A DNA stretch of 64,000 nucleotides, taken from sequence record PV805638.1. One strand, given 5' to 3'. Positions within the stretch are counted from its first letter, which is position 1; the number at the start of each line of letters is the position of its first letter. Shown piece by piece: positions 1 to 64,000 of this stretch. The position numbers and the translations under genes were made by a program. Source of the stretch: a phage. Under the pieces are notes generated by a model. It worked only from the letters and a program-made list of their open reading frames with translations, had not been told where the DNA came from and did not search any database.

Positions 1-1
1 A

Positions 2-427
2 CTGTTAACTGCCCGTGAATACCTGAAAGTAGATATCGCTAACAACTATGGCTTAGACAAGAAGACATGGGATGAGCGTATTAGCTGGTTCGATGAGAAT
101 GAAGCTAACCTGCTTAATCTGGTAGATGAAGCTGAAGAATCTGCATTGTTCTATGCTGGTGTAAACGCATGGAAAGATATGAAAGCCGGTAAGCCTATCG
201 GTTATGCTGTAGCTCTGGATGCTACATCATCCGGCTTACAGCTACTGGCTTGCCTGACTGGTGACCGTTCTGCTGCTGAACTGTGTAACGTAGTTAACTA
301 CATGGGGGAGAATGGTAAGCCATTACGTCGTGATGCTTATACAGTTATCTATCACAAGATGCTGGACATCCTTGGTGAAGCATCTCGTATTAAACGTAGT
401 GATACTAAGCAGGCCGTTAACCTATAA
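2..427 (+). CDS. T7-like single-subunit RNA polymerase (N4 RNAPII catalytic subunit), 5' part; partial, start lies upstream of window
   Basis: Open in frame from nt 2. Translation has motif A-like 'DATSSGLQ' (T7 'DGSCSGIQ') and ends 'RSDTKQAV' (T7 motif B 'RSVTKRSV'), followed by NL-stop at 425-427. Proposed exon end is U417. Confidence 0.6.
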   Translation: MLTAREYLKVDIANNYGLDKKTWDERISWFDENEANLLNLVDEAEESALFYAGVNAWKDMKAGKPIGYAVALDATSSGLQLLACLTGDRSAAELCNVVNYMGENGKPLRRDAYTVIYHKMLDILGEASRIKRSDTKQAVNL

Positions 428-1224
428 GTCATGGCGGCCTTTAAACCGGGTGAACTCATGGAACATCCCTAGTGGACAATCATGAGCCAAGTTGGTAACG
501 TAGAAAGCTCAATAAGGAGCATTCTATGTCAGAATTCAAAACGTGCAGTCGATGTAAAGAATTACTTCCTATCGAAGTATTCCCAGAGACTAAAAAAGCA
601 ATCACAGGACTCAAGACTAATTACGAGAATCGTTGCAGACCTTGCAAGGCTGCTGCTGCTCGTGAATGGCGTAAAAATAATCCCGGTTACACTGGAACTG
701 GGATTCTTAAGGCAATACCGGAAGAGCATCGTAAATGGTATTCAGCAGTCTCACTTAGACTGAGAGATGCAAAGAGCAGATGTAAAAAGCTCGGTAAGCC
801 TATGCCTGATTGCACAGTAGAGTACTTATTTGAAATCCTTAAATCACAGGAATTCAAATGTGCTTTAACTGGTGCAACCTTAGTAATTGAGTCGGGACAT
901 CCCTTGTGTCTATCATTAGACCAGATAGAGCCAAGCAAGGGATATAGTATTGATAATGTTCAATGGTTAGCTTGGTGTGTAAACCGAGCAAAGGGTGACC
1001 TTTCTACCAATGACTTTATTGATATGTGTGATGCTGTTTTGAATAACCAAAAGGTGCAGAGACTATCGAAAAGCAGCGTAAGCTGAACTTAGTAGAGTAG
1101 GCCCAAGTGGGTCGAAGCGCCCGGCTAGACTAATAGTCTAGATGATATAGTCCGAACTCACTGGTAACAGTGAGATGCAGGTAAAGCTGCTGGGGAAGAT
1201 TAACGACCTTCCTTGAACATAATG
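418..1224 (+). mobile_element. Putative group I intron carrying an HNH endonuclease ORF, inserted in RNAP motif B
   Basis: Exon 412-417 GGCCGU can pair with intron 434-439 GCGGCC, giving a U417-G434 wobble at the 5' splice site. Intron ends in G1224. The 3' region has 'GATATAGTCC' (1145-1154) and a GNRA hairpin ctcactg-gtaa-cagtgag (1157-1174). Joining 417 to 1225 restores '...KQAV-MTAFYGS'. Confidence 0.5.
526..1086 (+). CDS. HNH-family homing endonuclease-like protein (intron ORF)
   Basis: N-terminal CxxC...CxxC ('CSRCKEL', 'CRPCK') and C-terminal 'SLDQIEPSKGYSIDNVQWLAWCVNRAKG' resembling phage HNH nuclease cores. AAGGAG RBS at 515-520. Confidence 0.55.
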   Translation: MSEFKTCSRCKELLPIEVFPETKKAITGLKTNYENRCRPCKAAAAREWRKNNPGYTGTGILKAIPEEHRKWYSAVSLRLRDAKSRCKKLGKPMPDCTVEYLFEILKSQEFKCALTGATLVIESGHPLCLSLDQIEPSKGYSIDNVQWLAWCVNRAKGDLSTNDFIDMCDAVLNNQKVQRLSKSSVS

Positions 1225-1225
1225 T

Positions 1226-2020
1226 ATGACTGCATTCTATGGTTCAGAAGCCAAGCCTAAAGAAGTATTCGGTGAAGGTATTCGTCTCAAGACTTTTGAG
1301 AATGTAATGGAAACAGTTGCTAGTGGACCTTGGGCACTGAACAAGTTCTTACTGCAATGTGGTAACCCGGATGCTAGCCGTTACGTATGGGTACTGCCTG
1401 ACAATTTCCATGCTGTCATTAAGGTCATGGTTCCAGAGGTACAGACCGTTAACTTCTTAGGTAAGCCATTCGACATCACTCGTATGGTTCAGGGTACTGA
1501 AGATAAGACTCGTATGCTCTCTGCTAACATCACCCACTCTATTGATGGAATGGTGGTACGTGAGATGCTGCGTCGCTGTAACTTCGACATGAACCAGGTG
1601 AACTATATTAAGTCCCTCTGTGAAGGGACCAGTGAGTATATGCTGGGTACTAGCGAAAACTACGACATGGTTAGTCAACTGTGGCATAACTATGAGAAAT
1701 CAGGATTCCTGTCTACCCGTATCTTTGATTATCTGGATTCTGACTCAATTAAACTGGTTGATACAGATGTAATCATGGCTATGCTTAATACCATGCCTAA
1801 GAAACCATTCCCTGTAATGACCGTACATGACTGCTTCCGTTGTCATCCTAACTATGGCAATGACTTGCGTCGTCAGTACAATCAGATTCTGTCTGACATT
1901 GCTAAGAGTGACCTACTGGGCTTCATCCTGTCTCAGGTACTGGGGCAAGAGTTCTCTGCTGGTAAGCTGGATGACAGCCTCTGGCAGGACATCCTTGAAA
2001 CGGATTATGCATTAAGTTAA
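1226..2020 (+). CDS. T7-like RNA polymerase, 3' part (motif B 'YG' and motif C)
   Basis: Starts 'MTAFYGS' (T7 'MTLAYGS', motif B end) and contains 'VMTVHDCF' (T7 motif C 'HDSFG'). No Shine-Dalgarno upstream of 1226, consistent with being joined to the upstream exon. Confidence 0.6.
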   Translation: MTAFYGSEAKPKEVFGEGIRLKTFENVMETVASGPWALNKFLLQCGNPDASRYVWVLPDNFHAVIKVMVPEVQTVNFLGKPFDITRMVQGTEDKTRMLSANITHSIDGMVVREMLRRCNFDMNQVNYIKSLCEGTSEYMLGTSENYDMVSQLWHNYEKSGFLSTRIFDYLDSDSIKLVDTDVIMAMLNTMPKKPFPVMTVHDCFRCHPNYGNDLRRQYNQILSDIAKSDLLGFILSQVLGQEFSAGKLDDSLWQDILETDYALS

Positions 2021-2027
2021 TAAACTG

Positions 2028-2062
2028 GCCTCATACCTTCGGGTATGGGGCTTTTATTTTTT
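2028..2062 (+). terminator. Rho-independent terminator
   Basis: 10-bp stem gcctcatacc/ggtatggggc with ttcg loop, followed by ttttatttttt. Confidence 0.6.
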
Positions 2063-2064
2063 GC

Positions 2065-2262
2065 TTGGAGGTAGTCAACATGACAGACATCTATGATGTT
2101 ATTACTAAAACCGTACTGATAGTTTTATCTGCTATTGTGGTATTCACTATAGCCAATATTCATAAAACCAAGTTTTCCTATTGCTACTATGGGGCATATT
2201 CTGCCGGATGTTTTGTATTAGCCGGTTGGATAGCTTACTGGATTTACCGCATCAACAACTAG
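2065..2262 (+). CDS. Small hydrophobic (membrane) protein
   Basis: 65-aa ORF with two hydrophobic segments, flanked by terminators; GGAGG-like RBS upstream. Confidence 0.4.
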   Translation: MEVVNMTDIYDVITKTVLIVLSAIVVFTIANIHKTKFSYCYYGAYSAGCFVLAGWIAYWIYRINN

Positions 2263-2290
2263 CCACCCTCATGGGTGGCTTTCTTTTTTA
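2261..2290 (+). terminator. Rho-independent terminator
   Basis: agccaccc-tcat-gggtggct hairpin followed by ttcttttttt. Confidence 0.6.
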
Positions 2291-2336
2291 TCAGCCTTCA
2301 TAATGATTAGGCATATTTACTCAAGAGGATACATGT

Positions 2337-3158
2337 ATGCCAACCCTAAAGATTGCGTTTAATAAAACTACCAACGTTGCTATCGTGCTTGATTCAGATG
2401 GTAGTGTTCCAGATGGTTTTGCGGAAGTAGGTACTTTTGTACATCCTGATGCCACTTACCCTGATAGCTTAGTTATCTATCACGGTGTACGTGACCTGTT
2501 GTATAAACGTTCTGCTGAAGACCCTGCTGAAGAAGGTTTCTGGCCTAACAACATCGTGGATATGCAGTCAATCACTATTACCCCACAACTGACTATTGCT
2601 ACCGAACTGCCTAATGAAGTCTCTGCCAACGAAGGTGAAGATATTAACTGGCATGTTGATGTAGCAGGCGGTAAAACACCTTTTACCTATAAGTGGCAAT
2701 ACAAAGCAGATACTGATGGTGCAGTATTCACTGATATTGATTCTAGTGATAACGCATCTGCTGCTACTGCAACATTGACCCTTAATGGCGTAACCGCTGC
2801 TTCTGCTGGTACTTATAAAGTGATTGTTACTGATGCTAATGGAACCACGGTGGAAGATACCTCACTGCTGGTTGTAAGCTACCCCGAAGCAAGCTCACTG
2901 GTAGCTACTCCTGATTCACTGGAACTGTCTGTTGCTGACGATGCCACTGATGGTAAGACTGTAACCATTACTGCTTTGCCTGTAGGAGCATCTGTTGGTA
3001 CTTTATCTATCAAAACTGCTCCAGATTCTGCCCGTGCTACAGCTACCATTTCTGATAACGTACTGACAGTTAAACCTGTGGCAGAAGGTGAAGCTACTTC
3101 TGTAGTAGTTACCAACGGTACTGTCGATGTAACCATCGCTATTACTGTTGCAGCATAA
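2337..3158 (+). CDS. Ig-like domain protein, possibly N4 gp17-type capsid decoration protein
   Basis: 273 aa, Thr/Val/Ala-rich beta-rich repeats ('TYKVIVTDANGTTVED'); AGAGGA RBS 7 nt upstream; sits just after the RNAP II gene as in N4. Confidence 0.45.
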   Translation: MPTLKIAFNKTTNVAIVLDSDGSVPDGFAEVGTFVHPDATYPDSLVIYHGVRDLLYKRSAEDPAEEGFWPNNIVDMQSITITPQLTIATELPNEVSANEGEDINWHVDVAGGKTPFTYKWQYKADTDGAVFTDIDSSDNASAATATLTLNGVTAASAGTYKVIVTDANGTTVEDTSLLVVSYPEASSLVATPDSLELSVADDATDGKTVTITALPVGASVGTLSIKTAPDSARATATISDNVLTVKPVAEGEATSVVVTNGTVDVTIAITVAA

Positions 3159-3208
3159 GGGTATCCCTTATTTGGGGTTATAAACCCTGAAAGGAATCCC
3201 TCTAGTTT

Positions 3209-3238
3209 GACCTCCCTATTAAAGGGAGGTCTTTTTTT
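3209..3238 (+). terminator. Rho-independent terminator
   Basis: 9-bp stem gacctccct/agggaggtc followed by T7. Confidence 0.65.
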
Positions 3239-3263
3239 GACTTAAACAAACCGGAGCCAGGAA

Positions 3264-3452
3264 ATGTATAAAGAGATTGCATTCTTCTCGTTCTTGCTAG
3301 GTGGGTTAATTGGTGCAGGAATTGTAGCTATTTCTAATAACTACTTTGGTTCTACTCCAAACTCTGTAACACAAACCCTCAAGCATGAATGTGAATTGAA
3401 TATCCCTCGCAACCAAAACTGTGTAATGCAGTTCGTACCGGAGAAGAAATGA
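3264..3452 (+). CDS. Small membrane protein
   Basis: 62 aa with N-terminal hydrophobic helix 'IAFFSFLLGGLIGAGIVAI'. Confidence 0.35.
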   Translation: MYKEIAFFSFLLGGLIGAGIVAISNNYFGSTPNSVTQTLKHECELNIPRNQNCVMQFVPEKK

Positions 3453-3634
3453 AACTTACTCTGTCCCAAGCAATTTTCCTTCGCATGGTTCAAGGTGGTT
3501 CTGCCACCAACAACCGTAATAACAAAACCGCACAGTCTCTTAAGAAGCTGGGCTTAGTACAGTTCAATGCTGGTCTTGGGTGGTCATTAACCCCTACCGG
3601 CGTACTTCAACTCAACGAATTAAAAGGTAACTAA
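3449..3634 (+). CDS. Hypothetical protein
   Basis: 61-aa ORF; 4-nt overlap with the upstream gene suggests coupling. Confidence 0.3.
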   Translation: MKLTLSQAIFLRMVQGGSATNNRNNKTAQSLKKLGLVQFNAGLGWSLTPTGVLQLNELKGN

Positions 3635-3961
3635 ATGAAAACTTTAATTGCTGTTGTTCTTGTAGCTCTATCAGTTCTGTCATTCGGTGCTCAGGCATCT
3701 AGTCGTGCAACCTTATTGGAAGCTGCTGCTGATTACAAAGCCAATAATGCAAACTTTGTGAACCAGGGTTACTTCATGGGCATGGTTACTATGGGTGTGG
3801 AAGCAGGAAAGAATTGTGTACCTGACGGTATAAAATTAGGGCACATTTTTGACAGAGTGGCCTCTATTATTCTGTATGACCGAAAGGTTAATGCAGTAAA
3901 AGTACCATCAGACATGGTTCTGTTAGCGATTAATACAGCCTATCCCTGCGTTAAATCTTAA
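3635..3961 (+). CDS. Small secreted/periplasmic protein (signal peptide)
   Basis: N-terminus 'MKTLIAVVLVALSVLSFGAQASS' looks like a Sec signal peptide. Confidence 0.4.
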   Translation: MKTLIAVVLVALSVLSFGAQASSRATLLEAAADYKANNANFVNQGYFMGMVTMGVEAGKNCVPDGIKLGHIFDRVASIILYDRKVNAVKVPSDMVLLAINTAYPCVKS

Positions 3962-3995
3962 TTAGTAATTCCATTAACTTTAGGAGAGTAAGTAA

Positions 3996-5048
3996 ATGGC
4001 GAGCATTGACTCCTTGACTGTATGTAATACACGTCAAGCCCGTAACTTTATTATCCGTGCCTTGCAAGCAGGTAACGTACCGTTCCTGACTTCATCACCG
4101 GGTATGGGTAAGTCTGCAATTATTCGTTCTATTGCAGAAGAATTTGGTATGAAGCTGATTGACCATCGTTTGTCTACTTCTGCCCCGGAAGACTTATCTG
4201 GTCTACCATTCCGTAATGGTGACCGTGCAGAGTTTATCCCTTTCGCTGACTTATTCCCTATCGAGGGTGACGAAGTACCAGAAGGTTATAATGGCTGGCT
4301 CCTGTTCCTTGATGAGTTCAACTCAGCTAAAAAGGAAGTAGTAGCTGCTGCATACAAACTGATTCTAGACCGTATGACCGGACAGAAAAAACTTCACCCT
4401 AATGTGATGATTATCTGTGCCGGTAACAAAGCCACTGACCGAGCCATAGTTAACCCGCTGGGTACTGCAATGCAGTCCCGTGTTGTCCACTTCGAAATGG
4501 AACTCGACTTCGACATCTTTGTTGAAGACGTAATGATTCCTCAAGAATGGGATGAGCGTCTGGTTGCATTCTTACATGCTAACCCTGGTTATCTGCATGA
4601 CTTCGACCCTGCCCACAAGAACAAAACATTCTGTTGCCCTCGTACCTGGGACTTTGTTAACAAAGACCTCAAGAACCGACCAGAAGGTGCTTTGCCTGAT
4701 GAAGATTCTATCTACTATGCTGGACACGTTACTGCCGGTAAAGCTACAGAGTTTGTTCAGTTCACTCAGGTATACAATCGTATGATTACGATTGAGAAGG
4801 TAGTCAAAGACCCATTAGGCTGTGCACTACCGGAAGATAATAACCTGTGTTGGGCTACTGTTAACCATCTGGCTAACAAAACTACTGAAGATAACTTCGC
4901 TGATGTTCTTCAGTACATTGAACGCTTTAAAACGTTCACCCATAAGATTCTGTACTTCCGTACAGTAGGCAAAGCATTACCAGAAATTCAGGCTACCCCT
5001 GAATGGCGTAAGGCTGCTGCCAATATCTCTCGTTACATTCACGGATAA
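3996..5048 (+). CDS. MoxR-like AAA+ ATPase
   Basis: Walker A 'SPGMGKSAII' and Walker B 'LLFLDEFNSA'. Confidence 0.7.
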   Translation: MASIDSLTVCNTRQARNFIIRALQAGNVPFLTSSPGMGKSAIIRSIAEEFGMKLIDHRLSTSAPEDLSGLPFRNGDRAEFIPFADLFPIEGDEVPEGYNGWLLFLDEFNSAKKEVVAAAYKLILDRMTGQKKLHPNVMIICAGNKATDRAIVNPLGTAMQSRVVHFEMELDFDIFVEDVMIPQEWDERLVAFLHANPGYLHDFDPAHKNKTFCCPRTWDFVNKDLKNRPEGALPDEDSIYYAGHVTAGKATEFVQFTQVYNRMITIEKVVKDPLGCALPEDNNLCWATVNHLANKTTEDNFADVLQYIERFKTFTHKILYFRTVGKALPEIQATPEWRKAAANISRYIHG

Positions 5049-5055
5049 TCACAAC

Positions 5056-6231
5056 ATGAACCAGATACCTCAGCACACACTTAGTGATGAACAACTCATG
5101 CGTGAGTATGACCGTATTCAGGCCCAAGCCTTCCTAGGCAAGTCTGCTGCGTTTTTTGGTTCATTGCTGTGTAGTCTTAAGTTCTCATGGAAACGTGAGG
5201 GTTGTCCCACTGCATGTACCGATGGGATAGAACTCCATTTCAACCCTGACTTCTTTATCTGGATGTGCCCTGATGCAAGAGAAACAGTGCTAATGCACGA
5301 ACTCTGGCATGTGGCATATCTGCATGGCATCCGTTGTGGAAGCCGTGACCCGGAAGTCTGGAACCAGGCATGTGACCACTTCATTAACCTTCAGTTAGAA
5401 GAAGATGGTTACAAGTTCACTGGTATCGACGAAGGTATTTGCAAAGACCCTCAATATAAAGGATGGGTCGAAGAAGACATCTACGATGACCTGATGAAGA
5501 ACCCTCAGAAAAGGCAGAAGCCGTCGGGGGGAGCTGGAGCAAGTCTTGCTGGCGACATGAAAGCCCCCTCTTCGGGGCAGTCCCAGGGTGCTGTTGTCAA
5601 CAACGTAGTGCGTGCAATGCAAAGCCAGAAGATGGCTGGTGGAACAATGCCCGGTAAAGGTGCTGGTCGTATGGAAGAGGTTATTACCCAATTCCTTAAA
5701 CCAGTAGTTCCATGGCAGGAAGTTCTGATGAACTTCTTTACCGACATTGATGACACACATTATACGTGGGCCAGACCTAACCGTCGCTTCACTGACGTCT
5801 ATCTACCTTCTCTGGAAGATGATGAAGGACGCTTACGACACTTAGCCTACTTTGAGGATGTATCCGGTTCTATTAGTAGTGCTGACTCTCTGCGTTTTAA
5901 CTCAGAGGTTGCCTACGTTAAGAGCCAGTTCAATCCTAAGAAGATGACCCTAATTACCTTCGACGATATTATCCAAGAAGAAATAGACATCACTGAAGAA
6001 GATACTTTTGAAGAGATTAAGATTACTGGTCGTGGTGGTACAAACCTTGAACCAGTGCGCGAATGGATTATTAAGAATAAACCAACCGCTGCAATCATAT
6101 TCTCCGATATGTATGTTCGTCCAATGGAAGAATTACCATTTGATATCCCTATCATCTGGTGTGTTCTGAATAATCCTAATGCTACCGTACCTTTCGGGGA
6201 GGTAGTTCATATCCCTAAAGGAATGAAATAA
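5056..6231 (+). CDS. VWA-domain protein with N-terminal HExxH metallopeptidase-like motif
   Basis: 'HELWH' HExxH motif and a MIDAS-like 'DVSGSIS' (DxSxS); directly downstream of the AAA ATPase. Confidence 0.6.
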   Translation: MNQIPQHTLSDEQLMREYDRIQAQAFLGKSAAFFGSLLCSLKFSWKREGCPTACTDGIELHFNPDFFIWMCPDARETVLMHELWHVAYLHGIRCGSRDPEVWNQACDHFINLQLEEDGYKFTGIDEGICKDPQYKGWVEEDIYDDLMKNPQKRQKPSGGAGASLAGDMKAPSSGQSQGAVVNNVVRAMQSQKMAGGTMPGKGAGRMEEVITQFLKPVVPWQEVLMNFFTDIDDTHYTWARPNRRFTDVYLPSLEDDEGRLRHLAYFEDVSGSISSADSLRFNSEVAYVKSQFNPKKMTLITFDDIIQEEIDITEEDTFEEIKITGRGGTNLEPVREWIIKNKPTAAIIFSDMYVRPMEELPFDIPIIWCVLNNPNATVPFGEVVHIPKGMK

Positions 6232-6737
6232 TGATTGTTAATGGTAATTCTCTATACCGTTCATCTCAATTGCTGGATGTCCCAGACCGTAAAGTATCCG
6301 AGCATGGTGTAAGCTATGGATTAGGTGAAGCTGGTTATGATATTCGTATCAAACAAGACATTACCTTCTATCGCTTATTTGGATTGATTCCAATGGTGAA
6401 AATCGCTGATGGAAAACAAGTATCACGCCACTTCGGTAAGTTTGCATTGGCTTCAGCAATTGAGAAATTCAACATGTCCCCGTCCTGTGTAGCTATCGTT
6501 CACGATAAGTCCACATGGGCAAGACGTGCATTATCTGTGTTCAATACCGTAATAGAACCAGGATGGAAAGGGTATCTTACCCTCGAACTGGTCTATCATG
6601 GTCGTAAGAAACTGCATATCCCGGCTGGTGCTGGGATAGCTCAAGTATTATTTCATCTGGTTCAAGAGCCTGCTAACTACAATGGCAAGTATCAGAACCA
6701 GGAAAACAAACCAGTTGCTGCAAGAAGCAGCAAATAA
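6231..6737 (+). CDS. dCTP deaminase/dUTPase-fold protein
   Basis: 'GYDIRIK' and overall resemblance to the dCTP deaminase beta-barrel family; ATGA-type overlap with the upstream gene. Confidence 0.45.
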   Translation: MIVNGNSLYRSSQLLDVPDRKVSEHGVSYGLGEAGYDIRIKQDITFYRLFGLIPMVKIADGKQVSRHFGKFALASAIEKFNMSPSCVAIVHDKSTWARRALSVFNTVIEPGWKGYLTLELVYHGRKKLHIPAGAGIAQVLFHLVQEPANYNGKYQNQENKPVAARSSK

Positions 6738-6746
6738 GGAAACAAC

Positions 6747-6947
6747 ATGTCAGTATTTCAAGTATCTCCTGTTGACAGTACCCAACGTAAAACTATTGTT
6801 GCAACTAACGTAGTAGATGTAGATGAAACCCCGACTGGTGCTGTAATTCATCTGATTGATGGACGAACTGTAACTGTAAAAGAAAGCTATCGTTCAGTAC
6901 GTGGATATGTTCGTAAAGCTTTGACTGCTGACTCTGACGCAGAGTAA
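6747..6947 (+). CDS. Hypothetical protein
   Basis: 66-aa ORF in the operon. Confidence 0.3.
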   Translation: MSVFQVSPVDSTQRKTIVATNVVDVDETPTGAVIHLIDGRTVTVKESYRSVRGYVRKALTADSDAE

Positions 6948-6984
6948 GTAGCTGCCTAAATAGCCCAACTATGTTGGGCTATTT

Positions 6985-7281
6985 GTGAAGAAACTATCTC
7001 AACCTCACATAGGAACCATCATGGAATCTTTAGCAGCAATCCTCGTTCTGTTATTTGCACTTGCTGTATACCTTATCCCTACTATTATTGCTTTTGCACG
7101 AGGCCATGCCTCTAAGTGGGGCATTGGTGTACTCAATATCGTATTAGGCTGGTCTTTAGTCTTCTGGGTAGTAGCACTGATTTGGTCACTGTCTAATAAA
7201 GAACAGTCTCAGACTACAATCGTTAACGTTGGTAGTGGTAACCAGTACAACGTGTCTCAAACGAGCCTGTCTGATAAGTAA
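6985..7281 (+). CDS. Membrane protein (two TM helices)
   Basis: Two long hydrophobic segments. Confidence 0.35.
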   Translation: MKKLSQPHIGTIMESLAAILVLLFALAVYLIPTIIAFARGHASKWGIGVLNIVLGWSLVFWVVALIWSLSNKEQSQTTIVNVGSGNQYNVSQTSLSDK

Positions 7282-7357
7282 CTAACCTAAGCATCATTGT
7301 ATAGTGGTGCTTGTGGAAGTTACTTCCAGCTCATTACTTATCCATCTCCTAATCCAA

Positions 7358-7383
7358 GCCCACCTAACCCGTGGGCTTTTTTA
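7358..7383 (+). terminator. Rho-independent terminator
   Basis: agcccac-ctaaccc-gtgggct hairpin followed by tttttt. Confidence 0.55.
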
Positions 7384-7398
7384 ATTACAGGTACTCTT

Positions 7399-7779
7399 AT
7401 GTCAAACAGACAAAATGGTAAGTCTATCTTATATGGACTGGACTTAAGTAAACTGGAACAAACTGCAATGCTTACTTTAGGTATACATGACCAAGTAGAA
7501 GTGAATGGAATTGGTCCTGATGTTTGTGCAGCAATGCAAGCTGCTATTCAGAAAGGATGGACTAGTAGATCATTTAATGTTTTCCCATACATCCCTCCTG
7601 AACCTCATCTGAAATCTAAGGTAGACAGAATCATAGATAAGTTCTGGCTTAGCCCATGCGGGGATGACATGCATCTTTACCTGGCTCAAATACAAAAGAA
7701 TCCGCGTACTAAAGATGTGTTCAAAGGCAAAAGCACTACCCACCATTACCCTTGGTATAGAAGAGGTAGTAAATACTAA
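7399..7779 (+). CDS. Hypothetical protein
   Basis: The ORF-track start at 7297 lies inside the terminator; the in-frame ATG at 7399 just after it is the more plausible start. Confidence 0.35.
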   Translation: MSNRQNGKSILYGLDLSKLEQTAMLTLGIHDQVEVNGIGPDVCAAMQAAIQKGWTSRSFNVFPYIPPEPHLKSKVDRIIDKFWLSPCGDDMHLYLAQIQKNPRTKDVFKGKSTTHHYPWYRRGSKY

Positions 7780-8222
7780 TGCGTATCCCATTCCTAAGAA
7801 AAAGGGAACGAAATCCTGTTCTTTATAATAAAGGTATAGAGGATGAGTACGAACTCAACCGTAAAGCCCGTTCCTACGCAACAAAATTATTCATGGGGAC
7901 TAGCAACCCTAATAGATTACTGGACTTTGTTTTCGAACAAGTCTTTATCATATACAGCTTAGCTATGTCTGCTGGTTCACAAGAAGTAAGTGATAAGGCA
8001 AGATATGCTCTCTGTATGCTCCGGAAAGAGTATGAAGCCATCATGTATGAAGACTTGTACTCCTTTAAGAAAGAAACCGCTGTAGCGTGTTCTGTGGCTC
8101 TTACTGAAGGTATAGCAGTATTACAAGAACTACCCCGTAGTGAGTTTAAGCTGGTATATGTCCAGGCCAGGAGAATTACAGAAAACCGAAGTGGTATTAC
8201 CAACTATCTAAGGTCATTCTAA
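7779..8222 (+). CDS. Hypothetical protein
   Basis: 147-aa ORF, start overlaps the previous stop. Confidence 0.35.
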   Translation: MRIPFLRKRERNPVLYNKGIEDEYELNRKARSYATKLFMGTSNPNRLLDFVFEQVFIIYSLAMSAGSQEVSDKARYALCMLRKEYEAIMYEDLYSFKKETAVACSVALTEGIAVLQELPRSEFKLVYVQARRITENRSGITNYLRSF

Positions 8223-9166
8223 TGATTAAGGCAACTGTCATTGCAGATTCCGTTCATCATGTAACGGGTACTCGTATTACTACCTTTGAATTGGTTTATC
8301 CTCGATTCATTCACAGTGAGTTTATGACCCACCGTGTATTCAACCGAAATGCTTCAAGTAGTCGTGCTATCCCTACTTCTAAGTTTATTGAACAGGTTCG
8401 TAATGAACCAGTGATGCCAAGTCACTGGGGCAAGAACCAGAAAGGTATGCAGGCATTTGAAGAATTGTCTGAAGACCAACGTAGTGATGCAACCTTTATC
8501 TGGGAACAGGCTGCATCCAGTGCTGCTACCTATGCAGAAATGCTTCGTCGTGGACAAGTACATAAGCAGATTGTTAACCGTATTCTGGAACCATTCACAC
8601 ATATTCGTGTAGTGGTAACTTCAACTAGCTGGGCTAACTTCTATGGATTGCGTGACCATGAAGATGCTCAACCAGAGATTCGTGAATTAGCTCAAGCAAT
8701 GCGTAAGGCTCATAATGAAAGTGTTCCATCTAAGCTGTCCCAAGGTGTGTGGCATCTGCCTTATATTCGCAAGATTGATTGTATTAACGCTTACGATCAT
8801 TGCAAATATCAACGAGTTACTTGTGATAAACCAAGTGATGAAGAAGTTATAGGCTTACTGCTTAAAGTCTCTGCTGCTCGTTGTGCTCGTGCCTCCTATA
8901 ACAACTTTGAAGGCAAGCCATCTACTATTAGTGATGACCTTGCTCTCTTTGCTAAGTTGGTAGAGAAACAACCAATTCATGCATCACCTACTGAGCATCA
9001 AGCTACCCCGATGGACTTCAGTACCAAGTTTGTTAACAACCAGAACCCATTAACCTGGGAACAGGGTGTTACTTCAATGGACCGTGAAGGTAAGCTGTAT
9101 TCTGGTAACCTGTTAGATTTCATCCAATTCCGTAAACTAATCCCCGGAGAAACAATTACAGAATGA
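8222..9166 (+). CDS. thyX: ThyX-like FAD-dependent thymidylate synthase
   Basis: 'THRVFNRNASSSRA' resembles the ThyX RHRx7S signature; start overlaps the upstream stop. Confidence 0.45.
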   Translation: MIKATVIADSVHHVTGTRITTFELVYPRFIHSEFMTHRVFNRNASSSRAIPTSKFIEQVRNEPVMPSHWGKNQKGMQAFEELSEDQRSDATFIWEQAASSAATYAEMLRRGQVHKQIVNRILEPFTHIRVVVTSTSWANFYGLRDHEDAQPEIRELAQAMRKAHNESVPSKLSQGVWHLPYIRKIDCINAYDHCKYQRVTCDKPSDEEVIGLLLKVSAARCARASYNNFEGKPSTISDDLALFAKLVEKQPIHASPTEHQATPMDFSTKFVNNQNPLTWEQGVTSMDREGKLYSGNLLDFIQFRKLIPGETITE

Positions 9167-9399
9167 AACGCTTAGCTATCCAAGCAATGATTGTAAGTAT
9201 CATCCTGGTTCTGGAATTTGTATTTGCACTACATGGTGCACAGAGCCTGGAAGAGATGTTTTTCGTAGTAGCTCGTTTCTCTGCGTGTGTTCTTGGCTTA
9301 TGGTGTGTGTATTACTATGCACGCGACTATGTAGCTATCAAGGAACATGATGATGCTAAGGAACGTCTACGACAATTCGTAGAAGAGAATCGTAAGTAA
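9163..9399 (+). CDS. Small membrane protein
   Basis: 78 aa with two hydrophobic helices. Confidence 0.35.
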   Translation: MKRLAIQAMIVSIILVLEFVFALHGAQSLEEMFFVVARFSACVLGLWCVYYYARDYVAIKEHDDAKERLRQFVEENRK

Positions 9400-9404
9400 A
9401 CCTA

Positions 9405-9431
9405 AGACCTCCTCCGGGAGGTCTTTTTTTG
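9405..9431 (+). terminator. Rho-independent terminator
   Basis: agacctcc-tccg-ggaggtct hairpin followed by tttttt. Confidence 0.6.
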
Positions 9432-9458
9432 GTTTCACTTACTGTCCCAGGAGGACTT

Positions 9459-9683
9459 ATGGCTAGTTGGTATGCAACTATGTTGGAGAAAGATTCCAAT
9501 GGACTATACAGGGAATCCGTCGGTAGTTTTAAAAACATCTGTATAGATGGGCGTTTATGCACGATTAACGCAGTAGATATTGCAGAAGAAACCCTGTCTA
9601 AAGAATCAGGATATGCAGGGTTTAAGCTGGAAAAACTTAATAAAGCCTGGAATTACAGAAATCCTTTTATTTATAAAAAATAA
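9459..9683 (+). CDS. Hypothetical protein
   Basis: GGAGGA RBS 6 nt before the ATG at 9459; the ORF-track start at 9429 lies in the terminator. Confidence 0.3.
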   Translation: MASWYATMLEKDSNGLYRESVGSFKNICIDGRLCTINAVDIAEETLSKESGYAGFKLEKLNKAWNYRNPFIYKK

Positions 9684-9692
9684 GGAAACAAT

Positions 9693-9905
9693 ATGCCTGC
9701 TAAATACCGTATCAAAGACACACCTTTAATGTGTGAGGGTGAGAAGGGTGACATTGTATATGCCTGTATCCAGGATGATTTCAATGCTGCTCTGATGTTA
9801 ACCCAAATGACAAACACACTGCATGTATCAGTAACACTGGACCCTACCGGTGACTATCCATGCTTCCCTATCCCTGCTCATAACCTGGAGCAAATCCATG
9901 ATTAA
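9693..9905 (+). CDS. Hypothetical protein
   Basis: 70-aa ORF with AAGGA RBS. Confidence 0.3.
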   Translation: MPAKYRIKDTPLMCEGEKGDIVYACIQDDFNAALMLTQMTNTLHVSVTLDPTGDYPCFPIPAHNLEQIHD

Positions 9906-10206
9906 TCCTGAAGTTATTCATAGTAAAACTGGTAAAGCTGTTCCACTTAGCGATATTGCAGTTACCGGTGATATTGCTGCTTGTCCAGCTAATATCGCTT
10001 CCCTGTGTATGTGCATTGCTGCACTGGCAGAGGAACGTAAATTATGGCTGGAACCAAGCAAAGAAATGGTACTGGCTGGTATGTCTGAACTGAATGCACT
10101 TCTGAAAGAAATGTATGACGAGAATGGTCAATTAGTTGAACCAACTGATGACCAAATTTCAGACGCTGTAGTATTTGTCCTTCAAGCAATGGCAAGTAAA
10201 CGTTAA
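9898..10206 (+). CDS. Hypothetical protein
   Basis: In-frame ATG at 9898 overlapping the previous stop (ATGATTAA) is the preferred start. Confidence 0.3.
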   Translation: MINPEVIHSKTGKAVPLSDIAVTGDIAACPANIASLCMCIAALAEERKLWLEPSKEMVLAGMSELNALLKEMYDENGQLVEPTDDQISDAVVFVLQAMASKR

Positions 10207-10246
10207 TAAATATTAAGAAGCAACATTTAATCTGGAGAGTAAATAA

Positions 10247-12811
10247 ATGTTAGTCGCAGATTCCAATCAATCAGCCACTTCAGCGACACTGGGTGGCAAA
10301 GAAGCAATCGCCTTTGGCATCTCTGATGACCCGGCATTCTTTCACGTATTAAGTACTTCCTTATATAACAACCCTACACTGGCAGTAGTCCGTGAGACTA
10401 TCTGTAATAGTTGGGATGCTCATATTGAAGCAGGTAAGACTGATACTCCTATCCGTATCACTATTGATACTGACAATTTTATTACCTTCCGTGACTTCGG
10501 TAACGGGATACCAGATGAACTCATTGGTTCCATTTATGGCGTCTATGGTGCATCTACCAAGAAGTCCAACAGTAGTGTTACTGGTGGCTTTGGCCTGGGA
10601 TGTAAATCCCCATTCGCTTATACAGATAGCTTCCAGGTTACTTCATGGAACCAGGGAAAGATGTCGGTATATAACGTAGCTAAGGCTGCAATTGAGAATG
10701 ATGGTAAACCGGGTATTGTTCCTATCGTTACTGGTATTCCTACTAAGGAATCTGGTCTGGAAGTTAAATTCCAGCTAGGTAAACATGATGTGAATACCTT
10801 TGTGCATTACATCACGTCAATTGTATTTAACGGTGAAATTAAGGCTGAGCTTAGTCTTCCCAAACTTGTTCGTGAAGAAACGGGTAATAGTATTCAGCAG
10901 GGTAACTATACTCTACTGAATACACTAGGTATGTCATTTGAACCTGGTTCATATGATATGTCTGATAGATGGTATCAAGGATATATGAGTAGCAGTAACA
11001 TCTTTGTTCGCTACGGTAACGTAATGTACCCAATAGTATCTAGCCCGGCTAGTGAAGAAGCTGTAGGTCTTATTCTCAACTTCATGAATATCATTGGAGC
11101 TGATAATTTAGTAGTTCAGGCTGCACCAAATACACTAGCGATTGCTCCTAGTCGTGAAACTCTGTCTAACCAGAAGTTAACCGACGACGGCATTACTGCT
11201 CTATGTGTAGACTTAGTAGACCGTATGGAGAAAGAGATTAAGGCTAAGATTCCTGAAGCTATTAAGCAGATTGAAGAATATGCCTCCCAATCTTCTACTC
11301 GTTACTGGGAATATCCATCTTTCTTGGGTGCTGTTACATACAGAACTGTTCAACGCTATATGTCCTCTAGCTTGTGGGCTAAGCAACGTAAGCATCATAT
11401 TAAGCACTGGCGTAATCTATCCAATAAGGCATTACTAGCTCGCCCTGAATATGCAGGTCTTAAGAGAATGTATGGTAAGGCTATGCGTGCTCTTAAGGAT
11501 ACCCGTAAAGATAGTACCAACCATTCTTTCCAGGATTTGGTATATCGACATCTGCACTTACCTCAGCTTGCTGCTTTAAAAGCTACTGGTGTTAAGTGGT
11601 CTGGTTACATAATGAACCAGGGTAACAGTGTTGGCCTGGTAAAAGGTAAACTTACTGACTACTTTAAGATGGGCTATAACTCCCACCTAGGTATCGGTAT
11701 ATTCACTACCAAGAACGTTGTAGTTACCCGACGTTTCTCTGACTGTGCAGACTCTTTCTCATACTTCCCAGAGTACAACCGAGGTGACCTGGAGCGTACA
11801 GCTTTTGTTCACGTCGTTGGTCCTAAGAAGGGAGAAGCAGAAAAAGCTGTAGCTAAGTTCACTGCTATGGGTTATCGGGTAATTGACCTTACTCAATATA
11901 ATGAGTGGGACAAGCCAACTAACTTCCGCAGGGAACAAGCTAAGTTAGCTGCCGAGAAGCGTGCTAAGACAATAGCTGCCAATAAAACCAAAGTAAGCGG
12001 TAAAACTAATGCACTGGTTTCATTGAATGCAGTACTTGGTACTACTCTTGTACGAGATAAAAGTGGTGATTTGGTAACTAAACCGGTCATTGACAAGGCT
12101 TTTGCTGACCCAGCACGCCATGAGAAGTATGGTTTCGTCGAAGTAGAACAGCCTAAGTACTACGTACCAGCCAGTCAGGTTGTTTCTGGTAGACCAGAAA
12201 CTGCCAAGATTGGAACCATGTGGAAATGGTATGAACTGTCTGATGAGATGAAAGCAGGAACTGTTGTCTGTCGTAATCAAATCGAAGTTAACAAAGCCAA
12301 ACGTCGTGGGGCTATTCACATTGACGATATTCGTCTTAATGAATTGATGTCTGTTATTACCAGCAAGGGATTCAAGAAGTACGCCACTGAACAACGTAAT
12401 GGTGTTCTTGAGTATCTTGATTTAAATGACAAAGAGTACTGTGAAATCCTCGATATTCTTGGACTAACATTCAAACCATTACAGAGTCTGGTTCTTAAAC
12501 CAGAGTATGAATGGGCATGTAACTTCCTAAGAAATCATTCAAGTAACAAAGATAAACTGGTTGAGATGGGCCTCATTAAGTCAGTAGATGACTTGGAACC
12601 ATATGTAAAGATGGTTAATCCTCGTATGCATAAGCATTTCAAAGTACTTAACGAGTACAAAGGGTTATTTAGATATAGCTGGAATGATAATGACATCCTG
12701 CAAAGCCTGGATTTGAGTAGATTAATCAAACATCTCAAGAAAAATCCGGAGGATATTCCTGGATTTAAGTCCCTCTACCGTAATCGTCTAAATAAACTGA
12801 AAGGTAACTAA
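10247..12811 (+). CDS. rIIA: rIIA-like protein with GHKL-type ATPase domain
   Basis: N-terminal GHKL motifs: 'NSWDAH' (N-box), 'DFGNGI' (G1), 'GGFGLGCKS' (G2); size and position as in N4-like phages. Confidence 0.55.
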   Translation: MLVADSNQSATSATLGGKEAIAFGISDDPAFFHVLSTSLYNNPTLAVVRETICNSWDAHIEAGKTDTPIRITIDTDNFITFRDFGNGIPDELIGSIYGVYGASTKKSNSSVTGGFGLGCKSPFAYTDSFQVTSWNQGKMSVYNVAKAAIENDGKPGIVPIVTGIPTKESGLEVKFQLGKHDVNTFVHYITSIVFNGEIKAELSLPKLVREETGNSIQQGNYTLLNTLGMSFEPGSYDMSDRWYQGYMSSSNIFVRYGNVMYPIVSSPASEEAVGLILNFMNIIGADNLVVQAAPNTLAIAPSRETLSNQKLTDDGITALCVDLVDRMEKEIKAKIPEAIKQIEEYASQSSTRYWEYPSFLGAVTYRTVQRYMSSSLWAKQRKHHIKHWRNLSNKALLARPEYAGLKRMYGKAMRALKDTRKDSTNHSFQDLVYRHLHLPQLAALKATGVKWSGYIMNQGNSVGLVKGKLTDYFKMGYNSHLGIGIFTTKNVVVTRRFSDCADSFSYFPEYNRGDLERTAFVHVVGPKKGEAEKAVAKFTAMGYRVIDLTQYNEWDKPTNFRREQAKLAAEKRAKTIAANKTKVSGKTNALVSLNAVLGTTLVRDKSGDLVTKPVIDKAFADPARHEKYGFVEVEQPKYYVPASQVVSGRPETAKIGTMWKWYELSDEMKAGTVVCRNQIEVNKAKRRGAIHIDDIRLNELMSVITSKGFKKYATEQRNGVLEYLDLNDKEYCEILDILGLTFKPLQSLVLKPEYEWACNFLRNHSSNKDKLVEMGLIKSVDDLEPYVKMVNPRMHKHFKVLNEYKGLFRYSWNDNDILQSLDLSRLIKHLKKNPEDIPGFKSLYRNRLNKLKGN

Positions 12812-12815
12812 TCTG

Positions 12816-14867
12816 ATGAAAATCGAACTGATTTCTATCATCGCACTGGCAGTTGACAGTCGTAACCTTACACTGTGGAAGCCAGATGGCTCTACGGTTG
12901 TATACCCTCAGAGCGACCCACGGGTTGCTCGTATTGTATCTGAAGCACAGACTAAAGGTCTGGGCACTACCCAGGATCAAATAGAAGTAAACATTGCACC
13001 AGAAGTAGAACTTCGTACTGAATACCTGGAAGCAGAGAAAAACACCAACGGATTCGTTCGTTTCTTTAAGGTAGCTAAAGCTAAACTCAAAGAGTTCTTC
13101 GAAGATGGTACGGGTGTTTCACCAGCCCGTATCGTCTCAGATATTAAGCTAGGTAATCCTACTAAGACGCTGGTGTCTAAAGCTATGGATACCTACCTGG
13201 CTATTCAGGCTAATGAACCAGAAGTAACAGTAGCAGATGGTTACTACGACAAACGTGACAATCTGATGTGGGTTACTGGTTGGGATAAAGACCATAACCA
13301 TCTTGCACTGGTTCGTTTTATTAACGACGTACTTTGTTGGAGTCATAAGCATACTGATCATATTCTTGCACAGGAGTGGCCTATTGCAATTCGTGCAGTA
13401 TCCGATGATGAAATGGGTGAGTTTGCTAAACAAGCCCAATACATCAAAGGTGTACACATTGTATTTACCAACCGTGGGGAAACACCACTGCCTTATGTGG
13501 AAGTGGTTAAAACTACGAACCAGGATAAGCTGGCTGCTGCTTCAGAGAAGCTGGCTGCATTAGGTGCTATCAGTACCGATGATGCTAACTTCCATACTGA
13601 TGTGAAGGAAGACGAGGTGGTTGTTGCTGTTACCAATAGTGGGGTTATCCCTGGAGTTGAGAACCTGCAACGTCATCTACGTCAGTCTGCCAAGCTGAAA
13701 GACTATAAGGGCTTTACCAAGTTCCTTGAGCGTCTGGCTCCGGTTATCAAAGACCGTCTGCACTCAGTGGAAGACCTGATGAAGTTCATGGAAACTGCTG
13801 AACTGCCTATCGCTGATGATGGCTCCATCCTGTTTCTGAAACGACTTAAGATCAAAGGCGAAGAAAATGGTAAACGTGTATTCGTTGACTGTCACTCAGG
13901 CAACATCCGTCAATGGGTAGGCTGTAAAGTACAGGTACGAGAAGACCTGGTAGACCCTGACCGTCGTCGGGACTGCTCCAATGGCCTGCACGTAGCATCC
14001 ATGAGCTACATCCGCACCTTCGGTGGTAACGTAACTATCCTAGGTAAAGTAGCACCAGAAGATGTATTTGCTGTTCCTGAGTACAACACTAATAAGATGC
14101 GTGTAGCTGCGTATCACATTATTGCTGAACTACCGGAAGAGGAACGTTGCAACGTTAACAATGGTATCTATCTGTCTAATACAGAAGTAGGTAAGAAGTT
14201 ACTTAATGATGCCATCGTTGGGAACCATAGTTCACCTACCACACTTGTTATGGTTGGCGGACATCGTGGCACTAACCTCAAATACACCAATCTATCATCT
14301 GGTTCCGTAGAACAATTCCGTACAGTTGCTAATAAAGAGGCACTGAATATGGAAGAGTCACTGAATGAAGCTTTAGCTGCTGAACCAGTGAAGGCTACTG
14401 ACCTTAAACCTATTGTTAATAAGGCTCCTACCGTGAAAGAACAAATCCAGGAACTGATTAAAGAGTTCCTTAACGCAACTACTCCGGAAGATAAATTAGC
14501 TGCTGCTGACTTACTTGTGGAAATGCGAGGTAAGGCTCGTAAGCCATGGGCTGCTTTAGGTGTTGGTTCTGATGTGGTGGCTAAGATTGCTGATGTACGT
14601 ACAACCTACACAGCTAAACCTATTGGCAAACCAAAACCAGTGAAGCAAGCTAAGGTTCATCGCTCGGCTACTGCCACTAAGGTAGCACCGTCAGGTAAAC
14701 ACGCTGATAACCTGCGTAGCATCCTGAACGATACGTCCTACTCTGACTATCAGAAAGGTCATGCTCTGCAAGACTATAAGCGTCATGCTAAGAAGTCATT
14801 CACTGCAATGGGACTGACAGAAGAAGAAGCTAAGTTGGCTACCAAGCTGGTCAAGGCCGTTAAGTAA
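12816..14867 (+). CDS. rIIB: rIIB-like protein
   Basis: Large ORF immediately downstream of rIIA-like; assigned by synteny only. Confidence 0.35.
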   Translation: MKIELISIIALAVDSRNLTLWKPDGSTVVYPQSDPRVARIVSEAQTKGLGTTQDQIEVNIAPEVELRTEYLEAEKNTNGFVRFFKVAKAKLKEFFEDGTGVSPARIVSDIKLGNPTKTLVSKAMDTYLAIQANEPEVTVADGYYDKRDNLMWVTGWDKDHNHLALVRFINDVLCWSHKHTDHILAQEWPIAIRAVSDDEMGEFAKQAQYIKGVHIVFTNRGETPLPYVEVVKTTNQDKLAAASEKLAALGAISTDDANFHTDVKEDEVVVAVTNSGVIPGVENLQRHLRQSAKLKDYKGFTKFLERLAPVIKDRLHSVEDLMKFMETAELPIADDGSILFLKRLKIKGEENGKRVFVDCHSGNIRQWVGCKVQVREDLVDPDRRRDCSNGLHVASMSYIRTFGGNVTILGKVAPEDVFAVPEYNTNKMRVAAYHIIAELPEEERCNVNNGIYLSNTEVGKKLLNDAIVGNHSSPTTLVMVGGHRGTNLKYTNLSSGSVEQFRTVANKEALNMEESLNEALAAEPVKATDLKPIVNKAPTVKEQIQELIKEFLNATTPEDKLAAADLLVEMRGKARKPWAALGVGSDVVAKIADVRTTYTAKPIGKPKPVKQAKVHRSATATKVAPSGKHADNLRSILNDTSYSDYQKGHALQDYKRHAKKSFTAMGLTEEEAKLATKLVKAVK

Positions 14868-14929
14868 TAGCCTGTTCAAATGCCCTCACTTATAATAAAG
14901 TGAGGGTAAATTTGAAGAGGAAATGTACT

Positions 14930-15325
14930 ATGAGTTCTGTATACAGAGTTAATCGCAAAGCAACTGATGAAGACATCATTCGTATGAATGCTGTTGGTCT
15001 GTCCCTCGCAACTATCGCTAAGACGTTAGGGGTTCACCCCACTACGGTTACTCTGCGATTGCGTTCTTTAAACATTGAACCTGCCGACACACGTCGGACG
15101 TTCATGGAGAATGTACTCCGTCCATTACCAACCCATGTGGTAGATTGGCTATCAGAGCAAGTTGGTCCTGCTTATGAGATTCGTTCATATGTAAGGGACT
15201 TGATTCTGGAGGCATATAATAATCGCCACCTTAACCAAGAGAGTGAGCATGACAAGTTCATCCGTTTGTACGCTGGAAAACACACGGCAATGGTTTCTAA
15301 AAGCCGTACCGAATCCGACGAGTAA
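14930..15325 (+). CDS. Helix-turn-helix DNA-binding protein
   Basis: 'GLSLATIAKTLGVHPTTVTLRL' HTH; AGAGGA RBS before the ATG at 14930. The ORF-track GTG at 14900 lies in an upstream hairpin. Confidence 0.45.
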   Translation: MSSVYRVNRKATDEDIIRMNAVGLSLATIAKTLGVHPTTVTLRLRSLNIEPADTRRTFMENVLRPLPTHVVDWLSEQVGPAYEIRSYVRDLILEAYNNRHLNQESEHDKFIRLYAGKHTAMVSKSRTESDE

Positions 15326-15701
15326 GAATATTAGTACCCAGATTGGTTGCCATCTGGAAGAAGTAGCAGAAATGCTAAACGCTATTACCAGTAAAACACC
15401 AGAGCGTGCCTCACAGATCGAGGCACTACGTGCAGCAATTGACCATGTGGGTAATCTGCTTAAAAAAGATAACAATATTGTTATCAAAGACTCAGTAGAA
15501 CTACTGGACTCACTGGCAGATCAGATCGTTACAGCAACTGGCGTCGGTACTTTCCTTGGGATGAATGTCCCTGGAGCATTGGCTGAGGTCAATCGCTCAA
15601 ACTATTCCAAGTTCGAAGATGGAGAACCTATCTTCAACGAGAACAAGAAAGTCATGAAGGGGAAAGATTATACTCCCCCGGATTTAACACCTTACATCTA
15701 A
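15243..15701 (+). CDS. MazG-like nucleotide pyrophosphohydrolase; start uncertain
   Basis: 'HLEEVAEML' and 'ELLDSLADQ' fit the MazG EExxE...ExxD pattern. The only ATG overlaps the upstream gene by about 80 nt. Confidence 0.4.
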   Translation: MSMTSSSVCTLENTRQWFLKAVPNPTSKNISTQIGCHLEEVAEMLNAITSKTPERASQIEALRAAIDHVGNLLKKDNNIVIKDSVELLDSLADQIVTATGVGTFLGMNVPGALAEVNRSNYSKFEDGEPIFNENKKVMKGKDYTPPDLTPYI

Positions 15702-15722
15702 CCCTCTACGGAGGGTTTTTTA
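15702..15722 (+). terminator. Rho-independent terminator
   Basis: ccctc-tacg-gaggg hairpin followed by tttttt. Confidence 0.55.
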
Positions 15723-15734
15723 CTGGAGATTTAA

Positions 15735-17044
15735 ATGTTTTCCAAACCTACCAAAGCCCCATTGAACCAGGGGCAAGAAGCGGTTGCGAAGGAGTTCTTC
15801 GACTTCCTGCTCGACCCTAATGCCACAGAGTTCGGAATCAGTGGACCTGGGGGGACTGGTAAGACATTCCTGATGTCGCACCTAATTGATGACACTATGC
15901 CTGCGTATATGGAAACCTGTTCTCTGATGGGAACCAAGCCTCTGTATAACGAAGTTGTCATGACTGCGACCACGAACAAAGCTGCTGAAGTTCTGGCTCA
16001 AGCTACTGGGCGTCCAACGTCTACCTATCACTCCTTCCAGGGACTGATTGTTAAGAATGACTTTAAGACTGGTGAGGCTAATGTCGTACCGTCTAAGTCA
16101 TTCTCTATTAAGAAGAACAAAATCATCTTCGTAGACGAAGCATCCATGATTGACCGTCAGTTACTTAGGTATGCTCGTGAAGGTACTCACCAGTGCAAAC
16201 TGGTATTCGTAGGCGATGCTTCTCAGCTTCTACCTGTTAAAGAGAGTAAGTCTCCAGTGTACGCAGGTAATATCCCAACACACTATCTGACTGAACAGAT
16301 GCGTACCGATTCACCAGACTCAAAGCGTTGCATCAGCAATTGCGTGATACGGTGGAAGGTAAGACAGGCTTCCTGCCTATTAAATGTATTCCAGGCATTA
16401 TTGACTGGGTGCAAGGGGAAGAGATGGAGAAACTGGTTCTCAGTCACTTCACTCAGCCTACCAATAGCCGTATTGTTGCTTACACCAATGACCAGGTTAT
16501 TAATTACAATAACTACATTCGTGAAGCTAATGGCTACGTAGGTGAATACTCCATTGGTGAACAACTAGTTTCTAACTCAGCTGTTCGCTTGGGCGGGGAA
16601 GACCGTCTGTCTATTGAGCAGGACGTAAAACTCATCGACCAGGATAGTAGTACTCGAATGATTAAGGTTACAGGTGACCTGGAACTGGAAGTCCGTGATA
16701 GTACTCTAGACCTTGGTTATGGTGGTATTGTTAGTGAAGTACCAATTCCTACCGACCCAGACTACTTCAACCGTTTGGTTAAGTGGTTAGGTAAAGAGAA
16801 GAACTGGGAACCTTACTTCCGTCTTAAAGAAACTATTCCAGACCTGCGTGCTACTCATGCATGTACTGTTCATAAATCACAAGGCTCTACTTACGACACA
16901 ATCTTCATTGATGCAGATGACCTCTCAAGCTGTCGCCAACCTGATATGGTTGCCCGTCTGCTTTACGTCGCTGTGTCTCGTGCCCGTAAGCGAGTAGTGT
17001 TCTATGGCAATCTTGCCAGTAAGTACGGTGGCCTAACTTTCTAA
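15735..17044 (+). CDS. Dda/RecD-like SF1 helicase, interrupted by a 1-nt frameshift near 16320-16325
   Basis: Walker A 'GPGGTGKTFLM', Walker B 'IIFVDEASMI' and 'VGDASQLLPV' in frame 0; 'CTVHKSQGSTYDTIFID' and 'VAVSRARKRV' in the overlapping ORF 16328-17044. Frames meet at the A-run 'tcaaagcg'. Confidence 0.6.
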
Positions 17045-17054
17045 GGGAGGGTAT

Positions 17055-17585
17055 ATGCCTCAGATTGGTTCAGCGACTATTGGTCAGGTTGCCAATAGCA
17101 GTGAGATAGTCAAACACCTGTTCTTAGCAGAACTGGTTCGTCTTGATGGTGTGTTAAATGGCATTATTGATAAGAATGATCGTATCAATGGCGTAGACGT
17201 ATCGGCTGGATTCCTTCACCAAGGGGAGTTCTATCAGCGTTCCAATGCTACCAGACCCCCAACCTACGGTGAGCGATTAACGCTTAATCCAGAACTTTGG
17301 CCTGCAATGGACAAGTATCTGAAAGCCTCCAGTCGTCTGATTATGGAAGTACACCTTGTGAACCAGACTGTATATCGACTGGTTCGTGGTTGTATGTCCT
17401 ATCAGGATGTACGTGATGCTCTACCTGAATGTCTGGTAGCACAAGACCAGACTGGTCAGTACAAAGGACTACCACGTACTCGTGAAGCAGCATGGACTCT
17501 TGCTGGTGATGCTATGGCAATCAAACAGTATGAGAAGATTCTTCCTTCTATTGAGTACTATGCAGCTTCACATCTGATCTTCTAA
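17055..17585 (+). CDS. Hypothetical protein
   Basis: 176-aa ORF between helicase and polymerase, GGAGGG RBS. Confidence 0.35.
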   Translation: MPQIGSATIGQVANSSEIVKHLFLAELVRLDGVLNGIIDKNDRINGVDVSAGFLHQGEFYQRSNATRPPTYGERLTLNPELWPAMDKYLKASSRLIMEVHLVNQTVYRLVRGCMSYQDVRDALPECLVAQDQTGQYKGLPRTREAAWTLAGDAMAIKQYEKILPSIEYYAASHLIF

Positions 17586-17594
17586 GGTAAAGCT

Positions 17595-20174
17595 ATGCGT
17601 TACATCACCTCTCAGGATACTGGCAAGTATCCTATTGCTATCCTCGGTCATCAAATCCGAAGGGAGGAGATGATTAAAACCTACCTGCTGCCTTATGACC
17701 TAAGCATGGAAGATTTCATCTTCCTTGAACTTCATTCTGCCCCAGGCAAAAAGAAGACCCCTGCAAGGGAGATTAAGGAGTTCATTCAGCAGGAACTGCA
17801 ACAAGTACTGGATGATGCAGAGACTCAATACATTATCTGTACCGATTCTGACTACTTTAAAATACTGACTAAGGAAGCTAAAGCAGAAGCTAACCTCGGC
17901 TATGTTTGTGATTCGGTATGGGGTAAGCAGAAGGTTATCTATACACCCAGCTACAGACAGGTCTTCTACGACCCACCTGTAGTAAAGGCCAAGATTGCTC
18001 AGGGTATGGATGCATTACTTAACCACATCCGGGGACAGTATGCTGAACCAGGGCAGGGAATAATTGAGTTTGAAGCCTACCCAGATACACCCGAAAAGAT
18101 TAAAGCCTGGTTGGACCAGTTGCTTGAGATGAATAAGCCTCTGGCTATAGACATCGAATCGTTCGGTTTAAAGCACTATAACGCAGGTATAGGAACGATT
18201 ACGTTCTGTTGGAGTAAGACACAAGGCATAGCCTTTAATGTGGACTATGAGCCGATTAAGGGGGCTACTGAAGCTCCTTATGGGCGTATTAACAGGAACG
18301 ATGTTGTTCGTAACCTGTTACGTGAGTTCTTCATTAAGTACACTCAACGGCAGATGTATCACAACATTAGCTATGACGTGTACATACTTATCTATCAGTT
18401 ATTCATGGATAACCTGATTGATACAGAAGGCTTACTACATGGCATGGAAATCATGCTGCGTAATTGGGACTGTACTAAGTTAATCACCTACCTGGCTACT
18501 AACAGTTGCGCCGGTAATCACCTTAGTCTGAAAGAACAGGCTCAGGAATATGCTGGTAACTATGCTCAGGACGATATTAAAGACATACGTCTTATTCCTA
18601 ATGAGCAACTGTTACGCTACAACCTCATTGATGGTTTATGTACGTGGTACACCTACGAGAAGCACTGGGATACTCTCATTGCTGATGACCAACTGGATGT
18701 TTACAACAACATCTTTAAACCAGCCTGTGAAGACATTATTCAGATGCAGTTAACCGGTATGCCCATGAACATGGAAACCGTTAACCAAGTGGCTGAAGAG
18801 ATGGAAACTGACAGGAACCAGGCTTTGAAAACTATTCGTGAATCTAAGCTCATGAAGAATTTCACCCTGATGCTGCGTCAGGAATGGGTAGATGATAAGA
18901 ATGCTAAGCTTAAGAAGAAGCAGGTAACACTGGCCGATTGTGACATTGAGTTTAATCCTAACTCCGGTCCTCAATTACAGAAGCTGTTATTTGATTATAT
19001 TGGCTTACCGGTTCTTGGTCTTACTAAGAGCAAGCAACCTGCTACTGACGGTGACACTATTAAAGCACTGCGTACACATACGCAGAGTGAAGATGTTAAG
19101 GAACTGCTCAATGCACTTATCGACTATAAACTTGTGGATAAGATTATCACTAGTTTTATACCAGCTTTCAGGAATGCCCAACCGGGGCCGGATGGCTGGC
19201 ACTATCTGTTCGGAAACCTCAATCTGGGAGGCACAGTCTCCGGCAGGTTATCGGCTTCAGAGCCAAATCTACAAACAATTCCATCCGGCTCTAAATATGC
19301 CAAGAAGATTAAGAAATGCTTCGAAGCCCCTCCTGGCTGGATATTTTGCGGTTTGGACTTCGCCTCGCTGGAAGACAGAATATCTGCATTGACTACTAAA
19401 GATCCTCAGAAACTTAAGGTGTATACCGATGGTTACGATGGTCATAGTCTTCGTGCGTATGCTTACTTTGGCGAGCAGATGCCAGATATAGTAGACACAG
19501 TTGAGTCAATCAATTCTATTCAGACGAAGTACAAGCACTTGCGCAGCGATTCTAAAGCCCCAACATTCTTGCTTACCTATGGTGGCACGTATATGGGCTT
19601 GATGAAAAACTGTGGCTTCTCAGAAGAGAAAGCTAAAACAACAGAGAAACGTTATCACGACCTCTATGTAGTTAGTGATATGTGGGTTCAGTCTAAGCTA
19701 GACGAAGCTGCTAAGACTGGTTATGTAACTGCTGCATTTGGTTTGAGAGTGCGTACTCCTTTACTGGCTCAGGTTTTACGTGGGACATGTAAGACTCCAT
19801 ATGAAGCAGAAGCTGAAGGTAGAACTGCTGGTAATGCTTTAGGGCAAAGCTGGTGTCTACTGAATAACCGTGCTGGTTCAGAGTTTATGCGTAAAGTCAG
19901 AGCCAGTGAGTTCAGATTAGATATACGTCCTAGTATTCACATTCATGATGCCCAGTACTTCATGATTCGTGACAATATGGATACCTTGCAATTCACGAAC
20001 AAGCATTTGGTGGAAGCCGTTAACTGGCAAGACCATCCTGATATTGCTCATCCAGAAGTTGGTTTGGGTGGGGAACTATCCTTGTTCTACCCAACGTGGG
20101 CTAACGAGATTGAGATTCCAAATCACGCTACCCCAGAAGAAGTTCATCAAATAATTCAAAAGGCATTCGCATGA
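17595..20174 (+). CDS. Family A DNA polymerase with 3'-5' exonuclease domain
   Basis: Exo I 'LAIDIESFGL'; Pol motif A 'GLDFASLEDRI'; motif B 'RSDSKAPTFLLTYGG'; motif C 'IHIHDAQ'. Confidence 0.8.
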   Translation: MRYITSQDTGKYPIAILGHQIRREEMIKTYLLPYDLSMEDFIFLELHSAPGKKKTPAREIKEFIQQELQQVLDDAETQYIICTDSDYFKILTKEAKAEANLGYVCDSVWGKQKVIYTPSYRQVFYDPPVVKAKIAQGMDALLNHIRGQYAEPGQGIIEFEAYPDTPEKIKAWLDQLLEMNKPLAIDIESFGLKHYNAGIGTITFCWSKTQGIAFNVDYEPIKGATEAPYGRINRNDVVRNLLREFFIKYTQRQMYHNISYDVYILIYQLFMDNLIDTEGLLHGMEIMLRNWDCTKLITYLATNSCAGNHLSLKEQAQEYAGNYAQDDIKDIRLIPNEQLLRYNLIDGLCTWYTYEKHWDTLIADDQLDVYNNIFKPACEDIIQMQLTGMPMNMETVNQVAEEMETDRNQALKTIRESKLMKNFTLMLRQEWVDDKNAKLKKKQVTLADCDIEFNPNSGPQLQKLLFDYIGLPVLGLTKSKQPATDGDTIKALRTHTQSEDVKELLNALIDYKLVDKIITSFIPAFRNAQPGPDGWHYLFGNLNLGGTVSGRLSASEPNLQTIPSGSKYAKKIKKCFEAPPGWIFCGLDFASLEDRISALTTKDPQKLKVYTDGYDGHSLRAYAYFGEQMPDIVDTVESINSIQTKYKHLRSDSKAPTFLLTYGGTYMGLMKNCGFSEEKAKTTEKRYHDLYVVSDMWVQSKLDEAAKTGYVTAAFGLRVRTPLLAQVLRGTCKTPYEAEAEGRTAGNALGQSWCLLNNRAGSEFMRKVRASEFRLDIRPSIHIHDAQYFMIRDNMDTLQFTNKHLVEAVNWQDHPDIAHPEVGLGGELSLFYPTWANEIEIPNHATPEEVHQIIQKAFA

Positions 20175-20476
20175 CTAAAAGTACTAAAGAAACCGTCGTC
20201 AAAAAATATCATTGGATGGTGGCAGCACAGGTAATCTTCCAGCTTCCTAAAGCCGATGATGGTTCCCTACTTACCATGAACACAATGCTGCTCACTGACG
20301 AACCTCATGTGACTTATAAAGATTTGGCCCGTGTCAATCACTCCCTGAAGATTAGTCTGGACCAGCGTTTCGACACCTCAGTTGACCTGAAAGACATTGT
20401 TTATCTGTCTATTAACAATCTGGGTCTGATGTCTGAACCAGAGTTCCAGGCAAACATGATTCCCAAGGGGGAATAA
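20171..20476 (+). CDS. Hypothetical protein
   Basis: ATGA overlap with the polymerase stop. Confidence 0.35.
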   Translation: MTKSTKETVVKKYHWMVAAQVIFQLPKADDGSLLTMNTMLLTDEPHVTYKDLARVNHSLKISLDQRFDTSVDLKDIVYLSINNLGLMSEPEFQANMIPKGE

Positions 20477-20760
20477 TGACTAAGCTCTCCGGTGGTCTTA
20501 ATAACTACTATGTAGTTTTAATTAAAAATCCCCAACGGAAAGAGCAAGAGCCATATCAAGCAGAGTGTGAGGATATTATCCAAGCACTGGGCATGACCTT
20601 CGATGAAGGTTGTGCCTTTAAAGCTCTATGGCGAAATGCTGCTGCCCGTATGGGTAATGGTAAACCAGGTAACTCTTCGGTGTACGACTCAGAGAAGATT
20701 GTGCATTATGCCAATCGAATATTGAAAAAGGCTTACAATGAAAGTAACCAACAACCATGA
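20476..20760 (+). CDS. Hypothetical protein
   Basis: 94-aa ORF, coupled start. Confidence 0.3.
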   Translation: MTKLSGGLNNYYVVLIKNPQRKEQEPYQAECEDIIQALGMTFDEGCAFKALWRNAAARMGNGKPGNSSVYDSEKIVHYANRILKKAYNESNQQP

Positions 20761-21718
20761 TGTCTCACTAGCTCTGGCTGTATGGCTATTGCATGATGAG
20801 TATGATTATGTAGACAATCCTAAGTACCTGTCTGCTACTACATTGCTTAAGCCTATTAAGCAAATCGTCATGAAGCATCGTGTAGATTTCAGTGACCAGT
20901 CCATTGATGTTATGGATTTTGTTTCCACATCAATGGGTACTGGCTTACATGATTCTATCGAGAAAGCCTGGAAGCTGGGTCATAAGACTGCATTGAAGAA
21001 GCTGGGTTATCCTCAGCGAGTAATTGATGCAGTAGTCATTAACCCAACCAAAGAAGACTTTGCTGCTAACCCTGACCTTATCCCAATCTACATTGAACAA
21101 CGTGGAACCAAGCAGGTTAAGGGATGGACTATTGGTGGTAAATTCGACATCGTAACAGAAGGTCTGTTGCAAGACTTCAAGTCTACCTCAACCTATTCCT
21201 GGGTTGCTGGTTCCCGTGATGATGAACACAAGATGCAAGGCAGCTTGTACCGTTGGATTCACAACGACATCATTACTGAGGATGTAATTCGTATTAACTA
21301 CATCTTCACCGACTTCATGAAACACATGGCTAACAGCAATCCGAACTATCCTGCTAATCGTATTATGCATAAGGATATTCCGTTACTGTCTGTCGAGAAG
21401 ACTGAGCGTTGGGTGGAAGAGAAGATTCACTTAATCGAAAAGTACTGGGATGCACCTGAAGAGGAAATCCCTGAATGTACTGACGAGGAGTTGTGGCGAA
21501 CAGAGCCACAGTTCAAATACTTCTCTGATGCTTCTAAGGTAGATGTACCTGGAGCCAGAAGTACCAAAAACTTTGGCGATATGGCATCTGCCCGTATCTT
21601 CATGACTGAAAAAGGTGGCAAGGGTGCTATCAAGGTTGTGGAGGGGCAGGTTAAACGCTGTTTATATTGCCCTGTCGCATCCATTTGCAAACAAAAAGAG
21701 AGATATTTCCCATCATGA
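20738..21718 (+). CDS. PD-(D/E)xK nuclease with C-terminal Cys cluster (Cas4/RecB-like)
   Basis: 'GKFDIV...LLQDFK' nuclease-like core and C-terminal 'C...CLYCPVASIC' (CxxCx5C) typical of Fe-S nucleases. Confidence 0.45.
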   Translation: MKVTNNHDVSLALAVWLLHDEYDYVDNPKYLSATTLLKPIKQIVMKHRVDFSDQSIDVMDFVSTSMGTGLHDSIEKAWKLGHKTALKKLGYPQRVIDAVVINPTKEDFAANPDLIPIYIEQRGTKQVKGWTIGGKFDIVTEGLLQDFKSTSTYSWVAGSRDDEHKMQGSLYRWIHNDIITEDVIRINYIFTDFMKHMANSNPNYPANRIMHKDIPLLSVEKTERWVEEKIHLIEKYWDAPEEEIPECTDEELWRTEPQFKYFSDASKVDVPGARSTKNFGDMASARIFMTEKGGKGAIKVVEGQVKRCLYCPVASICKQKERYFPS

Positions 21719-23868
21719 GTATTGACCTTACCGGAGTAGTGCATCATCAGGCGATTGAAGAAATCGTAGATGTGCTCTGCAATAAAACCCAGAATAACGA
21801 CCGGGGATTCTTCCGTGTCGAAGTAGCCTACTTCTTGGCTAAAATGGCATCCTGCATGGGTGCAACCATCGTAACTAAAGACCGTGGTGACCTGCCGGTA
21901 AACATCTACGCTATGGCGTTGGCTACATCTGGTTTCGGTAAAGGTCACTCGGTAAATATCATTGAAGACGGGTTCATGACTGGCTTCCGTAAACGTTTTA
22001 TGGAAGACACCATGCCCGTCATTGCAAATGACCGTTTATGGAAGATTGCTAACGAACGTGCTGCTCGTCAGGGTACGGACCAGAATGATGAGTTCGATAA
22101 AGTTGAGGCAGAGTATAAGCGTGCTGGGGCATTCCCATTCACATTCGACTCTGGTACAGCACCTGCTGTAAAACAGCTTCGTCACAAGCTGCTTATGGCT
22201 GGTTGTGGTGCTATTAACTTACAAATTGATGAGATTGGTTCCAACCTCATTGCCAACGTTGAAGTTCTTAACCTGTTCCTTGAGTTGTATGACCAGGGGA
22301 AAGTAAAACAGAAGTTAACCAAGAACACTGCTGAAAGTATTCGTGGTGAAGAACTGGATGGTAAAACTCCTGCTAACCTGCTGCTGTTCGGTACTCCGAG
22401 TAAGCTGCTGGATGGTGGTCAGACCGAAGACCAGTTCTATGATTTCCTCGATACAGGGTATGCACGTCGTTGTCTATTTGCCATTGGGCACTTAGATAAA
22501 CGAGCACATGCAACGATGACTCCGGAAGAAATCTACCATAACCTGATTAAGCAGGATAACGTTCAGTCTCTTGGTAAGTGGGCCAACCACTTCCATAGTC
22601 TGGCTGACCCAAACCTGTTTGGCTTTAAGATGATTGTGGAAGATGCAGTGGGTATTGCTCTGATTGCTTACAAAATTGATTGTGAGAAACAAGCAGAGGC
22701 TATGGCTGACCACGAAGAAATTCGTAAGGCTGAAATCTCCCATCGTTACTTCAAGGCTCTTAAACTGGCAGGTGCATTGGCGTTTGTTGACCAGAGTTCA
22801 TTCATTGAGATGTCTCACCTTAAACAAGCAATCCTGCTCGTAGAAGAATCTGGGGCAGCATTCCAGGGTATTCTCAATCGTGAGAAAGCCTATGTGAAGC
22901 TGGCTAAGTACATTGCCTCCGTAGGTAAAGAGGTTACTCATGCTGACTTGCTGGAGTCGTTACCATTCTATAAGAGTGGTAATGCAGCTCGTAATGAGAT
23001 GATGACTCTTGCTACAGCATGGGGTTACAAACAGCACATCATTATTAAGAAGACCTTCAATGAAGGTATTGAGTTCTTCCGTGGGGAGACTCTGAAAGAG
23101 ACTGACACCAATGAGATGATAGTGGCATATAGTGATAGCTTTGCTTATGACTATGTTGGTGAACGTGTACCGTTTGACCAGCTACATGTATTAACCCAAG
23201 CTCCCGGTATGCACTGGGTAAACCATCACATGAAGAATGGGCATCGTTCTGAAGAGAACGTTATTCCAGGATTTAACATGATTGTTATTGACTGTGATGG
23301 TGGAGTACCACTGCATACGTGCCATGAACTGATGAAGGAATATAAGTTCATGACCTATACCACTAAGCGTCATACCGATGAAGAGAACCGTTTCCGTTTG
23401 ATTATTCCAATGAACTATGAGTTACACCTCGACACTGAGGAATACAAAGAGTTCATGAATAACGTTATGGCTTGGCTACCATTCGAAACGGATGAGTCTG
23501 CTAACCAACGAGCTAAGAAGTGGATGTCCTGTGAGACTGGTTCCTATCATTACAACCTTGATGCGAATCTGTTGGATGTACGTGACTTTATTCCTCGTAC
23601 CAGTAAGAACGAGCAGTTCCAGAACCAGATGAAGGAAGTTCAGTCGTTGGATAATCTGGAGCGTTGGTTCGCTGGTCGTATTGCCTCCGGTAATCGTAAT
23701 AATCAAATGATTAAATACGCACTGGCATTAGTAGACAGTGGTTGGGACTTTGCTCAGGTACAGCAAGCCGTCTACTCATTCAATAAGAAACTGGCTAATC
23801 CATTACCAGATGATGAATTGAATTCAACCGTAATGGTCACCGTGGCTAAACGCTTCGCTGGCAAGTAA
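21715..23868 (+). CDS. Putative DNA primase (AEP/prim-pol-like)
   Basis: 'MIVIDCDGG' hhhDxD-type motif; ATGA overlap with the upstream stop; position between polymerase and SSB. Confidence 0.45.
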   Translation: MSIDLTGVVHHQAIEEIVDVLCNKTQNNDRGFFRVEVAYFLAKMASCMGATIVTKDRGDLPVNIYAMALATSGFGKGHSVNIIEDGFMTGFRKRFMEDTMPVIANDRLWKIANERAARQGTDQNDEFDKVEAEYKRAGAFPFTFDSGTAPAVKQLRHKLLMAGCGAINLQIDEIGSNLIANVEVLNLFLELYDQGKVKQKLTKNTAESIRGEELDGKTPANLLLFGTPSKLLDGGQTEDQFYDFLDTGYARRCLFAIGHLDKRAHATMTPEEIYHNLIKQDNVQSLGKWANHFHSLADPNLFGFKMIVEDAVGIALIAYKIDCEKQAEAMADHEEIRKAEISHRYFKALKLAGALAFVDQSSFIEMSHLKQAILLVEESGAAFQGILNREKAYVKLAKYIASVGKEVTHADLLESLPFYKSGNAARNEMMTLATAWGYKQHIIIKKTFNEGIEFFRGETLKETDTNEMIVAYSDSFAYDYVGERVPFDQLHVLTQAPGMHWVNHHMKNGHRSEENVIPGFNMIVIDCDGGVPLHTCHELMKEYKFMTYTTKRHTDEENRFRLIIPMNYELHLDTEEYKEFMNNVMAWLPFETDESANQRAKKWMSCETGSYHYNLDANLLDVRDFIPRTSKNEQFQNQMKEVQSLDNLERWFAGRIASGNRNNQMIKYALALVDSGWDFAQVQQAVYSFNKKLANPLPDDELNSTVMVTVAKRFAGK

Positions 23869-23924
23869 GTAAACAGGAGTCTTTCTTTGGTTTGAAGGAC
23901 TCCTAAACTAAACGAGGAAAAATA

Positions 23925-24677
23925 ATGTCCGAAGAAATCTCCAATGATATGAACACTCAGCTAATTCTGATTGCAGGATTCTCAGCGAGTGGTAAATCAG
24001 CATCATTGCGTAATATCCGGAACCAGGATCGCTGGTTGTATCTGAATACGGAAGCAGGTAAGCGTCTACCTTTCCGTAATAAGTTCAACACCTACAACAT
24101 TGAAGACCCATATCAGATTTGGGAAGCATTTGATGTTGCATCTCCGGGTGGTGAAATGGCAGACGATGTTGATGGTATCATTATCGACTCTGCTACCTTC
24201 ATGATGGACATGCTGGAATCCCAGTATGTATTGCCATCTGCTAATACCCAGAAAGCCTGGGGAGACTTTGCACAGTTCTTTAAAATACTGCTGCAACAAA
24301 AAGTCGTTAAGTTTGGTAAGCCAGTAATCATTACTGCTCATGCCAAAGATGAACTCGATGAAGCTGCTGGTGTGATGAAAACATTCATCCCGGTTAAGGG
24401 TTCACTGAAGAACAATGGCCTTGAGGCTTACTTCTCTACAGTGGTTTATGCAGAACGCGTAGACATTAAAGAACTGGAGAAGTATGGCAACAAGATGCTT
24501 GATATTACGGAAGAAGAACGTGACTTAGGCTATAAGCACGTATTCCAGACTCGCCCAACCAAGAAGTCTGTTGGTAAACGACTTCGCTCACCAATGGGTA
24601 TGTTTGATAAGTCGCAGACTTACATTGATAATGATGCCCAAAAACTCTTAGACCATCTGGCTGAATACTACGCTTAA
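23925..24677 (+). CDS. P-loop ATPase (Sak4/AAA_24-like recombination ATPase candidate)
   Basis: Walker A 'GFSASGKSAS' and Walker B 'GIIIDSATF'. Confidence 0.5.
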   Translation: MSEEISNDMNTQLILIAGFSASGKSASLRNIRNQDRWLYLNTEAGKRLPFRNKFNTYNIEDPYQIWEAFDVASPGGEMADDVDGIIIDSATFMMDMLESQYVLPSANTQKAWGDFAQFFKILLQQKVVKFGKPVIITAHAKDELDEAAGVMKTFIPVKGSLKNNGLEAYFSTVVYAERVDIKELEKYGNKMLDITEEERDLGYKHVFQTRPTKKSVGKRLRSPMGMFDKSQTYIDNDAQKLLDHLAEYYA

Positions 24678-24717
24678 GCGTTTGCCTGGTTGTTAATCAC
24701 TTATTAGGAAAAATATT

Positions 24718-25521
24718 ATGGCACTGTTCGGTAACTTGAAAGAAAAGACCAAAAACGTTGAAGCTGCAAAAGACTCCCTTGGTGGTGGTGGCTTCGGTGC
24801 AAAAGAATCCGATATCTACACTGGTACTGTAAAAGTAGCTTATGTAGGTAAAGCTGACTCTGGTGCAGACTGGATGCAGTTAATCATCGAAAACCTGAAA
24901 GGTTCTGACGGCAATGATGCTGGTGAGTTCCGTGCTCAGGTGTACTTTACTTCTGGTAATGCTAAAGGCAATAAGCCAACTTACGAGAAGAACGGTAAAG
25001 AGTACTTCTTGCCTGGTTACACTGTCATTAATGACATGATGCTTATGGCTACTGGTTGTGAACTGCCAGATGCAGACTTCGAAGAGAAGATTGTTAAAGT
25101 CTATGACTTCGATCTGAAAGCTGAAACCAATAAGTCTGTCATGGTTCCAGTTGACCTGGTTGGTCAGACTGTTACCTTCGCTCTGGAAAAGGTTCTGGAA
25201 GCTAAGCAGGTTAAAGGTGACAACGGTTACGTTGACTCCGGTGAAACTCGTGAAGTAAACGAGATTCAGAAAGTGTTTCATCCGGAACTGCTGGTCACAG
25301 TCGTCGAGGCTCAGGAAGCAGAGAAGGCTGAGAAAGAACTGACCCCAGAACTGGCTGTATTCTATGGAGCATGGCTGGAAAAGAACAAAGGTAAAACCCG
25401 TGATAAGACCAAGGGTTCTACTGGTGGTAATGGTAAAGGTGGCTTGCCTCCTAAACCAGGTGCAGGTGCTGGCACAGGTACTACTCCAGCTGGTGGTAAA
25501 TCTCTGTTCGGTAAGCGTTAA
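24718..25521 (+). CDS. Putative single-stranded DNA-binding protein (N4 gp45-like)
   Basis: 267 aa with Gly-rich C-terminal tail, at the position and size of the N4 SSB; no diagnostic motif read. Confidence 0.4.
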   Translation: MALFGNLKEKTKNVEAAKDSLGGGGFGAKESDIYTGTVKVAYVGKADSGADWMQLIIENLKGSDGNDAGEFRAQVYFTSGNAKGNKPTYEKNGKEYFLPGYTVINDMMLMATGCELPDADFEEKIVKVYDFDLKAETNKSVMVPVDLVGQTVTFALEKVLEAKQVKGDNGYVDSGETREVNEIQKVFHPELLVTVVEAQEAEKAEKELTPELAVFYGAWLEKNKGKTRDKTKGSTGGNGKGGLPPKPGAGAGTGTTPAGGKSLFGKR

Positions 25522-26075
25522 TGAAAATCCCAATTGTCGGTGCAGACATTAGTCTCCGCAATTGGGGATTAGCTCGTGGGATGCTGGACATTGAGTCCGG
25601 CGTCTTCGAGCAGGTCGAACTTAAACTGGTTCAAACTGAAGTTGACCACAACAAACAAGTTCGAACCAACTCCAAAGATATACAAGCTGCCCATGATTTG
25701 TTTCTTGGTTGTGAAGAATGGTTACGGTCTGCTAAAGCAGTATTCGTAGAAGTACCAGTAGGCTCTCAGTCTGCTAATGGTATGAAGTCTTATGGTGTAT
25801 GCGTAGGATTAATCGGTGCATTCCGCGCATTGGGTTGCCCAATCTTTGAAGTATCCCCAATTGAAAACAAACTTGCACTGGTCGGTGATAAAACCGCATC
25901 CAAAGACACGATGATTCGTGCTGCTCATGCCATCTATCCCGAAGCCAACTGGCTCACGGATAGTAAAGGTAAACTTCTGAATAAGAACGAGCACTTAGCT
26001 GATGCAATCGGTGCAATCCACGCTGGGGTAAATCTTCCAGCTTTCCAGAATCTCATTAAATTAATAAAGGCATAA
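25521..26075 (+). CDS. RuvC-like Holliday junction resolvase
   Basis: 'IVGADISLRNWGLA' N-terminal RuvC-like motif and C-terminal 'HLADAIGAIHAG'. Confidence 0.5.
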   Translation: MKIPIVGADISLRNWGLARGMLDIESGVFEQVELKLVQTEVDHNKQVRTNSKDIQAAHDLFLGCEEWLRSAKAVFVEVPVGSQSANGMKSYGVCVGLIGAFRALGCPIFEVSPIENKLALVGDKTASKDTMIRAAHAIYPEANWLTDSKGKLLNKNEHLADAIGAIHAGVNLPAFQNLIKLIKA

Positions 26076-26076
26076 T

Positions 26077-26526
26077 ATGCAAATCGTTCTGAACCAGTCT
26101 GAAGTAGAAGCTGCTATTGAAGCTTATGTAAATGAGCAAGTTAATCTTGCCGGGGACATTAATATCCTGGTGAATGCAGATGGTACTGCCACAATCGGTA
26201 TTAATGAAGAGGCCGGTCATAGTGATGACACTCCCCCCGTGGTAGAGAAGAAGACTCGTCGTTCTCGTAAGAATCCACAAGAAGCCAAACACCGTCCGGT
26301 AGAACCGGAACCGGTTGTTGAGGATGAAGCCGAAGAAGAGGTAAAGGAAGAAGAAATCCCGACCTCTACTGGTGGACCGAACGGGAGTTCTACGCCGGAA
26401 CCTGAAGAAGTAGTAGCTGAACCAGAAGCACAAGAAGAAGTTGTGCAGGAGGAAGTTAAGGCAGAAGAACCAGCAGAGAAACCTGCTGCGAAGCCTTCAC
26501 TGTTCGCTGGCCTAAAACGTAGTTAA
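26077..26526 (+). CDS. Highly acidic Glu/Pro-rich protein
   Basis: C-terminal half is an EPEPVVEDEAEEE-type low-complexity tail. Confidence 0.35.
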   Translation: MQIVLNQSEVEAAIEAYVNEQVNLAGDINILVNADGTATIGINEEAGHSDDTPPVVEKKTRRSRKNPQEAKHRPVEPEPVVEDEAEEEVKEEEIPTSTGGPNGSSTPEPEEVVAEPEAQEEVVQEEVKAEEPAEKPAAKPSLFAGLKRS

Positions 26527-27294
26527 TCTGGTAGGTGGCTCAGAAGCTGCTGCTAGGTGTGGTAGTGTTTATAGTTCTGATGCTACTACTGGTCAGGATT
26601 ATAGACGTGTCGGCTCCATACATAGCTTTTATCATCACTGTCATTATCCTGTGGAAATGCAGTGGTAAACACGGTGGTGACAAGCCGCCAGAATAACAAC
26701 AACCGAACCAGTGGATTGGAATACTCTCCCCAGTCCATTGGTTCAACCGAGGCTGATATGAACAAATTTACTATTCACTGGCTCAATGGAAAGGTTAGTT
26801 CTTTCATGGGTGGAGAACCTGTTGAAGGAAGCATTGAAAAAGAGTAGTTAATATCGTGAAGGGTTCTGTTAGAATCCTTTGAGATAGGAACTCCTATCAT
26901 AACCATTCTTAACTTAATCCTGCCGTATGGCACTGACGCTAGGGGTGGCCCCCCATCCGTCAGACAGACTATTTTAAGAATAGGTTATCACAGAAAATGT
27001 AAAGCAACATTTGGGTTAATCAATGGCCTCTCCTATAGGGGCCATTTCTGAATCTCAGGCTATATCCCAAAGATTAGTGTCTTTGGGATAAGGCTTCAGA
27101 TCCCTTATCAAACTAACGCTCATGTTGAGCACAACATTAACCAATAATGTCGGATAGTTCGTTACGCTATTCATTCAGCATCGAGATGTTAGGTCTTACA
27201 TGTAAAATAAAACATAGGGTAAAGAGGGACTCATCCTCCCTCTCCTATTATAATGGTCGAGGTAGCACGTAGGCATGTGTAGAAGGTCGCTACT

Positions 27295-27565
27295 TCTCTC
27301 GCTGGTTCGAGTCCAGATGCCGGAACCAATTCGTGAGAACTCTTATCTTGGCTACCGGGAAAGGAGTGAAAAATATTCGTAAACTACTCCCCAATTAGGT
27401 TCAACTCCTAAACCAGGGTAAGTGTTCTCACAAATTGGAAGAATTAAGACGGGTCTGGTGAAGTAGATGGGGTTCGATTCCCTCCGGTGGAGTAATCCAC
27501 TAGCGTGCTTGGTGCACGAATAAGACTTAATACTGGTGGTTCGATTCCATCCCCCGTTACCCGAA
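27295..27565 (+). other. Cluster of tRNA-like T-arm/acceptor elements; canonical cloverleafs not confirmed
   Basis: GGTTCGAGTCC (27304-27314, followed by ...ACCA), GGTTCAACTCC (27398), GGTTCGATTCC (27471 and 27538). Matching 5' acceptor strands were not found by hand. Confidence 0.3.
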
Positions 27566-27971
27566 GTCGCCAGGTACTTATGGCAAACAACGAGGTAGTA
27601 ACGAACTAGTCATTCGTCAAACGCCTCACCTAATTATGAGTCAGCAAGAGCGCCTTCACTTAAACTTAAACAAAAAAGCTTAACGCAATAATTATGTAGG
27701 GGTATGTAAGGATTGCGAAGAAGGAGCCAGTTAGAGCCTGGCATGACTCTCCCATTTAGCAGTAACATAGTCCTGATTGCATAGCACTCTAAAGACAACA
27801 CTGGTAAGACAGTCCAGTGGCTGCTAATGTATTGATATTCCCCTCGACGGGAATTTCGCTAGTGAAGGTAACACTTAAAAATCCAAACCTACGTCTTACT
27901 ACTATCGGGCTATCAACCCACTAGTGATAGTAGTTTGACGGCCTGCCTCGTTGACTGCGTTAAAGTCACTA

Positions 27972-28010
27972 AGTCCCTCGGAGCCGTCACTCTGGGGGAC
28001 TTTTTTATTT
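27972..28010 (+). terminator. Putative terminator closing the ORF-free region
   Basis: agtccc...gggact stem followed by ttttttattt. Confidence 0.4.
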
Positions 28011-28439
28011 GAGAACTACTTATTGGACGATTCATATGATTGACCTAATCTTAACCCCGTATGCCTATGAGGTAACGGATAACCGAGGACGTAAGTCTTT
28101 GGTGTTTGCAGGTAGCGTAGCCTATAACAACGCAGTCATGTTTAAATACAAACTTAAACCGCTCTATGAGGCTAACAATGGAATTTGATGATTTAGATTT
28201 TGAAGCTATTGAAAAGGCGAACCAGGAGAAACTGGAACAGGCTAATCGTGAAGCTGAAGAGTTGGAAAACGCTAAAGATAACAACGATTGCACTAGTGGT
28301 GGTTGCACCATTTAACAAACAGGTATATGGTAGTTTTTACCGAAAGGTACTAAACTACCCGACATGTAGTAAGGCTCATGAAGCCAAAACAAAACAAGCC
28401 CTCTTAGTGAGGGCTTTCTCATATCTGTAGGAAACTATT

Positions 28440-28670
28440 ATGACGCAAGTATCTATTACCTCTGTTGTTCGTGAAGCCATTCTCAATAATACCGTCCGTA
28501 CGTATTCATTCGATGAAATCGCAGAGAAGCTAGGAGTAACTCGTTACGTAGCTAAAAAACTCTACTTCACATTCCTATGGTTCCCTACGGAAGAAACATT
28601 ACGGAAGATTAAAGAGACTGGTAAATTTCCAAGTGAAGGACGTAAGCCTAAAATGTGGAAAACACCCTAA
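28440..28670 (+). CDS. Small HTH-like protein
   Basis: 'SFDEIAEKLGVTRYVAKK' HTH-like segment; convergent with the virion RNAP gene. Confidence 0.35.
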   Translation: MTQVSITSVVREAILNNTVRTYSFDEIAEKLGVTRYVAKKLYFTFLWFPTEETLRKIKETGKFPSEGRKPKMWKTP

Positions 28671-28682
28671 CTTCTAAAAGCA

Positions 28683-28714
28683 AAGCCCCTCTTTTGAGGG
28701 GCTTTCTTATTTTA
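28683..28714. terminator. Bidirectional terminator between convergent genes
   Basis: aagcccctc-tttt-gaggggctt hairpin with T-rich tract on the plus side and a U-rich tract in the minus-strand transcript. Confidence 0.6.
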
Positions 28715-31700
28715 GTTTACTAAGTTCATCCAAGGGTTTAGGTTGTGAGCACGAAGCCCCTGACCAAAGCCCCATGAGTAATCCAGACTACCCTTAGCAG
28801 CAATACTAAAGATGTTGTCCTGAATAGGTAAGCCAACGTTACCAAACATGGTAGGAGTTGGAGCCAGCATCGCCATTGCTGCATGTACTGGGTTATTGCG
28901 AATCATGGACACTGCAACCTTAGCTGAACGAATCTTAAAGTTGTAGAACCACATTAAACCAACGCTTTCCATATACCCACGGAAACGGCCCGGCAGACGG
29001 TCATAGTTAATGAACTCTTCGGTTACACGTCCCAGTGCTTCTTCACGAGTCTTACCTTTACGCTGGGTCAATTCATCATAGATGATTGCTTTAGCGATAA
29101 AGTCAGAGTACTCAACCGTCTTCTGGATACCCTGGAACAGAGCAGTATCCTTAGTGATAAGTGCATAACGACCAGCAGCACGTACAGACTTAGGTAACTT
29201 ATCCGCCAGCTTTTCCATGTATTCGTGAAGTTTACCTTCAGTAATCAGGATGTCATCACGACCAATACCAGCATCTGCAATTGAAGAGAACTCACCAGCT
29301 TCTATCAGAGGCCAGATACTCATACGCTTATGGCTATCAGTAATGGACTGAATCTCAGCCTTAAGTTTACGAATCTGGTTCGGGTTAGTAGCTGCACGTA
29401 ATTCTGCTTCTGCATCTACCTGACGTAAACGAGATTTAAGGTACTGGTTAATCTCAGCAGTCTTCCGTGGAATGCTCTTAGCAATGTTCTTAACCGGTAC
29501 ACCACGAGCAACCATCTGGTAAAGGTTAGCCAAAAAGTTAACAACAGGTACGACTACTGACTTAACTACAATCAGAGTCTTAGCATCTTTAACTAAGTTT
29601 TGAACCAGGTTCTCACCACCCATTAAGTACTTATAGGCACGGTTACCGGCTAAACCCAGAATAGCTTTTTTAAAGGTATTAAGCGTTTCCGGGGACCAAC
29701 GAGAATTACCAGACCAAGCATCACCAATCGAAGCTGCACGATAGCCAAGTGCATCATTCAGCATGTCCCGACGTACCCACAGTTCACCCTCACCAAACAG
29801 TTTTTCTGCTTTCCGTCGAGTTTCGCTGTTCATCAGCTTAAGAGCATCAGCAGTTACTGGGTCCAGTTTAGAACCAAAAAGGTTCACGTACTGGGACTTA
29901 TTAGCAGCAGACATCTTAATGTCTTCCTTGTACATGCTATACAGGTTCTCAATCAGCATATCGTTGAAACGCTGAGCCTTAGCTTCTTCCACCTGACGAC
30001 CACGCCATACACCAATTGCACGGGCAAGATGATTTTCACCTTCAATATGCTTCAGCATATTAGGGTTAATTGATTCCTCATAAGCAACCACATCACCTTT
30101 AGCATTATATACGGGCAATAGTGGTTCATTACCACGTTCACCACGAGCTAGTGCTTTAGCGATACGGTCTACAGAAGGCTTGTCAGTAATACGACCAGCT
30201 ACCATGGAACCCATCGTAAAGCCTGTACCGAGGTCTACACCACCAGCAGTATTACGAACGTTCTGTAGAATACCTTGTGAGAACGGAGCCTGTGCCTGTA
30301 CTGGGGCAAAGTAGTAGCTACGTGCCAGACCTCGGTTAGCAGAGCTACCTTGATAAGTACTCAGACGTACATAGGACTTCTCTATCAAATCACCAAACTG
30401 GCTATCTTCAGCAACAACCAGACTAACACCCTGTTTAGTCTCACTAGGGATATACCCTTTGTACTGGTTCAGGGTTGCACGCATATTAGATTTGGCTTTA
30501 GCCATTTCATCTTTACGCTGCCCAACCAGGTAAGAAGTAGCAAAGTCCATTCCCTCAACTTCTGTCTGAGCCAGTGAAGATAACATCTCACGGTCGGACT
30601 TGTTCATTGCTTCCAGTGCATACAGGGTAATAAGTTTATCCAGTTGAGCTACATCTACAATAGAGCGAGTAGTCTTACGTTCACCTAACATACGAGAGAT
30701 TGCAGTAGCATTCCGCAGCAAGTTTTTACCGACTGTGCCATTAATCATGTACTGAGCCAGTTGCTTAGATTTACGGTTAATCAGAGGCCAGTTACGACCA
30801 GCTTGTTTCTGCAAATCTGCTTCCAGCTTATTCACTTCACGGTCAACAATCTTCTGGTCAGATAGCAGGTCACGGATTTCAGCCAGAGACATGGTGTCAC
30901 GCAGGACAGCTAAGTCAGTTTTACCCATACCAGTGTACATTGCTTTCCACTCATCCTTAGTCAGCTTACGGCTGAACTTAGATGCGATAGTGGTAGGCAG
31001 GTGTTCACGGAACTGCTGACGGTCAGCCTGCACCTGTGCACGAACTGCTTTAATCAAATCGTATACAGAAGCATTACTCTTAGTACGACCGGTTAAGTCA
31101 TTAACCAGGTCATGGAAAGGTTGCCATACTTTACCCTGGTTCATTGCAACCATAACGCCTTCAGCTACGTTTGCACCATTCTTCTCTGTAGCAATAGCAG
31201 CCATTAGTTGTGCAGCATGAGCAGCACCCTTAACCAATGGATTTTTGGTATTGGCTGCAACTTCACGAGCACTTTCTAAAACACGGGTAGACAGTACATC
31301 AATAGAGTCCACCAAATACTGGTTAGCACGGTCAATAGCATTACCACTAGGAGTAGCAACGGAATCATAGAATGACTGTGCATTAAGGCTAGTCTGCATG
31401 ATTGTTTGAGCCAGTGCATCCATACCTTCCTGTACGTTGGTAGCTTTAGTGTCACCTGCTACACGAGCATTCAGGCTTGCCATTGCAGCAGTACCAATGT
31501 TAGTCAGCATTGCATCGACGGTATTCCCAGATTTCTTATCTGCTTTCATAACAGGAATGTTAGCCAGTACATTACGTACCTCTTCACTTACCATTGCCAG
31601 ACCAACAAAGGTAGGCAGTATTGAAGAACGACCCTGCGCATCAAACTCAATATTGTTAGCACCCATGATGGTATCGAACTTCTGCTGTGCATAGTAACGG

Positions 31701-34700
31701 TCAGCAGGGTTAGTACTATCTGGGTCAGTCATGAATGATTCAACAGTCAGGTTCTTAGTAACGTGTGCATAGTATTCCTGTGCACGAGAAAGAGCAGCCG
31801 GACTAATAGCAGCTTCAGTAGCGAGTGCAGCAACAATGTTAGTAAAGAGACGCTGCTCCTGCATATTCATAGTGAAGCCATGAGCCTGAACATCACGGGT
31901 TACTTTAGTTGCGTGCTTTTTCGCATCAGAGAACTTACCTTCACGGATTACTTGCTGTACTGGTTCTGAACCAATGTAGTTAGTAATCAGCTTATCAAAT
32001 GTCTGTCCTAACTCTTCCAGACGGGTATTGTCACCATATGCTTTGTTATGGAACAAGGTAGTATCTTTGGCTACAGCAGCCGTAGGAGCCTGTCCACGCA
32101 TAACTACTGAAGAGTTAAACAGTAAGCCAGAGAACATATCATCTGCATTAGCAGGTGCTTTCTTGCGACCAAATACCAGACGTTTGATTGCTTCATATAC
32201 TGACTGAACCATGGCTTTCAGTGCAGTGGTCTTCTTCTGCTTACTAATTAATTCACGGTTAGTTAAGCCCCAAGCCATGTACTCATTCAGTGCAGCAGCT
32301 TTAGCCATTGCTGGTTCAATAAAGCCGTTAGACAAGTGACCATTAATGGTATTAAGTGCATCAGCATATGCTTCACGTACTGCCGGAGATTCATCCATAA
32401 CATCCAGATTACGGAACTGGTTCATCAAGTCTTCAATATTCTGGACTGCTTCATTAGGAGTACCCTCATAGTGAGCCAGTACAGATTCAAAAGTAGAAGC
32501 ATGTACTAATTCATGAACCAGAGTCTCTAGGGAAGGGGTAACTAAGTAGATGGTTTTATCATCAAAGTTAGTCCAGCCATACGCATTACCAGCTTCGGCA
32601 GCTTCAATATCTTCCGGTGCTGGACGAGTAATGTTCTTCTCAATAGCATAGGCATCCAGTTGAGCAGGAGTACCGTAAACAACTTTGTAGTCTTTAGCAG
32701 CAAGGGATTTCTGTATCTCTTTCAATACTGCTTGCTGTTCTGGAGACATCTCTTTAGCCAGCTTGGTAATAGCAGTATTAGACAATAGACGTACACCAGA
32801 CTTAAGTACACGACCAACTTGTTCCATTGCTGGCACTTCTTTAACAGGTGCTTCTTTAGTAGGTACTTCTTTCACTGGATCTGCTTTAGCAGCACGTACT
32901 GCATCACGACGCTTATTTAATTCAGCATCAAACAGTTCGTTCAGCTTAGCTACTTGCTGGTCTACAGTCAGTCCCTCAAGAGAAATTTTACCGTTGTTCA
33001 CATAAGGAGCACCTACAGCAGCCATCTGGTCAACAGTGGTCTGTACCTGGTTCATTACTTTGTGGCGAATATCCACACTTAAAGCAATGTTACGCAGGTT
33101 ACGCTCAATAAGGTTAACACCTGAATTCTTAATCATATCAATCTTATACTGCCTGTCTCCCTCAACGCGACTGATATGAGAAAGCTGTTCAAAATCTAAA
33201 GCGGAACGGGCAATGTCATCAATTGTCTTATCTGACAACTTATCAAAGTCTACATTCTTCAAGAACTCAGAGAAGGATTCATATACAGCCTTGATAGGAT
33301 TCCCCTGCCAGGAAGTGTATACAGCCTCGTTTGCTTTACGACTTGCATCAGTGATGTCACTAATACCAATGTTCATACCATCAAAGATTTTCAGGGTATT
33401 CTTCGGAGCACCTTTCATAGTAGAAAGGGTCTGCATCATCATGCCATCACCAGTACCGATGGTCATAAATGGAATACCTGCAACACCTGCTTGTGAAGGA
33501 GCATAGATGCTCATTGGCACACGCATACGGTCATCTAAGTTGGTAGCCAGTACTTGGTTAGCAACGTCAGTACTCTCACTGCCAGCAAGGTAGAAAGTCT
33601 GTGAGCCAGTCTCAATCATTGGAGCCAATGGAGATAATGATTCCTGGATTTCATTCAGTTCTTTCTGTGTTAAGAAATCACCCTTCTTCCAGGTTGGGTC
33701 TTTTTCTTTTTCTGCTAGCTTAGCCTGTACTGCTTGCTGGAACATATCCTGCAATACCAGAGACTGAATCTGAGTAGCCTTCTGCAAGTTCTCAGTAGAG
33801 TACATCAGACCTTCACCAACAGTATTACGGATACCGGTACGCATTGGCTCAACGAACAAATGGAGCATGTTCTCTTGTAAGTTCTTCAGAGCATTACCGG
33901 ATACGGTAAATTTCTGAGGGTCTAACTTACCAGTCAGAGCACCATCTACTTCCTTAATAAATAACTTACCTTTACGCTTAGCTGGAATCTTACCGGTCAG
34001 TGCTTCCATAGAAGTAAGGAAGGTATCCAGCATAGCCTGAGCATCTGCCTCAGACGCAGCCTCCTTACCAAACATTGCCATAGCCGGGGAAATGCTAGGG
34101 TCAGCAGCACGTGCTTGCAGAACGTCGCTGAAGCGTTCGTAGATGGTGTCAGTAATTGCACTGACCATCTTGCCAGCAATACCACGAGCACCAGAACCAT
34201 AGATGGTAATGGTCAGAGGGTTCTTAGCGATACCACGTTTCAGGTCCAGAGTACCATCTTCATTCAGGTTAAAGTCTTTAATGAACAGGTCCATTAACTT
34301 CTGGAGATGATTTATCTGGTTCATAACTGGAACGTTGTTACGGTAAGTAGTACGTAACTCATTCAGTGCTTGTTGCAGACCATTGGTAGATGCTTCATAC
34401 AAGTCAACATTATCGTCGATAGAACAGTGTTCGTTCATCGTTTTACCAGCGCGACCGAAGAACAGTCCACCTTTAGCAGTGTTCTTAATCCAGTCTGGGG
34501 TGAACTTACCACCAGTCATTAATACCATTGCGTTGATTGGGCCGTTGGTTACACCATCAGCTTCAACGTACAGAGGGGTAGTAAAATTAGCACGGTCATC
34601 ACTGTTCAGGTAACGGGCATATTCCATCAGAGCCATGAGAGCTACGAAGGATTTGTTATCACCCAGGGAAGACTTCAGAATATCTACTGCATCAGTAGGT

Positions 34701-37700
34701 AAGTAGCCAGACTTATCAAACTCGACCATCATATCAACAGCAGGTTTCAGATTACCTTCCAGAGCTTTGGTCAGATTTTCAGACATAGCTTCACGGGACA
34801 TTTTATGTACCTTGATGCCCAATGCCTGAGCCAGACCTAGCTGGAAGTCAGAGAACGCTTGGCTGTTTTCATTACTTAAGTCGATAGTAGAGAAGGTTGG
34901 CAAAATTGCTTCACGAACCAGCTTACTGGATTGTGGGTTATTTTTACCAAGCATCTGCATACGACCTACACGGGTCATGTTATAGCCATAGTGAATGGGA
35001 GTATCCAAACCATTCTCTTGTTCTTTTAGCTGATTAATTAAACCGAACAAGGAATCATATGCCATAGATACTGATAAGTTCTTACCTTCCAGAGATTTGG
35101 CAGTGTTTTCATTCAGCAAATCAGGATTAAGAGAACCAGCACCCATCAGTTCCAGAATGCCGTCACGCCCCAATGCTTCATAGAAGTTAACCATCGGCAT
35201 GTGTACACGGAACTCGGTAGCCTGTTCAGCTTTCAGAGCAGCTTTCTGTTCAGGGGTATTCTTAACAGCAGGGTTACGTAACTGAGTCTGAGCCACAGAA
35301 GGAATGTCATCACCAAAGTACATTTTCTCTTCTGGTTCTAAGAGGACAGCTTCCTCAATAGCAGTAGGGAATTTGTTAATGGCATCATTGTCATCCAGTT
35401 TCTCAATAGTATACAGACCAATGGTCTTATTGGAGTCTGGGTCAATCTCAGACACATCCAGCATAGACTCTTTAACTTCACCCATCTCAATGAGGGAAGA
35501 CAGAATCTCTGTAGCCATTGCCATTGGGATACCTTTTGTATAACCCAGTGGTGCATTAGGATTACGATTCAAACCCCAATAAGATTCAATCTTCTGAGCC
35601 AGTGAGTTAGTAGCTTCGACCAGAGTCTGGGCATTCTCGAACTCAGCCAGAATACCTTCTGGTAACAGAGATGCATCTACACCAGTAATAGCAGCTACGT
35701 CTTTCATGTCTTTAATGGCAGCATTCTGTGTAGCAGTCAGTCGCCATTGCAGACCAGCAAGTACAGCAGTCTCTAACAACTGGTCATTAAACTTAAAGGT
35801 GTCACCATCACGTTCAACGATATTCAGCAGTTTGCCACCTACCCAACGGTTAGCTTCAGTACCTTCTGCAAAACGCTTACCAACGTTCTTGTTAGCAAGG
35901 AACTTAGCCAGTCGTTCAGACAAAGTAGTCTTCAGAGTTTCCCCAAAGTCCATCAAGTCTTGATAACGTTCTAACACATCACCTGTAAGAGCGTTATTTT
36001 CTTTTTGAGTGAACGCTTCAAAGCGAGCAGCAGAAGACAGTGCTTGCTTAATATCAGCCAAAGGGGATTCTGAACCAATGGTACGGGACTTAGGTTCTTC
36101 CGGTAAGGTAAACGCCTTCAGGAACTGGTTCGGTGTCTTCTCATTGTTATAGACAGGGAACACTGTTTCCATTTCAGAAAGAGGTTTGCCACCTACTGTA
36201 TAATCTGCTTTCAATTGAGCCAGTGATACTTCATCTTCCTCCGCGTTGTTAGTGTTAAGACCAGAGGTATCTACACCAACCAGAATATGTGCATTATTGG
36301 CTTCAACGAAAGACTGAACAGTATTGAATTGTTCGGCAGTCAGTTTCTGATTATCGAACAGCTGTAAGGACACAAACGGGTGTTCACTGCCTTTATAGAA
36401 CATAGAGCGAATAGCACCTGTATCCAGAGACATATCACGATAACCATCATGACCAAATACATCGGACAGGCTGATATGGTCGCCATTAGAACCAACCACA
36501 GTACCATCAGCAAACAGCCATGGACTTTCTCTATGGTCACCATACTTATTAAGAGTTTCCTGTGAAATAGTATTTTCTTTCACATAGGCATCTCTTTCAG
36601 ATTCGGTAGGTTGCTCGATGGTATCCTCATTAGTGGGGGTAGCATCATCTACAACCGGGCTAGTCTTTTCAGACTTAGGTACTTTCTCTTCCTGTGCAGG
36701 TGTAACTTCTGGCTGGGAGAATGTATTACGTACATAGTTCATAAAATCATTACGTGCTTGAGAAGGAGAAGACCATACTTCCCGTGTGCTACGTAAACTA
36801 AAGATTCGACCTTCAGGAGTCATTACGTAAGGTACATTTGTTTCACCGTACTTAAATGAAGTGAGTACATCTGACTTACCAGTAACAGTGCTTTCCCCTG
36901 GAATGACAATAGTCTTACCACCAGTAGAAGGAGCAGCACGAACACCCTCAATATCCTTACCAAGAGAAATATACTCTTTACCGTTGTAATCAAAGTACTG
37001 ACCTATCTGCATATAGGTAGCTTGTTGCTTACCAGTAAACTCAGCAGTTTTCATCTCCGGGCCGTTAGGTACAGACGTACTTTCAGACTTAGGCTTAGAT
37101 ACTTTCTCTGGTTCTGACTTAGACTCTACAGTGTTAGGAGCAGTTTTATTGTTTACCACTGGTTTAGCTTTAGACTGTACAGTAGTGACTGGTTCCTGTG
37201 TTTTTACAGGTGTTTCATTAACCTGATTCACTGGTTCATTAGCCTGTTGAGACTGAGTGGCATTAAGACCACCTTGACGGAACTCTTTAACTACCTGGGC
37301 AGCTGGCTTGTTCAGACGTGAATCCAACGAGGTAACTTTCACATGAGAAACATTAAGCTCCGGGTAAGCCGTAGCAAGTGCATTAGCAATATCAGCTACG
37401 GTCTTAGCTTCCAGTGCTACTTGCTGGGCAAACTTAACAGACTTGGTATCGTAAGGATTGACACCGAGGCCAGTACGACTACGTACCCATTCACGAGTAG
37501 GTGTGAGAGCCTGATAATGAACAGACTTATTCTTATCCGCATTCCCAGAAATCAGATGCTCATTCAACGCTCCGACCTTATTCTGCATGTGCTGGGCGAA
37601 CTTCATAAAATCGCTCAGATAAGCGGAAGCCAAATCGAAGTTACCAGAGTTATACGCAGAACGAATGCGTTTCGCATGTTGCAACGCAGAGTACTGTCCT

Positions 37701-39991
37701 TCATTAGAACGAGACTCGTCGGTTTTAATCTGTTTACTAACGATATCTTGACGACGTAAGCCCAGTTCTTCTGCTTTAGCATCATACTCACGTGCACCCT
37801 GTAATAGAGCAGCAGCTGATTGCAGGGCAGCACGTTGACGATTATTCAGTGTAATCTTACCTTCACTCGCATGCTTCAGAACCATATTCACTGAATCTGC
37901 GTCCAGTACTTCTGGGGATACATCAGCAGCCATAGCAATGTTGTTTGCTTGGGCTTGGTTAGCTTCTTCAGTAGCTTTCAGCTTACCTGCTTCAGCCTGT
38001 TCCTGAATCATAGAATGGATGGCACGGAATGCACGAAGTACTTTAGGGGTATTCTGTATGTTAGCCATCAGGCCGGAGAACTGGTCTACGATTGCAGCAG
38101 CAGGAGAACCTTGTTCCAGATTAGCCAGAGCACCTGGGTCACGGTTAATGAAGCTATCCATAGACATGATATTGTCATACATCTGGATTGCAGCTTCCAT
38201 TTGAACGTTAGGGTCTTCAGCAGTATTAACCAGGTCAGCCATCTTCTGAATAGCTTCCACACGGTTAGTGGAACCAGAAACGGCTTCACGGATTACTGGG
38301 TTAGCTTGTTCCAATTCTACTGGGTCAAACTTCATTGCCTGAGTTAAGTCAGCAGCATACTGGGTAGCAGCAGCCTTCTCTTCCGGAGTGATATCCATTG
38401 CATCTACTGCTTCCTGTACGGTTGCCTGTGCTTGCTCTGCTTGAGCAGCAGCTTCCTGTGCAGCAGCATTAACCGTAGCATCAGCTACAGGGGATGCTTG
38501 TTCATTACGCTTAGCAACTTCTTCACCACGTTGAACCAGGATGTTAGTAAGAGGAGATGCAGCTTTTGCTAATGTTTTACCAACCAGAGAAGCACCAGCC
38601 AGAGTAGTACGAAGAGCAGGACCAGCAGCAGCACCGGCAGCTTTAACGGTTGCACCAGGAGCTTGAGCAACCCCAGCACTACCGAAGCCATAGAGTGCAC
38701 CAAGACCAGCTTGCTCACCGACACCTTTGAGGGTATCTCGGGATGCATCAACATTTTCCTTGATTGCACGGTTCTGTGCGAACTGACCAAAGCCTGATTG
38801 AGTACCCTCTTCAAAAGTCTGAGCACCAAGGTTAGTAAGGGCTGCCCCAGCAGAACCAACCCTCATGGGGTTAAGTTCAAACTTAGATACTAACGGACCC
38901 ATAGCAGCAGCAACTGGAGCAGTTAAGCCAGCAGCAATGATACCTGTTTCGGATGCAGTCTGACGACGTGCTTCATCAGGAGATAAACCATCAGCAATAT
39001 GTTGTTGGTAAACAGGAGACTTACTTGCCAGTTCTGGATGGGACATCTTCATGATTTCAGAAGCAGTCTGTTGGTATGCACCACCAGCTTCCATACCACC
39101 GATTGCAATAGCAGGTGCAGCAACACGACCAGTAGACAATGCAACCTGTGCAGGACGTGAACCTAACCCAGCAGCTAAGGTAATACCCTTAACAGCTTTA
39201 TCACCACCTACCATTACTTTACCGAGTGCAGATACACCACGGATAAGAGGACCACCAGTAAAGAGGGAACCAACACCTTCACTCAGTCCATCTGAGGCAG
39301 CCATACCATTATCAAGTGTATTAGCAACAGAGTCGAAAGCATCACGACCAATGCGAGACAGGGAGGCAACCAAATCGCTCTCCCCGTTTTTAATGTCCTG
39401 TTCATAGAGTTTCTGATTCTTTTGGGCAGAAATCTGGTTCTGATTCTGAACAACTTTACGGGTAGCATTCAGTGCATCAGACTGTAGATTGTGTACGCCT
39501 TCATTCAACCAATCCATCCCGGAAGCAATGGTTGCCCCGGCATTATCATTGACCAGACCTGCGCCAAGAGCAGCAATGCCCCCAAGGGTATTAGCAACAC
39601 CAAGACCAACACCAGAAAGAGTATCGCCAAATGCTTCTGCGTTAGTACGCTGCTTAGATAAGTCCTGACGTACAGCATCCGCAGCATTAGCTCGGCTATT
39701 AAGAATCTGTAGACCTTGCTCATTACCGTATTTATTAATGATTTCTAATGGGGAGGCTTGAGTGAAGTCTGCCTGAAGTGAACCTGGTTCGAATGCACCG
39801 ATTCCAAGATTACCTACTCGTCCAGTCTGGAGATTGTAAGCATTCTCTGGGGTTAATCGGAAAGGGCTTTGCCCTTGTGCAGCTTGCTTCTGAGCGGTTG
39901 CAGTAGAGACATCGACTTGCTTAGCATTAGTGATGCTGTCTGCGAAACCTGCCAGACGGTCAAATGTTGACATAGCATGTTTCCTGTTCAA
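28712..39991 (-). CDS. Virion-encapsidated giant RNA polymerase (N4 vRNAP-like), 3759 aa
   Basis: Central T7-like motifs: 'EADGVTNGPIN' (motif A), 'RGIAKNPLTITIYGSG' (motif B), 'LKIFDGMNIG' (motif C). Size and position match N4 gp50. Confidence 0.85.
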   Translation of the reverse strand: MNRKHAMSTFDRLAGFADSITNAKQVDVSTATAQKQAAQGQSPFRLTPENAYNLQTGRVGNLGIGAFEPGSLQADFTQASPLEIINKYGNEQGLQILNSRANAADAVRQDLSKQRTNAEAFGDTLSGVGLGVANTLGGIAALGAGLVNDNAGATIASGMDWLNEGVHNLQSDALNATRKVVQNQNQISAQKNQKLYEQDIKNGESDLVASLSRIGRDAFDSVANTLDNGMAASDGLSEGVGSLFTGGPLIRGVSALGKVMVGGDKAVKGITLAAGLGSRPAQVALSTGRVAAPAIAIGGMEAGGAYQQTASEIMKMSHPELASKSPVYQQHIADGLSPDEARRQTASETGIIAAGLTAPVAAAMGPLVSKFELNPMRVGSAGAALTNLGAQTFEEGTQSGFGQFAQNRAIKENVDASRDTLKGVGEQAGLGALYGFGSAGVAQAPGATVKAAGAAAGPALRTTLAGASLVGKTLAKAASPLTNILVQRGEEVAKRNEQASPVADATVNAAAQEAAAQAEQAQATVQEAVDAMDITPEEKAAATQYAADLTQAMKFDPVELEQANPVIREAVSGSTNRVEAIQKMADLVNTAEDPNVQMEAAIQMYDNIMSMDSFINRDPGALANLEQGSPAAAIVDQFSGLMANIQNTPKVLRAFRAIHSMIQEQAEAGKLKATEEANQAQANNIAMAADVSPEVLDADSVNMVLKHASEGKITLNNRQRAALQSAAALLQGAREYDAKAEELGLRRQDIVSKQIKTDESRSNEGQYSALQHAKRIRSAYNSGNFDLASAYLSDFMKFAQHMQNKVGALNEHLISGNADKNKSVHYQALTPTREWVRSRTGLGVNPYDTKSVKFAQQVALEAKTVADIANALATAYPELNVSHVKVTSLDSRLNKPAAQVVKEFRQGGLNATQSQQANEPVNQVNETPVKTQEPVTTVQSKAKPVVNNKTAPNTVESKSEPEKVSKPKSESTSVPNGPEMKTAEFTGKQQATYMQIGQYFDYNGKEYISLGKDIEGVRAAPSTGGKTIVIPGESTVTGKSDVLTSFKYGETNVPYVMTPEGRIFSLRSTREVWSSPSQARNDFMNYVRNTFSQPEVTPAQEEKVPKSEKTSPVVDDATPTNEDTIEQPTESERDAYVKENTISQETLNKYGDHRESPWLFADGTVVGSNGDHISLSDVFGHDGYRDMSLDTGAIRSMFYKGSEHPFVSLQLFDNQKLTAEQFNTVQSFVEANNAHILVGVDTSGLNTNNAEEDEVSLAQLKADYTVGGKPLSEMETVFPVYNNEKTPNQFLKAFTLPEEPKSRTIGSESPLADIKQALSSAARFEAFTQKENNALTGDVLERYQDLMDFGETLKTTLSERLAKFLANKNVGKRFAEGTEANRWVGGKLLNIVERDGDTFKFNDQLLETAVLAGLQWRLTATQNAAIKDMKDVAAITGVDASLLPEGILAEFENAQTLVEATNSLAQKIESYWGLNRNPNAPLGYTKGIPMAMATEILSSLIEMGEVKESMLDVSEIDPDSNKTIGLYTIEKLDDNDAINKFPTAIEEAVLLEPEEKMYFGDDIPSVAQTQLRNPAVKNTPEQKAALKAEQATEFRVHMPMVNFYEALGRDGILELMGAGSLNPDLLNENTAKSLEGKNLSVSMAYDSLFGLINQLKEQENGLDTPIHYGYNMTRVGRMQMLGKNNPQSSKLVREAILPTFSTIDLSNENSQAFSDFQLGLAQALGIKVHKMSREAMSENLTKALEGNLKPAVDMMVEFDKSGYLPTDAVDILKSSLGDNKSFVALMALMEYARYLNSDDRANFTTPLYVEADGVTNGPINAMVLMTGGKFTPDWIKNTAKGGLFFGRAGKTMNEHCSIDDNVDLYEASTNGLQQALNELRTTYRNNVPVMNQINHLQKLMDLFIKDFNLNEDGTLDLKRGIAKNPLTITIYGSGARGIAGKMVSAITDTIYERFSDVLQARAADPSISPAMAMFGKEAASEADAQAMLDTFLTSMEALTGKIPAKRKGKLFIKEVDGALTGKLDPQKFTVSGNALKNLQENMLHLFVEPMRTGIRNTVGEGLMYSTENLQKATQIQSLVLQDMFQQAVQAKLAEKEKDPTWKKGDFLTQKELNEIQESLSPLAPMIETGSQTFYLAGSESTDVANQVLATNLDDRMRVPMSIYAPSQAGVAGIPFMTIGTGDGMMMQTLSTMKGAPKNTLKIFDGMNIGISDITDASRKANEAVYTSWQGNPIKAVYESFSEFLKNVDFDKLSDKTIDDIARSALDFEQLSHISRVEGDRQYKIDMIKNSGVNLIERNLRNIALSVDIRHKVMNQVQTTVDQMAAVGAPYVNNGKISLEGLTVDQQVAKLNELFDAELNKRRDAVRAAKADPVKEVPTKEAPVKEVPAMEQVGRVLKSGVRLLSNTAITKLAKEMSPEQQAVLKEIQKSLAAKDYKVVYGTPAQLDAYAIEKNITRPAPEDIEAAEAGNAYGWTNFDDKTIYLVTPSLETLVHELVHASTFESVLAHYEGTPNEAVQNIEDLMNQFRNLDVMDESPAVREAYADALNTINGHLSNGFIEPAMAKAAALNEYMAWGLTNRELISKQKKTTALKAMVQSVYEAIKRLVFGRKKAPANADDMFSGLLFNSSVVMRGQAPTAAVAKDTTLFHNKAYGDNTRLEELGQTFDKLITNYIGSEPVQQVIREGKFSDAKKHATKVTRDVQAHGFTMNMQEQRLFTNIVAALATEAAISPAALSRAQEYYAHVTKNLTVESFMTDPDSTNPADRYYAQQKFDTIMGANNIEFDAQGRSSILPTFVGLAMVSEEVRNVLANIPVMKADKKSGNTVDAMLTNIGTAAMASLNARVAGDTKATNVQEGMDALAQTIMQTSLNAQSFYDSVATPSGNAIDRANQYLVDSIDVLSTRVLESAREVAANTKNPLVKGAAHAAQLMAAIATEKNGANVAEGVMVAMNQGKVWQPFHDLVNDLTGRTKSNASVYDLIKAVRAQVQADRQQFREHLPTTIASKFSRKLTKDEWKAMYTGMGKTDLAVLRDTMSLAEIRDLLSDQKIVDREVNKLEADLQKQAGRNWPLINRKSKQLAQYMINGTVGKNLLRNATAISRMLGERKTTRSIVDVAQLDKLITLYALEAMNKSDREMLSSLAQTEVEGMDFATSYLVGQRKDEMAKAKSNMRATLNQYKGYIPSETKQGVSLVVAEDSQFGDLIEKSYVRLSTYQGSSANRGLARSYYFAPVQAQAPFSQGILQNVRNTAGGVDLGTGFTMGSMVAGRITDKPSVDRIAKALARGERGNEPLLPVYNAKGDVVAYEESINPNMLKHIEGENHLARAIGVWRGRQVEEAKAQRFNDMLIENLYSMYKEDIKMSAANKSQYVNLFGSKLDPVTADALKLMNSETRRKAEKLFGEGELWVRRDMLNDALGYRAASIGDAWSGNSRWSPETLNTFKKAILGLAGNRAYKYLMGGENLVQNLVKDAKTLIVVKSVVVPVVNFLANLYQMVARGVPVKNIAKSIPRKTAEINQYLKSRLRQVDAEAELRAATNPNQIRKLKAEIQSITDSHKRMSIWPLIEAGEFSSIADAGIGRDDILITEGKLHEYMEKLADKLPKSVRAAGRYALITKDTALFQGIQKTVEYSDFIAKAIIYDELTQRKGKTREEALGRVTEEFINYDRLPGRFRGYMESVGLMWFYNFKIRSAKVAVSMIRNNPVHAAMAMLAPTPTMFGNVGLPIQDNIFSIAAKGSLDYSWGFGQGLRAHNLNPWMNLVN

Positions 39992-40041
39992 ACTTATATC
40001 GTATATAGGTAACTTACTCTACAGTAAGCCAGTTAAAGAAA

Positions 40042-40064
40042 AAAGCCCCGTAGGGCTTTTATTA
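40042..40064. terminator. Hairpin terminator between a late virion gene and the vRNAP gene
   Basis: aaagccc-cgta-gggcttt hairpin flanked by A- and T-runs. Confidence 0.5.
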
Positions 40065-40067
40065 GTA

Positions 40068-42032
40068 TTACCGATTTTGTCTTGGTTGCATATACTCAGG
40101 CAGTCCTTGTGCCTGACGTAAGTACCGTGCAGCACGCTCTTCATCTTCCTTAGCTCGTGCCCTGTCCACACTAGCCTGTGACTGAAAACCTCTTGGAGCC
40201 AGGTTAGCTGGGTCAGCTTGTACTTGTGCCTGTGCAGCTTGGAGCATTGCAGCAGCTTTAGTAACAGCCTCCTGACGTGCAGGTAACAGAGCAGTAAGAC
40301 CGGTTTGCCCGGTGTTAATCTTATTCTGGGTATTTGTCAGTGCAGCTACAGCAGCATCATATGCAGTCTGTGCTGCCTGAATATTCTGCATAGCCTGAGC
40401 ACGACCTAGGTTGCGTACACTACCTTCCAGTGGCTCGCCTCGTTGTACGCCTTCAATTAACTGTTCTACCAGACGGTCATTAAGACGCATACCATTACCG
40501 GCTTCATTGGTAATGAGTGGGTTAATTGCATCAATAGCACGGCTAATATAACCTTCCGGTACACCAGTCTGTGCACGTTGCATAACAGCAGCAGCCATAG
40601 CTGGTGACATATTCCCACGCTGAGAAATATCATTCAGTCGGTTCAGTACCCAGTTACGGTCAGCACCTTTAAAATCACCTTCCAACAAACGGTTAGCAAT
40701 CTCACCTACTGGGGTATTATCCGTGACAGTACCGAGGAAGTCAGTGTTAAGACTACCGGTATTATCCTGCATAGAACGAGTACCAATCATACCCTGAGCC
40801 AGGGTAGATACTGCCTGATTACCCTGATTATTCTGAACCATAGCGAGTGGGTCAGCCCCTACCTCAGCTTGGGCAATAACAGGTTTAATCTGTTCCCAAG
40901 TCATATCCTTATAAGCACCTGGGGTAGAGTTAGGGAGTGCAGCCCATGTATCTTTAAGGTTACCGTTCTTACGGGCCTCGAAGATAGCCTTACCAATCTT
41001 ATCCTGGTTCTCAGGAGAAAGGGGCTGGCTTTGCCAATCTGAACCAAGAACTTTAGGAGCGAAGTCTAGCAGAGTAGCTTGGTTAATCTGGAATGCACCA
41101 ACAGGTGAAGCACCCTGCTTCGTCTTCATACTATCCTGGTGCTTAATTACATCACCAATACTCATTTGAGTAATAGGAGTAGATGTACCAGCAAACTGGT
41201 AAGTAACATCGTAAGGGGAACCCTGACGAGTACCGGCAGTACCTGGGGCAGACGTAGCACCAACATTGTTACCGTAAACGCCCGGATATGCTCGTGCAAG
41301 CATCTCCTGCAAACGTGCCTGTGCAACCGGAGACAGATTCTTACTATAAGATTCTGCCAGAATACGGGCATCGTCAGCATTCTCAGCACCGCGAGTAATC
41401 AGTGCCATTACACCCGTAGCAGCCTGACTATCAGCATCATTACGTTGAGCAACACCCAAATCAAAACGATTCTGTGCCTGATTAATAGCCTGACCACCCT
41501 GACCTTGAAGACGACTCAGCATGTCCAATTGCTGGTCAGCAGGGAGTGCAGACAATGCATCACGGGTCTGACTTAATGCAGCATTAATACGGTTCTGGTC
41601 CCCCGACTGATAAGCCTCAGACAGCAAACGAATAGCAGGGGAAGCATTATCTAATGCAGTGTTAGTATCCTGTAAACGACCAAAGCGATACGCATTGTAG
41701 TCATTGGTTCCTTGCTGACCTTGTTGAGTCAGTAATGTACCTGCTCGCTCATCCAGATTTTGGAGAGTACGTTGGTTTACCAGTGAAGGGTCAACTCCCT
41801 GAAATAATGCACCAGATGCCAAAGCATTACGGTACTCAGTAGGGTCTTGATACTGCATAGCATTCATCATGACGGCATTGCCAGCCTCCTGCTTGGCAGC
41901 GTTCTGGAAATTACCCAGTGCATCACTTAAGCCGGAGGTGGCGTTACCAATCATGCTACCAAATGTGCGAATGCTGTCACCAACTCCAGAGAAGTTAGGT
42001 GCATCAACATTTCTCCACGTTATCTGAGCCAT
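40068..42032 (-). CDS. Virion protein (N4 gp51/52-region homolog), function unknown
   Basis: 654-aa Gln/Ala-rich ORF immediately upstream of vRNAP in the late operon. Confidence 0.4.
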   Translation of the reverse strand: MAQITWRNVDAPNFSGVGDSIRTFGSMIGNATSGLSDALGNFQNAAKQEAGNAVMMNAMQYQDPTEYRNALASGALFQGVDPSLVNQRTLQNLDERAGTLLTQQGQQGTNDYNAYRFGRLQDTNTALDNASPAIRLLSEAYQSGDQNRINAALSQTRDALSALPADQQLDMLSRLQGQGGQAINQAQNRFDLGVAQRNDADSQAATGVMALITRGAENADDARILAESYSKNLSPVAQARLQEMLARAYPGVYGNNVGATSAPGTAGTRQGSPYDVTYQFAGTSTPITQMSIGDVIKHQDSMKTKQGASPVGAFQINQATLLDFAPKVLGSDWQSQPLSPENQDKIGKAIFEARKNGNLKDTWAALPNSTPGAYKDMTWEQIKPVIAQAEVGADPLAMVQNNQGNQAVSTLAQGMIGTRSMQDNTGSLNTDFLGTVTDNTPVGEIANRLLEGDFKGADRNWVLNRLNDISQRGNMSPAMAAAVMQRAQTGVPEGYISRAIDAINPLITNEAGNGMRLNDRLVEQLIEGVQRGEPLEGSVRNLGRAQAMQNIQAAQTAYDAAVAALTNTQNKINTGQTGLTALLPARQEAVTKAAAMLQAAQAQVQADPANLAPRGFQSQASVDRARAKEDEERAARYLRQAQGLPEYMQPRQNR

Positions 42033-42044
42033 GATGGTTTCCTA

Positions 42045-42509
42045 TTAACGAGTTAGTTTATTGGCTGCAATGTAAGCATCAGCCGAAGACTGGTCACGGT
42101 TTTCTGCTGTAGCACGGCTACGAGCACGGTCTTCCAGTGCAGTGTTATAAGACTTAATCTGATTATTCAAGTTAGTGTTAGTAACACTCTTAGCAAAATT
42201 CAGCTGGTCTTTGGCTAACTTGTTAGCCTGGAAACCACTATAGATATTAGCTAAGGAACCAAGTGCACCCAGTCCTAGTTGGAAGGTAGGAATGTTCATG
42301 CCTAACTGATTAGCTGAACCAGATAAGAAAGAGGTAGGGGTAGTTAATCCTGTACCTGCATTCATACCAATAGCTGCACCCGGATTGTAGTTCATAGCTG
42401 GGGTATTAAAGTTTTGATTGTTATTAGACATCCAAGACATAGCAGCTGGCTGTGGGGTTTGGTTGCCCGTTAAGAATGACAAATCCATGGGGATTCTCCT
42501 GTTAAACAA
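42045..42509 (-). CDS. Virion structural protein
   Basis: 154-aa ORF in the late operon, Gly/Asn-rich. Confidence 0.35.
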   Translation of the reverse strand: MFNRRIPMDLSFLTGNQTPQPAAMSWMSNNNQNFNTPAMNYNPGAAIGMNAGTGLTTPTSFLSGSANQLGMNIPTFQLGLGALGSLANIYSGFQANKLAKDQLNFAKSVTNTNLNNQIKSYNTALEDRARSRATAENRDQSSADAYIAANKLTR

Positions 42510-45153
42510 GGTCAGTATTAAGAGTCATATCAGAGTAGCTGCCAACCATGTTTAAAGACATGTCAGCTATATCCGAACCAGTCATAAGAGTACGTGAGAG
42601 GAAAGAATCCAACGACTCCATTGACACAAATTGCATAGGGTCAATTACACCCTGCCCAGCAGTACCAAACATTTCTTCATACTGCTTATTGATTGCCATC
42701 ATATCAGTATTGTACTGCTGCATTACATTCTCTGCTTTCTGAATAGTAGCAGCCGTAGATGCATTAATATACTGGCTAATGCCGTTACCTACTGAACTGG
42801 TAAGCTGCATGATGTTCTGAGCATTCATCATTTCACTGGCTAAAGTAGATAAGGATGTACCGGTAGACATAGCAGTACCAACGTTCATAGCCACCATTGA
42901 AGCAACAGCAGCAATGATAAATCCTAGCTTATCCCCAAACAGTGAAGTGGATACTTTAGTGACAATAGATATCATAATCATTGCAGCAATGGCGTTTGCT
43001 ACAGCACCTACTATTACAGCAGCTAATCCAACAAAGCCAAGTGATGCACCAACTGCACCATATGCCCCAAGAATACCTGCACCACCTGCACTACCAGCAC
43101 CCATAGTAAATACGGATATAACGACAGCAACTACAACAACCACAATCTTAAAGGCAGAGGACTGATACCACTTTTTCTTAACCTTTTTATATGAGTTCAT
43201 TACTAAGTAAGAGCAGGCAGTAGATAACTGAGTACTACGAACCAGTGACATTGAGCGATAGATGTTGGTGTGCAGGGGAATAATGAATCCGCTTTCCTCT
43301 GCATCACCCATCGCCTCAGCAACATCAATATTTACTGACTTATTTTTATATACCTTGTTGCTATGATGAAGGCCCAATATCCTAAGTTTACGGTAGGTGT
43401 TATTACCATCCTGCCAAAGCAACTCATACTCCTGCATAGAATAAAATGTAGGGGTAACTTCTAGTTTTTTGCTAGCACCAGTACGCATGTTCTTACGGGT
43501 AAGAGTTATATCCCCTGCATATCTGGCTCGAAGCTGTCCCTGTTTAGCACCAGACCACGCTTTACCTGAGTGGGTAGTTTCAAATGCGTAGTTCCAACTA
43601 ATAGTCATGTCATACTTATACTGCTTACTACTGTGTACCCTAAACTCCCGCTTAGGTATAACAGGGTATTCTGGCAGAGGTGGAGGTGTTCCAACAGTTT
43701 GACCTTCATGCCTGTCCCACCATTCCTCATATGCATCGACTGCATCATTTGCTGCCTGATAACCTGCAATCACTGATTCTAATGTAGGGTAGGTTGGGTC
43801 AGGTGGGAATGCTTCAGTAGCCATCTGAAAGAAACGGTAGATGTATTCCTTAGCAGTATCTTCTGGAGTATTAAGAGATACACCGAATGTGCCATAGATG
43901 TATTGAATATCGCCTATGTCACCATTCTTCTTAAGCTCAGTCACTACTTTATCTAGCTTACCACCAGTAGCTTTATAGAGTGCCTTCTTACAGTATGGGT
44001 AGATTGGGTCATACTCTACCCATTGTTTATCATTCCTGATTGGGATGAATGGATAGAATCGGTTATCGGTAGCTTCGGTCTTAAACAGAGAATCGAGTGC
44101 AACGTTACCGGAGTTCTGCTTATAGATAAGCATCTTAGGTGTACCAACAGCAGTCATCTCAGTATCGGTACGAGTAGTCTGGGATGAGTACTTACGAACC
44201 AGTGTCTCTGTGGTTGTGGTTATTGTATCTGTGCGAGTAACACCACCACCTAAATCAACAACATTGGTAATTACAGTAGTACTGGATTGAACCTCACCAA
44301 ACTTTCTATGAGTCATCACTCTGTCAGATACAACTACAGTTACATCATCAGGTTTCTCAGTGTATCCTCTACGGTAAACCTTAACGTAAGAGTTCCAGTT
44401 ATCCACACTTGATTCAGTAACAGTACTATCCTCATCCGGTCTACCATCAGAGTAAACAGAATGAGTCTGTACAGTCTTAGTAAGATTAGTTGTGTTAGCT
44501 GTAGTATCACTAGAGATTGTGGTCCACAGCAAGGTTGATGGTAAATCACCCTCATTGCTGTAGACAGTAGTTGGTCCTACTACCGGTGGATTGGTAGCCG
44601 GGGACTTATAGAACGTGTAATCAGCATAGAGATACAAAGCACCTGGTTCAAAGTTAGTAGGTGTGAATGTAATGGGGGAACCTCCATCTAAGGAGGTCAT
44701 AGTGATTACATTAGTATCTTCATCAATGTCTACGTCGAATCGTTCCATGATTCGACTTGGGGCATTATCATAAAGATACTGATCACACCATTGCTCAAAG
44801 TCAGCAAAGCCAATCTCTGCTGCCTGAACATAGACAGATTCTCCAGCAGGTGGGGTAATTTGACCCTCTATAACAGTAGGGTCAATCTTAGCCAGTACAC
44901 CTAACGAAGAACCCGCCATACCAACTTCTGAATCATAGTGGTTCTTACTCCAGCTAGAGAACAGTCGCATACGTATACCAGGCCCCTTCAGATAACTATC
45001 AGAGATAGTGTCTGCCATAGTGAATCCTGTATCAGCAACAATCTTACCGATGACTACAGTCTTCATATAGTTTGGACGTTTGTGTATATCCCCTGCCATG
45101 TTATAGACAGAGGATGCTACGTATACTTTGGTCTTACTACTGAATAAGCCCAT
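42502..45153 (-). CDS. Large virion protein with C-terminal multi-pass hydrophobic region
   Basis: 883 aa; C-terminal 'VVVVVAVVISVFTMGAGSAGGAGILGAYGAVGASLGFVGLAAVIVGAV' Gly/Ala-rich TM cluster. Confidence 0.4.
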   Translation of the reverse strand: MGLFSSKTKVYVASSVYNMAGDIHKRPNYMKTVVIGKIVADTGFTMADTISDSYLKGPGIRMRLFSSWSKNHYDSEVGMAGSSLGVLAKIDPTVIEGQITPPAGESVYVQAAEIGFADFEQWCDQYLYDNAPSRIMERFDVDIDEDTNVITMTSLDGGSPITFTPTNFEPGALYLYADYTFYKSPATNPPVVGPTTVYSNEGDLPSTLLWTTISSDTTANTTNLTKTVQTHSVYSDGRPDEDSTVTESSVDNWNSYVKVYRRGYTEKPDDVTVVVSDRVMTHRKFGEVQSSTTVITNVVDLGGGVTRTDTITTTTETLVRKYSSQTTRTDTEMTAVGTPKMLIYKQNSGNVALDSLFKTEATDNRFYPFIPIRNDKQWVEYDPIYPYCKKALYKATGGKLDKVVTELKKNGDIGDIQYIYGTFGVSLNTPEDTAKEYIYRFFQMATEAFPPDPTYPTLESVIAGYQAANDAVDAYEEWWDRHEGQTVGTPPPLPEYPVIPKREFRVHSSKQYKYDMTISWNYAFETTHSGKAWSGAKQGQLRARYAGDITLTRKNMRTGASKKLEVTPTFYSMQEYELLWQDGNNTYRKLRILGLHHSNKVYKNKSVNIDVAEAMGDAEESGFIIPLHTNIYRSMSLVRSTQLSTACSYLVMNSYKKVKKKWYQSSAFKIVVVVVAVVISVFTMGAGSAGGAGILGAYGAVGASLGFVGLAAVIVGAVANAIAAMIMISIVTKVSTSLFGDKLGFIIAAVASMVAMNVGTAMSTGTSLSTLASEMMNAQNIMQLTSSVGNGISQYINASTAATIQKAENVMQQYNTDMMAINKQYEEMFGTAGQGVIDPMQFVSMESLDSFLSRTLMTGSDIADMSLNMVGSYSDMTLNTDLV

Positions 45154-45154
45154 A

Positions 45155-45997
45155 TTAATTCAGCCCGTTGTTAGACTTCAGCTTGGACAAAATGGTATCA
45201 ATACTTGCGTTAGTGAATCCATTAGGTGGGTTCAAGCCTTCATCAATAGTCTTCTGTGTAATCCATGCATCAGTAAACAACTTAGATGCTTTAACTTCTG
45301 CATCACGTTGGTAAGAAGTAATCTGTTGAGAGTACAACTCTTTCTGCTTACCTACGGAACCAGTAACAGTAGCCCCATCACTTCGGGTATCAAGTGTTTG
45401 TGCACGCTGTGCCTCAGTCTGCTCAGTAATTAGTTTAAGCTGTTGAGGTAACATCTGATCAGCATTAAACAATGCAGCACAGTATGTCTCAGACTCAGTA
45501 GCAATTTTCATCTTAGTGAGGGCATATTCACTCTTAGCAGACAGTGCCTGAATCTTAGCCAGTACAAACTGTGCCTTAGAGGATGCCAATTGAACACGTG
45601 CAGTAACTGCCTGAATCTGTGCCATAGCAGCAGCCCAGTATGCCTGGTCACGACCAAGTAAGAACTGAACAGCATTACTCATGCATGATTCCATCATGGC
45701 AATATATGCCTTGGTGTATTCACCACCGGTAATACGGTTAGCTTTAAACTCAGCTTTAAGATGGTTGTGTGCGGATTCCATTAATGCATCAAACGTACCA
45801 CTACCACCTACTTCACGGGTAGTAAGTGATTCGTTAGTTATTTTGCTAATATCACCAAAGATGGGAGAGTCATCCCCACCAGGGATATCCCATTCGGGAC
45901 CAGACATATCAATATCAGGGAGGGTAAAGTCATCACCCTTAGTTAACTCTTCTAGGAGTCGGTTAGCTTCTACCTCAGCAGAACAAGACATAATCAT
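45155..45997 (-). CDS. Virion structural protein
   Basis: 280-aa ORF in the late operon. Confidence 0.35.
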
Positions 45998-46067
45998 TCC
46001 TCTCGGTTCAAAAAGAAACGGCCCACGGAGTTACCCCAGTGAGCCGTGTTGAACTGTAGCTTATACG

Positions 46068-46709
46068 TTAATCGTTCAGGCTACCAGCAGCAATCTGTGC
46101 TTGAGCCAGTTGAGCCAATTCTGCTTCAGTCAGCGGAGGCAATACTTCAATGGAGAACTCACGTGCTTCTGTTGCACGGATATCTGGTAAGCCATTCTTA
46201 CCTTTACGAGTCGTAATGTTGATGAACTTACGCTCTTTAAGGAACTCGTAGATACAGTACGGAATATGATAACCATTGTCGGTAACTTCACCGAATGGAA
46301 CAAACTTACGCACAGTACCCATATATTCGTTAGCTACGGTGATAATCTCACCCGGCAGGTCTTTCTTCTTAGGATCAAGGTTCTGGATACGTACACGAAT
46401 CAGTCGAGTCTGTTCTGCACGAATCTTCTGACCCAGGGTCATCTTCTTAACACCAGCTTCTTGTTTTTCACCCAAAGGATTAACAGCAGCTTCTTTTACT
46501 TCTGGTTCATCTTTTGCTTGTGCAGCTTCAATCTTCTCACGGAGTTTCTCAACGGAGATGTTGTTAGAGAACTTAATATTCATCAACGTTGCACGTTGCT
46601 TAAGAACTTCAAGTTCGCTAGGCATTGCAATATCGTTAACGGTATCTTCGTTGCCCTGTACGTCCAGTTCTACGCCAGTGGTCGGTTTATCGTTAATGCT
46701 CATGTTCAT
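46068..46709 (-). CDS. Virion structural protein
   Basis: 213-aa ORF directly downstream of the capsid gene. Confidence 0.35.
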   Translation of the reverse strand: MNMSINDKPTTGVELDVQGNEDTVNDIAMPSELEVLKQRATLMNIKFSNNISVEKLREKIEAAQAKDEPEVKEAAVNPLGEKQEAGVKKMTLGQKIRAEQTRLIRVRIQNLDPKKKDLPGEIITVANEYMGTVRKFVPFGEVTDNGYHIPYCIYEFLKERKFINITTRKGKNGLPDIRATEAREFSIEVLPPLTEAELAQLAQAQIAAGSLND

Positions 46710-46776
46710 ATTTCCTGTGGTTCAACTAGTTTTATTAAGAGGGGGACACTAGTCCCCCTTATTTTATTTAGGACTA

Positions 46777-47979
46777 TTACAGAGGAGCAACAGTCTTAAT
46801 CAGAGCCAGACGTTCTGGGCGTTTAACCAGGATACCGTAGTACCACTTGATGGAACTGAAGCCAGTCTCACCATACGGATCATTACGGTCAGCAGTTTCA
46901 CGACCAGGCATCTTAGTCATGATGGAGAACTTAACAGACTTACCATCAGTCTGGAAGCCAATGGTAGAGAAGGAGTCATCACCAACTACCAGCATCGGGA
47001 ATACGTCGTAGTGTTCCTGACCACTAACCATAGATGAACGGTAACCAGGGTTAGTAGAGACTTGAGCACCAGCACCTGCCCAATGCAGCATCTCAGGAAC
47101 CTGGATAATACGGAACTTGTCGATACAACCAATCTCACCATTCATCAGAGTACCAGCATCAGCATAGTGCTGAACCTCGACAAATGCTTTGTTACCGAAC
47201 AGGTCTTTCATCGCTTTCAGTTCTGGAACCAGTTCAGAACCAACGTACATTACACGAGTACCACCAAGTACTTTGGTATCAGTAAGTTTAGAACCAGTGA
47301 TGATAGTAGTCTGGGTCGGAGTACGGTTCTCAGTAAGAATCTGGTCAAGACGCATCAGGTTCTTATAAGAAACTACAGACGGGGTAAGACCTTCACCAGT
47401 GATGGTAGCATCAGAGGTAGCAGCACCTGCATACAGTACAGTACCAGCAGCAGCCAACAGGTCTTTCTGGAGAACAGCTTCAGTCAGCTGTACAGCACCG
47501 TTCATCAGTTCACGAGACAGGTGTTCTTTCAGTTGGTCATCAGAATCAAAGTCCAGGGACTCTTGGGTAAATTCATAGAAGAAACCGAACTTATGAATGG
47601 AACCTTCACGGGACAGACGAGTAAAGCCTACACGGTTAACACGACCACCGTTCTCTGTCAGCAGAGGCAGTTTAGAAGTGATGTTACCAACGTCTCGGGA
47701 AGAACCATACAGGTTACCATTAACGATGGTAGCACCATTAGCATCAATACCCTGGTCGTTGATGTTCTTATCGTCAAGCAGTGGAACGTATTCGTACACC
47801 TTAACAGTCTTACCGTAGTTCTTCGGCATGTTAATGGTGTTAGCCAGTGGCATGAAGTACTGGTCTTTACGGGACTGAATAATAGCTTTCTTCAGCCAGT
47901 AATAGGTATTCATCTGGTCGGAACCAGAACCATCAATGCTAGATTTCTGGCCGTCAATTGGGGCGTTATAGTTTAACAT
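46777..47979 (-). CDS. Major capsid protein candidate (N4 gp56-like)
   Basis: 400 aa, matching N4 MCP size and position between scaffold-like and downstream structural genes. Confidence 0.55.
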
Positions 47980-47995
47980 ATCATCTTATTCCTGT

Positions 47996-49216
47996 TTAAA
48001 GACTACCCGGTACTGGGAGTTTAGCGAAATCTTCATCACTCATAGCGAGTGGGTTTACAATAGGTGTTGCTTTACGTGTAGCAGCCCGATTAAGGGAAGC
48101 TGCTTTAGCTTGCTCACTGTTAGCCAGAGTCTGCTTAGGTTGTGCTACACGCACTACCGGCTGAACCACTGGTTTAACTGCTTGTACCGGTTCTGGCTTA
48201 GCCACTCGGTTAAATGCCCCTTGTTGTGCAAGGAGGTTACCGACGTGGTTATAAGCCTGAATGAACGGAGTACCTACCGGAATCTGGCCTAACATCTGAA
48301 GACGGTTCACTTCGTTTGCAATGGTGTCATAAATGCCATTCTCACGTTGTTCGTGAATAGTCTGAAGTAGGCCACGATTCTGGTAAAGAGCTTCTTTACT
48401 GGCAGCATCCCATGTCGAGCCGATAACACCTAATGTAGCTTGTCCTTCTTGAGTAGACTTTAAGTCGTCAATTTCGGTTGCAAAATCTGCTTCGGTGTCG
48501 GTAACACGGTGATTGCCACCCTGGTAGTTAATTTCTTCATCTGGATTAAAGTCCAGAGGATCTGTACCAGAGTCTTTGAGCAACTTCTTAATGGCTTCAG
48601 GATTCTTTTTATCCAGGTCAATAAGGAAAGAAAGTTTATCCTCATCCATCAAACCGTTGTTCTGTAACATCAGCATTACCTTACGGTAAGGCTTTAGTTC
48701 TTGCATCTTACGAGTATAGTTAGCACCCATCTGCATCAGGCTAATGGCCTCCTCCGGTGAACGGGGAGTAATCACTTTGCCGTTAGCTTTAAAAGGAGCC
48801 ATCAACTTCTCGTAACCTTCTTTATAGTTGAAGTCAGCAGGCAGACCTTCAGACTGTTTGCCTTCTTCTTTCTGTTCCTGGCCTGGTTCAGTAGTAGAAG
48901 GTTCAGCTTTAGTAATCGGCTCGCCGTTACTATCAACTTCTGTGTCAACAACTTTATCATCAACTTTATCAGAAGTTAAAGAATTTGCTGAATCTTCTTC
49001 GTCTGGTTCGGCTTCAGGGGAGGTTTCTTCAGTTGGTAGGTCTTCAACAGCAGGGGTGTCAACTTCTTCTTCAGGAGTCTGTACGCCGTTGGTTTCTGGG
49101 TTGTTCTGAGTGGAAGTATCTTCCTCAGCGATAATTGCTGGGGCTTCCATATTCAGAATCTCATCATCCGACATTGCGAGAATGTCGGAAGCTGTGGTTG
49201 CAGCTTCCGTAGTCAT
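47996..49216 (-). CDS. Scaffold-like protein with highly acidic N-terminal region
   Basis: 406 aa; Glu/Asp/Thr/Pro-rich low-complexity N-terminus; between portal and capsid genes. Confidence 0.35.
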   Translation of the reverse strand: MTTEAATTASDILAMSDDEILNMEAPAIIAEEDTSTQNNPETNGVQTPEEEVDTPAVEDLPTEETSPEAEPDEEDSANSLTSDKVDDKVVDTEVDSNGEPITKAEPSTTEPGQEQKEEGKQSEGLPADFNYKEGYEKLMAPFKANGKVITPRSPEEAISLMQMGANYTRKMQELKPYRKVMLMLQNNGLMDEDKLSFLIDLDKKNPEAIKKLLKDSGTDPLDFNPDEEINYQGGNHRVTDTEADFATEIDDLKSTQEGQATLGVIGSTWDAASKEALYQNRGLLQTIHEQRENGIYDTIANEVNRLQMLGQIPVGTPFIQAYNHVGNLLAQQGAFNRVAKPEPVQAVKPVVQPVVRVAQPKQTLANSEQAKAASLNRAATRKATPIVNPLAMSDEDFAKLPVPGSL

Positions 49217-49235
49217 AGGAAATATCTCCGGTTAA

Positions 49236-49580
49236 TTATTCGTCTTCAGGTTCAGCACGAACTGCGTCGAGTTCTTCTTCTACCTGTAGAATAACGTCAG
49301 CTTCGTTTTCGCCCATACGAATGGCGAGGTCGAGCCAACGACGTAAGTGACCAGCAGCTTGAGCCATGTTCAATGCATCTGCACGGTTATTAGGTTCAAG
49401 CAGTGGGTCACCAGACTCTTGCACGTAACGTGCACAATCTTCCGTACAGAACTGGCGAAGAATTACTTTACGGAACAATGGATTCTCTAGAAGTTTACGT
49501 ACATCTTCTGCATGTGCAACTGCACCTTTAGCAGCTTCTAGTCGATGTTCCAGCCCAGCGATTGTTGATTCTTTACTCAT
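49236..49580 (-). CDS. Hypothetical virion-associated protein
   Basis: 114-aa ORF between portal and scaffold-like genes. Confidence 0.35.
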   Translation of the reverse strand: MSKESTIAGLEHRLEAAKGAVAHAEDVRKLLENPLFRKVILRQFCTEDCARYVQESGDPLLEPNNRADALNMAQAAGHLRRWLDLAIRMGENEADVILQVEEELDAVRAEPEDE

Positions 49581-49593
49581 GTGAAGGTCTGCC

Positions 49594-51864
49594 TTACAGG
49601 TTCATGCCAAGAGCCGATGCTGGGTCTTGGCTAGGGTCATAGTATTGGGAACTAAGTGAATAAGACGGGTCTTGCTGAGCAGCTAAATCCCGTTCTGGTA
49701 TAGAGTTCACGTTAGTCAAAGTATTATATCCAACAGCTGCAGATATGTTGGGGGTAGTTTCCCCTTCTTTAATAGGTGTTGTCAATGCCTTAGTTATTTG
49801 AAGGTTCTGGTTTCCTTGGGATTGTGCTTTTTGTTTTTCCATATCACGAGCATGTTTAGTACCAGATTCCTGTTCCAGATAATCCAGGTCTTTAAGGTCA
49901 CCACTAGAAGCAGCCTCTTTAGCTTTAGCCATATTGAGTGCAATCTTACTTTGCAACTCTTCATTCTCAAGCTGTGCTTTCTGAATTGCCAATTGCTTAA
50001 GCTGTTCTTCCATAGGGTCTGGTTGTGGTTGCCAAGTACGTAACTCATGAGCCAGGTCAGGCATACGTTTAAGCTCTGCAATCTTAGCTACGAGGGATAA
50101 TGTAATAGTCTGGTCAACCGTATTACCCAATGTTTGAACCATGAAGCTCAAGTCCTGGGATTTCTGGTTATCAATTTCAGCAGTGTTAATATCAACCTCA
50201 ATGTCGAAGTTACCTTTAAGATCTTCACGGTTAATCTCTACATACTGCTCGTTAGTAATACGTACTACTTCCTTCTCAGATAAGAACACAGCATTCATTG
50301 CACAAATCTTAGTACCAATGTCTGCCATACCCTTAGCTAATCGACGAAGGATTGCCATCTCACGCTTGGATGCTGCATCAAGTGCACCACGAATACCAGC
50401 AGCCACATCTCCGTATGCTGAACCAGTTACACCACCGGAGAATGCTTTAACACCAGTTAATGATTCAGCTTCCTGGTTTTGCATCTGGGTCATTATTATT
50501 GCCGACTGAGGTAACTCAGGGAACTTATGTTCCATAATGGCTTGACTAGGATTACCCTGCATTGGGTTGTATTCATAGTCTTGCCCATCGTCATAACGAC
50601 GTCGGTTTAGTGTATCCAACATCCCTTTAGGATAACCACGCTGACCATTTGCACTTCGACCTAACAGGTCAATCATCCCACGCATAGTTGCACCAAGAAT
50701 TGCTTGGTTATCCCCTAATAGTTCAGCATCAGCTTCACCAAAGAGTTCACGTTTACGAGGCATGTAAGGAACAACTACTAAAGGTAATTTGCCGTCAGGG
50801 AATGGGTTCCTCTCCATACGAATAAGGGTAGAACCAATCCAGGTAGCAACAATAGGTTCCAGAGAACCATCATCATTGATGTCGTAGAATCCCCAGTATT
50901 CATAAGCAACAACTTTCTTACGTAGTGCATCCTTAAACTGAAAGTCACTAGGGGTTTTACTTTCATGGTCTGGGTCAGTCATTGGGCTAGAACTTTCCCA
51001 GTCAATCTTATCTAAATTGTGGTAACGGTCTTTGTTCTTCATGAGGTCTGCTTTGCATGTCTCAAATGAGATAACTGCATACAGAGCCTTATCCAAATCA
51101 CCGTTACAGCTTGGGTCAATAACTACGTTATTGGGGTTAAGCATTTCAACGGTAGGTCTGTTAACCAGTGCCTTCTCTACCTCTACTTCAGTAACCCCTG
51201 TCTGGATTGCATACGTAGCTTCTCCAGTTTCATTGAAGTAGTTAACAGCTTCCTTAATATCTTCAGGCATTGTTTCATCATACTCACGAGGATTCTCTGC
51301 CTGAAGCTGTAAAGCCTGTTGAAGAACATCTGCCTGTTCTTGGTTCTCAATTGGATACAACTGGAAGACTGGTGTTTCTGTTTTAATCTTAACGGTCTTA
51401 CGTTCCCAACCAATACGAGCAATACCAGTACCGTCATCTACGACACTGTGTACGTAATCATCTACCAGTTTTACTTTATTAAGCTGTGTACGGAATTGGT
51501 AGTTAAGAACTAATTCATTCTGACGTGCAGCTAACTCATCTTCAAAAGTAACCGGGGTTACTTTAAAGAGTTTGTTAGATGAGAGGAATGGCTCGGATAA
51601 TGGAGCATATCGCCACTCTGCCTGACGGCGAACCAGTCTGGGCTGGACTTGTGATCGTCCTTTAACCTTTGGGGGTTTAGCTTTACCTTTAACTTCCATC
51701 AGGTCATTCCACTCACGAATCTGTGCCATAATCGCATCGTGAGCAGGTTTAGCTGATTCCAAATCACCCTTCAGTAATTGGATACTTGGTTCCTTCTTCC
51801 AGTCCGTTAACTTCTCTGATTGAGCCGGGTCTGGTAAAGGCTTAAAAGTGTCTTGGTGTTCCAT
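49594..51864 (-). CDS. Portal protein candidate (N4 gp59-like)
   Basis: 756 aa, size and position as for the N4 portal. Confidence 0.55.
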
Positions 51865-51872
51865 AGTTAATC

Positions 51873-52373
51873 CTATTCAAAAAGTTTACGGTCAGCCTGA
51901 ATTTGCTTACCCAACTCAATTAGTTGGTTGTCACGGAGTCTAACAGTTGCCCGGAGTTCTTCAACCAAACGTCTGCCTTCTTCAAGACTGTTGTCGAGTC
52001 TGGCTGCATGGCTTGCAAGACTTCTGCACTCAAGGGTTCCGGCTTCGGCTTGACGTTTATATACCGATGCTCGTCTTTCAGACTGTTGCATCCGGCTGTC
52101 GTAATCACTGCTAACGCGAGCAAGCTCGCTTGCGTAATTACTCTCAGCCGTCTGCAACCGGGAAGTAAGTAACCCGACTTCATAACTATGGTTTCTTTGG
52201 AGAGCATTGTATTTGTCCTGTAGTTTTTGTGTTGCCTTCTGGTCTTCAACCTTTTGAGCATCCCATCTCTTTTGGACAGTAGACTGTCCATTGGAATTGC
52301 CCCAAAAGTAAATGGTGGCCCCGAGGACCACCACCAGAAGATAAGGCCAACCTTTAGAGATTAGCATCTTCAT
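51873..52373 (-). CDS. i-spanin (Rz-like)
   Basis: N-terminal TM '[16 protein letters not shown]' followed by a coiled-coil-like periplasmic domain. Start placed at an internal Met to limit overlap with the endolysin. Confidence 0.5.
51920..52183 (-). CDS. o-spanin (Rz1-like lipoprotein) embedded in the i-spanin gene
   Basis: '[32 protein letters not shown]' signal peptide with lipobox, then a Pro-rich tail; alternate frame inside the Rz-like gene. Confidence 0.55.
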   Translation of the reverse strand: MKSGYLLPGCRRLRVITQASLLALAVITTAGCNSLKDEHRYINVKPKPEPLSAEVLQAMQPDSTTVLKKADVWLKNSGQLLDSVTTN

Positions 52374-52989
52374 TACATGCCTCCAGTGGTACATTACCGA
52401 TTCGGTTAGCTACCCAACCATACGTAAAGTCTGGCATGTTCAATGAGGTGTAGTGGTTCAATTGTTTAGCATCAAGCAACTTAATCATTACCTGACATGC
52501 TGCAACTTTGCCTCGTTTTTTCTGTAATGCTTTATATGCATTAACAGTACCTGCACCGACTTTACCATCAACTTGTATTTTAGGGTAGTCTTTGCCATCA
52601 CGGGACATTTCATTAAGGGATTGCTGCAACCACTTAGCTGGTCTGGTTACACCGGTATTAACACCAGCATCAACCAGTTTGTGTGTTACAGCAGGAGATA
52701 TATCAGCGAAGGCTACGAAGTTAGGCTTAATAACGTAGTCATCAATGTATATCTCAGCAGCCATCTCTTTAGATAAACCCTTCATGGAACCATCCCAACC
52801 ATACTCAGTAGCCAGAACTTCTTTATGAGACTTAGCTACTGAATGAGTAATACCATGATTAGTTTCCCCGCCTGGGTCACGAGGATTGTTTACGTATCCC
52901 CCTTCCATATAGAACACTGCCCCCAGAATAGCAGCGATAACTCCTCCCACCGCACCCCCTTTTGCAGCAAGTTTCTGTTTAGCTTTCAT
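52354..52989 (-). CDS. Endolysin: GH108-like N-acetylmuramidase with N-terminal SAR-like segment
   Basis: 'EGGYVNNPRDPGGETNHGIT' GH108 signature; Gly/Ala-rich weakly hydrophobic N-terminus 'GGAVGGVIAAILGAVFY'. Confidence 0.65.
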   Translation of the reverse strand: MKAKQKLAAKGGAVGGVIAAILGAVFYMEGGYVNNPRDPGGETNHGITHSVAKSHKEVLATEYGWDGSMKGLSKEMAAEIYIDDYVIKPNFVAFADISPAVTHKLVDAGVNTGVTRPAKWLQQSLNEMSRDGKDYPKIQVDGKVGAGTVNAYKALQKKRGKVAACQVMIKLLDAKQLNHYTSLNMPDFTYGWVANRIGNVPLEACNEDANL

Positions 52990-53239
52990 GAGAATCTTCC
53001 TTTGGATGGAATCGTATTAGTCTACCTACAATGTTTAAGGCAAATAGTGCGATTGTAATACTGGAACCATGTGGAATATCTTCAAGGATGTGACGTGGTA
53101 GTCCCGTCAGCATTGGTTGGATAATATCTACTGTAGAAAACAGAATTACTCCAAATGCACTAATCTGAACAGATGCCCACTTCCAGGACCTCTTCCAGTT
53201 AGGAACTAGCCCTATTTTTCTTTTTAGCTTGCGAACCAT
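52979..53239 (-). CDS. Putative holin/pinholin (two TM helices)
   Basis: Two hydrophobic helices ('VQISAFGVILFSTVDII', 'ITIALFALNIVGRLI'); start placed at internal 'MVRKLKRK'. Confidence 0.35.
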   Translation of the reverse strand: MVRKLKRKIGLVPNWKRSWKWASVQISAFGVILFSTVDIIQPMLTGLPRHILEDIPHGSSITIALFALNIVGRLIRFHPKEDSHES

Positions 53240-53556
53240 GCGAATATCTCCCGTCTTGCAGCAGCCAATACACCAATGATTGCACCTGCCCCAGCCCATA
53301 CCCACTTGCCAAAAATTCCAGCACCTGCAACCTTATGTTTAATGGTGATGAACTCTTCGATGGTAGGTTCAGACTTAGTGATGCTCTCCTCTACCCGTTT
53401 AAGTCGGGTACTAAGGTCACCCATAGACTCACTTAGTTTTTTAATAGACTCTTCCATTTTCTCCCTATCCCTCGATTCACGAGTTTGGTTTTCGAAAATG
53501 TTTCTTAGTCTCTCTTCGAGTCTGGCTAGAGTTACGTTATCTGGTTCATTTCCCAT
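53224..53556 (-). CDS. Membrane-anchored coiled-coil protein (possible lysis regulator)
   Basis: Charged coiled-coil N-terminus and C-terminal TM 'GIFGKWVWAGAGAIIGVLAA'. Confidence 0.3.
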   Translation of the reverse strand: MGNEPDNVTLARLEERLRNIFENQTRESRDREKMEESIKKLSESMGDLSTRLKRVEESITKSEPTIEEFITIKHKVAGAGIFGKWVWAGAGAIIGVLAAARREIFAWFAS

Positions 53557-53803
53557 AGGGATTTTCTCAGGTTAGTTAAGTCGTAATTGACTAAAACAGT
53601 CTACCTAATGACTTGTTTTTGGTACAACAAAAACCCACCCCCCGCAACCTAGTTGGGCTGGTTAAAGCCTGAAATATGGAACAGCAGTCACCAAAACAAC
53701 AAAGACCATACTTAGGGTTGAGACAATCATATGGGTGGCTATATGCGTATAATATTTTTAGGGAGCAAGTGTATACTTGCTCCCCAGAGTTATCTCAGAG
53801 TCA

Positions 53804-56338
53804 TCAGAACACATAATCCAGTTGCGTAAGCTGCTTCAACTGAATCTGCACGGTACTATCCAGAGTTACTGCCGGAACAGTTAAGCCAGAAACACCGATT
53901 GCAAAGTCCGCAATGAACCCGGTAGTAGGATTCTTTACTATATCCGCCCCAGTACCCCCAGAACCTGTACTTGCAAACTGAGTCTGCTTAGTACCATAAG
54001 CATTCCCTGTACCCGCAATAACTAGTTGCCATACACCCCTGCCGAGCGTACCTGGAATACTCAAGCTACCTGAACCAGCAGCCCGAAATATCTTGGTATT
54101 CTCATAGAACATACACTCTTGCAACGTGCAGGTACTTCTCTGCCCGGTACTCACAACCTGATTACCCCGGAAGCTAAAGTTAGTCTGGTCATTCAGAACG
54201 AAGTCACACAGCTTAGCCTCTTGCACCCGCACGTTCATATCCAGAGTGTTGGCATGAGCAATCAGGGACTTAGGAATACCTTGCACCTTATATCCAACAG
54301 CACGATAACTTAAATCCAGAGAGTTGTACTGCTTCACGGAGTTGCCAATCAGCTTAACCGTCTGTCCCCGATATACCTGGGATGCGCTAGCCCCAGCGTT
54401 AACTATAATAGCCTCGGTTGTGTTATTGACAGTCTGACACTTAAGTACAACCGTATTGTGACTGATATCGATATCCTGGTACACCTGGTATGAGCTATCC
54501 CCTGCTCCGGTCGATATAGCTACCCCATCAAAAGCTCTAAGCTCGCAATAGTTGTTGTGAATCTTAACAAAGGGGTTCGGATACGTCGCTGCCGTAGCCT
54601 CCCCGCCGCCACCTACATCGATGCTGCGAGTATACTTTCCACCTATAAGCAGTCCGGAAGTAGCACTAGCAGGAATATCTCTGGAGCGCACATAGTTGTT
54701 GCTAACGATGAGGTTGTATGGTTCGTAGTTTGGATTCCAACCTGCCCCACATTTAGCATATATACCAACTACGCCGTGCTCAAGGCACATGTTCTCCGTG
54801 ATGATTACCTGCCCACCACCGTGGAAGTCAATACACTTACGACGACAGTTCTTAATCTGGTTTTTAGCAACAACTACGTTCCTGATTCTTCGGTTACGCG
54901 CATGCGAAATACCGTACCCAGGGTCGTAGCTATCGTTCAGAACATCATCACCATAAGGGTGTCCAATATTCTGGATATCGTTGGACTCATAGTTTAGTCT
55001 GTAGCCGGACAGTACGTAGATACCTGCACTGTAGCAATCCTTGATGGTACAGCCCATAACCATAACACCGTCAGGTACATCCGTGTCATTCGTATAATCC
55101 GTGCTGCCGTAGGTAGTCGCAATGTTACGGATGCCGATACCAATGCCACCAAAGTTAAAACCGGATACGTGCGAGTTCAGAATAAGGATGCCACGGCAGC
55201 CGCGTTGCACCTTGATACCATTAGCCCAGCTTCCGATGTAACCGCCAAGGAAAGTCCCCCAGGTACTGCGCCACCCATCCAACTGATTACCCGCGTCATC
55301 ATAGTTAGGGAACTGTCCAGCTACACCAGCATAAGCACCAGACGTGTACGCACTGGAGTCAACGGAGTTATTAGGACCTGTAAACAGTGCTGTATCGTAT
55401 CCGAAACGAGCCTCACCTTTCTCTGCATAACCAGTAGGCACATCTATAGCAGGGAACTTGTTAGGGCCACGCACAGTCAGCGATACAGTCACGTTCCGGC
55501 AATTTACAAGGGCAAGTCCGTCCAGCCCATGCGTATTCACAATTATAGTGCCGTTGGAGATACGAATACCTTCCTTATTTACCAGTGCCAGACACGGACT
55601 GTAGTTACGTGTACCGTCGCTGAAGTCAGGCTCAGTAGGGTACGTAGAAGCCAATGCAGGATTTTTTCGAACTAAATATGTCTTTCCTCCTAAATCAATA
55701 TCTCCAGTGGCGGCGTCGAAACATGCCTGCACTGCCAACGTATCGTCGGCAACGCCATCGCCAACCGCCCCCCATCCACGTGGATCGCCATTATCACGCC
55801 AGCGAGCCATTTGTAGTTCGGGGTATTTTGTTGCACCTTCAGGGTCTGAAATCTGTCCTCGTAGCACCACATCCCCAACACTCACCCAAGCACCCAGACC
55901 AACACCACCAGAAGTTTTAGGGGTTGAGTCGGCAGGAACTACTTTAGGCAATACACCATCCCATCGATACTTACCATCGGTAAAGACAACCAGTTCATTC
56001 TTGGTATTAACTGTTACACCAGTATCAAATGAACCAGGTAAGGTTACATACTCTTCACGAGCAACAGCAAGTGCACCTAAGTCCACACTACCAGCAGAGT
56101 GTACTAATACCCCAGATGGACTAAGACTTGCAGCAGTAACCCCTGAACCAATGTCAGCAGGTAAGGAATAAGCACGCTGTGTCTCCTTGTCGTAGATGAC
56201 TTTGTAACCACTTAGTACAGCACCCACTGAGAAGTAAACAACCTCAGATTGCTTAACTCCAAAGTGACGGGCTACTGCTTGTTTATTGGTTAAGATTCCA
56301 GTTGAACCTTTACCACCTTGAGAGAACATTTCGTTCAT
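53804..56338 (-). CDS. Tailspike with pectate-lyase-like beta-helix depolymerase domain
   Basis: 'GWGAVGDGVADDTLAVQACFDAA' motif typical of pectate-lyase-3 type tailspikes; 844 aa. Confidence 0.6.
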   Translation of the reverse strand: MNEMFSQGGKGSTGILTNKQAVARHFGVKQSEVVYFSVGAVLSGYKVIYDKETQRAYSLPADIGSGVTAASLSPSGVLVHSAGSVDLGALAVAREEYVTLPGSFDTGVTVNTKNELVVFTDGKYRWDGVLPKVVPADSTPKTSGGVGLGAWVSVGDVVLRGQISDPEGATKYPELQMARWRDNGDPRGWGAVGDGVADDTLAVQACFDAATGDIDLGGKTYLVRKNPALASTYPTEPDFSDGTRNYSPCLALVNKEGIRISNGTIIVNTHGLDGLALVNCRNVTVSLTVRGPNKFPAIDVPTGYAEKGEARFGYDTALFTGPNNSVDSSAYTSGAYAGVAGQFPNYDDAGNQLDGWRSTWGTFLGGYIGSWANGIKVQRGCRGILILNSHVSGFNFGGIGIGIRNIATTYGSTDYTNDTDVPDGVMVMGCTIKDCYSAGIYVLSGYRLNYESNDIQNIGHPYGDDVLNDSYDPGYGISHARNRRIRNVVVAKNQIKNCRRKCIDFHGGGQVIITENMCLEHGVVGIYAKCGAGWNPNYEPYNLIVSNNYVRSRDIPASATSGLLIGGKYTRSIDVGGGGEATAATYPNPFVKIHNNYCELRAFDGVAISTGAGDSSYQVYQDIDISHNTVVLKCQTVNNTTEAIIVNAGASASQVYRGQTVKLIGNSVKQYNSLDLSYRAVGYKVQGIPKSLIAHANTLDMNVRVQEAKLCDFVLNDQTNFSFRGNQVVSTGQRSTCTLQECMFYENTKIFRAAGSGSLSIPGTLGRGVWQLVIAGTGNAYGTKQTQFASTGSGGTGADIVKNPTTGFIADFAIGVSGLTVPAVTLDSTVQIQLKQLTQLDYVF

Positions 56339-56387
56339 ATAAACCTCATTGTTTTTCTAGGTAAGCCCCCAACTACGGGGGCTTTGA

Positions 56388-59306
56388 TTAAAGCAGTGTG
56401 TATTCCACTGTAGATGGAAGGGGGACACCTACTGCTACAGGTCTGTTTACTGTAATTACACCAGCAGAGCAAGAAGCAGTATCGTTTGCAGTAGCTGGGT
56501 CAACTACCCATGAGCGAACTCTATACGACTTAGTTGTGTCTGCATTAGGTATAGTTAATGTTCCAGAAGTGGCCCCAATAGCAACAGGAACACTTACTAC
56601 CCCATTGGTAGCAGGTGTGCCTCTATTAGAACGATAGTAATTATAAGAATTGGAAGGCTTCAATATTTCCTCAATACCAGTTAATCCGGAATTTTGCACT
56701 ACAACATCACTAGAACCAGTTAGGTACAACGGATTTGCCAAAGTACATGAATCAATAACAATACCCCCACCAGTATGGTTAAAAATTGCTATACCCGACC
56801 ACCCACCGACAAACGTAGACTGGCCGATGTATACAGGCCCAACATGTTGGCCAGCAATGTTAATACCAATGTTATTATTGAGAGGGTTGGCATTATGCAA
56901 ATTACAGTGCAAACCAGTAATCGATTTCTGTTGTTGGATTTGGTTAGCGTTTAAAGAGACTGCAAAAAATTGCTCTGTGGACTCACCATCGCCAGCTATC
57001 CATGAATCTGACAGGTTAAATCCACCGTTAACGTTAATAATAGCCACGGCATTCTTTCGAATGTAATCCAAATCCAGATTACTCATCTGCAAGTCCAGGC
57101 AGTCATCAACATAGATGCCATAATCTACGGAAATACACATAGTTTCCCCATCAATAACGATGGCTTCACTACGAGATCCTGAACTCTGGTCAGGACTCCA
57201 CGCATACACCCTAGGCTGGATGCGAATGCCAAACGTGTTACCCAATGTAGAATAATGATCACGGCGGAAATGGCATCCCGTGATATTGATAGAAACGTTT
57301 TGCCCCCATAGATGTAACCCCATACGGCAGCTACTAGTAGTGCAGTTACGCAACGTAGAATGCCACAACCCCTGTAGTTGCATTCCTATTTCAAACACCT
57401 CAGCACAAACACCCTGGATATCGAAACCGTAAATTTGCTGTTCTGCCTCGGCAGTGGATTCAATATCTGTACCAATCCCTATGCCAGTGCCATTCCCCTG
57501 CAAGCGGAAATTGTATAAATAACGGCCAGATATCCCGCCTCCATGCATCAAAACTAACAGACCTTTACCGAGATCAGTGTAGGTTTTAAGACACGAGTTA
57601 ATACCCTCGCCTCTTAGATTAACAAATGGCTTGAGCATTATAGATTTTGTTACCAGGTAGCCTATGCCCTGATTACCTGCACTTCCGGTAGATTTAGGTA
57701 TAAATACCTCACCACCCCCAAGTGCATAAACAGCATCAATAGCCGCCTGTATTGCGTCGGAACTGTCCGTAATGCCAGTTGGGTCTGCACCAAAACTAAT
57801 AATATTTACGCTTACAGAAATAGCTTTTTTTAACGACTGATTAACAGCCCCAGGTAAATCGATTTTACCGGAAACGGTATCAAACCCTTCATCACTGCTA
57901 AGGAGCTGTCGCAGTCCTTTTTGGTATACGGATGACCACGCAACGGCTGCAATACCACCTGTAGATGCCGGAGTTGATTTAGCCGGAACAGTTTTCGGGA
58001 AAGTGTCATTCCACACATAACACTGTCCACCAGAAATATGCCAAACCGCATCCGTTTTACTATTTACTGTTGCACCTTCTTCAAAGCTACCATCAACAAG
58101 AGTTAAACCGGCCTCAGCAAGACTGCGACGCCATAGTTCTCTGGTATCCTGTTGTTGGTAGGTATCTGGCAGAGTAACAGTAATATTCCCAGGAGAATAA
58201 GTTAACTGCCCATTGGAAACAGTGTTGATATAAACATTAGCAGGAAGAGCAGGAAGACCATAAATCTTTTGTGCTACTACATCATAAATAACCTTCATCC
58301 CATTTAGATACTGGGTAGTATTAGTACTCAAGATAACTTCATTCTCATGAACATTAGCAGAACGAGCTATTTCCTGAATGGTACGGTCAGACATAACCAG
58401 GGTAGTAGACTCACCACCAATAGTTACAATCAAACGATCGTTGGTAGCCAGAGGCTCCGTTAAAAGGATACGCTGGTTAGCTGCATCGACTGTATAGGAT
58501 TTATCAACCAAACCTGCATAGTAGCGTTCGCCATTCTTGTAGATGGCTGGCACAGATTCAAACGTATACGGAACAGCAATTACTTGCTCACCCCCCGAAG
58601 CATACCCACCGTTGTATAGCCAGTTAATCTGAACCCAGTCATTTACGTTAGGGTTATCTGGAACAGCAGGAGTACCGGTAAGGAACAGATGTACTTCATC
58701 ACCAGGTTCCAATGGTTGAGCCAGAGTAACAGTTAGTGAAGCTGCATCGTAAGTAAAACCATAACCAACTAAGTTGGTATAGCCATCAACAACAATCATC
58801 GGTACACCAACCGTACCAACAGGCACTGGGATAGTAGTTTCCCCCCCAATAGCAGAACCATTATTATACGTATATGGGATGTATGGAGTGGATGCTTTAT
58901 CATCACCACCATCTCCGCCACTGTCTGAATTAGAAGTGGCAACCAAAATCCAGGAACCAGTAGCAGACGAGTCATCAGGAATGACACCTGTACGGTCACC
59001 ATCTACATACAGGTAATCTGTAACAACTCGTTTATTGGTATTATCAAAACCATACAGACGTACATAGGATGCACTGGTAGGCATGGCCTTCAGTTCAGCT
59101 TCTGATTGAACACCTAGTACCATTCCATATTTATTCAAGAAATCGTAAATGAGTTTCAGGTTACCCAAGTTACAGTAGACAGTACGAACCACATGATAAG
59201 CATTACCAAGTAGTGCATCTACCATTGGATCATTAGAAGTATTCTGGCAGTAAGGATTGGTCCAATCCTGATTTGCATCAAAGGGGGTATGTGCGTTCAT
59301 CGCCAT
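56388..59306 (-). CDS. Second tailspike with pectate-lyase-like depolymerase domain
   Basis: 'FGADPTGITDSSDAIQAAIDAV' motif; 972 aa. Confidence 0.6.
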   Translation of the reverse strand: MAMNAHTPFDANQDWTNPYCQNTSNDPMVDALLGNAYHVVRTVYCNLGNLKLIYDFLNKYGMVLGVQSEAELKAMPTSASYVRLYGFDNTNKRVVTDYLYVDGDRTGVIPDDSSATGSWILVATSNSDSGGDGGDDKASTPYIPYTYNNGSAIGGETTIPVPVGTVGVPMIVVDGYTNLVGYGFTYDAASLTVTLAQPLEPGDEVHLFLTGTPAVPDNPNVNDWVQINWLYNGGYASGGEQVIAVPYTFESVPAIYKNGERYYAGLVDKSYTVDAANQRILLTEPLATNDRLIVTIGGESTTLVMSDRTIQEIARSANVHENEVILSTNTTQYLNGMKVIYDVVAQKIYGLPALPANVYINTVSNGQLTYSPGNITVTLPDTYQQQDTRELWRRSLAEAGLTLVDGSFEEGATVNSKTDAVWHISGGQCYVWNDTFPKTVPAKSTPASTGGIAAVAWSSVYQKGLRQLLSSDEGFDTVSGKIDLPGAVNQSLKKAISVSVNIISFGADPTGITDSSDAIQAAIDAVYALGGGEVFIPKSTGSAGNQGIGYLVTKSIMLKPFVNLRGEGINSCLKTYTDLGKGLLVLMHGGGISGRYLYNFRLQGNGTGIGIGTDIESTAEAEQQIYGFDIQGVCAEVFEIGMQLQGLWHSTLRNCTTSSCRMGLHLWGQNVSINITGCHFRRDHYSTLGNTFGIRIQPRVYAWSPDQSSGSRSEAIVIDGETMCISVDYGIYVDDCLDLQMSNLDLDYIRKNAVAIINVNGGFNLSDSWIAGDGESTEQFFAVSLNANQIQQQKSITGLHCNLHNANPLNNNIGINIAGQHVGPVYIGQSTFVGGWSGIAIFNHTGGGIVIDSCTLANPLYLTGSSDVVVQNSGLTGIEEILKPSNSYNYYRSNRGTPATNGVVSVPVAIGATSGTLTIPNADTTKSYRVRSWVVDPATANDTASCSAGVITVNRPVAVGVPLPSTVEYTLL

Positions 59307-60007
59307 CCTCGTTGTTCAAATTTAGTTTCGGTAATTGAAATACTTCCATTAGCCAGGTCGTAATCAACAACCTCACCACAGATGCTTTCATACGTTTGCA
59401 GATACTCTGCTGCTTTAGCGTTAGCTTCAGGAGTATTCAAACCAGTGTGGTAACGATAACCCACCCAGTTATGAAGTGCCGTCATTAGCGTATCAGCTAA
59501 ATCAACTTCCTGTTCTTCATCACCCGTAAGTACTGGGTGCTTAGCTTGATACGTTACGTTAAGTGCCTCGAAGTGTCGAGGTCTCATACACTGAATAGTA
59601 TCAGGCCGTGGAGTGAATATAGCACGGGGGTCTGAGTCGTCGTTCAGTCTACGTCGATTCCCAGAGTTATCAAACACATTTAAGATTTTAATAACATCAT
59701 CCTGGAAAGGCTTCATGAACCCATCCATGATATAAGGATATTGAACCTCAAGGGTAGGCTTAGTAAATTTGGAGTAAGCATATTTGGAATGAAGGGGGTA
59801 ATCAGTACGTCCTTCCTTCATCTCCACAATGCAGCTATTTGTCTTAAGAGGGAAACGACTATGCAGTCGTACCAGTCCTTCATTAATAGCTGCCAGTATC
59901 TCCGGCTTACTATCTGGTTCAATATCCAGTCTGTCATCCGTGACTGCACCAGTACCCTTCAAGGTACTTAGTGCCAAGCCACGATATACTTCCGATAATT
60001 TCTGCAT
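59297..60007 (-). CDS. Virion/tail-associated protein
   Basis: 236-aa ORF between tailspike and terminase genes. Confidence 0.35.
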   Translation of the reverse strand: MQKLSEVYRGLALSTLKGTGAVTDDRLDIEPDSKPEILAAINEGLVRLHSRFPLKTNSCIVEMKEGRTDYPLHSKYAYSKFTKPTLEVQYPYIMDGFMKPFQDDVIKILNVFDNSGNRRRLNDDSDPRAIFTPRPDTIQCMRPRHFEALNVTYQAKHPVLTGDEEQEVDLADTLMTALHNWVGYRYHTGLNTPEANAKAAEYLQTYESICGEVVDYDLANGSISITETKFEQRGWR

Positions 60008-60013
60008 GGTTCC

Positions 60014-61624
60014 TCACACAATGTATGAACGTAGTGGGTTAACACTATCATCTTCTTCCTCATCCCACATCGGGTCACCCTTGTTATCCACCAGAGTCAT
60101 GCCTGCTTGTGGTTTCCAAGGATTGAGATAACCCAGCATGGAGATAGTATCAATACAGTCATCCTTACCTTTTATTCCATTAATGGTAGCTAGTTTAATC
60201 TGGCCCATGAACAGACCCATAATAGTTGTATCTCTCAACTCTTCCGGAAAGTACATCTTACCAGCTTTGAACCATGGAACTACCAGGTTAAAGCGTGACA
60301 GTTTAGAGGTTACAGGACGGATGCCAGGCTTACCACCCTCAGAGGATGCAAAGTTAAAGAAGACATTACGGTTAATCATTTCTTTCTGAAGGAGTGAAAT
60401 GAATCCACCTTGCTGTCCTGTAATTTCGACACCAACGTTTTGTGGCTGGTATTCCTGAACCAGACGGAAGAGGTCGTCGAAGTTCTTATCCATAAGCTGA
60501 CGATTAGCCACACCATCAACCCAGAACCAATCTCCATTAGAACTATAAGCCCAAACTGATATGACGCTGTAGTCACTGGTCTGTTTCTCCGAGGTAGCAA
60601 AGTCAGTTGTAATGTAATAGTTGTAGCAGGACTTCATCTTTAACAGTTGCTGTCTGCTGTACCATTTAATCTCACTATCCTGAACAAGACGTTCATCTTC
60701 AGAACTAATACGAAGCATAAGTTCCTGGTAGAAACCAGCCAACTTACCGGTCTTAACTGCCATGTCGTATTGAGCTTTGATGTAGTCATACGAGAAACGG
60801 TCATCCCATGCACCCTGAAACTCTTCCCTACTACATGGGAACTTCTCACACACGGGCCATACGTTGACATCCCATGCACCGGACTCTACTGCTTCAATGA
60901 TGATGTCTTCCTTATTAAAGGGAGTACCATTGAAGATTACTTTACGACGTGTCGGGTCAAGAGCATGGTTCACACCCTTATAGACGGTATCCTTAATAGC
61001 TTCCATACTTGTCTTAGAATTAGCATCACCATCACTAATCAGGTCATCCAGTACACAAAGTGTTGGACGCTTACCATATATCTTCGTACCACGAAGACCG
61101 GTCTTAGCACCGAATAACTTAACACCCAGTCGATGTCCTTCTGCATTACGAAACTCTAACAGGTTATCTGTAAAAATAGCTTCGGGTATCCACTGTTGAA
61201 GGAACTCACTATTCTTATATCGGAACTCAATGTTCTTACGTGCAGACTTAGCACCGTTATCCATTGAGTCTGATACGTAAATCATTCCTTCTACCTTACC
61301 TAAACTTGGTAAGTGTCCAAACACTGCCAAGAACAAAGTAAAGTATTCCATGAACACAGCAGTCTTACCTGCACCACGGAAGCACAGATTAACTACATAC
61401 TGGTTCGGGGTAATCATCTTATCCAACATCTTCAGGTGAACTGGGGGTGTTTTGTTGGATTCACCTTCTTTGCCATTAACCAACTTAATAAAGTTGGCAA
61501 AGGTAAGAGCAAACTGACTAGGAACATAGTTAGAAGAATTAAGGTGGGAGTAGTCCACCTGGTCTAGCCATTCATCTAGTTCCTGCTTAATTAACTCAGA
61601 CATCTGTAATGTCCTCATCTGCAC
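60014..61624 (-). CDS. Terminase large subunit
   Basis: Walker A 'RGAGKTAVF', Walker B 'LCVLDDLISDGD'; 536 aa. Confidence 0.75.
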   Translation of the reverse strand: MQMRTLQMSELIKQELDEWLDQVDYSHLNSSNYVPSQFALTFANFIKLVNGKEGESNKTPPVHLKMLDKMITPNQYVVNLCFRGAGKTAVFMEYFTLFLAVFGHLPSLGKVEGMIYVSDSMDNGAKSARKNIEFRYKNSEFLQQWIPEAIFTDNLLEFRNAEGHRLGVKLFGAKTGLRGTKIYGKRPTLCVLDDLISDGDANSKTSMEAIKDTVYKGVNHALDPTRRKVIFNGTPFNKEDIIIEAVESGAWDVNVWPVCEKFPCSREEFQGAWDDRFSYDYIKAQYDMAVKTGKLAGFYQELMLRISSEDERLVQDSEIKWYSRQQLLKMKSCYNYYITTDFATSEKQTSDYSVISVWAYSSNGDWFWVDGVANRQLMDKNFDDLFRLVQEYQPQNVGVEITGQQGGFISLLQKEMINRNVFFNFASSEGGKPGIRPVTSKLSRFNLVVPWFKAGKMYFPEELRDTTIMGLFMGQIKLATINGIKGKDDCIDTISMLGYLNPWKPQAGMTLVDNKGDPMWDEEEDDSVNPLRSYIV

Positions 61625-62285
61625 GTACTAGTTTAGAACCAGCAATCTCTTTAGTAGGTACACCACTATTGATTGCATTAATTTGCTGTTCAGCTAATGC
61701 AGCAAGTGTTGCTTTGAGGTCAGTCAACCCAGAGTTCTCCCTCAAGTCCAGATTGATATTCGTTACCTGGTCTTTCGGTTTAGCTAAATGGGTAAGGATA
61801 GAGTTGGCTGCATCACATCTTACTTTCTCACTTACTGCTGTAGTCATCAGTTCAACCTGAACATTGATTGCCTTCTGATAATTATCTTGGTTCACAATCC
61901 ACACTGGAACCAAACTTTGTTCCATGATGAGGTTAACTAACTTACCCCTGTGGTAGGCAGAGACATAAGCACTAATATCTTTCTCACTGGTTCCTCGTGC
62001 TATAAGTTCTGCTTGTCGGTTAGGGAATGTTTTGAAGTAGGCTTCCTTATTTGAGTAGCCCATATGTTTGTAAGTTACATACTGAACTGCATTCATGTAG
62101 TCCTGTGTCTTAAACTTACCTTCCTTCATAACACCAGAGTAAGAGATGAAGTTTTCACGAAATGCTTCAGCAACCAGTTGGTCTTGGGTTATGTTGTTAA
62201 TTGTGTCTACCAACTCCTGGCTTACACTGTTCTTGAAGTTAGCAGGTAAGGCATTAATGATCTGCTGCTTAGTTAGCTCTCTCAT
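61596..62285 (-). CDS. Putative terminase small subunit / packaging protein
   Basis: 229-aa ORF immediately upstream of and overlapping the large terminase gene; assigned by position. Confidence 0.35.
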   Translation of the reverse strand: MRELTKQQIINALPANFKNSVSQELVDTINNITQDQLVAEAFRENFISYSGVMKEGKFKTQDYMNAVQYVTYKHMGYSNKEAYFKTFPNRQAELIARGTSEKDISAYVSAYHRGKLVNLIMEQSLVPVWIVNQDNYQKAINVQVELMTTAVSEKVRCDAANSILTHLAKPKDQVTNINLDLRENSGLTDLKATLAALAEQQINAINSGVPTKEIAGSKLVRADEDITDV

Positions 62286-62456
62286 ACTTATCTCTCTACA
62301 AAGTTATGTCTATTAACGAAGATTCTTTTCTTGGGGTGGGATACCCCTTGAAGAAACTCTAACACACAGTTACACTTTAGTCATGATATAGAAAAAGTTC
62401 ATGATACTAAATAGTATGTAATGTTCCGATGACCCTATTCCCAAAAGGAGTAACCT

Positions 62457-62747
62457 TTGAGAATCTATATGAGAGTCCAAGACTCCGAAGATAAATACTC
62501 AGAGATAGACCACACCAAAGCTGGCTTTATGGCTGGTGATATAATCCTTACCCATGACGAAGATACATTCCATGAATTAGCTGGGATGATGCTATTAGAG
62601 AACCGTCCTGGTGTTAAAGTCTTAGAACCGCAAGAAACTTACTCTTTAGAAAAGTCTATTCCATCTCTTGTGTTCTTTACAAAATTACCTCATAGTGTCT
62701 CCATCAAACGAAGCAAAGATAGCGTTCGGATGACGGTGATGATGTGA
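62457..62747 (+). CDS. Small protein, member 1 of a tandem paralog family
   Basis: TTG start with AAGGAG RBS; contains 'DTFHELAGMMLL' family motif. Confidence 0.35.
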   Translation: MRIYMRVQDSEDKYSEIDHTKAGFMAGDIILTHDEDTFHELAGMMLLENRPGVKVLEPQETYSLEKSIPSLVFFTKLPHSVSIKRSKDSVRMTVMM

Positions 62748-62896
62748 TTAGTCATACCGCCTAGTAGACAGTGGCGGTACTCGTAAAGAGTTAATAACTT
62801 CTACAGTCAGGGTTCCCCGGCTCCTTTCCTACTCCGTAGGTCTAACGGTACATAAGTACCTAGGGGGGTGAACTGACCCGTGATTGAAAACGGTAA

Positions 62897-62934
62897 GGGG
62901 TAGAGTCGAGAGGCTCTACCCCATTTCTTTTTCT
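62897..62934 (+). terminator. Hairpin with T-rich tract between paralog genes
   Basis: ggggtagag...ctctacccc stem with a gaga-containing loop, followed by atttctttttct. Confidence 0.45.
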
Positions 62935-62948
62935 GGAGGTATGCAATT

Positions 62949-63347
62949 ATGAGCATCTACGCTTTTGATATTGATATTACTGGAGTACTCCGTAAACAGG
63001 AACCCTATTACCTTGGGGAACCAGAAGTAGTAAGTAAGTTCACTACCCCGTGGCAAACAGTATTCTTACCTGACTGTGAAGAGTCCCATGAAGTAATTGG
63101 TTCTCTTTTCTTATCCAACCTTCAACTTAACACTGTGATATTGTCTGAACCAAGGGTGTATGACCTTACCTATTATGATGGGTTTAACGAGTTCTTCCCC
63201 GGCATACGCTTCTATAAGATAGATGGTTGGGAATTGATAGCTGACCATAACGTATTTAATAAAACACTTTCCATTTACTTCAGACCTATCCCTAAAGGAA
63301 GGAAAATCAATCATGAAATTCATAATGACTATCCCCAGTTTTGTTGA
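62949..63347 (+). CDS. Small protein, paralog family member 2
   Basis: GGAGG RBS; 'VFLPDCEESHEVIGSLFL' motif. Confidence 0.4.
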   Translation: MSIYAFDIDITGVLRKQEPYYLGEPEVVSKFTTPWQTVFLPDCEESHEVIGSLFLSNLQLNTVILSEPRVYDLTYYDGFNEFFPGIRFYKIDGWELIADHNVFNKTLSIYFRPIPKGRKINHEIHNDYPQFC

Positions 63348-63357
63348 GGGGGAATCT

Positions 63358-63618
63358 ATGTACACAACTGACTTCTCTTTAGAAGAGGTCATGAACAGCA
63401 ACCCCCAGCAAGTAATCCTGGTTCCTACCTTAGAGAATTATCACGAAGTAAGGGGTCACCTCTTCTTAGCAGGCAATGACCGTAAGGTGTATGCATTATC
63501 CCACCTTCTGTCTATACCAACTATAACGCTAATGACCCCATACCGTACATGCTGGTATCCGATGAATACCAATGGGGGAGTCGTTACGAGAATGGTGAAT
63601 ATCATTACTACTATGTAA
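63358..63618 (+). CDS. Small protein, paralog family member 3
   Basis: GGGGG RBS before the internal ATG at 63358; 'ILVPTLENYHEVRGHLFL' motif. Confidence 0.35.
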   Translation: MYTTDFSLEEVMNSNPQQVILVPTLENYHEVRGHLFLAGNDRKVYALSHLLSIPTITLMTPYRTCWYPMNTNGGVVTRMVNIITTM

Positions 63619-63629
63619 GGAAGTAGGGT

Positions 63630-63941
63630 ATGCACCTGTACTGCCTGATTAGCTATGCCACTACCTGTTATCTATCCCCGTATACAATGGATAATATCCT
63701 GGCAGGTAAGGGGAGTGTTGCCACCATCCTATATGAACCAAGTGAAGAAGCAGAAGTATTCCTGGGTACTTGCTTAATACTGGGGCAACCTATCCAGTTC
63801 ATTAAGATAGTGGATTCTGTGGAAATACCGGAGCACACCTGTGTGTACATACTGTCTGATAAAGAGCCTATGGTAGCTACTACTCTTACAGGTAGACTCA
63901 TTACCCTTTACCCTTCCTCCTATTTAACTGCTTATAAGTGA
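63630..63941 (+). CDS. Small protein, paralog family member 4
   Basis: 'ILYEPSEEAEVFLGTCLIL' variant of the family motif. Confidence 0.35.
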   Translation: MHLYCLISYATTCYLSPYTMDNILAGKGSVATILYEPSEEAEVFLGTCLILGQPIQFIKIVDSVEIPEHTCVYILSDKEPMVATTLTGRLITLYPSSYLTAYK

Positions 63942-64000
63942 GATAGCTACAATATTTTTGCATGTCGATTTCATCATAGCTATGTGTAGCTACAGTGGTG

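What the first reader, a model, noticed from the sequence alone, without database searches (positions are those of the whole stretch)
26850..28020. 1.2-kb ORF-free structured region with tRNA-like T-arm motifs
No ORF of 60 aa or more on either strand, unusual for a compact phage genome. It contains T-arm-like 11-mers GGTTCGAGTCC, GGTTCAACTCC and GGTTCGATTCC (twice) within 250 bp, one followed by ...ACCA, and ends at a hairpin plus T6. I could not pair 5' acceptor strands for any of them, so they may be degenerate or unusual tRNAs, tRNA-like processing signals or another RNA class.
Basis: seen in the sequence. Interest (0 to 1): 0.65.

Follow-up and report, generated by a model that had tools for sequence, protein, structure and literature searches.

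The report
Reduced phage tRNA island, tRNA-like RNAs
This ORF-free stretch is the tRNA gene island of a G7C/N4-type coliphage that has lost every real tRNA gene, keeping one dead chimeric tRNA and several conserved, unannotated structured RNAs, two of them tRNA-like and shared with T4-like phages, whose function is unknown.

Summary
There is no ORF of 60 aa or more. Four GGTTCRANTCC motifs sit on the + strand within 245 bp, against 0.17 expected per 64 kb. One is followed by ACCA. A 13-bp hairpin plus T6 terminator closes the region.

ARAGORN and Rfam find nothing. The window is a Gamaleyavirus (G7C-like, N4-type) phage, and this locus is the tRNA island of its relatives.

The four T-arms belong to three units:
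- **E1 (27255-27328):** a dead chimera. The 5' part of an 'Ala(CGC)-like' tRNA is fused, inside the shared T-arm, to the 3' end of a 66-nt tRNA-like element X. About 510 bp were deleted.
- **E2 (27322-27440):** a long stem bearing a three-way junction with a T-loop hairpin.
- **E3 (27446-27565):** a tRNA-like RNA with an acceptor stem, a true T-arm, an internal second T-loop hairpin and two further hairpins.

E2, E3 and a fourth module, W (27757-27826), show strong compensatory covariation. E2 and E3 also occur, unannotated, in tRNA arrays of T4-like phages.

My best reading is an array of small stable tRNA-like RNAs processed by host tRNA enzymes, analogous to T4 RNA C and RNA D. Their function is unknown.

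The parts
26758..26847 (+). Short gp47.2-like ORF (29 aa) that ends just before the non-coding island. It is a truncated allele of the 56-aa G7C gp47.2.
   Evidence: Matches positions 1-25 of phrog_14773, E 1e-16. A 62-bp deletion relative to G7C is seen.
26848..26875 (+). Sigma-70-like promoter candidate: TTAATA, 16 nt, TG-n-TAGAAT (extended -10), at the very start of the island. Inferred only.
   Evidence: Consensus scan. The number of such hits in the region is no higher than in shuffles. The sequence is invariant in 10 relatives.
26848..27250 (+). Block A: a highly structured 5' domain. It has several hairpins and a long-range helix, about 27000-27020 paired with 27183-27210, that encloses a variable insert site.
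   Evidence: RNAfold z = -6.6 for 26848-27135. Near-invariant in Gamaleyavirus, with the few changes G-U compatible or in loops. Only 2 pairs covary because variation is low. BLAST finds it only in Gamaleyavirus.
27255..27328 (+). E1: chimeric dead tRNA (T-arm motif 1 at 27304). The 5' part, up to 27310, is the 'tRNA-Ala(CGC)-like' gene of relatives. The 3' part, from 27311, is the T-arm, acceptor 3' strand TGCCGGA, discriminator A and CCA of the 66-nt tRNA-like element X. The crossover lies inside the shared CTGGTTCGA (27302-27310). The acceptor strands do not pair.
   Evidence: Ungapped alignments to L006 5180-5251 and L006 5790-5856, plus folds. In Bp4, ECBP1, St11Ph5 and PD38 the two halves lie about 600 bp apart, and only Shigella phage Moonfish shares the junction. 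G7C lacks 27252-27322 altogether.
27322..27440 (+). E2: a long outer stem (27327-27353 with 27411-27437) carrying a three-way junction. The junction holds hairpin P2 (27363-27368 with 27385-27390) and a T-loop hairpin, TTAGG-TTCAACT-CCTAA (27395-27411), which contains T-arm motif 2.
   Evidence: Alignment A2 of 11 sequences from N4, G7C, Pylas, FSL SP-058, KpCHEMY26, TG1 and phiR1-RT: 15 of 33 pairs have compensatory changes and 94.8% of cells are paired, against 36-52% when partners are slid. Inverted repeat I1. CM R2 scores 132 bits on the + strand and 37 on the - strand.
27446..27565 (+). E3: a tRNA-like RNA of about 113 nt. Its parts are an acceptor stem (27448-27453 with 27553-27558), an invariant GG (27457-27458), an internal T-loop hairpin (27469-27483, T-arm motif 3), hairpin b (27486-27501), hairpin c (27504-27518), a conserved GACTTAATA linker, a true T-arm (27535-27551, T-arm motif 4), discriminator A27559 and CCC.
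   Evidence: Alignment A1 of 12 sequences from N4-like and T4-like phages. RNAalifold reports 14 of 27 pairs compensatory and the count of structure pairs reports 15 of 27, spread over all five helices. 98.1% of cells are paired, against 37-56% when slid, and 0 of 500 shuffles reach the observed value. CM R1 gives 115-131 bits for members. E3 sits in tRNA slots of T4-like tRNA arrays.
27565..27745 (+). E4: a conserved non-coding block, near-invariant in Gamaleyavirus. It ends in a hairpin, GCCAG-TTAGAGC-CTGGC (27726-27742), that has counterparts in N4 and Kaypoctavirus.
   Evidence: Alignment A6, 94% mean column identity. RNAfold z = -2.4. Counterpart hairpins were read by eye.
27757..27826 (+). 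W: a structured RNA module of about 70 nt. P1 is 27757-27763 with 27820-27826. An inner hairpin, 27799-27804 with 27814-27819, has a conserved loop UAAGACAGU. There is also a small third hairpin.
   Evidence: Present in 85 phage records of Gamaleyavirus, Enquatrovirus and Kaypoctavirus. Alignment A5 of 9 sequences: 11 of 21 pairs compensatory, 96.8% of cells paired against 23-46% when slid.
27831..27970 (+). E5b: a structured but variable 3' block that includes the hairpin 27892-27906 / 27926-27940.
   Evidence: RNAfold z = -4.4 for 27745-28015. Inverted repeat I6. 88-89% identity with indels in relatives.
27971..28010 (+). Intrinsic terminator that closes the island.
   Evidence: 13-bp stem with 7 GC pairs plus a T-run. 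Annotated as a rho-independent terminator in G7C. Conserved in relatives.

Best explanation
The region is the tRNA island of a G7C-like (Gamaleyavirus, N4-type) coliphage, in a strongly reduced allele.

**Layout.** It is one non-coding unit on the + strand. It begins right after the last small gene of the replication block and ends at an intrinsic terminator. It consists of independently folding RNA modules in the order Block A, E1, E2, E3, E4, W, E5b.

**Comparison with relatives.** Relatives carry up to about 1 kb more here: canonical or odd tRNAs (Asn, Ser, Thr and Pro in N4; Ile(AAT), Cys(ACA) and Ala(CGC) in Gamaleyavirus) and further tRNA-like modules (X, U, V, Y, Z). In this phage all tRNA genes are gone.

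**The four T-arm motifs.**
- One marks the scar of a deletion by recombination between the T-arms of two neighbouring tRNA-like genes (E1, non-functional).
- The other three belong to two conserved tRNA-like RNAs (E2 and E3) that are kept by selection on their structure.

**Inferred mechanism.** None of the following steps is shown.
- The island is transcribed as one precursor, either by read-through or from its own promoter.
- Host tRNA-maturation enzymes cut it up. RNase P would act at the acceptor/T-arm helix of E3. RNase III would act on the 23-34 bp stem of E2. Exonucleases and the CCA-adding enzyme would act at the ACC(C/U) tail. TruB and TrmA would act on the T-loops.
- The products are small stable RNAs like RNA C and RNA D of the phage T4 tRNA region.
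- Their job is unknown. The most likely class of function is tRNA mimicry, meaning binding or titrating a host or phage factor that recognises the tRNA elbow or acceptor arm.
For: **Shown**
- Identity of the phage and orthology of the locus to tRNA clusters.
- A colinear module map with presence/absence polymorphism, in which the window and G7C are the most reduced alleles.
- The E1 chimera and its crossover point.
- Compensatory covariation, exceeding shuffled and slid controls, for E3, E2 and W.
- G-U pairs that work only on the + strand, and CM R2 scoring 132 bits on the + strand against 37 on the - strand.
- E2 and E3 are found in tRNA regions of T4-like myophages (VR5, PEi20, CkP1, TG1, phiR1-RT) and in other N4-like subfamilies.
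- E3 lies 1-3 nt from flanking tRNAs in T4-like arrays, as a tRNA gene would.
- The terminator.
- No homologue in 5,426 E. coli genomes.
- High predicted structure in Block A and E5.

**Context from the literature**
Against: - There are no expression or processing data for this phage or any relative (literature searches found none).
- Block A and E4 have too little variation to show covariation.
- The promoter call is no better than chance by count.
- E2 covariation lies almost entirely in the outer stem. That could partly reflect the E2 core having been moved between different hairpin 'frames' rather than step-wise compensation.
- E3 and E2 are not demonstrably homologous to T4 rnaC or rnaD. 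rnaC scores 20 bits with the E3 model, no better than ordinary tRNAs. There are no E2 model hits in the T4 region.
- The tRNA-mimic function is pure inference.
Confidence: 0.72

Rival explanations
1. The whole region is a graveyard of decaying tRNA genes. The T-arms are simply the slowest-decaying parts of dead tRNAs, and nothing here functions.
For: E1 is exactly that. The island loses and gains modules freely between close relatives. The window and G7C do without any ARAGORN-detectable tRNA.
Against: E2, E3 and W keep their helices through compensatory double changes across genera and even across phage families. Loops and junctions of E2 and E3 are nearly invariant between N4-like and T4-like phages at 75-90% identity. 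Dead genes would not do this.
Confidence: 0.08
2. The 1.2 kb is one large ornate non-coding RNA, in the manner of GOLLD or ROOL, which are phage-associated and lie next to or contain tRNAs. The tRNA-like domains would be parts of a single fold.
For: There is a single terminator, and module order is colinear across three genera. Structure z-scores are very negative. Block A has a long-range helix with a variable peripheral insert.
Against: E2 and E3 occur alone, without the other modules, in T4-like phages. Modules are individually dispensable. There is no conserved pairing between the 5' and 3' blocks: the only long-range repeat (I3) depends on a window-specific 4-nt insertion. There is no Rfam match to GOLLD, ROOL or any family, even at E<=10.
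Confidence: 0.1
3. The conserved hairpins act at the DNA level, as recombination or homing-endonuclease target sites, or as replication or packaging signals, rather than as RNA.
For: The island is a recombination hot spot, with T-arm-mediated deletion and swapped apical inserts. G7C carries an HNH homing endonuclease gene at the edge of the locus. T4 has segB inside its tRNA cluster.
Against: Many conserved pairs are G-U on the + strand, which would be A-C mismatches on the other strand. The T-loop consensus and the acceptor/T-arm geometry are RNA features. The unit is bounded by a transcription terminator.
Confidence: 0.05
4. The region encodes small proteins that were missed by the 60-aa cut-off.
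For: Some GenBank records (Mimir124, Bas96) annotate many small hypothetical proteins here.
Against: Nine ORFs of 34-55 aa have no PHROG match. Indels between close relatives are not multiples of three: 71 nt, 4 nt and 1 nt. Substitutions follow base-pairing, not codons.
Confidence: 0.03

Closest known systems
Phage T4 RNA C (species 1, rnaC) and RNA D (species 2, rnaD)
   Same: Both are small non-coding RNAs of about 120-140 nt encoded inside a phage tRNA island, co-linear with tRNA genes, with unknown function. The 3' 95 nt of rnaC fold tRNA-like: acceptor CGGAACG/CGUUUCG plus a T-arm preceded by ACUUAAUA, the same linker motif as in E3.
   Different: No detectable sequence homology to the window. 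The E3 model scores rnaC at 20 bits, the same as ordinary tRNAs. A VR25-type phage has both E3 and rnaC, so they are not orthologues. E3 has a second, internal T-loop hairpin.
Canonical phage-encoded tRNAs (e.g. N4 tRNA-Asn/Ser/Thr/Pro)
   Same: Same locus, same strand, and the same T-arm consensus. E3 also has an acceptor stem and occupies a tRNA slot in arrays.
   Different: There is no anticodon arm with a 7-nt loop and no D-arm. ARAGORN and Rfam do not call them. E1 has lost acceptor pairing.
tRNA-like small RNAs and tRNA-like structures: mascRNA, viral 3' TLS, the tmRNA tRNA-like domain, bacterial Y-RNA-like YrlA (this comparison rests on my own knowledge)
   Same: They share an acceptor/T-arm minihelix with a GG 'D-loop analogue' (E3), or a T-loop domain at the tip of a long stem (E2, as in YrlA). 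This implies recognition by tRNA-processing or tRNA-binding proteins.
   Different: No Rfam match to any of these families. There is no tag ORF, so it is not tmRNA. No match to E2/E3 was found in 5,426 complete E. coli genomes. These are resemblances of architecture only.
GOLLD and ROOL large phage-associated RNAs
   Same: Non-coding, highly structured, phage-borne, and next to or containing tRNAs.
   Different: No covariance-model match. Here the modules are separable and occur singly in other phages.

Membership tests
Canonical tRNA | Recognised by tRNA finders or by a covariance model | tested here: not met
   ARAGORN finds 0 genes in the window. Rfam has no tRNA hit at gathering score or at E<=10.
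Canonical tRNA | 7-bp acceptor stem contiguous with a T-arm | tested here: met
   Met for E3 only: 6 bp plus a mismatched seventh pair, supported by covariation. Not met for E1, where GGTCGAG and TGCCGGA do not pair. E2 has a 23-bp or longer stem instead.
Canonical tRNA | Anticodon arm with a conserved 7-nt loop, and a D-arm | tested here: not met
   Hairpin b of E3 has a variable loop, 4 nt in the window, and differs in length between relatives. The D-arm position is occupied by a T-loop hairpin. E2 has a single arm with a 16-18 nt loop.
tRNA pseudogene formed by recombination (E1) | Each half is homologous to a different intact gene in relatives, with the junction in shared sequence and loss of the fold | tested here: met
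   5' identity to the Ala(CGC)-like gene, 3' identity to X, crossover in CTGGTTCGA. The halves are about 600 bp apart in 10 records.
T4 rnaC / rnaD family | Sequence or profile homology to T4 rnaC or rnaD | tested here: not met
   BLAST of rnaC and rnaD finds homologues in T4-like loci but none in the window or in N4-like loci. CM R1 scores rnaC at 20 bits, about the same as ordinary tRNAs. CM R2 has no hit in the T4 region.
T4 rnaC / rnaD family | Encoded within a phage tRNA cluster on the tRNA strand | tested here: met
T4 rnaC / rnaD family | Accumulates as a stable processed small RNA in infected cells | not testable with these tools
   No RNA data were found.
tmRNA | Rfam RF00023 match with a tRNA-like domain, pseudoknots and a tag ORF | tested here: not met
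   Only 11-13 nt local T-arm matches, 10.9 and 6.3 bits against a gathering score of 47. ARAGORN finds no tmRNA.
GOLLD / ROOL / any Rfam family | Covariance-model match | tested here: not met
   0 matches at gathering score over the whole window. Nothing relevant at E<=10 over 26500-28500.
Intrinsic (rho-independent) terminator | GC-rich hairpin followed by a T-run on the transcribed strand | tested here: met
   27971-28002 plus a T-run. Annotated as a terminator in G7C.

The most novel reading that the evidence does not exclude
E2, E3 and W, together with the sister modules X, U, V, Y and Z of relatives, would be a previously unrecognised repertoire of exchangeable tRNA-mimic RNA cassettes. 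They would travel between unrelated phage families (N4-like podophages and T4-like myophages) inside tRNA islands. E3 would represent a new architecture in which a second T-loop hairpin replaces the D-arm and forms a T-loop/T-loop 'elbow'. Their function would be to bind or decoy host factors that recognise tRNA shape, for example tRNA-targeting defence nucleases or tRNA-modifying and tRNA-processing enzymes. That would make them RNA-based counter-defence or takeover factors, and would finally give a handle on what T4 RNA C and RNA D-type RNAs do.
Probability: 0.2. Interest if true: 0.8.

Novelty: new variant of a known kind. Interest (0 to 1): 0.58.

Why it matters
Phage tRNA islands are usually annotated only for what tRNA finders call. 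Here more than 1 kb of conserved, structured, terminator-bounded RNA is left blank in every one of about 100 GenBank records.

Three modules have covariation support as good as many curated RNA families. Two are tRNA-like and are shared between N4-like and T4-like phages. That shows horizontal exchange and selection independent of decoding.

A phage that has discarded every real tRNA yet keeps these modules is a natural experiment separating 'tRNA-like RNA function' from 'tRNA supply'. The function of such RNAs, T4 RNA C and RNA D being the classic example, has been open for about 50 years. These small, deletable modules in easily grown coliphages make the question testable.

The E1 scar also documents T-arm-mediated recombination as a mechanism that reshapes tRNA islands.

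Tried and rejected
- Canonical, relaxed or pseudo-tRNA calls: ARAGORN gave none.
- Rfam at gathering score and at E<=10: nothing beyond T-arm fragments.
- Searching upstream of each T-arm for a 7-mer acceptor partner: it gave only weak candidates for motifs 1-3, and the true E3 partner scored only 6/7 at 27448.
- E3 as an rnaC orthologue: rejected.
- E2 as an rnaD relative, suggested by a shared GCTACCGG string seen by eye: no model hit.
- Host or prophage origin: no match in E. coli genomes. The six genome contigs pattern matches for E2 are chance, since the E2 model does not score them.
- Widening the E3 family with a loose 'ACTTARTA plus T-arm' pattern in IMG/VR: 49 loci were found, but nothing scored above 29 bits and the hits are mostly ordinary tRNAs. 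The metagenome scan added only 7 near-identical N4-like copies.
- A long-range pairing between E4 and E5b (repeat I3): rejected because it depends on a window-specific 4-nt insertion.
- Small proteins: no PHROG hits.
- Literature on N4 or G7C small RNAs or transcriptomes of this locus: none found.
- Protein-database, structure-prediction and fold-search tools were not used, because nothing in the region is coding.
Full report
**1. The observation**

The region 26850-28020 has no ORF of 60 aa or more on either strand. The longest are 55 aa and 52 aa, both on the - strand. Nine small ORFs have no PHROG match.

The pattern GGTTCRANTCC occurs four times in the 64-kb window. All four are on the + strand, at 27304, 27398, 27471 and 27538. 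Shuffles give a mean of 0.17, and none of 100 reaches 4.

The first motif is followed by TGCCGGA-A-CCA. The region ends at a 13-bp hairpin, 27971-28002, plus a T-run.

ARAGORN calls no tRNA anywhere in the window. Rfam gives nothing at gathering score. At E<=10 it gives only 11-13 nt T-arm fragments of the tmRNA model.

**2. What the locus is**

The window is a G7C-like N4-type coliphage (Gamaleyavirus, Schitoviridae). The region is 95% identical to G7C, and the 3759-aa virion RNA polymerase ORF lies downstream on the opposite strand.

In relatives the same interval holds tRNA genes. It lies between the gp47/gp47.2 genes and a rho-independent terminator.
- N4-type phages have Asn, Ser, Thr, 'Undet' and Pro.
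- Kaypoctavirus has Asn, Asp, Pro, Ser and Gln.
- Gamaleyavirus relatives have odd ones: Ile(aat), Cys(aca), Ala(cgc) and '???'.

So this is the phage's tRNA island.

A BLAST module map shows a colinear array with presence/absence polymorphism. The order is:

Block A - [Ala-like] - [Z] - [Cys-like] - [preX-X] - [U or E2] - [E3 or V] - [Y] - E4 - [tRNA???] - [Ile(aat)] - W - E5b - terminator.

The window has Block A, an Ala-like/X chimera, E2, E3, E4, W, E5b and the terminator. Together with G7C it is the most reduced allele.

**3. The four T-arm motifs belong to three units**

*Motif 1 (27304) is E1, 27255-27328.*
- Up to CTGGTTCGA (27302-27310) the window matches the 'tRNA-Ala(cgc)-like' gene of relatives (L006 5180-5251).
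- From G27311 on it matches the T-arm, acceptor 3' strand, discriminator and CCA of element X. X is a 66-nt three-arm tRNA-like gene, called 'tRNA-Undet' in N4-type records.
- In Bp4, ECBP1, St11Ph5, PD38 and others the two halves are about 600 bp apart. Only Shigella phage Moonfish shares the fused junction.
- The 5' strand GGTCGAG cannot pair with the 3' strand TGCCGGA, so E1 is a dead chimera left by a deletion of about 510 bp between two T-arms.
- G7C has lost even this remnant: it lacks 27252-27322.

*Motif 2 (27398) is in E2, 27322-27440.*
- E2 is a long stem, 23 pairs in the consensus and up to about 34 in the window (inverted repeat I1).
- The stem closes a three-way junction with hairpin P2 and a T-loop hairpin that stacks directly on the 3' strand of the long stem.
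- The 11 distinct sequences come from N4, G7C, Pylas, FSL SP-058, KpCHEMY26, two metagenomic contigs, and the T4-like Yersinia phages TG1 and phiR1-RT.
- Across them, 15 of 33 pairs show compensatory double changes and 94.8% of cells are paired, against 36-52% when partners are slid. No shuffle of 500 reaches the observed covariation.
- The junction and loops are almost invariant.
- Caveat: 14 of the 15 covarying pairs are in the outer stem. The E2 core sits in at least three different stem 'frames', and those frames carry other apical inserts in other phages. Part of the signal may therefore be cassette exchange rather than step-wise compensation. Either way the pairing is maintained.

*Motifs 3 and 4 (27471, 27538) are both in E3, 27446-27565.* Its parts are:
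- an acceptor stem, GACGGG/CCCGTT, 27448-27453 with 27553-27558;
- an invariant GG;
- an internal T-loop hairpin, 27469-27483;
- hairpin b, variable in sequence and length;
- hairpin c, with a conserved UUGG loop;
- a conserved GACUUAAUA linker;
- a true T-arm, 27535-27551, directly abutting the acceptor 3' strand;
- discriminator A, then CCC.

Twelve distinct sequences come from Gamaleyavirus, Kaypoctavirus and T4-like phages (VR5, TH40, PEi20, CkP1 and a metagenomic contig). RNAalifold reports 14 of 27 pairs with compensatory changes, and the count of structure pairs reports 15 of 27. They are spread over all five helices. 98.1% of cells are paired, against 37-56% when slid, and 0 of 500 shuffles reach the observed value.

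A covariance model built from the alignment scores family members at 115-131 bits and everything else below 30.

In T4-like phages E3 occupies a tRNA slot.
- In VR5 the order is tRNA-Met 2394-2467, E3 2484-2599, tRNA-Arg 2602-2677.
- In PEi20 and a related contig, E3 begins 1-2 nt after the end of a tRNA.

E3 is not a decoding tRNA, since it has no 7-nt anticodon loop and no D-arm.

**4. The rest of the region**

*W (27757-27826)* is present in 85 records across three genera. It has 11 of 21 pairs with compensatory changes and 96.8% of cells paired, against 23-46% when slid.

*Block A (26848-27250)* is near-invariant within Gamaleyavirus.
- It folds far better than shuffles, z = -6.6.
- RNAalifold predicts several hairpins and a long-range helix that encloses a site where some relatives carry an extra hairpin.
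- The few substitutions are G-U compatible or fall in loops, but variation is too low for a covariation test.

*E4 (27565-27745)* is likewise near-invariant, with z = -2.4.

*E5 (27745-28015)* has z = -4.4.

G-U pairs in E2, E3 and W exist only on the + strand, and the E2 model scores 132 bits on the + strand against 37 on the - strand. The functional molecule is therefore + strand RNA, the strand of the upstream genes and of the terminator.

No record among those hit annotates E2, E3 or W as anything, apart from over-called small ORFs in two records. Nothing similar exists in 5,426 complete E. coli genomes.

**5. How it most likely works**

*Shown.* The anatomy, the orthology to tRNA clusters, the deletion scar, structural selection on E2, E3 and W, their presence in tRNA arrays of unrelated phages, and the terminator.

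*Inferred.*
- The island is transcribed as one precursor. This could be by read-through from the replication-gene block or from the invariant extended -10 promoter-like site at 26848-26875. That site is only a consensus match, no more frequent than in shuffles.
- Host tRNA-maturation enzymes then cut the precursor. From established knowledge, an acceptor/T-arm minihelix is sufficient for RNase P, T-arm stem-loops are sufficient for TruB and TrmA, and dsRNA of 20 bp or more is an RNase III substrate.
- This would release E3 with a mature 5' end at G27448 and an ACC tail completed by the CCA-adding enzyme. It would release the E2 apical domain by RNase III.
- The products would be stable small RNAs analogous to T4 RNA C and RNA D, which come from the T4 tRNA region and still have no known role (PMC3014915).

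The function is unknown. Given the strict conservation of T-loops, the GG and the junctions, I favour tRNA mimicry, meaning binding or titrating a factor that reads tRNA shape. Phage tRNAs have been proposed to counter tRNA-targeting defences (PMC10264068, listed). Whether these mimics play into that is speculation.

**6. Comparison with known things**

- *Canonical tRNA:* membership fails on detection, anticodon arm and D-arm. Only E3 meets the acceptor/T-arm criterion.
- *T4 rnaC and rnaD:* same genomic niche. The 3' 95 nt of rnaC can be drawn tRNA-like, with the same ACUUAAUA linker before the T-arm. But there is no sequence homology to the window. The E3 model scores rnaC at 20 bits, the same as ordinary tRNAs. 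A VR25-type phage has both E3 and rnaC. So E3 works like rnaC-type RNAs may work, but it is not shown to be a member.
- *tmRNA, GOLLD, ROOL, Y-RNA-like:* no model match. The resemblances are architectural only.

**7. Novelty and verdict**

The finding is real and is not ordinary tRNAs. It is also not a wholly new kind of thing, because odd tRNA-like small RNAs in phage tRNA islands have been known since T4.

What is new:
- Three covariation-supported RNA families (E2, E3, W) that are absent from Rfam and from all annotations.
- The two-T-loop architecture of E3.
- The sharing of E2 and E3 between N4-like and T4-like phages.
- A phage allele that has shed all tRNAs but keeps these RNAs.
- A clear T-arm recombination scar.

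I rate it a new variant of a known kind, with interest 0.58.

The most novel reading not excluded is that these are exchangeable tRNA-mimic cassettes acting as decoys or takeover factors. I give it a probability of about 0.2, and it would deserve an interest of about 0.8 if true.

Noticed in passing
window 26723-26765; L001 (G7C) 1003-1500: G7C carries an HNH homing endonuclease gene (gp47.1) that the window lacks. The window segment 26723-26765 aligns on both sides of the G7C insert, so a repeat of about 43 bp flanks the insertion.
   Followed up: partly
window 26758-26847: The gp47.2-like ORF is only 29 aa here, against 56 aa in G7C. This is due to a 62-bp deletion. It matches only positions 1-25 of phrog_14773.
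   Followed up: partly
L002 2750-2830, L006 5262-5365 and 5862-5930, L029 1425-1515 and 1895-1975, L034 2490-2610: Two conserved long-stem 'frames', CCAATTC...GAATTGG and CCTATCAATGAGTAC...GTACTCTTTGATAG, carry completely different apical inserts in different phages. The E2 core sits in one frame in N4, G7C and the window, and in the other frame in Pylas, SP-058 and KpCHEMY26. This looks like cassette exchange at hairpin tips.
   Followed up: partly
L002 2409-2488, 3244-3401; L006 5180-5251; L011; L030 1844-1920: The tRNAs that relatives carry in this island have unusual anticodons for bacteria: Ile(AAT), Cys(ACA), Ala(CGC), Arg(GCG), and a '???' with a 2-nt anticodon call. The Ala-like one has an atypical D-arm (6 bp, 4-nt loop) and a pyrimidine at position 37.
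   Followed up: no
L002 2554-2620 (X), 2626-2750 (U); L006 5931-5995 (V), 5996-6105 (Y), 5356-5530 (Z): Relatives hold at least five further unannotated modules. Several (X, U, V) have an acceptor-like stem, a T-arm or T-like arm, and an encoded ACCA end. Z is shared between Enquatrovirinae and Humphriesvirinae (Pylas). None of these was tested for covariation.
   Followed up: partly
L014 (T4) 1909-2003, - strand: The 3' 95 nt of T4 rnaC fold as a tRNA-like domain: a 7-bp acceptor CGGAACG/CGUUUCG and a T-arm CCGGG-UUCGAAU-CCCGG. TG1 also has an rnaC homologue, and VR5 and TH40 have rnaD homologues.
   Followed up: partly
L034 (Pylas) 1140-1215: Klebsiella phage Pylas has a tRNA with anticodon CTA, annotated tRNA-Pyl. 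It is effectively an amber-reading tRNA, located in the same island that holds E2 and Z.
   Followed up: no
window 28396-28416 (-), 28682-28705 (+), 28037-28670: Between the island terminator and the vRNAP gene lie a few small + strand ORFs and two more terminator-like hairpins. One of them abuts the vRNAP stop codon and is annotated as a bidirectional terminator in G7C.
   Followed up: no
window 27589-27592: The window has a private 4-nt insertion (AACG) in the otherwise near-invariant E4 block. It creates an 11-nt complementarity with 27943-27953 near the terminator, which is absent from relatives and probably fortuitous.
   Followed up: yes

Follow-up and report, generated by a model that had tools for sequence, protein, structure and literature searches.

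Five small genes packed together in a phage related to N4 raise the question of how the roles in host lysis are divided among their products, and in particular which of two neighbouring membrane proteins would release a muramidase that appears to be tethered by its own N-terminus. The window, by which we mean the whole stretch of phage DNA analysed (64,000 nucleotides of sequence record PV805638.1), has at 51873-53556 on the minus strand five densely packed ORFs, with a tailspike gene on one side and a portal gene on the other (Table 1). An initial annotation had placed a lysis cassette here, and five minus-strand ORFs are indeed found at these limits.

Layout of the cassette and its relatives

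The locus is very probably the five-gene cassette by which a G7C-like E. coli phage related to N4 (Gamaleyavirus, Schitoviridae) lyses its host, and there is little doubt about its gene-for-gene orthology to gp63-gp62-gp61-gp60/gp60a of N4. The cassette is already known, being annotated in close relatives, and its N4 counterpart has been examined by experiment. Its DNA is 95-97% identical across the full length to G7C, ST4, PhAPEC5/7 and Bas96 (megablast), and the records of G7C, Bas96 and Mimir124 carry the identical five genes annotated at matching positions. Identities to the N4 proteins are 60% for the gp63-like protein, 59% for the gp62-like protein, 70% for the endolysin (gp61), 58% for the i-spanin (gp60) and 80% for the mature o-spanin (gp60a). 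Stojkovic and Rothman-Denes reportedly worked, in 2007, on the N4 lysis system and its N-acetylmuramidase gp61. The roles described in N4 are pinholin for gp63, lysis regulator for gp62, SAR N-acetylmuramidase for gp61 and embedded spanins for gp60/gp60a (Awuah et al., bioRxiv 10.1101/2025.11.12.688109). Gene order, domains, motifs, membrane segments, lipobox and the conservation of both spanin frames are established here; the membrane segments were judged by hydropathy and composition, which are crude measures.

Table 1. Cassette features and their positions in the window
Feature	Position	Strand	Basis
Leader preceding the first gene of the cassette (GTAGACTGTTT.AGTCAATTACGACTTAACTAACCTGAGAAA)	53557..53633	-	Conserved among Gamaleyaviruses
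gp63-like protein, 110 aa	53224..53556	-	ORF; PHROG 5211 match, E 3e-49; N4 gp63 orthologue
Receiver domain counterpart, codons 64-76 of gp63-like protein (PTIEEFITIKHKV)	53329..53367	-	Alignment to N4
C-terminal TMD of gp63-like protein (AGAGIFGKWVWAGAGAIIGVLAAA)	53257..53328	-	Hydropathy peak, residues 81-99
gp62-like protein, 86 aa	52979..53239	-	Pfam DUF7940; PHROG 1356 'holin', E 3e-31
Endolysin, N-acetylmuramidase GH108 + PG_binding_3, 211 aa	52354..52989	-	Pfam, PHROG 315, PDB relatives
SAR-like segment, endolysin residues 7-28 (LAAKGGAVGGVIAAILGAVFYM)	52906..52971	-	Kyte-Doolittle hydropathy peak 1.79
EGGY motif, endolysin residues 29-32	52894..52905	-	Read from sequence; presumed catalytic Glu
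i-spanin (Rz-like), 166 aa	51873..52373	-	PHROG 6197 'Rz-like spanin', E 4e-77
o-spanin (Rz1-like lipoprotein), 87 aa, mature part 56 aa	51920..52183	-	+1 frame inside i-spanin gene
Lipobox T-T-A-G-C	52088..52102	-	Codons read; Cys32 in the 87-aa form

G7C (vB_EcoP_G7C, HQ259105; gp63, gp62, gp61, gp60, gp60') has the same genes, order, overlaps and tailspike-portal position. Its DNA is 96.8% identical to that of the window and its proteins 96.5-98.7%, with point differences only inside the cassette; homology stops about 80 nt upstream, and beyond this lies a different tailspike gene. Unlike N4, G7C is reported to be without lysis inhibition, and its regulation may therefore differ from that of N4. 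With about 60% identity, the cassette is a natural variant of the dissected N4 system from a lineage reportedly without lysis inhibition, and is potentially useful for comparative experiments with N4, while posing no new biological question by itself. Its main value is for annotation: homologues of gp63 should be named pinholin, replacing 'hypothetical' or 'tape-measure protein', and those of gp62 lysis regulator in place of plain 'holin', and the embedded o-spanin should be recorded in this phage group.

Megablast similarity to G7C extends to window position 53633, and the leader that ends there may hold a late promoter and a weak Shine-Dalgarno sequence. On the minus strand upstream of the cassette, scanning for promoters gave no site with a sigma-70 consensus. 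Three scanned 'terminators' were rejected, as they lie inside coding sequence and are at chance level, and a match to the Rfam family Clostridiales-1 (22 bits, gathering score 48) is sub-threshold and was taken as chance. The plus strand also has antisense ORFs (for example 53276-53575, 99 aa, and 51924-52172, 82 aa); these run opposite to well-supported genes and are annotated in none of the three records of G7C, Bas96 and Mimir124.

The endolysin and its N-terminal segment

The endolysin ORF overlaps the gp62-like gene by 11 nt. Both Pfam domains score above their cut-offs, Glyco_hydro_108 at residues 24-113 (69.9 bits, cut-off 21.2) and PG_binding_3 at residues 117-196 (33.1 bits, cut-off 24.6), and in an alignment of 10 orthologues E29, G30 and G31 of the EGGY motif are invariant and Y32 nearly so, which bears out the earlier identification of a GH108 muramidase. 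The relatives in the PDB, 6V3Z (Sen1395; E 7e-27) and 6V40 (E 4e-20), are Salmonella T10SS muramidases which, like the endolysin, have a GH108-type catalytic domain and PG_binding_3. The match to them begins at endolysin residue 20-24 and therefore leaves the SAR-like segment uncovered. The Salmonella proteins are described as bacterial enzymes used in protein export, not lysis (PMC13284979), and N4 gp61 itself is credited with muramidase activity on peptidoglycan, as cited in bioRxiv 10.1101/2025.11.12.688109.

The presumed catalytic Glu directly follows a membrane segment that is weakly hydrophobic and uncharged, with a basic flank (K2, K4, K6, K10). Residues 7-27 (LAAKGGAVGGVIAAILGAVFY) are 52% Gly+Ala (52-58% for the SAR-like segment), against 14-18% in the TMD of the i-spanin. 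A segment of like kind is present in all 10 aligned orthologues; relative to N4, that of the window has a 3-residue insertion. A Hessa-type sum of insertion energies (approximate scale, no position weighting) made all TMDs of the cassette marginal, giving no distinction between the SAR segment and a stable TMD, and only Gly/Ala composition was used further. The Gly/Ala-rich, lysine-flanked composition and its conservation in kind among 10 phages, together with the 70%-identical N4 gp61, which behaves as a SAR endolysin (bioRxiv 10.1101/2025.11.12.688109), support the SAR-type N-terminus proposed in the initial annotation, with a segment that would be retained uncleaved.

The same N-terminus could be read as an ordinary cleavable Sec signal peptide, in which case the enzyme would be free in the periplasm and otherwise restrained. 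It has the layout of an n-region and h-region, a basic MKAKQK..K followed by 18 uncharged residues, and the simple -3/-1 rule permits signal-peptidase cleavage near residues 21-24, for example after LGA and before V. We nevertheless regard cleavage as highly improbable, given that the invariant EGGY motif begins only 1-2 residues past the hydrophobic stretch, which leaves no room for a c-region, and given the high Gly+Ala content of the segment. Moreover, purified N4 gp61 is membrane-associated, and a single charge inserted in its SAR segment (G12E) causes premature, rapid lysis, which fits restraint by tethering (bioRxiv 10.1101/2025.11.12.688109).

Two membrane proteins and the predicted pinholin

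From the SAR-type endolysin it had been concluded that a pinholin partner is implied. Such a partner is supported by orthology; its strict necessity is not, as P1 Lyz, another SAR endolysin, functions with a canonical holin. For N4 gp61, too, the implication is no logical necessity, because this enzyme, which functions with a canonical holin or a pinholin and causes slow lysis without any holin, also functions with lambda S105 (bioRxiv 10.1101/2025.11.12.688109). Two candidates are encoded upstream, where overlapping membrane proteins had been noted: the gp63-like and gp62-like ORFs do overlap, by 16 nt.

The gp63-like protein has a soluble N-terminal part, helical or coiled-coil, and one Gly/Ala-rich C-terminal TMD at about residues 77-100. 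Over residues 64-110 it matches N4 gp63 at 43 of 47 positions. This span begins with the segment that corresponds to the N4 'Receiver domain', in which rapid-lysis mutations cluster (T65, T71; bioRxiv 10.1101/2025.11.12.688109). T65 and T71 are kept in the window, and P64, I66, F69, I72, K73 and V76 are invariant in the 10 phages aligned. In the TMD, which is 47-52% Gly+Ala, the same holds for G78, A79, G80, G83, K84 and W87. N4 and the window share the Receiver motif PTIEEFITIKHK with both threonines and the gp63 C-terminal TMD, as they do EGGY and the SAR-like segment of the endolysin, the two gp62 TMDs and a 56-aa mature lipoprotein. They differ at gp63 position 17, where the window has Leu and N4 Met, so the gp63-like protein is without the alternative start of N4. 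In experiments N4 gp63 causes irreversible killing after CCCP, can stand in for S21, the pinholin of phage 21, but not for S105, the lambda holin, and makes small lethal holes that free SAR endolysins and not soluble ones (bioRxiv 10.1101/2025.11.12.688109). By orthology, the most supported prediction is that the pinholin partner is this single-TMD protein and not the two-TMD gp62-like protein. On how gp62 and gp63 share the work the sole source is one preprint (bioRxiv 10.1101/2025.11.12.688109).

The gp62-like protein scores 53.9 bits against DUF7940 (Pfam cut-off 27) and has two hydropathy peaks, corresponding to TMDs at about residues 21-40 and 59-75, with basic termini and an N-in/C-in arrangement. 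Its ATG at 53239 is preceded by a GGGAG Shine-Dalgarno sequence, and the frame is open upstream as far as GTG 53305 (108 aa form). We rejected a dual start at this GTG, which is an out-of-frame reading of the codons for the invariant G-K-W of gp63; since stop codons close the extension in Moo19, Pokken and RiverRider, the 86-aa form was taken as the conserved product.

Could the gp62-like protein be the true holin, with the gp63-like protein an antiholin, a regulator or a structural protein? Its match to the PHROG 1356 'holin' family, the label 'holin' in most GenBank records, and a topology resembling that of class II holins would agree with this, as would the label 'tape-measure protein' that several records give to gp63 homologues. 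N4 gp62, moreover, kills after CCCP and slowly releases SAR and soluble endolysins (bioRxiv 10.1101/2025.11.12.688109). However, plasmid-driven lysis is unaltered when N4 gp62 is deleted, N4 gp63 by itself complements the pinholin S21, and deletion of N4 gp63 selects compensating mutations in the SAR segment of the endolysin (bioRxiv 10.1101/2025.11.12.688109). In the Pseudomonas phage Meara a gp63-like gene abuts the endolysin gene directly, without a gp62 homologue, and at 110 aa the gp63-like protein is too small for a tape measure. The exchange of roles therefore seems improbable to us, and the gp62-like protein is predicted to be a lysis regulator or auxiliary holin alongside a gp63-like pinholin.

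If the N4 experiments on SAR behaviour, on the formation of pinholes and on the spanins hold here, lysis by this cassette might proceed as follows. In the late phase of infection one minus-strand message would serve for translation of all five overlapping genes, and the muramidase would be exported via Sec, its Gly/Ala-rich N-terminal segment tethering it, inactive, in the inner membrane with the EGGY Glu at the membrane surface. The gp63-like protein, anchored by its C-terminal TMD, would accumulate and then trigger, producing small holes and a collapse of the membrane potential, with the two-TMD gp62-like protein acting as an accessory regulator of slow holin-like activity. The SAR segment would then exit the bilayer, and the freed enzyme would degrade peptidoglycan around the whole cell. 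The i-spanin (inner-membrane anchor, periplasmic helices) and the o-spanin (outer-membrane lipoprotein), presumably already joined across the periplasm, would disrupt the outer membrane after loss of the peptidoglycan mesh.

Phage 21 S21/R21 and P1 Lyz are unrelated in sequence to the window's proteins: R21 and P1 Lyz are T4-lysozyme-like, not GH108, and S21 has two TMDs, whereas a gp63-type protein has one, at the C-terminus. Their mechanism is probably of like kind, a membrane-tethered endolysin being freed on depolarisation, and N4 gp61 can replace R21 and N4 gp63 can replace S21 (bioRxiv 10.1101/2025.11.12.688109). The Receiver segment and TMD are nearly unchanged from N4 (43/47) although G7C-type phages are reportedly without lysis inhibition and Met17 is lost. 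We speculate, while thinking it unlikely, that the role of the Receiver segment lies in intrinsic timing or gating, in a new class of single-TMD, C-terminally anchored pinholins, and not in the sensing of superinfection. If this were true, the differences between the N4 and G7C-like cassettes could pinpoint the origin of lysis inhibition.

The nested spanin genes

The longest i-spanin ORF begins at 52394 with an ATG that has no Shine-Dalgarno sequence. The most likely start is ATG 52373, seven codons downstream: a GGAGG precedes it by 7 nt, and the PHROG 6197 profile aligns from the first residue encoded there (profile positions 1-166 against residues 8-173 of the longest ORF). The protein has a TMD near its N-terminus, at residues 8-25 (window 52299-52352), and a periplasmic domain that is probably mainly helical and contains its single Cys, C116.

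The o-spanin ORF lies wholly within 51873-52373 with a frame offset of 1, confirming that it is fully embedded in an alternate frame of the i-spanin gene. Reading of its codons likewise confirms the lipobox 'TTAGC', which fits the pattern [ILMFTVA][^REKD][GAS]C and has its Cys codon at 52090-52088. Residue +2 is Asn, with no Asp at this position, and outer-membrane sorting is therefore implied. The start codon is uncertain: ATG 52183 is absent from two close relatives, which retain an alternative ATG at 52207 that would give 95 aa. The signal region is longer than that of N4 and is without its proximal Met.

An open frame of this kind might be an unexpressed by-product of the amino-acid composition of the i-spanin. 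In a synonymous-codon permutation the +1 stop-free run had a mean of 84 codons and was as long as observed in 85 of 5000 replicates (1.7%; p about 0.017), and the o-spanin ATGs have a weak Shine-Dalgarno sequence or none. ORF length is thus weak evidence, and the case for the o-spanin was therefore built on conservation. A scan of IMG/VR with the i-spanin gave close relatives only, and distant ones were found by tblastn against GenBank phages; in all, 21 related loci were compared for the embedded frame, nine of them from more distant phages in several genera of the Schitoviridae. The initial annotation had staked the embedded ORF on its conservation in relatives, and all 21 loci have a basic n-region, a hydrophobic core, a lipobox Cys at one aligned position and a mature part of 54-63 aa, even where i-spanin identity falls to about 40%. 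The sequence of the signal peptide diverges among them, its character being retained, and a comparison of the mature part with eight more distant phages gave identities of 54-84%. Within the i-spanin gene, conservation is highest over the doubly coded stretch, with 54-86% identity; residues 1-63 reach about 30%. A BLASTP comparison with the o-spanin annotated in Pokken gave E 8e-27, and the embedded ORF is annotated as o-spanin in G7C, Bas96, Pokken and Meara. Finally, N4 gp60 and gp60a together complement lambda Rz/Rz1 (bioRxiv 10.1101/2025.11.12.688109). With hardly any probability left to it, the by-product reading appears effectively refuted by conservation, and the embedded frame is best read as an o-spanin gene.

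Lambda Rz/Rz1 has the same architecture, its o-spanin gene being nested completely within the i-spanin gene in the +1 frame; intermolecular disulfides are known there. In the window the i-spanin has its lone Cys and the mature o-spanin has none besides the lipidated one; the intermolecular disulfide pattern of lambda is therefore impossible here. At the level of PHROG profiles the i-spanin bears a weak likeness to other Rz-like families (PHROG 1327, E 5e-5).

Organization of the lysis cassette

The five minus-strand genes form an entirely ordinary lysis cassette from a phage lineage that is already known. The cassette is real and was read correctly; it is annotated in close relatives, and its N4 counterpart has been characterized experimentally. 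Over 2.4 kb the region shares 95-97% identity with Escherichia phage G7C, ST4, PhAPEC5/7, Bas96 and other Gamaleyaviruses (Schitoviridae, N4-like). In G7C gp60, the embedded gp60', the gp61 N-acetylmuramidase, the putative holin gp62 and gp63 are annotated at equivalent positions, and the o-spanin is annotated in Bas96 and Mimir124 as well. The cassette proteins share 96.5-98.7% identity with those of G7C; with N4 gp60-gp63 the figure is 58-70%, rising to 80% for the mature o-spanin. The close-set ORFs lie between a tailspike gene (56338..53804) and the portal gene (51864..49594), and their outer ends are identical to the limits in the initial annotation, 51873-53556. Neighbouring genes share 16, 11 and 20 nt in turn, and 8 nt separate the i-spanin stop from the portal ATG.

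Coordinates of the cassette genes in the window
Gene	Position	Strand	Product
gp63-like	53556..53224	minus	110 aa
gp62-like	53239..52979	minus	86 aa
Endolysin	52989..52354	minus	211 aa
i-spanin	52373..51873	minus	166 aa
o-spanin, +1 frame of i-spanin gene	52183..51920	minus	87 aa

The start codons of the gp62-like and endolysin genes are preceded by GGGAG and AAGGAAG, and that of the i-spanin by GGAGG 7 nt upstream. Although the i-spanin frame is open up to an ATG at 52394, there is no Shine-Dalgarno there, and since the alignment with PHROG 6197 ('Rz-like spanin', E 4e-77) begins at residue 8 of this longest ORF, 52373 is the likely start. For the o-spanin the choice of start codon is ambiguous. 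No clear Shine-Dalgarno precedes ATG 52183, and two close relatives have Thr in its place; ATG 52207, behind a weak AGGA, is kept where ATG 52183 is lost.

The embedded o-spanin

In the product of the o-spanin ORF, a basic n-region and a hydrophobic core precede the lipobox TTAG/C, and the 56-aa mature part starts CN; the lipobox of the initial annotation is therefore real. The length of the ORF alone is weak evidence of a gene. When the synonymous codons of the i-spanin were permuted, the stop-free +1 run had a mean of 84 codons, and the observed 146 was reached by 1.7% of permutations. By conservation, we regard the reality of the embedded gene as settled. A signal peptide, a lipobox Cys and a mature part of 54-63 aa are encoded in the +1 frame of 21/21 related loci, which include N4, Moo19 and phages of Klebsiella, Achromobacter, Burkholderia, Stenotrophomonas, Erwinia, Pseudomonas and Xanthomonas. 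The initial annotation had named a lack of conservation in relatives as grounds for rejecting the gene, and this objection fails because the +1-frame lipoprotein is conserved in every one of these loci. The mature protein has a conserved motif (beginning NVKP..PLS....), and the signal peptide varies in sequence between phages while keeping its character, as predicted by selection on the embedded frame. The doubly coded stretch is the best-conserved part of the i-spanin gene: identity to the compared phages is 54-86% over i-spanin residues 95-151 and 54-84% over the mature o-spanin, against ~30% over residues 1-63 of the i-spanin, where only the much closer Moo19 reaches 71%.

A second lipobox-like string, LLPG/C (SLPG/C in G7C; window 52154-52168, minus), occupies residues 6-10 of the 87-aa form, in the signal n-region. 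It is kept across Gamaleyaviruses and absent from N4, and is probably unused because it lies too near either start for a normal signal peptide to precede it. Cys116 of the i-spanin (52026-52028, minus) is its single periplasmic Cys, conserved in 8/9 aligned phages, and the mature o-spanin has no Cys beyond the lipidated one, so any disulfide would be limited to i-spanin homodimers, unlike in lambda Rz/Rz1. An Rfam match to Clostridiales-1 sRNA within the spanin genes (52084-52159, minus; E 0.066, with 22.2 bits where the gathering score is 48) is almost certainly due to chance.

The endolysin and its predicted pinholin partner

The endolysin has above-threshold Pfam hits to Glyco_hydro_108 and PG_binding_3 and matches solved GH108-type muramidases (6V3Z, E 7e-27; 6V40, E 4e-20), in agreement with its initial designation. 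Its N-terminus runs from MKAKQKLAAK through 18 uncharged residues (GGAVGGVIAAILGAVFYM) to EGGY. The Gly/Ala-rich segment noted initially is borne out, with 52-58% Gly+Ala versus 14-18% in the i-spanin TMD, in a layout common to 10/10 aligned orthologues with E-G-G invariant. This segment could instead be cleaved by signal peptidase, but the EGGY immediately past the hydrophobic stretch argues against cleavage, as do the data on N4 gp61. In the Ramsey laboratory's dissection of the orthologous cassette, plasmid-borne N4 gp60-gp63 lysed E. coli in ~25 minutes, gp61 complemented endolysin defects with a canonical holin and with a pinholin, its slow lysis without any holin was SAR behaviour, and single charge insertions in its SAR segment, such as G12E, gave rapid lysis (bioRxiv 10.1101/2025.11.12.688109).

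The initial annotation took a SAR endolysin to imply a pinholin. The implication does not hold by itself, because N4 gp61 also functions with lambda S105, but orthology supports a pinholin partner here. On that basis the partner is the gp63-like protein with its single TMD and not the one with two TMDs, to which databases give the label 'holin'. N4 gp63 complemented the phage 21 pinholin and not lambda S105 and killed irreversibly after CCCP, and is therefore a pinholin; its rapid-lysis mutations (T65I, T71A) cluster in a 'Receiver' segment (bioRxiv 10.1101/2025.11.12.688109). The gp63-like protein matches PHROG 5211, has a charged, coiled-coil-like N-terminal two-thirds and one Gly/Ala-rich C-terminal TMD, and keeps T65 and T71 in its Receiver motif PTIEEFITIKHK. 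It is identical to N4 gp63 at 43/47 positions over residues 64-110 and at 23/63 in the N-terminal part. The gp62-like protein, with matches to Pfam DUF7940 and PHROG 1356 'holin', has basic termini flanking two hydropathy peaks. N4 gp62 is dispensable with slow holin-like activity, hence its authors' name 'lysis regulator', and N4 gp60/gp60a complemented lambda Rz/Rz1 (bioRxiv 10.1101/2025.11.12.688109). The absence of a gp62 homologue from the N4-like Pseudomonas phage Meara, where the gp63-like gene (annotated 'holin') directly adjoins the endolysin gene (locus 1566-2491), fits this dispensability.

From the retained N4 features, such as the Receiver residues and the conserved gp63 C-terminal part, we infer the same lysis pathway, with sequence features read in the window and functional steps taken from N4. 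The muramidase would be exported via Sec and held inactive by its membrane tether until the gp63-like pinholin depolarised the membrane and released it; peptidoglycan would then be degraded and the spanin complex would disrupt the outer membrane. G7C is reportedly without lysis inhibition, so regulation may differ from that in N4.

The gp62-like ORF is open for 22 codons upstream of its ATG, to GTG 53305 (53240-53305, minus), overlapping gp63 TMD codons. The resulting 108-aa form is probably incidental, because its GTG/ATG start sits, out of frame, on the codons of the invariant G-K-W of gp63 and the extension contains stops in Moo19, Pokken and RiverRider. A dual start of gp62 is nevertheless possible in Enquatrovirinae, as alternative starts are mentioned for N4 gp62 (bioRxiv 10.1101/2025.11.12.688109).

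The label 'tail length tape-measure protein' occurs among features under the cassette match in GenBank records such as OM982646 (ST4), MH358458 (phi G17), OP870143 (F22) and OY979416 (K57alpha1.2), presumably on the 110-aa gp63 homologue, which is explicitly so labelled in Moo19, HN03 and Gutmeister. One GenBank record labels the cassette region RIIA/RIIB lysis inhibitor. These labels are likely propagated misannotations.

The region upstream of the cassette

A sequence scan upstream of the cassette found no consensus sigma-70 promoter, which would fit the late promoters of N4, which are weak and activator-dependent. Just downstream of the tailspike stop codon is an intergenic perfect 10-bp hairpin, GGGAGCAAGT-GTAT-ACTTGCTCCC (53761-53784), and near 53625-53660 (minus) a weaker G-rich stem is followed by a U-run; at this place G7C carries a classical GCCC...GGGC-T6 terminator. 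Compared with shuffled sequence, the intergenic region folds better (z = -2.3), and between the tailspike and lysis genes the two structures may serve as a terminator or an RNA-stability element.

The tailspike (minus strand, 844 aa; Pfam Tail_spike_N and Beta_helix) differs from that of G7C. Its best matches are in Salmonella phage P46FS4 (158-kb genome; 79% aa identity, full length) and Enterobacter phages (up to 88%, residues 97-843), and nucleotide identity stops at 53633 against G7C and 53708 against ST4. These data suggest that recombination brought in a different receptor-binding module immediately upstream of the conserved lysis genes.

Follow-up and report, generated by a model that had tools for sequence, protein, structure and literature searches.

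Two tailspike genes on an N4-like backbone

The window analysed here is a stretch of 64,000 nucleotides of phage DNA (sequence record PV805638.1). Its interval 53804-59306 is filled by two open reading frames on the minus strand, and the genes and domains described below all lie on that strand. The two encoded proteins are called tailspike A (53804..56338, 844 amino acids) and tailspike B (56388..59306, 972 amino acids counted from the first ATG), and the spacer between the genes is 49 nt. A first-pass annotation, made from the letters alone, had placed two large proteins with beta-helix motifs of pectate-lyase type in exactly this interval. Both motifs that it quoted were found, GDGVADDT in A and GADPTGITDSSDAIQ in B, and in each protein the motif falls in the opening rungs of a right-handed parallel beta-helix, recognised as PF13229 in A and as PF12708 in B.

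Positions 40000-53600 of the window have 95.9% nucleotide identity to phage G7C, and by its sequence the backbone is that of a Gamaleyavirus (N4-like podophage, G7C group). The window also encodes an open reading frame of 3759 amino acids for the virion RNA polymerase. Locally, the genes are arranged as portal, Rz/Rz1, muramidase, holin, gp63, A, B, gp67-type structural protein and large terminase. The same order is annotated in G7C, with gp63.1 and gp66 in the places of A and B. The two genes thus have the lysis cassette (gp60-63) on one side and gp67/large terminase on the other, and both flanks align to G7C.

The gene directly upstream of B encodes a gp67-type virion structural or adaptor protein (59297..60007; Pfam SU10_adaptor; phrog_2125, E 3e-92). 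It is syntenic with G7C gp67 and overlaps the start of B. Translation of B probably begins at its third codon, an ATG at 59300 with a well-spaced Shine-Dalgarno sequence; this ATG overlaps the stop of the upstream gene (ATGA), as annotated in G7C. Matches to PHROG tail-spike families (E down to 0), matches to solved tailspike structures (E 1e-85 to 1e-153) and homologues found by the hundreds show that A and B are real genes and not chance reading frames.

Domain structure and relatives of the two proteins

Tailspike B occupies the gp66 slot and contains the Pfam domains Tail_spike_N, Pect-lyase_RHGA_epim and Tailspike_C. Residues 1-465 (57912..59306) correspond to a virion anchor of gp66 type with branching domains of XD type. 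This part gives a near-continuous alignment with G7C gp66 to about residue 465, and the anchor matches phrog_12242 with an E-value of 5e-267. The N-terminus also matches the structures of Moo19 gp82 (9d80_D, E 1e-153) and B2 Gp49 (9d83_D, E 5e-129). A PF18668 domain was found at residues 405-460 (57927-58094).

The remainder of B, residues 474-972 (56391..57887), is assigned by homology to Sf6 gp14 as an endorhamnosidase module of Sf6 type. The Sf6 gp14 tailspike (7sg7, 2vbe and 4urr; E about 4e-108) aligns along the whole of residues 474-970, with 43% identity over 490 amino acids. The motif GADPTGITDSSDAIQ is located near the start of the module at residues 506-520 (nt 57747-57791), PF12708 matches residues 500-577 above the cut-off, and the Tailspike_C domain (PF21519) matches residues 901-970 (E 1.5e-17). 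Residues E366 and D399 of Sf6 align with E714 and D747 of B, which lie inside the conserved stretches RSEAI and LDLDY (E714 within nt 57159-57173 and D747 within nt 57060-57077). The double alanine mutant of E366 and D399 in Sf6 is hydrolysis-deficient (PMC6116271).

The catalytic Glu/Asp pair and the Tailspike_C domain are what B has in common with the tailspike of Shigella phage Sf6 (gene 14; 2VBE, 2VBK, 4URR, 7SG7). In contrast, the P22-type head-binding N-terminus is replaced in B by the gp66 anchor of 465 amino acids, and Sf6 residues 1 to about 110, the head-binding domain of P22/Sf6 type, have no counterpart in B. Since its N-terminus is of gp66 type, B carries a catalytic module of Sf6 type but is not a full-length tailspike of that type.

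Every phage relative of the B module comes from a Shigella flexneri phage, namely Moonfish (94% amino acid identity), SFN6B (89%), Buco (49%) and Sf6 (42%). Moonfish forms plaques on S. flexneri serotype Y and none on serotype 2a2 or laboratory Escherichia coli (PMC12160474). The Sf6 homology, the conserved catalytic pair, the S. flexneri phage relatives and the plating of Moonfish on serotype Y all point in the same direction, and B is best read as a putative active endorhamnosidase of Sf6 type aimed at an O-antigen like that of S. flexneri Y. The serotype preference may differ from that of Sf6, because the identity to Sf6 is only 43%.

Tailspike A occupies the gp63.1 slot and is recognised by the Pfam domains Tail_spike_N and Beta_helix and by PHROG tail spike families. 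Its residues 1-170 (55829..56338) form an N-terminal anchor of gp63.1 type. Residues 1-174 are 71% identical to G7C gp63.1, and beyond residue 174 or so there is no similarity to that protein. This N-terminus matches the structures of G7C gp63.1 (4qnl, residues 1-165, E 1e-71), of CBA120 TSP1 (4oj5, E 4e-85) and of B2 Gp48 from the solved Gp48/Gp49 complex (9d84_A, E 6.5e-65). The PF18668 Tail_spike_N domain covers residues 91-156 (55871-56068, E 5e-24). The comparison of anchors with G7C tailspikes, which the first-pass annotation had suggested, thus pairs A with gp63.1 and B with gp66.

The right-handed parallel beta-helix of A extends over residues 190-660 approximately (54359..55771) and opens with GDGVADDT at residues 193-200 (nt 55739-55762). 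Within the motif, G195, D198, T200 and Q204 do not vary among 27 homologues. The Beta_helix family PF13229 matches with an E-value of 1.5e-10, above the curated cut-off, and End_N_terminal gives a weak match at residues 191-229. Structure prediction, also proposed earlier as a check, gave the beta-helix fold: the AlphaFold2 model, computed with the 27 homologues, is built of short repeating strands and has a mean pLDDT of 79.7, with values above 90 through most of residues 190-470. Residues 661-844 (53807..54358) appear to form one or more C-terminal beta-rich domains of the receptor-binding module, with predicted strands that mostly have pLDDT above 80 and are conserved across homologues.

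No Pfam match to SGNH or lipase families was found in A, and Beta_helix was found instead. Without an SGNH esterase domain, A represents a different allele of the gp63.1 slot and not an esterase of G7C type. The structural neighbours of A include epimerases, lyases and glycosidases alike, at 9-18% identity, and the acidic residues that are invariant among its homologues, with D414, D420, D465, D504, E539, E599 and D622 as candidate catalytic acids, could not be mapped to a mechanism. The name pectate lyase in the enzymatic sense was rejected, as the similarity is at the level of the fold only. The beta-helix is presumed to be a polysaccharide-cleaving receptor-binding domain.

By sequence, the receptor-binding module of A is an uncharacterised beta-helix of a family that includes P46FS4, Enterobacter T7-like phages and Peacock. 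Residues 171-844 share 91% identity with a tail fibre of T7-like Enterobacter cloacae phages, 90% with the tailspike of Salmonella Kuttervirus P46FS4, about 70% with Peacock and LS2 (T7-like phages of E. coli) and with Shigella boydii phages of the Ackermannviridae, and 44% with the Hf4s spike. Peacock and Hf4s infect E. coli 4s, with an O22-like O-antigen as the presumed receptor (bioRxiv 10.1101/2021.06.09.447823). An attempt to find the substrate of A in the literature failed; for the P46FS4 spike the type TSP1-22 is stated, but no receptor (PMC10892097), and Peacock, LS2 and P46FS4 are not mentioned in PMC10408124.

The A module is also found in metagenomic proteins, behind N-termini of T7, P22 and gp63.1 type, and in genome records of Enterobacter hormaechei, where it presumably belongs to prophages. 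The exact sequence of A was not found in public assemblies. Its closest full-length relative, P0001 (89%), has a different phage backbone and an unrelated spike next to it, and is therefore uninformative about B.

A probable branched tailspike pair and its predicted specificities

Residues 8-170 of A and 297-474 of B constitute a homologous segment of about 170 amino acids (30% identity, E 1e-19) that ends in PF18668. The earlier statement that the two proteins differ outside their beta-helix motifs is therefore not fully accurate; it holds for the receptor-binding modules and fails for this segment.

The pair resembles gp63.1 and gp66 of G7C, which reportedly form a branched tailspike complex, in genome position, gene order, homologous N-terminal anchors and the position of an intergenic stem-loop. 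It differs in that A has a beta-helix where gp63.1 has an SGNH esterase (O-antigen deacetylase), and in that the C-terminus of gp66 is swapped for an Sf6-type endorhamnosidase in B. The G7C proteins form a stable two-branched complex, which gp66 anchors to the tail; without its XD3 domain gp66 does not hold gp63.1 (PMC8825819). The equivalent of XD3 in B is placed at about residues 300-400. The structure of the B2 Gp48/Gp49 complex has been solved (PMC11654681), and A and B match both of its partners. Since A and B retain both anchor parts, a branched assembly as in G7C is most likely, with two different enzymatic heads, and the anchor of A would dock onto a protein of gp66 type. The first-pass reading, in which two depolymerase-type tailspikes suggest dual receptor specificity on a capsulated or O-antigen-bearing host, is supported, and the comparison sharpens it to a probable branched tailspike pair of G7C type.

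The overall explanation, a branched pair with an Sf6-type head on B and a second beta-helix head on A, both obtained by recombination, is considered highly probable. A and B would be two trimeric tailspikes that form a branched complex. The N-terminal 465 residues or so of B would fix this complex to the tail and offer the docking site for A, which would be held there by its first 170 residues approximately. The C-terminal half of B would bind a rhamnose-containing O-antigen of S. flexneri Y type and cut it, presumably at alpha-1,3 Rha-Rha links, with E714 and D747 in an active site formed between subunits. The beta-helix of A would bind and degrade another O-polysaccharide, which would be related to those that phages of Enterobacter, Salmonella and E. 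coli 4s target. Each of the two receptor-binding modules was acquired through recombination, at or close to the conserved PF18668 domain in which its anchor ends. The sequence comparisons and the model establish homology, domain boundaries, the fold of A, conservation of the catalytic residues in B and the recombination breakpoints. For this pair we infer complex formation, enzymatic activity and substrate identity, and two glycan specificities, as predicted from the modules, are likely.

The two spikes could instead act jointly on one host, both being needed in each infection, rather than serve two host ranges. One spike would then be used for the O-antigen and the other for a second surface glycan or for a modified form of the same polymer. 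Both G7C spikes are reportedly essential on E. coli 4s, as expected from such joint action. In addition, a review proposes that N4-like spikes work as processive motors and that spikes of gp66 type may rely on conserved glycans distinct from the O-antigen (PMC10743462). Moonfish infects S. flexneri Y with one enzymatic spike and a truncated gp66, which suggests that the second spike is dispensable for the basic mechanism and may be accessory. However, the modules of A and B are related to those of phages from different host genera, and the spikes of Kuttervirus and Gamaleyavirus are generally each assigned an O-serogroup of their own (PMC10408124). Nor is any single known host expected to have both a substrate of Sf6 type and the target of an Enterobacter/Salmonella-type spike, and joint action is considered somewhat unlikely.

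It is still less probable that A is a non-catalytic adhesin, or an enzyme that modifies polysaccharide on a beta-helix scaffold, rather than a depolymerase. Phage beta-helix tailspikes are depolymerases in the great majority, and the many Asp, Glu, His and Arg residues that are invariant along the helix in the homologues suggest a conserved active site. An exchange of the same kind is known from gp63.1A of Alt63, a relative of G7C, where the gp63.1 anchor is retained and the C-terminus is exchanged for a depolymerase domain; the beta-helix that replaces the gp63.1 esterase in this protein depolymerises O-polysaccharide (bioRxiv 10.1101/542787). It is hardly credible that one of the spike genes is a decaying remnant of recombination that is absent from virions, because both reading frames are intact and full length with Shine-Dalgarno sequences and start contexts resembling those of G7C, both anchors and the catalytic residues of B are conserved and the model of A is confidently folded, even though related phages such as Moonfish manage with one enzymatic spike and the gp66-type protein Gp49 of B2 has only 410 amino acids.

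Exchange of modules and intergenic hairpins

Comparison with G7C by blastn shows that similarity is kept in 52001-53646 (96.5%), 55988-56368 (87%) and 57969-62500 (89%) and lost in 53647-55987 and 56369-57968. The first of the lost segments (53647..55987, minus strand) covers residues 118-844 of A, approximately, together with 3' intergenic DNA, and matches Enterobacter T7-like phages and Salmonella phage P46FS4 at 88-91% nucleotide identity. The GC content of the replaced A segment is 49% compared with 43-44% in the anchors and the backbone, which is consistent with a relatively recent import. Donor-like similarity begins inside or just before PF18668 and stops no more than about 10 nt past each stop codon.

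Positions 56363-57942 of the window have 94-96% nucleotide identity to the Sf6-like module of the N4-like phage Moonfish. Unlike in B, the module in Moonfish is carried by a gp63.1-type N-terminus, in an open reading frame of 666 amino acids that spans the record origin, and the Moonfish gp66 is an adaptor only, of 378 amino acids, leaving a single enzymatic spike. The junction in this comparison is found at about residue 150 of A and residue 455 of B, which is the end of PF18668. [quoted passage not shown] One module can thus be mounted on either scaffold, and with the module in the gp66 slot, the gp63.1 slot is free for a second specificity.

A similar Sf6-like module (91% nucleotide and 89% amino acid identity) is carried by the Drulisvirus SFN6B, but on a short KP34-like N-terminus. 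The spikes of Kuttervirus (CBA120 TSP1-4; P46FS4 TSP1-22) have the same PF18668 and XD-type anchor domains as A and B, and the beta-helix of A is about 90% identical to the P46FS4 tailspike. In contrast to the podovirus with two spikes described here, Kuttervirus phages have a myovirus baseplate with four.

Swapping of the C-termini has been described as frequent in both spike proteins (PMC10408124; bioRxiv 10.1101/542787), with documented cases among the relatives of G7C (bioRxiv 10.1101/542787). Gamaleyaviruses are described as having two O-antigen-specific receptor-binding proteins, both highly receptive to horizontal transfer; 16 phages gave 11 subtypes of RBP1 and 7 of RBP2 (PMC10408124). 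Judged by sequence comparison, the interval is a new allele combination of this known and highly exchangeable branched-tailspike system. The backbone is common and the allele pair is uncommon, and none of the phage records searched covers at least 80% of the tailspike interval. A gp66 anchor and an Sf6-type module in one protein were not found in a search of 5.8 billion protein clusters in which the top 8000 word-sharing candidates were scored. Among these 8000 candidates, the best Sf6-type matches cover 58-62% of B, and the gp66-type matches cover 39-65% and have other C-termini.

For its phage group the interval is unremarkable, and it leaves the understanding of such systems unchanged. It adds one further documented allele pair to the two-tailspike system of Gamaleyavirus and is a clean natural case of one module (94-96% nucleotide identity) on either type of anchor in related phages. 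This is useful for host-range engineering by swaps at the PF18668 junction and for the prediction of hosts from tailspike sequences.

A more particular history can be put forward tentatively. The locus might be a slot-swap chimera, in which a Sf6-like module of Moonfish type was moved from the gp63.1 anchor to the gp66 anchor, freeing the gp63.1 slot for a module of Enterobacter/Salmonella type with higher GC content. If this is true, and if both spikes are active, two unrelated O-antigens would be recognised and the host range might extend across genera, from Shigella and E. coli to Enterobacter, Salmonella or E. coli with an O22-like antigen. Such a swap would also demonstrate directly, from nature, that the end of PF18668 serves as a universal splice point for the two scaffold positions.

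Each tailspike gene is followed by a stem-loop. One is located between the two genes, with the sequence AAGCCCCCGTAGTTGGGGGCTT (56363..56384, minus strand; RNA fold -16.9 kcal/mol, z -3.3), at the position of an annotated 16-nt repeat hairpin in G7C, and the other is directly downstream of A (53759..53786, minus strand; RNA fold -21.3 kcal/mol, z -5.8). Another candidate, at 53625-53665, folded no better than shuffled sequences and was dropped. A scan for consensus terminators called neither of the two post-gene hairpins, which lack a T-run, and both are stable by RNA folding. Repeat hairpins are annotated at both post-gene positions in G7C, and hairpins of this type have been discussed as recombination or terminator elements (bioRxiv 10.1101/542787).

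Tailspike modules in other phages

A full-length counterpart of tailspike A (minus strand, 53804-56338, 844 amino acids) was found at positions 1532-4066 of contig NODE_494 of ENA ERZ25038442, 89% identical and with the gp63.1-type anchor included. This copy lies downstream of an unrelated spike, and the lysis cassette of the contig, with Phage_lysis, Phage_lysozyme and two holin families, is unlike that of the window. The A-type anchor and module may therefore circulate as a unit beyond the G7C-like phages.

In Shigella phage Moonfish (PQ613263.1) the origin of the circularised record falls inside the tailspike gene, which lies partly at the record end (L004, 1-1057) and partly at its start (L005, 1-974). 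The gene is an uninterrupted ORF of 666 amino acids with a gp63.1-type N-terminus and an Sf6-like C-terminus, of which only a 311 amino acid fragment (gp1) is annotated. The gp66 homologue in Moonfish (378 amino acids) consists of the adaptor only, similar to Gp49 of B2.

GC content and start codon

At 54001-56000, where tailspike A carries its imported beta-helix module, the GC content climbs locally to 49%, compared with 42-45% in the backbone. No comparable shift was found in the Sf6-like module of tailspike B (minus strand, 56388-59306, 972 amino acids), where it is 43.7%.

At 59297-59306 the reading frame of tailspike B offers two ATGs, M1 and M3, as candidate starts. The Shine-Dalgarno sequence GAGG directly adjoins the first and is 6 nt ahead of the second, which forms an ATGA overlap with the stop codon of the gp67-type gene (minus strand, 59297-60007), as annotated in G7C. 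Because of this spacing and the overlap, the true start is probably 59300, giving 970 amino acids.

Hairpins and other genes

Stable GC-rich hairpins follow both tailspike B (56363-56384) and tailspike A (53759-53786), neither with a T-run on its 3' side. The two differ from one another; the hairpins at equivalent positions in G7C are one identical 16-nt repeat (CCCCGCTTCGGCGGGG).

An embedded pair of ORFs in different frames (51873-52394 and 51920-52291) matches the annotated Rz/Rz1-like spanin genes gp60/gp60' of G7C. A giant minus-strand ORF of 3759 amino acids (28712-39991) presumably encodes an N4-type virion RNA polymerase, which fits the assignment of the phage to Schitoviridae.

Follow-up and report, generated by a model that had tools for sequence, protein, structure and literature searches.

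Gene content of the right end

The window, the whole 64,000-nucleotide stretch of sequence record PV805638.1 analysed here, belongs to a Gamaleyavirus, an N4-like coliphage of the Enquatrovirinae (Schitoviridae). Its last 1.7 kb was 96.8% identical to Escherichia phage vB_EcoP_G7C and matched G7C positions 70056-71757, an interval that stops exactly at the start of the 1,160-bp right terminal repeat. An array of four small genes, referred to as A to D and all read rightward, occupies the interval from the terminase genes to this repeat. The large terminase gene (60014-61624, minus strand) is located upstream of the array, and the small-terminase-like gene gp69 (61596-62285, minus strand) is its upstream neighbour. 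An earlier note had described four consecutive plus-strand ORFs of 86-132 aa here, and all four were present with those positions and lengths. They are orthologues of G7C gp70, gp71, gp71.1 and gp71.2, in agreement with position and strand, and each corresponds to its own PHROG, all annotated without function.

Gene A (62457-62747, plus strand, 96 aa), the orthologue of G7C and N4 gp70 (phrog_7213), begins at a TTG codon preceded by the ribosome-binding site AAGGAG at 62445-62450. The TTG lies 12 nt ahead of the start in G7C's own annotation and adds the residues M-R-I-Y, the first beta strand of the AlphaFold model; this start is supported because N4, KP8 and JWAlpha all keep an N-terminal M-R-[ILV]-[YF] strand. 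Gene B (62949-63347, plus strand, 132 aa), the gp71 orthologue (phrog_9160), combines the superfamily core described below with a longer C-terminal part and has the ribosome-binding site GGAGG at 62935-62939. Gene C, the gp71.1 orthologue (phrog_11661, plus strand), extends to 63618 from a start at either 63313 (101 aa) or 63358 (86 aa), with ribosome-binding sites AAGGAAGGA at 63295-63303 and, for the shorter start, GAGGGGGA at 63346-63353. Gene D (63630-63941, plus strand, 103 aa), the gp71.2 orthologue (phrog_12099), follows AAGGAAG at 63617-63623. The claim that each gene has its own ribosome-binding site was therefore borne out, whereas the claim that hairpins separate the genes held for the A-B gap only: the longer form of C begins 35 nt inside B (the shorter start instead leaves a 10-nt gap), and C and D are separated by 11 nt. 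The G7C proteins were 94% (B) and 99% (D) identical to the window's copies, and gene C is frameshifted in the window, unlike in G7C.

Two conserved DNA segments flank the array. An imperfect inverted repeat, GATTCTTTTCTTGGGGTGGGATACCCCTTGAAGAAAC, at 62321..62357 in the divergent gp69/gp70 intergenic region was nearly invariant in an alignment of upstream regions from N4 and KP8 through the Gamaleyaviruses, and is probably a control region. At the other end, the junction at 63905..64000 (plus strand) consists of the last codons of the array-ending gene (...YPSSYLTAYK-stop) and palindrome-rich DNA that runs to the terminal repeat, whose start in G7C is the equivalent of window position 64001.

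Sequence and structure relationships among the four proteins

Compared as single sequences, the four proteins yielded one supported BLASTP pair, B-C (37% over 35 aa, pairwise E about 5e-5); A-C was marginal (E 0.04), and D had no BLASTP match to A, B or C. For profile comparison, all plus-strand ORFs from the right ends of 21 related phages were clustered and family alignments were built. The relatives contained further families: A2, a second gp70-like gene that is often array-terminal (phrog_16338); A3; E (phrog_12606); and F (phrog_1365), an unrelated family that carries an HExxH motif and served as the negative control (hhalign P of at least 0.2 against everything). The hhalign links were A2-A3 (P = 1.8e-11), A2-C (3.3e-10), A-A2 (3.6e-7), D-E (2.1e-5), A-E (2.5e-5), A2-B (2.6e-5), B-C (4.5e-5), A-B (3e-4), A-C (8e-4) and B-D (2e-3), and every profile alignment placed the motif in one register. 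When alignment columns were shuffled (n = 150), the scores for A-B, A-C, B-C and B-D stood at z 6-10 and those over all linked family pairs at z 6-23, with 0 of 150 shuffles as high in either case. Direct profile comparison of A with D and of C with D was not significant (8/150 and 40/150 shuffles as high, respectively); the connection of D to the others instead ran via B (z 6.0), via family E (D-E z 10.5, A-E z 8.7) and via structure.

HMM-to-sequence searches connected the families in a chain of cross-matches, D-E-A-A2-C-B. The PHROG library, which is independent of our alignments, reproduced the profile-derived links: A and C both matched phrog_16338 (family A2), B matched the PHROG of C, and D weakly matched phrog_12606 (family E). 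In a full-length alignment of A to D, the N-terminal M-x-[IL]-Y strand and a second Tyr lined up, and Gly43 was invariant. The superfamily as defined here (PHROGs 7213, 9160, 11661, 12099, 16338 and 12606) has a common register of a strand, a P/H-D/E-x-E loop and a helix with an invariant Gly.

AlphaFold2 models computed with the family alignments had a pLDDT of 90.7 and a pTM of 0.80 for A, and 82.9 and 0.73 for D. The order of elements was alike in the two models (b1 b2 b3 a1 b4 b5 b6 b7 b8), the motif forming strand 3, the acidic loop and the single helix (residues 29-47 of A and 32-51 of D); on these models, the predicted superfamily fold is a single domain of eight beta strands and one helix. 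In a search of BFVD, a collection of predicted viral structures, the A and D models retrieved largely the same approximately 20 proteins of 85-125 residues, none of them characterised and all from N4-like phages, each of which contributed several. They came from Achromobacter phages JWDelta, JWAlpha and the Axy phages, Klebsiella phage KP8, IME11, PhAPEC5, PhAPEC7, phi G17, EC1-UPM and Pseudomonas phage Zuri (weak matches in the case of Zuri); judged by length, some of the matches are families E and A2.

The best fold match in the PDB, a weak one, was the second RecA-like domain of SF2 helicases (DEAD-box, RecQ, Snf2), with about 70-75 of 96 residues superposing at 2.4-3 A and the helicase motif IV region resembling the strand-loop-helix-strand unit of the phage fold. 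Membership in that domain family was rejected, as no helicase motifs were detected. A PDB profile match to polyubiquitin proved to be a repeat-summed artefact in which no single stretch passed. For A to D, no Pfam-A family passed threshold (PDZ_2, at E 0.095, fell below the cut-off) and NCBIfam gave zero matches; neither of these libraries revealed a nucleic-acid-binding domain in the array proteins, and searches of Pfam-A, NCBIfam and PDB sequences gave no match to a known anti-defence or other described family, an outcome compatible with a novel anti-defence family.

The core motif that the earlier note had read in all four proteins is real (hhalign P 4.5e-5 to 2e-3, same register, 0/150 shuffles), and pairwise profile alignment revealed significant similarity for A-B, A-C, B-C and B-D, the kind of outcome on which that reading depended. 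The description of the genes as diverged tandem paralogues was likewise upheld by the profile links A-B, A-C, B-C and B-D, with D joined via B, E and structure. That the motif is a chance or convergent resemblance of a generic strand-helix unit among four unrelated ORFans is very improbable and largely refuted already: single-sequence comparisons are weak except for B-C, the A-D and C-D profile comparisons are not significant and PHROGs holds the proteins in separate families, but all profile alignments share one register at z 6-23 while the neighbouring family F stays at P >= 0.2, many HMM matches run across families, an independent library gives the same links, and two independently predicted models agree in element order and match list. 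A, B and C are paralogues beyond reasonable doubt, and D is a more distant member of the superfamily; we are highly confident that the four genes are paralogous and share one fold.

A structured RNA ahead of gene B and its possible bearing on expression

The A-B gap is 200 nt long, a length that is almost constant in all Gamaleyaviruses, and it folds more stably than shuffled sequences (z -3.5). Just 3' of the A stop codon is hairpin H1 (62755..62779, plus strand; TACCGCC/GGCGGTA with an 11-nt loop), whose helix all 11 aligned sequences retain, those of N4 and KP8 among them, and whose basal pair shows a compensatory change. By eye, a similar hairpin is seen in JWAlpha. Next comes a conserved structured RNA element (62791..62932, plus strand) identified by covariation, RNAalifold and a covariance model, R1. 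It contains a single-stranded box, TTAATAAC-N-TCTAC, which is kept even in JWAlpha, together with a long-range helix and a three-way junction in which P1 (CCCC/GGGG) encloses the hairpins CCTAC/GTAGG and GGTAC/GTACC. The junction carries the unpaired box GCTCCTTT, and the element also includes the hairpin CCCGT/ACGG. An intrinsic terminator at 62897-62922 (plus strand), with a T-run to 62932, ends 3 nt before B's GGAGG.

RNAalifold, applied to 11 sequences including N4 and KP8, returned seven helices with 93% pairing versus 35-50% in slid controls. The covariance model R1, built on the core at 62791-62932, located the element in about 30 N4-like loci, always in the orientation that it has in the window, and some of these loci were distant metagenomic contigs in which the protein HMMs gave no match; the distance of the element from the terminase gene was consistent in the loci checked. 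In the R1 alignment, which was fitted to the model, 95% of cells pair versus 35-47% in slid controls, and 30 of 32 pairs have double changes. Frequent G-U pairs argue for a plus-strand RNA. Covarying conserved structure and an intrinsic terminator thus lie directly upstream of B, the larger of the supporting alignments being model-fitted. The conserved single-stranded boxes are TTAATAAC-N-TCTAC, (A/G)CTCCTT and GGTGAACTGA; on visual inspection, pairing looks possible between the CTCCTT box and AAGGGG, the 5' flank of the terminator, and N4 carries a matching swap on the two sides (CTCCAA with TTGGGAG).

Searches for known RNAs returned no Rfam match at E <= 1 within 62748-62948 and no tRNA or tmRNA match in the A-B gap. 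The reading of the conserved boxes as repeated promoter motifs was rejected, since TTAATAACTTCTACAG and TTASACTTTAG were not enriched elsewhere in the 64-kb window. A degenerate box pattern run against viral contigs gave mostly random matches, with only 2 of 120 loci N4-like. In its multi-helix junction, invariant single-stranded boxes and adjoining intrinsic terminator, the element resembles riboswitches, attenuators and 3'UTR-derived small RNAs; unlike these comparators, it matches no Rfam family and is known from sequence alone. The simplest reading is that the A-B RNA would act as a leader or attenuator, as a small RNA derived from the gp70 3'UTR, or as both. The RNA element was the more surprising by-product of the analysis.

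All four genes are read rightward, as are the early and middle genes. A scan for sigma-70 promoters, with N4 RNA polymerase II promoters lying outside its scope, found none on the plus strand upstream of A or B, and there was no sigma-70 consensus site on the plus strand at the 62321..62357 inverted repeat. Gene A would form its own unit, ending in the structured RNA and terminator, and B, C and D, which are tightly spaced or overlapping and have no sigma-70-type promoter of their own, would probably be reached by read-through of the terminator. Read-through is the simplest reading for B to D because no sigma-70-type promoter was found upstream of B; if it occurs, the A-B RNA may gate their expression. 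We put this operon and read-through organisation of A to D, as predicted from the gene layout, at even odds.

A parallel in genome position is offered by the Pseudomonas N4-like phage LUZ7, another member of the Schitoviridae, where a cluster of 29 small ORFans (gp87-gp115), much larger than the present array, is likewise composed of small rightward genes without assigned function at the right genome end. Middle-stage transcripts span the LUZ7 cluster (PMC9163698).

Distribution, turnover and candidate roles of the array

When the superfamily profile was run against 1.84 billion representative proteins, only 18 matches were returned (54-133 residues; A-, B- or D-like). In the rest of the 64-kb window the family HMMs matched no ORF beyond the array, and, in related loci gathered with the terminase as the anchor, they detected no members in N4-like contigs whose terminase was less than about 73% identical. 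On these searches the superfamily is one of small (about 90-130 aa) Schitoviridae-specific proteins; its spread may be wider, and there are the weak structural matches to Pseudomonas phage Zuri. Gene A is its most widely conserved member. N4 and KP8 have orthologues of A and B at matching positions, and so does Achromobacter phage JWAlpha, a member of another subfamily, in which gp87 corresponds to A (E 3e-19) and gp90 to B (E 1.5e-11). By eye, the motif is also visible in JWAlpha gp88, gp89 and gp91. These shared positions tell against a recent duplication local to this phage, where the earlier note had spoken of a locally duplicated family. The tandem duplication behind the family is ancient, the split between gp70 (A) and gp71 (B) predating the divergence of Enquatrovirinae and Rothmandenesvirinae, and array members have since then been gained, lost and exchanged between the terminase genes and the right terminal repeat.

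Array content differs between close relatives, in which it ranges from 2 to 7 genes. N4 carries A-B, G7C and the window A-B-C-D, F22 and pSb-1 A-B-C-D-E-A2, ECBP1 and ZQ2 A-B-C-D-A2-F, and IME11 A-B-C-D-E-F-E'; KP8 carries A, B, an A2-like gene, E and A3. The copy-number comparison suggested in the earlier note thus returned variable numbers, 4-7 genes even among phages with terminases 97-100% identical. The array-final gene usually ends in ...PSYLTAYK, whatever its family, and in F22 the 3' ends of D and A2 have about 20 nt in common. The array of G7C and the window corresponds to a deletion between F22-type D and A2 3' ends, and this four-gene form is a reduced one, to which recombination at the similar 3' ends of D and of the gp70-like last gene A2 gave rise.

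Among 13 Gamaleyaviruses, dN/dS was 0.24 for A (dN 0.12), 0.21 for B (dN 0.11), 0.15 for C (dN 0.10) and 0.27 for D (dN 0.31), compared with 0.03 (dN 0.009) for gp69. The array genes therefore change 10-30 times faster than their neighbour, in keeping with the earlier description of a diverging family, although under purifying selection: the dN/dS values of 0.15-0.27 indicate that these are real genes under constraint. Gene D is the most divergent and fastest-evolving member, ranging from 50 to 99% identity within one genus. The conservation of A and B across subfamilies, together with purifying selection, fits a core function better than an accessory role.

The state of gene C raises the question of whether the array is partly decaying, with C a pseudogene in this phage and the four genes no longer a working unit but baggage that can be dispensed with. 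At 63488 the window lacks one nucleotide, a T from a TT pair that G7C, F22, phi G17 and ZQ2 all have, so that only the first ~59 residues (44 from the shorter start), motif included, remain in the ancestral frame and the gene as it stands encodes 101 aa with an out-of-frame tail. The resulting C-terminus is unlike those of all 14 other family-C sequences, and phrog_11661 matches only residues 1-46 of the shorter form. The displaced ancestral frame (63489-63626, plus strand) encodes the conserved C-terminus VCIIPPSVYTNYNANDPIPYMLVSDEYQWGSRYENGEYHYYYVRK and its stop codon; the stop-to-stop ORF at 63486-63626 was matched by the family C HMM at E 1.4e-22, and gene B was matched by the same HMM at 7e-6. 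The exact B, C and D proteins of the window were absent from a 15-billion-protein collection in an exact-sequence look-up, and the window allele is for that reason not known elsewhere. E and A2, moreover, have already been lost from the G7C-type array. Against decay, the DNA 3' of the deletion is otherwise identical to that of G7C, so that the change would be either very recent or a sequencing or assembly error in the TT run, and 12 relatives have an intact C that evolves under purifying selection (dN/dS 0.15). We consider decay of the array rather doubtful.

As for function, the residues conserved across the superfamily are the Gly, hydrophobic positions and acidic residues, and no catalytic residues are conserved among them; the proteins are for this reason read as non-enzymatic binding modules. 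Each paralogue would be such a module with its own partner, and the modules would serve accessory host-interaction roles (anti-defence, host modulation) once the whole genome has entered the cell. Points in favour are the variable content among near-identical phages, the fast divergence, the lineage restriction and the lack of conserved catalytic residues. Gamaleyaviruses have been reported to be resistant to restriction-modification systems by a mechanism that is not established (PMC11990801). Because N4-type phages inject the right genome end last (PMC4496689), the array cannot act in the first minutes of infection, and an immediate-early takeover role is unlikely. The host-takeover or anti-defence function put forward in the earlier note is an analogy, and we advance the accessory host-interaction function tentatively, at somewhat below even odds.

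A different function would follow from the location itself, namely that the paralogues are subunits or stage-specific variants in a core process such as DNA replication, concatemer or terminal-repeat processing, or packaging. A and B do keep the same positions by the terminase genes and terminal repeat in N4, KP8, the Gamaleyaviruses and JWAlpha, dN/dS is 0.15-0.27, and the sole fold resemblance, though weak, is to a nucleic-acid-enzyme domain; in LUZ7, the coverage of the right-end cluster by middle-stage transcripts led the authors to suggest a replication-related role (PMC9163698). A core process is harder to reconcile with the presence of C, D, E, A2 and A3 in some phages and their absence from others although the terminases are 97-100% identical, with the 50 to 99% identity range of D within one genus, with the lack of detected helicase motifs or nucleic-acid-binding domains, and with a gene C that appears broken in the PV805638.1 phage. 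We accordingly favour binding modules with accessory roles over a core role in DNA metabolism, which we regard as unlikely.

The terminal multigene families of large eukaryotic DNA viruses include the MGF genes of ASFV and the terminal gene families of poxviruses. Like the phage array, these comprise tandem paralogues near the genome end beside terminal repeats, with paralogue recombination that alters copy number and with fast divergence; unlike them, the phage array is tiny (2-7 genes), has a bacterial host and an unrelated fold, and the likeness drawn here is in gene arrangement rather than in host-range or immune-evasion phenotype. A bolder proposal, which we rate as improbable, is that the right end is the phage counterpart of such families, a set of diversifying binders that share a single lineage-specific fold and neutralise a separate host factor or defence apiece, with B onward gated by the structured RNA, which would act as a signal-responsive terminator/antiterminator leader or double as a small RNA. 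The account we lean towards overall, by a modest preference, is a Schitoviridae-specific fold family of ancient duplication, arranged as an operon that the RNA may gate, whose products would be accessory binding modules.

The genes themselves are already annotated: gp70, gp71 and their neighbours appear as hypothetical proteins in the N4 and G7C records, and the records and PHROGs treat them as unrelated ORFans. For N4 gp70-72 and their homologues we came across no paper that states a function or a paralogous origin, and we found stated in the literature neither the unity of the six PHROGs as one fold family in a variable tandem array nor the conserved structured RNA that precedes the variable part of that array. 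The protein finding, a tandem paralogue family of small phage proteins, is solid.

N4-like phages are common, are used in therapy collections and show notable resistance to restriction systems, and about half of their genes have no assigned function. With six 'unrelated' ORFan families recognised as a single fold whose copies rise and fall in number at the end of the genome, anonymous genes become a defined family, and gp70/gp71 and their relatives are open to deletion, exchange and screening together. The conserved RNA before the variable part, which was found in more N4-like phages than those in which the protein families are detectable, provides a concrete handle on how B to D may be switched on.

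The start and upstream region of gene A

The divergent intergenic region between gene A, the orthologue of G7C gp70, and its minus-strand, small-terminase-like neighbour gp69 contains an imperfect inverted repeat (window 62321-62357) followed by a TTA(C/G)ACTTTAG box (62370-62380), both of which were almost invariant from N4 and KP8 through the Gamaleyaviruses. The two may form a late or middle promoter or have some other role; no further copies of the box were found elsewhere in the window. Whereas the G7C record begins gp70 at an ATG equivalent to window 62469, we favour the TTG at 62457 as the putative start, because the first strand of the protein (M-R-I-Y) is kept across genera and an AAGGAG box lies 6 nt upstream of this codon.

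A structured RNA-like element between genes A and B

Conservation and a covariance model delineated a structured RNA-like element on the plus strand of the A-B intergenic gap (window 62748-62948, core 62791-62932), which is made up of a terminator, a three-way junction, and three invariant single-stranded boxes. The model matched approximately 30 N4-like loci, distant ones among them; covariation was strong, G-U pairs were numerous, and no match to the element was found in Rfam. The element may control gene B and the genes that follow it as a leader or attenuator, or it may be a small RNA.

The gene C frameshift and records of small-gene homologues

At window 63488 the sequence has one T fewer than in G7C, F22, phi G17, and ZQ2, and gene C (gp71.1) is consequently frameshifted. 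The surrounding DNA shows no other difference from G7C, so the missing T reflects either a mutation of very recent origin or an error in sequencing.

Homologues of the small genes also appeared in other database records. In the Klebsiella phage records OY979416.1 and OY978778.1 the features that cover them are labelled exonuclease, DNA primase, or major head protein, which suggests that the annotation there was shifted or mis-transferred. A 2.76-Mb contig labelled Enterococcus faecium carries Gamaleyavirus gp70- and gp71.2-like proteins (locus tags EI543_13475 and EI543_13490; database matches P0006, P0022, and P0332), probably because coliphage sequence entered that genome by contamination or chimeric assembly.

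Array composition and its 3' end

Inside the array of many relatives lies a gene of ~104 aa that is unrelated to the array family (family F, phrog_1365; for example, positions 1998-2312 of the right-end locus L003 and 2301-2633 of that of KP8, L017); it is missing from the window and from G7C. Family F had no match in Pfam, and its proteins share a conserved HE(V/L)NHF motif that looks like the HExxH site of a zinc metallopeptidase.

In most relatives examined, the last gene of the array ends in ...PSYLTAYK at its C terminus. Comparison of the array-end junction (window 63905-64000) with F22 (locus L014, 1562-1645 and 2282-2373) revealed about 20 nt common to the 3' end of gene D and that of A2, a second gp70-like gene that is often the last of the array in relatives. 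It looks as if a deletion between the two short repeats gave rise to the four-gene array.
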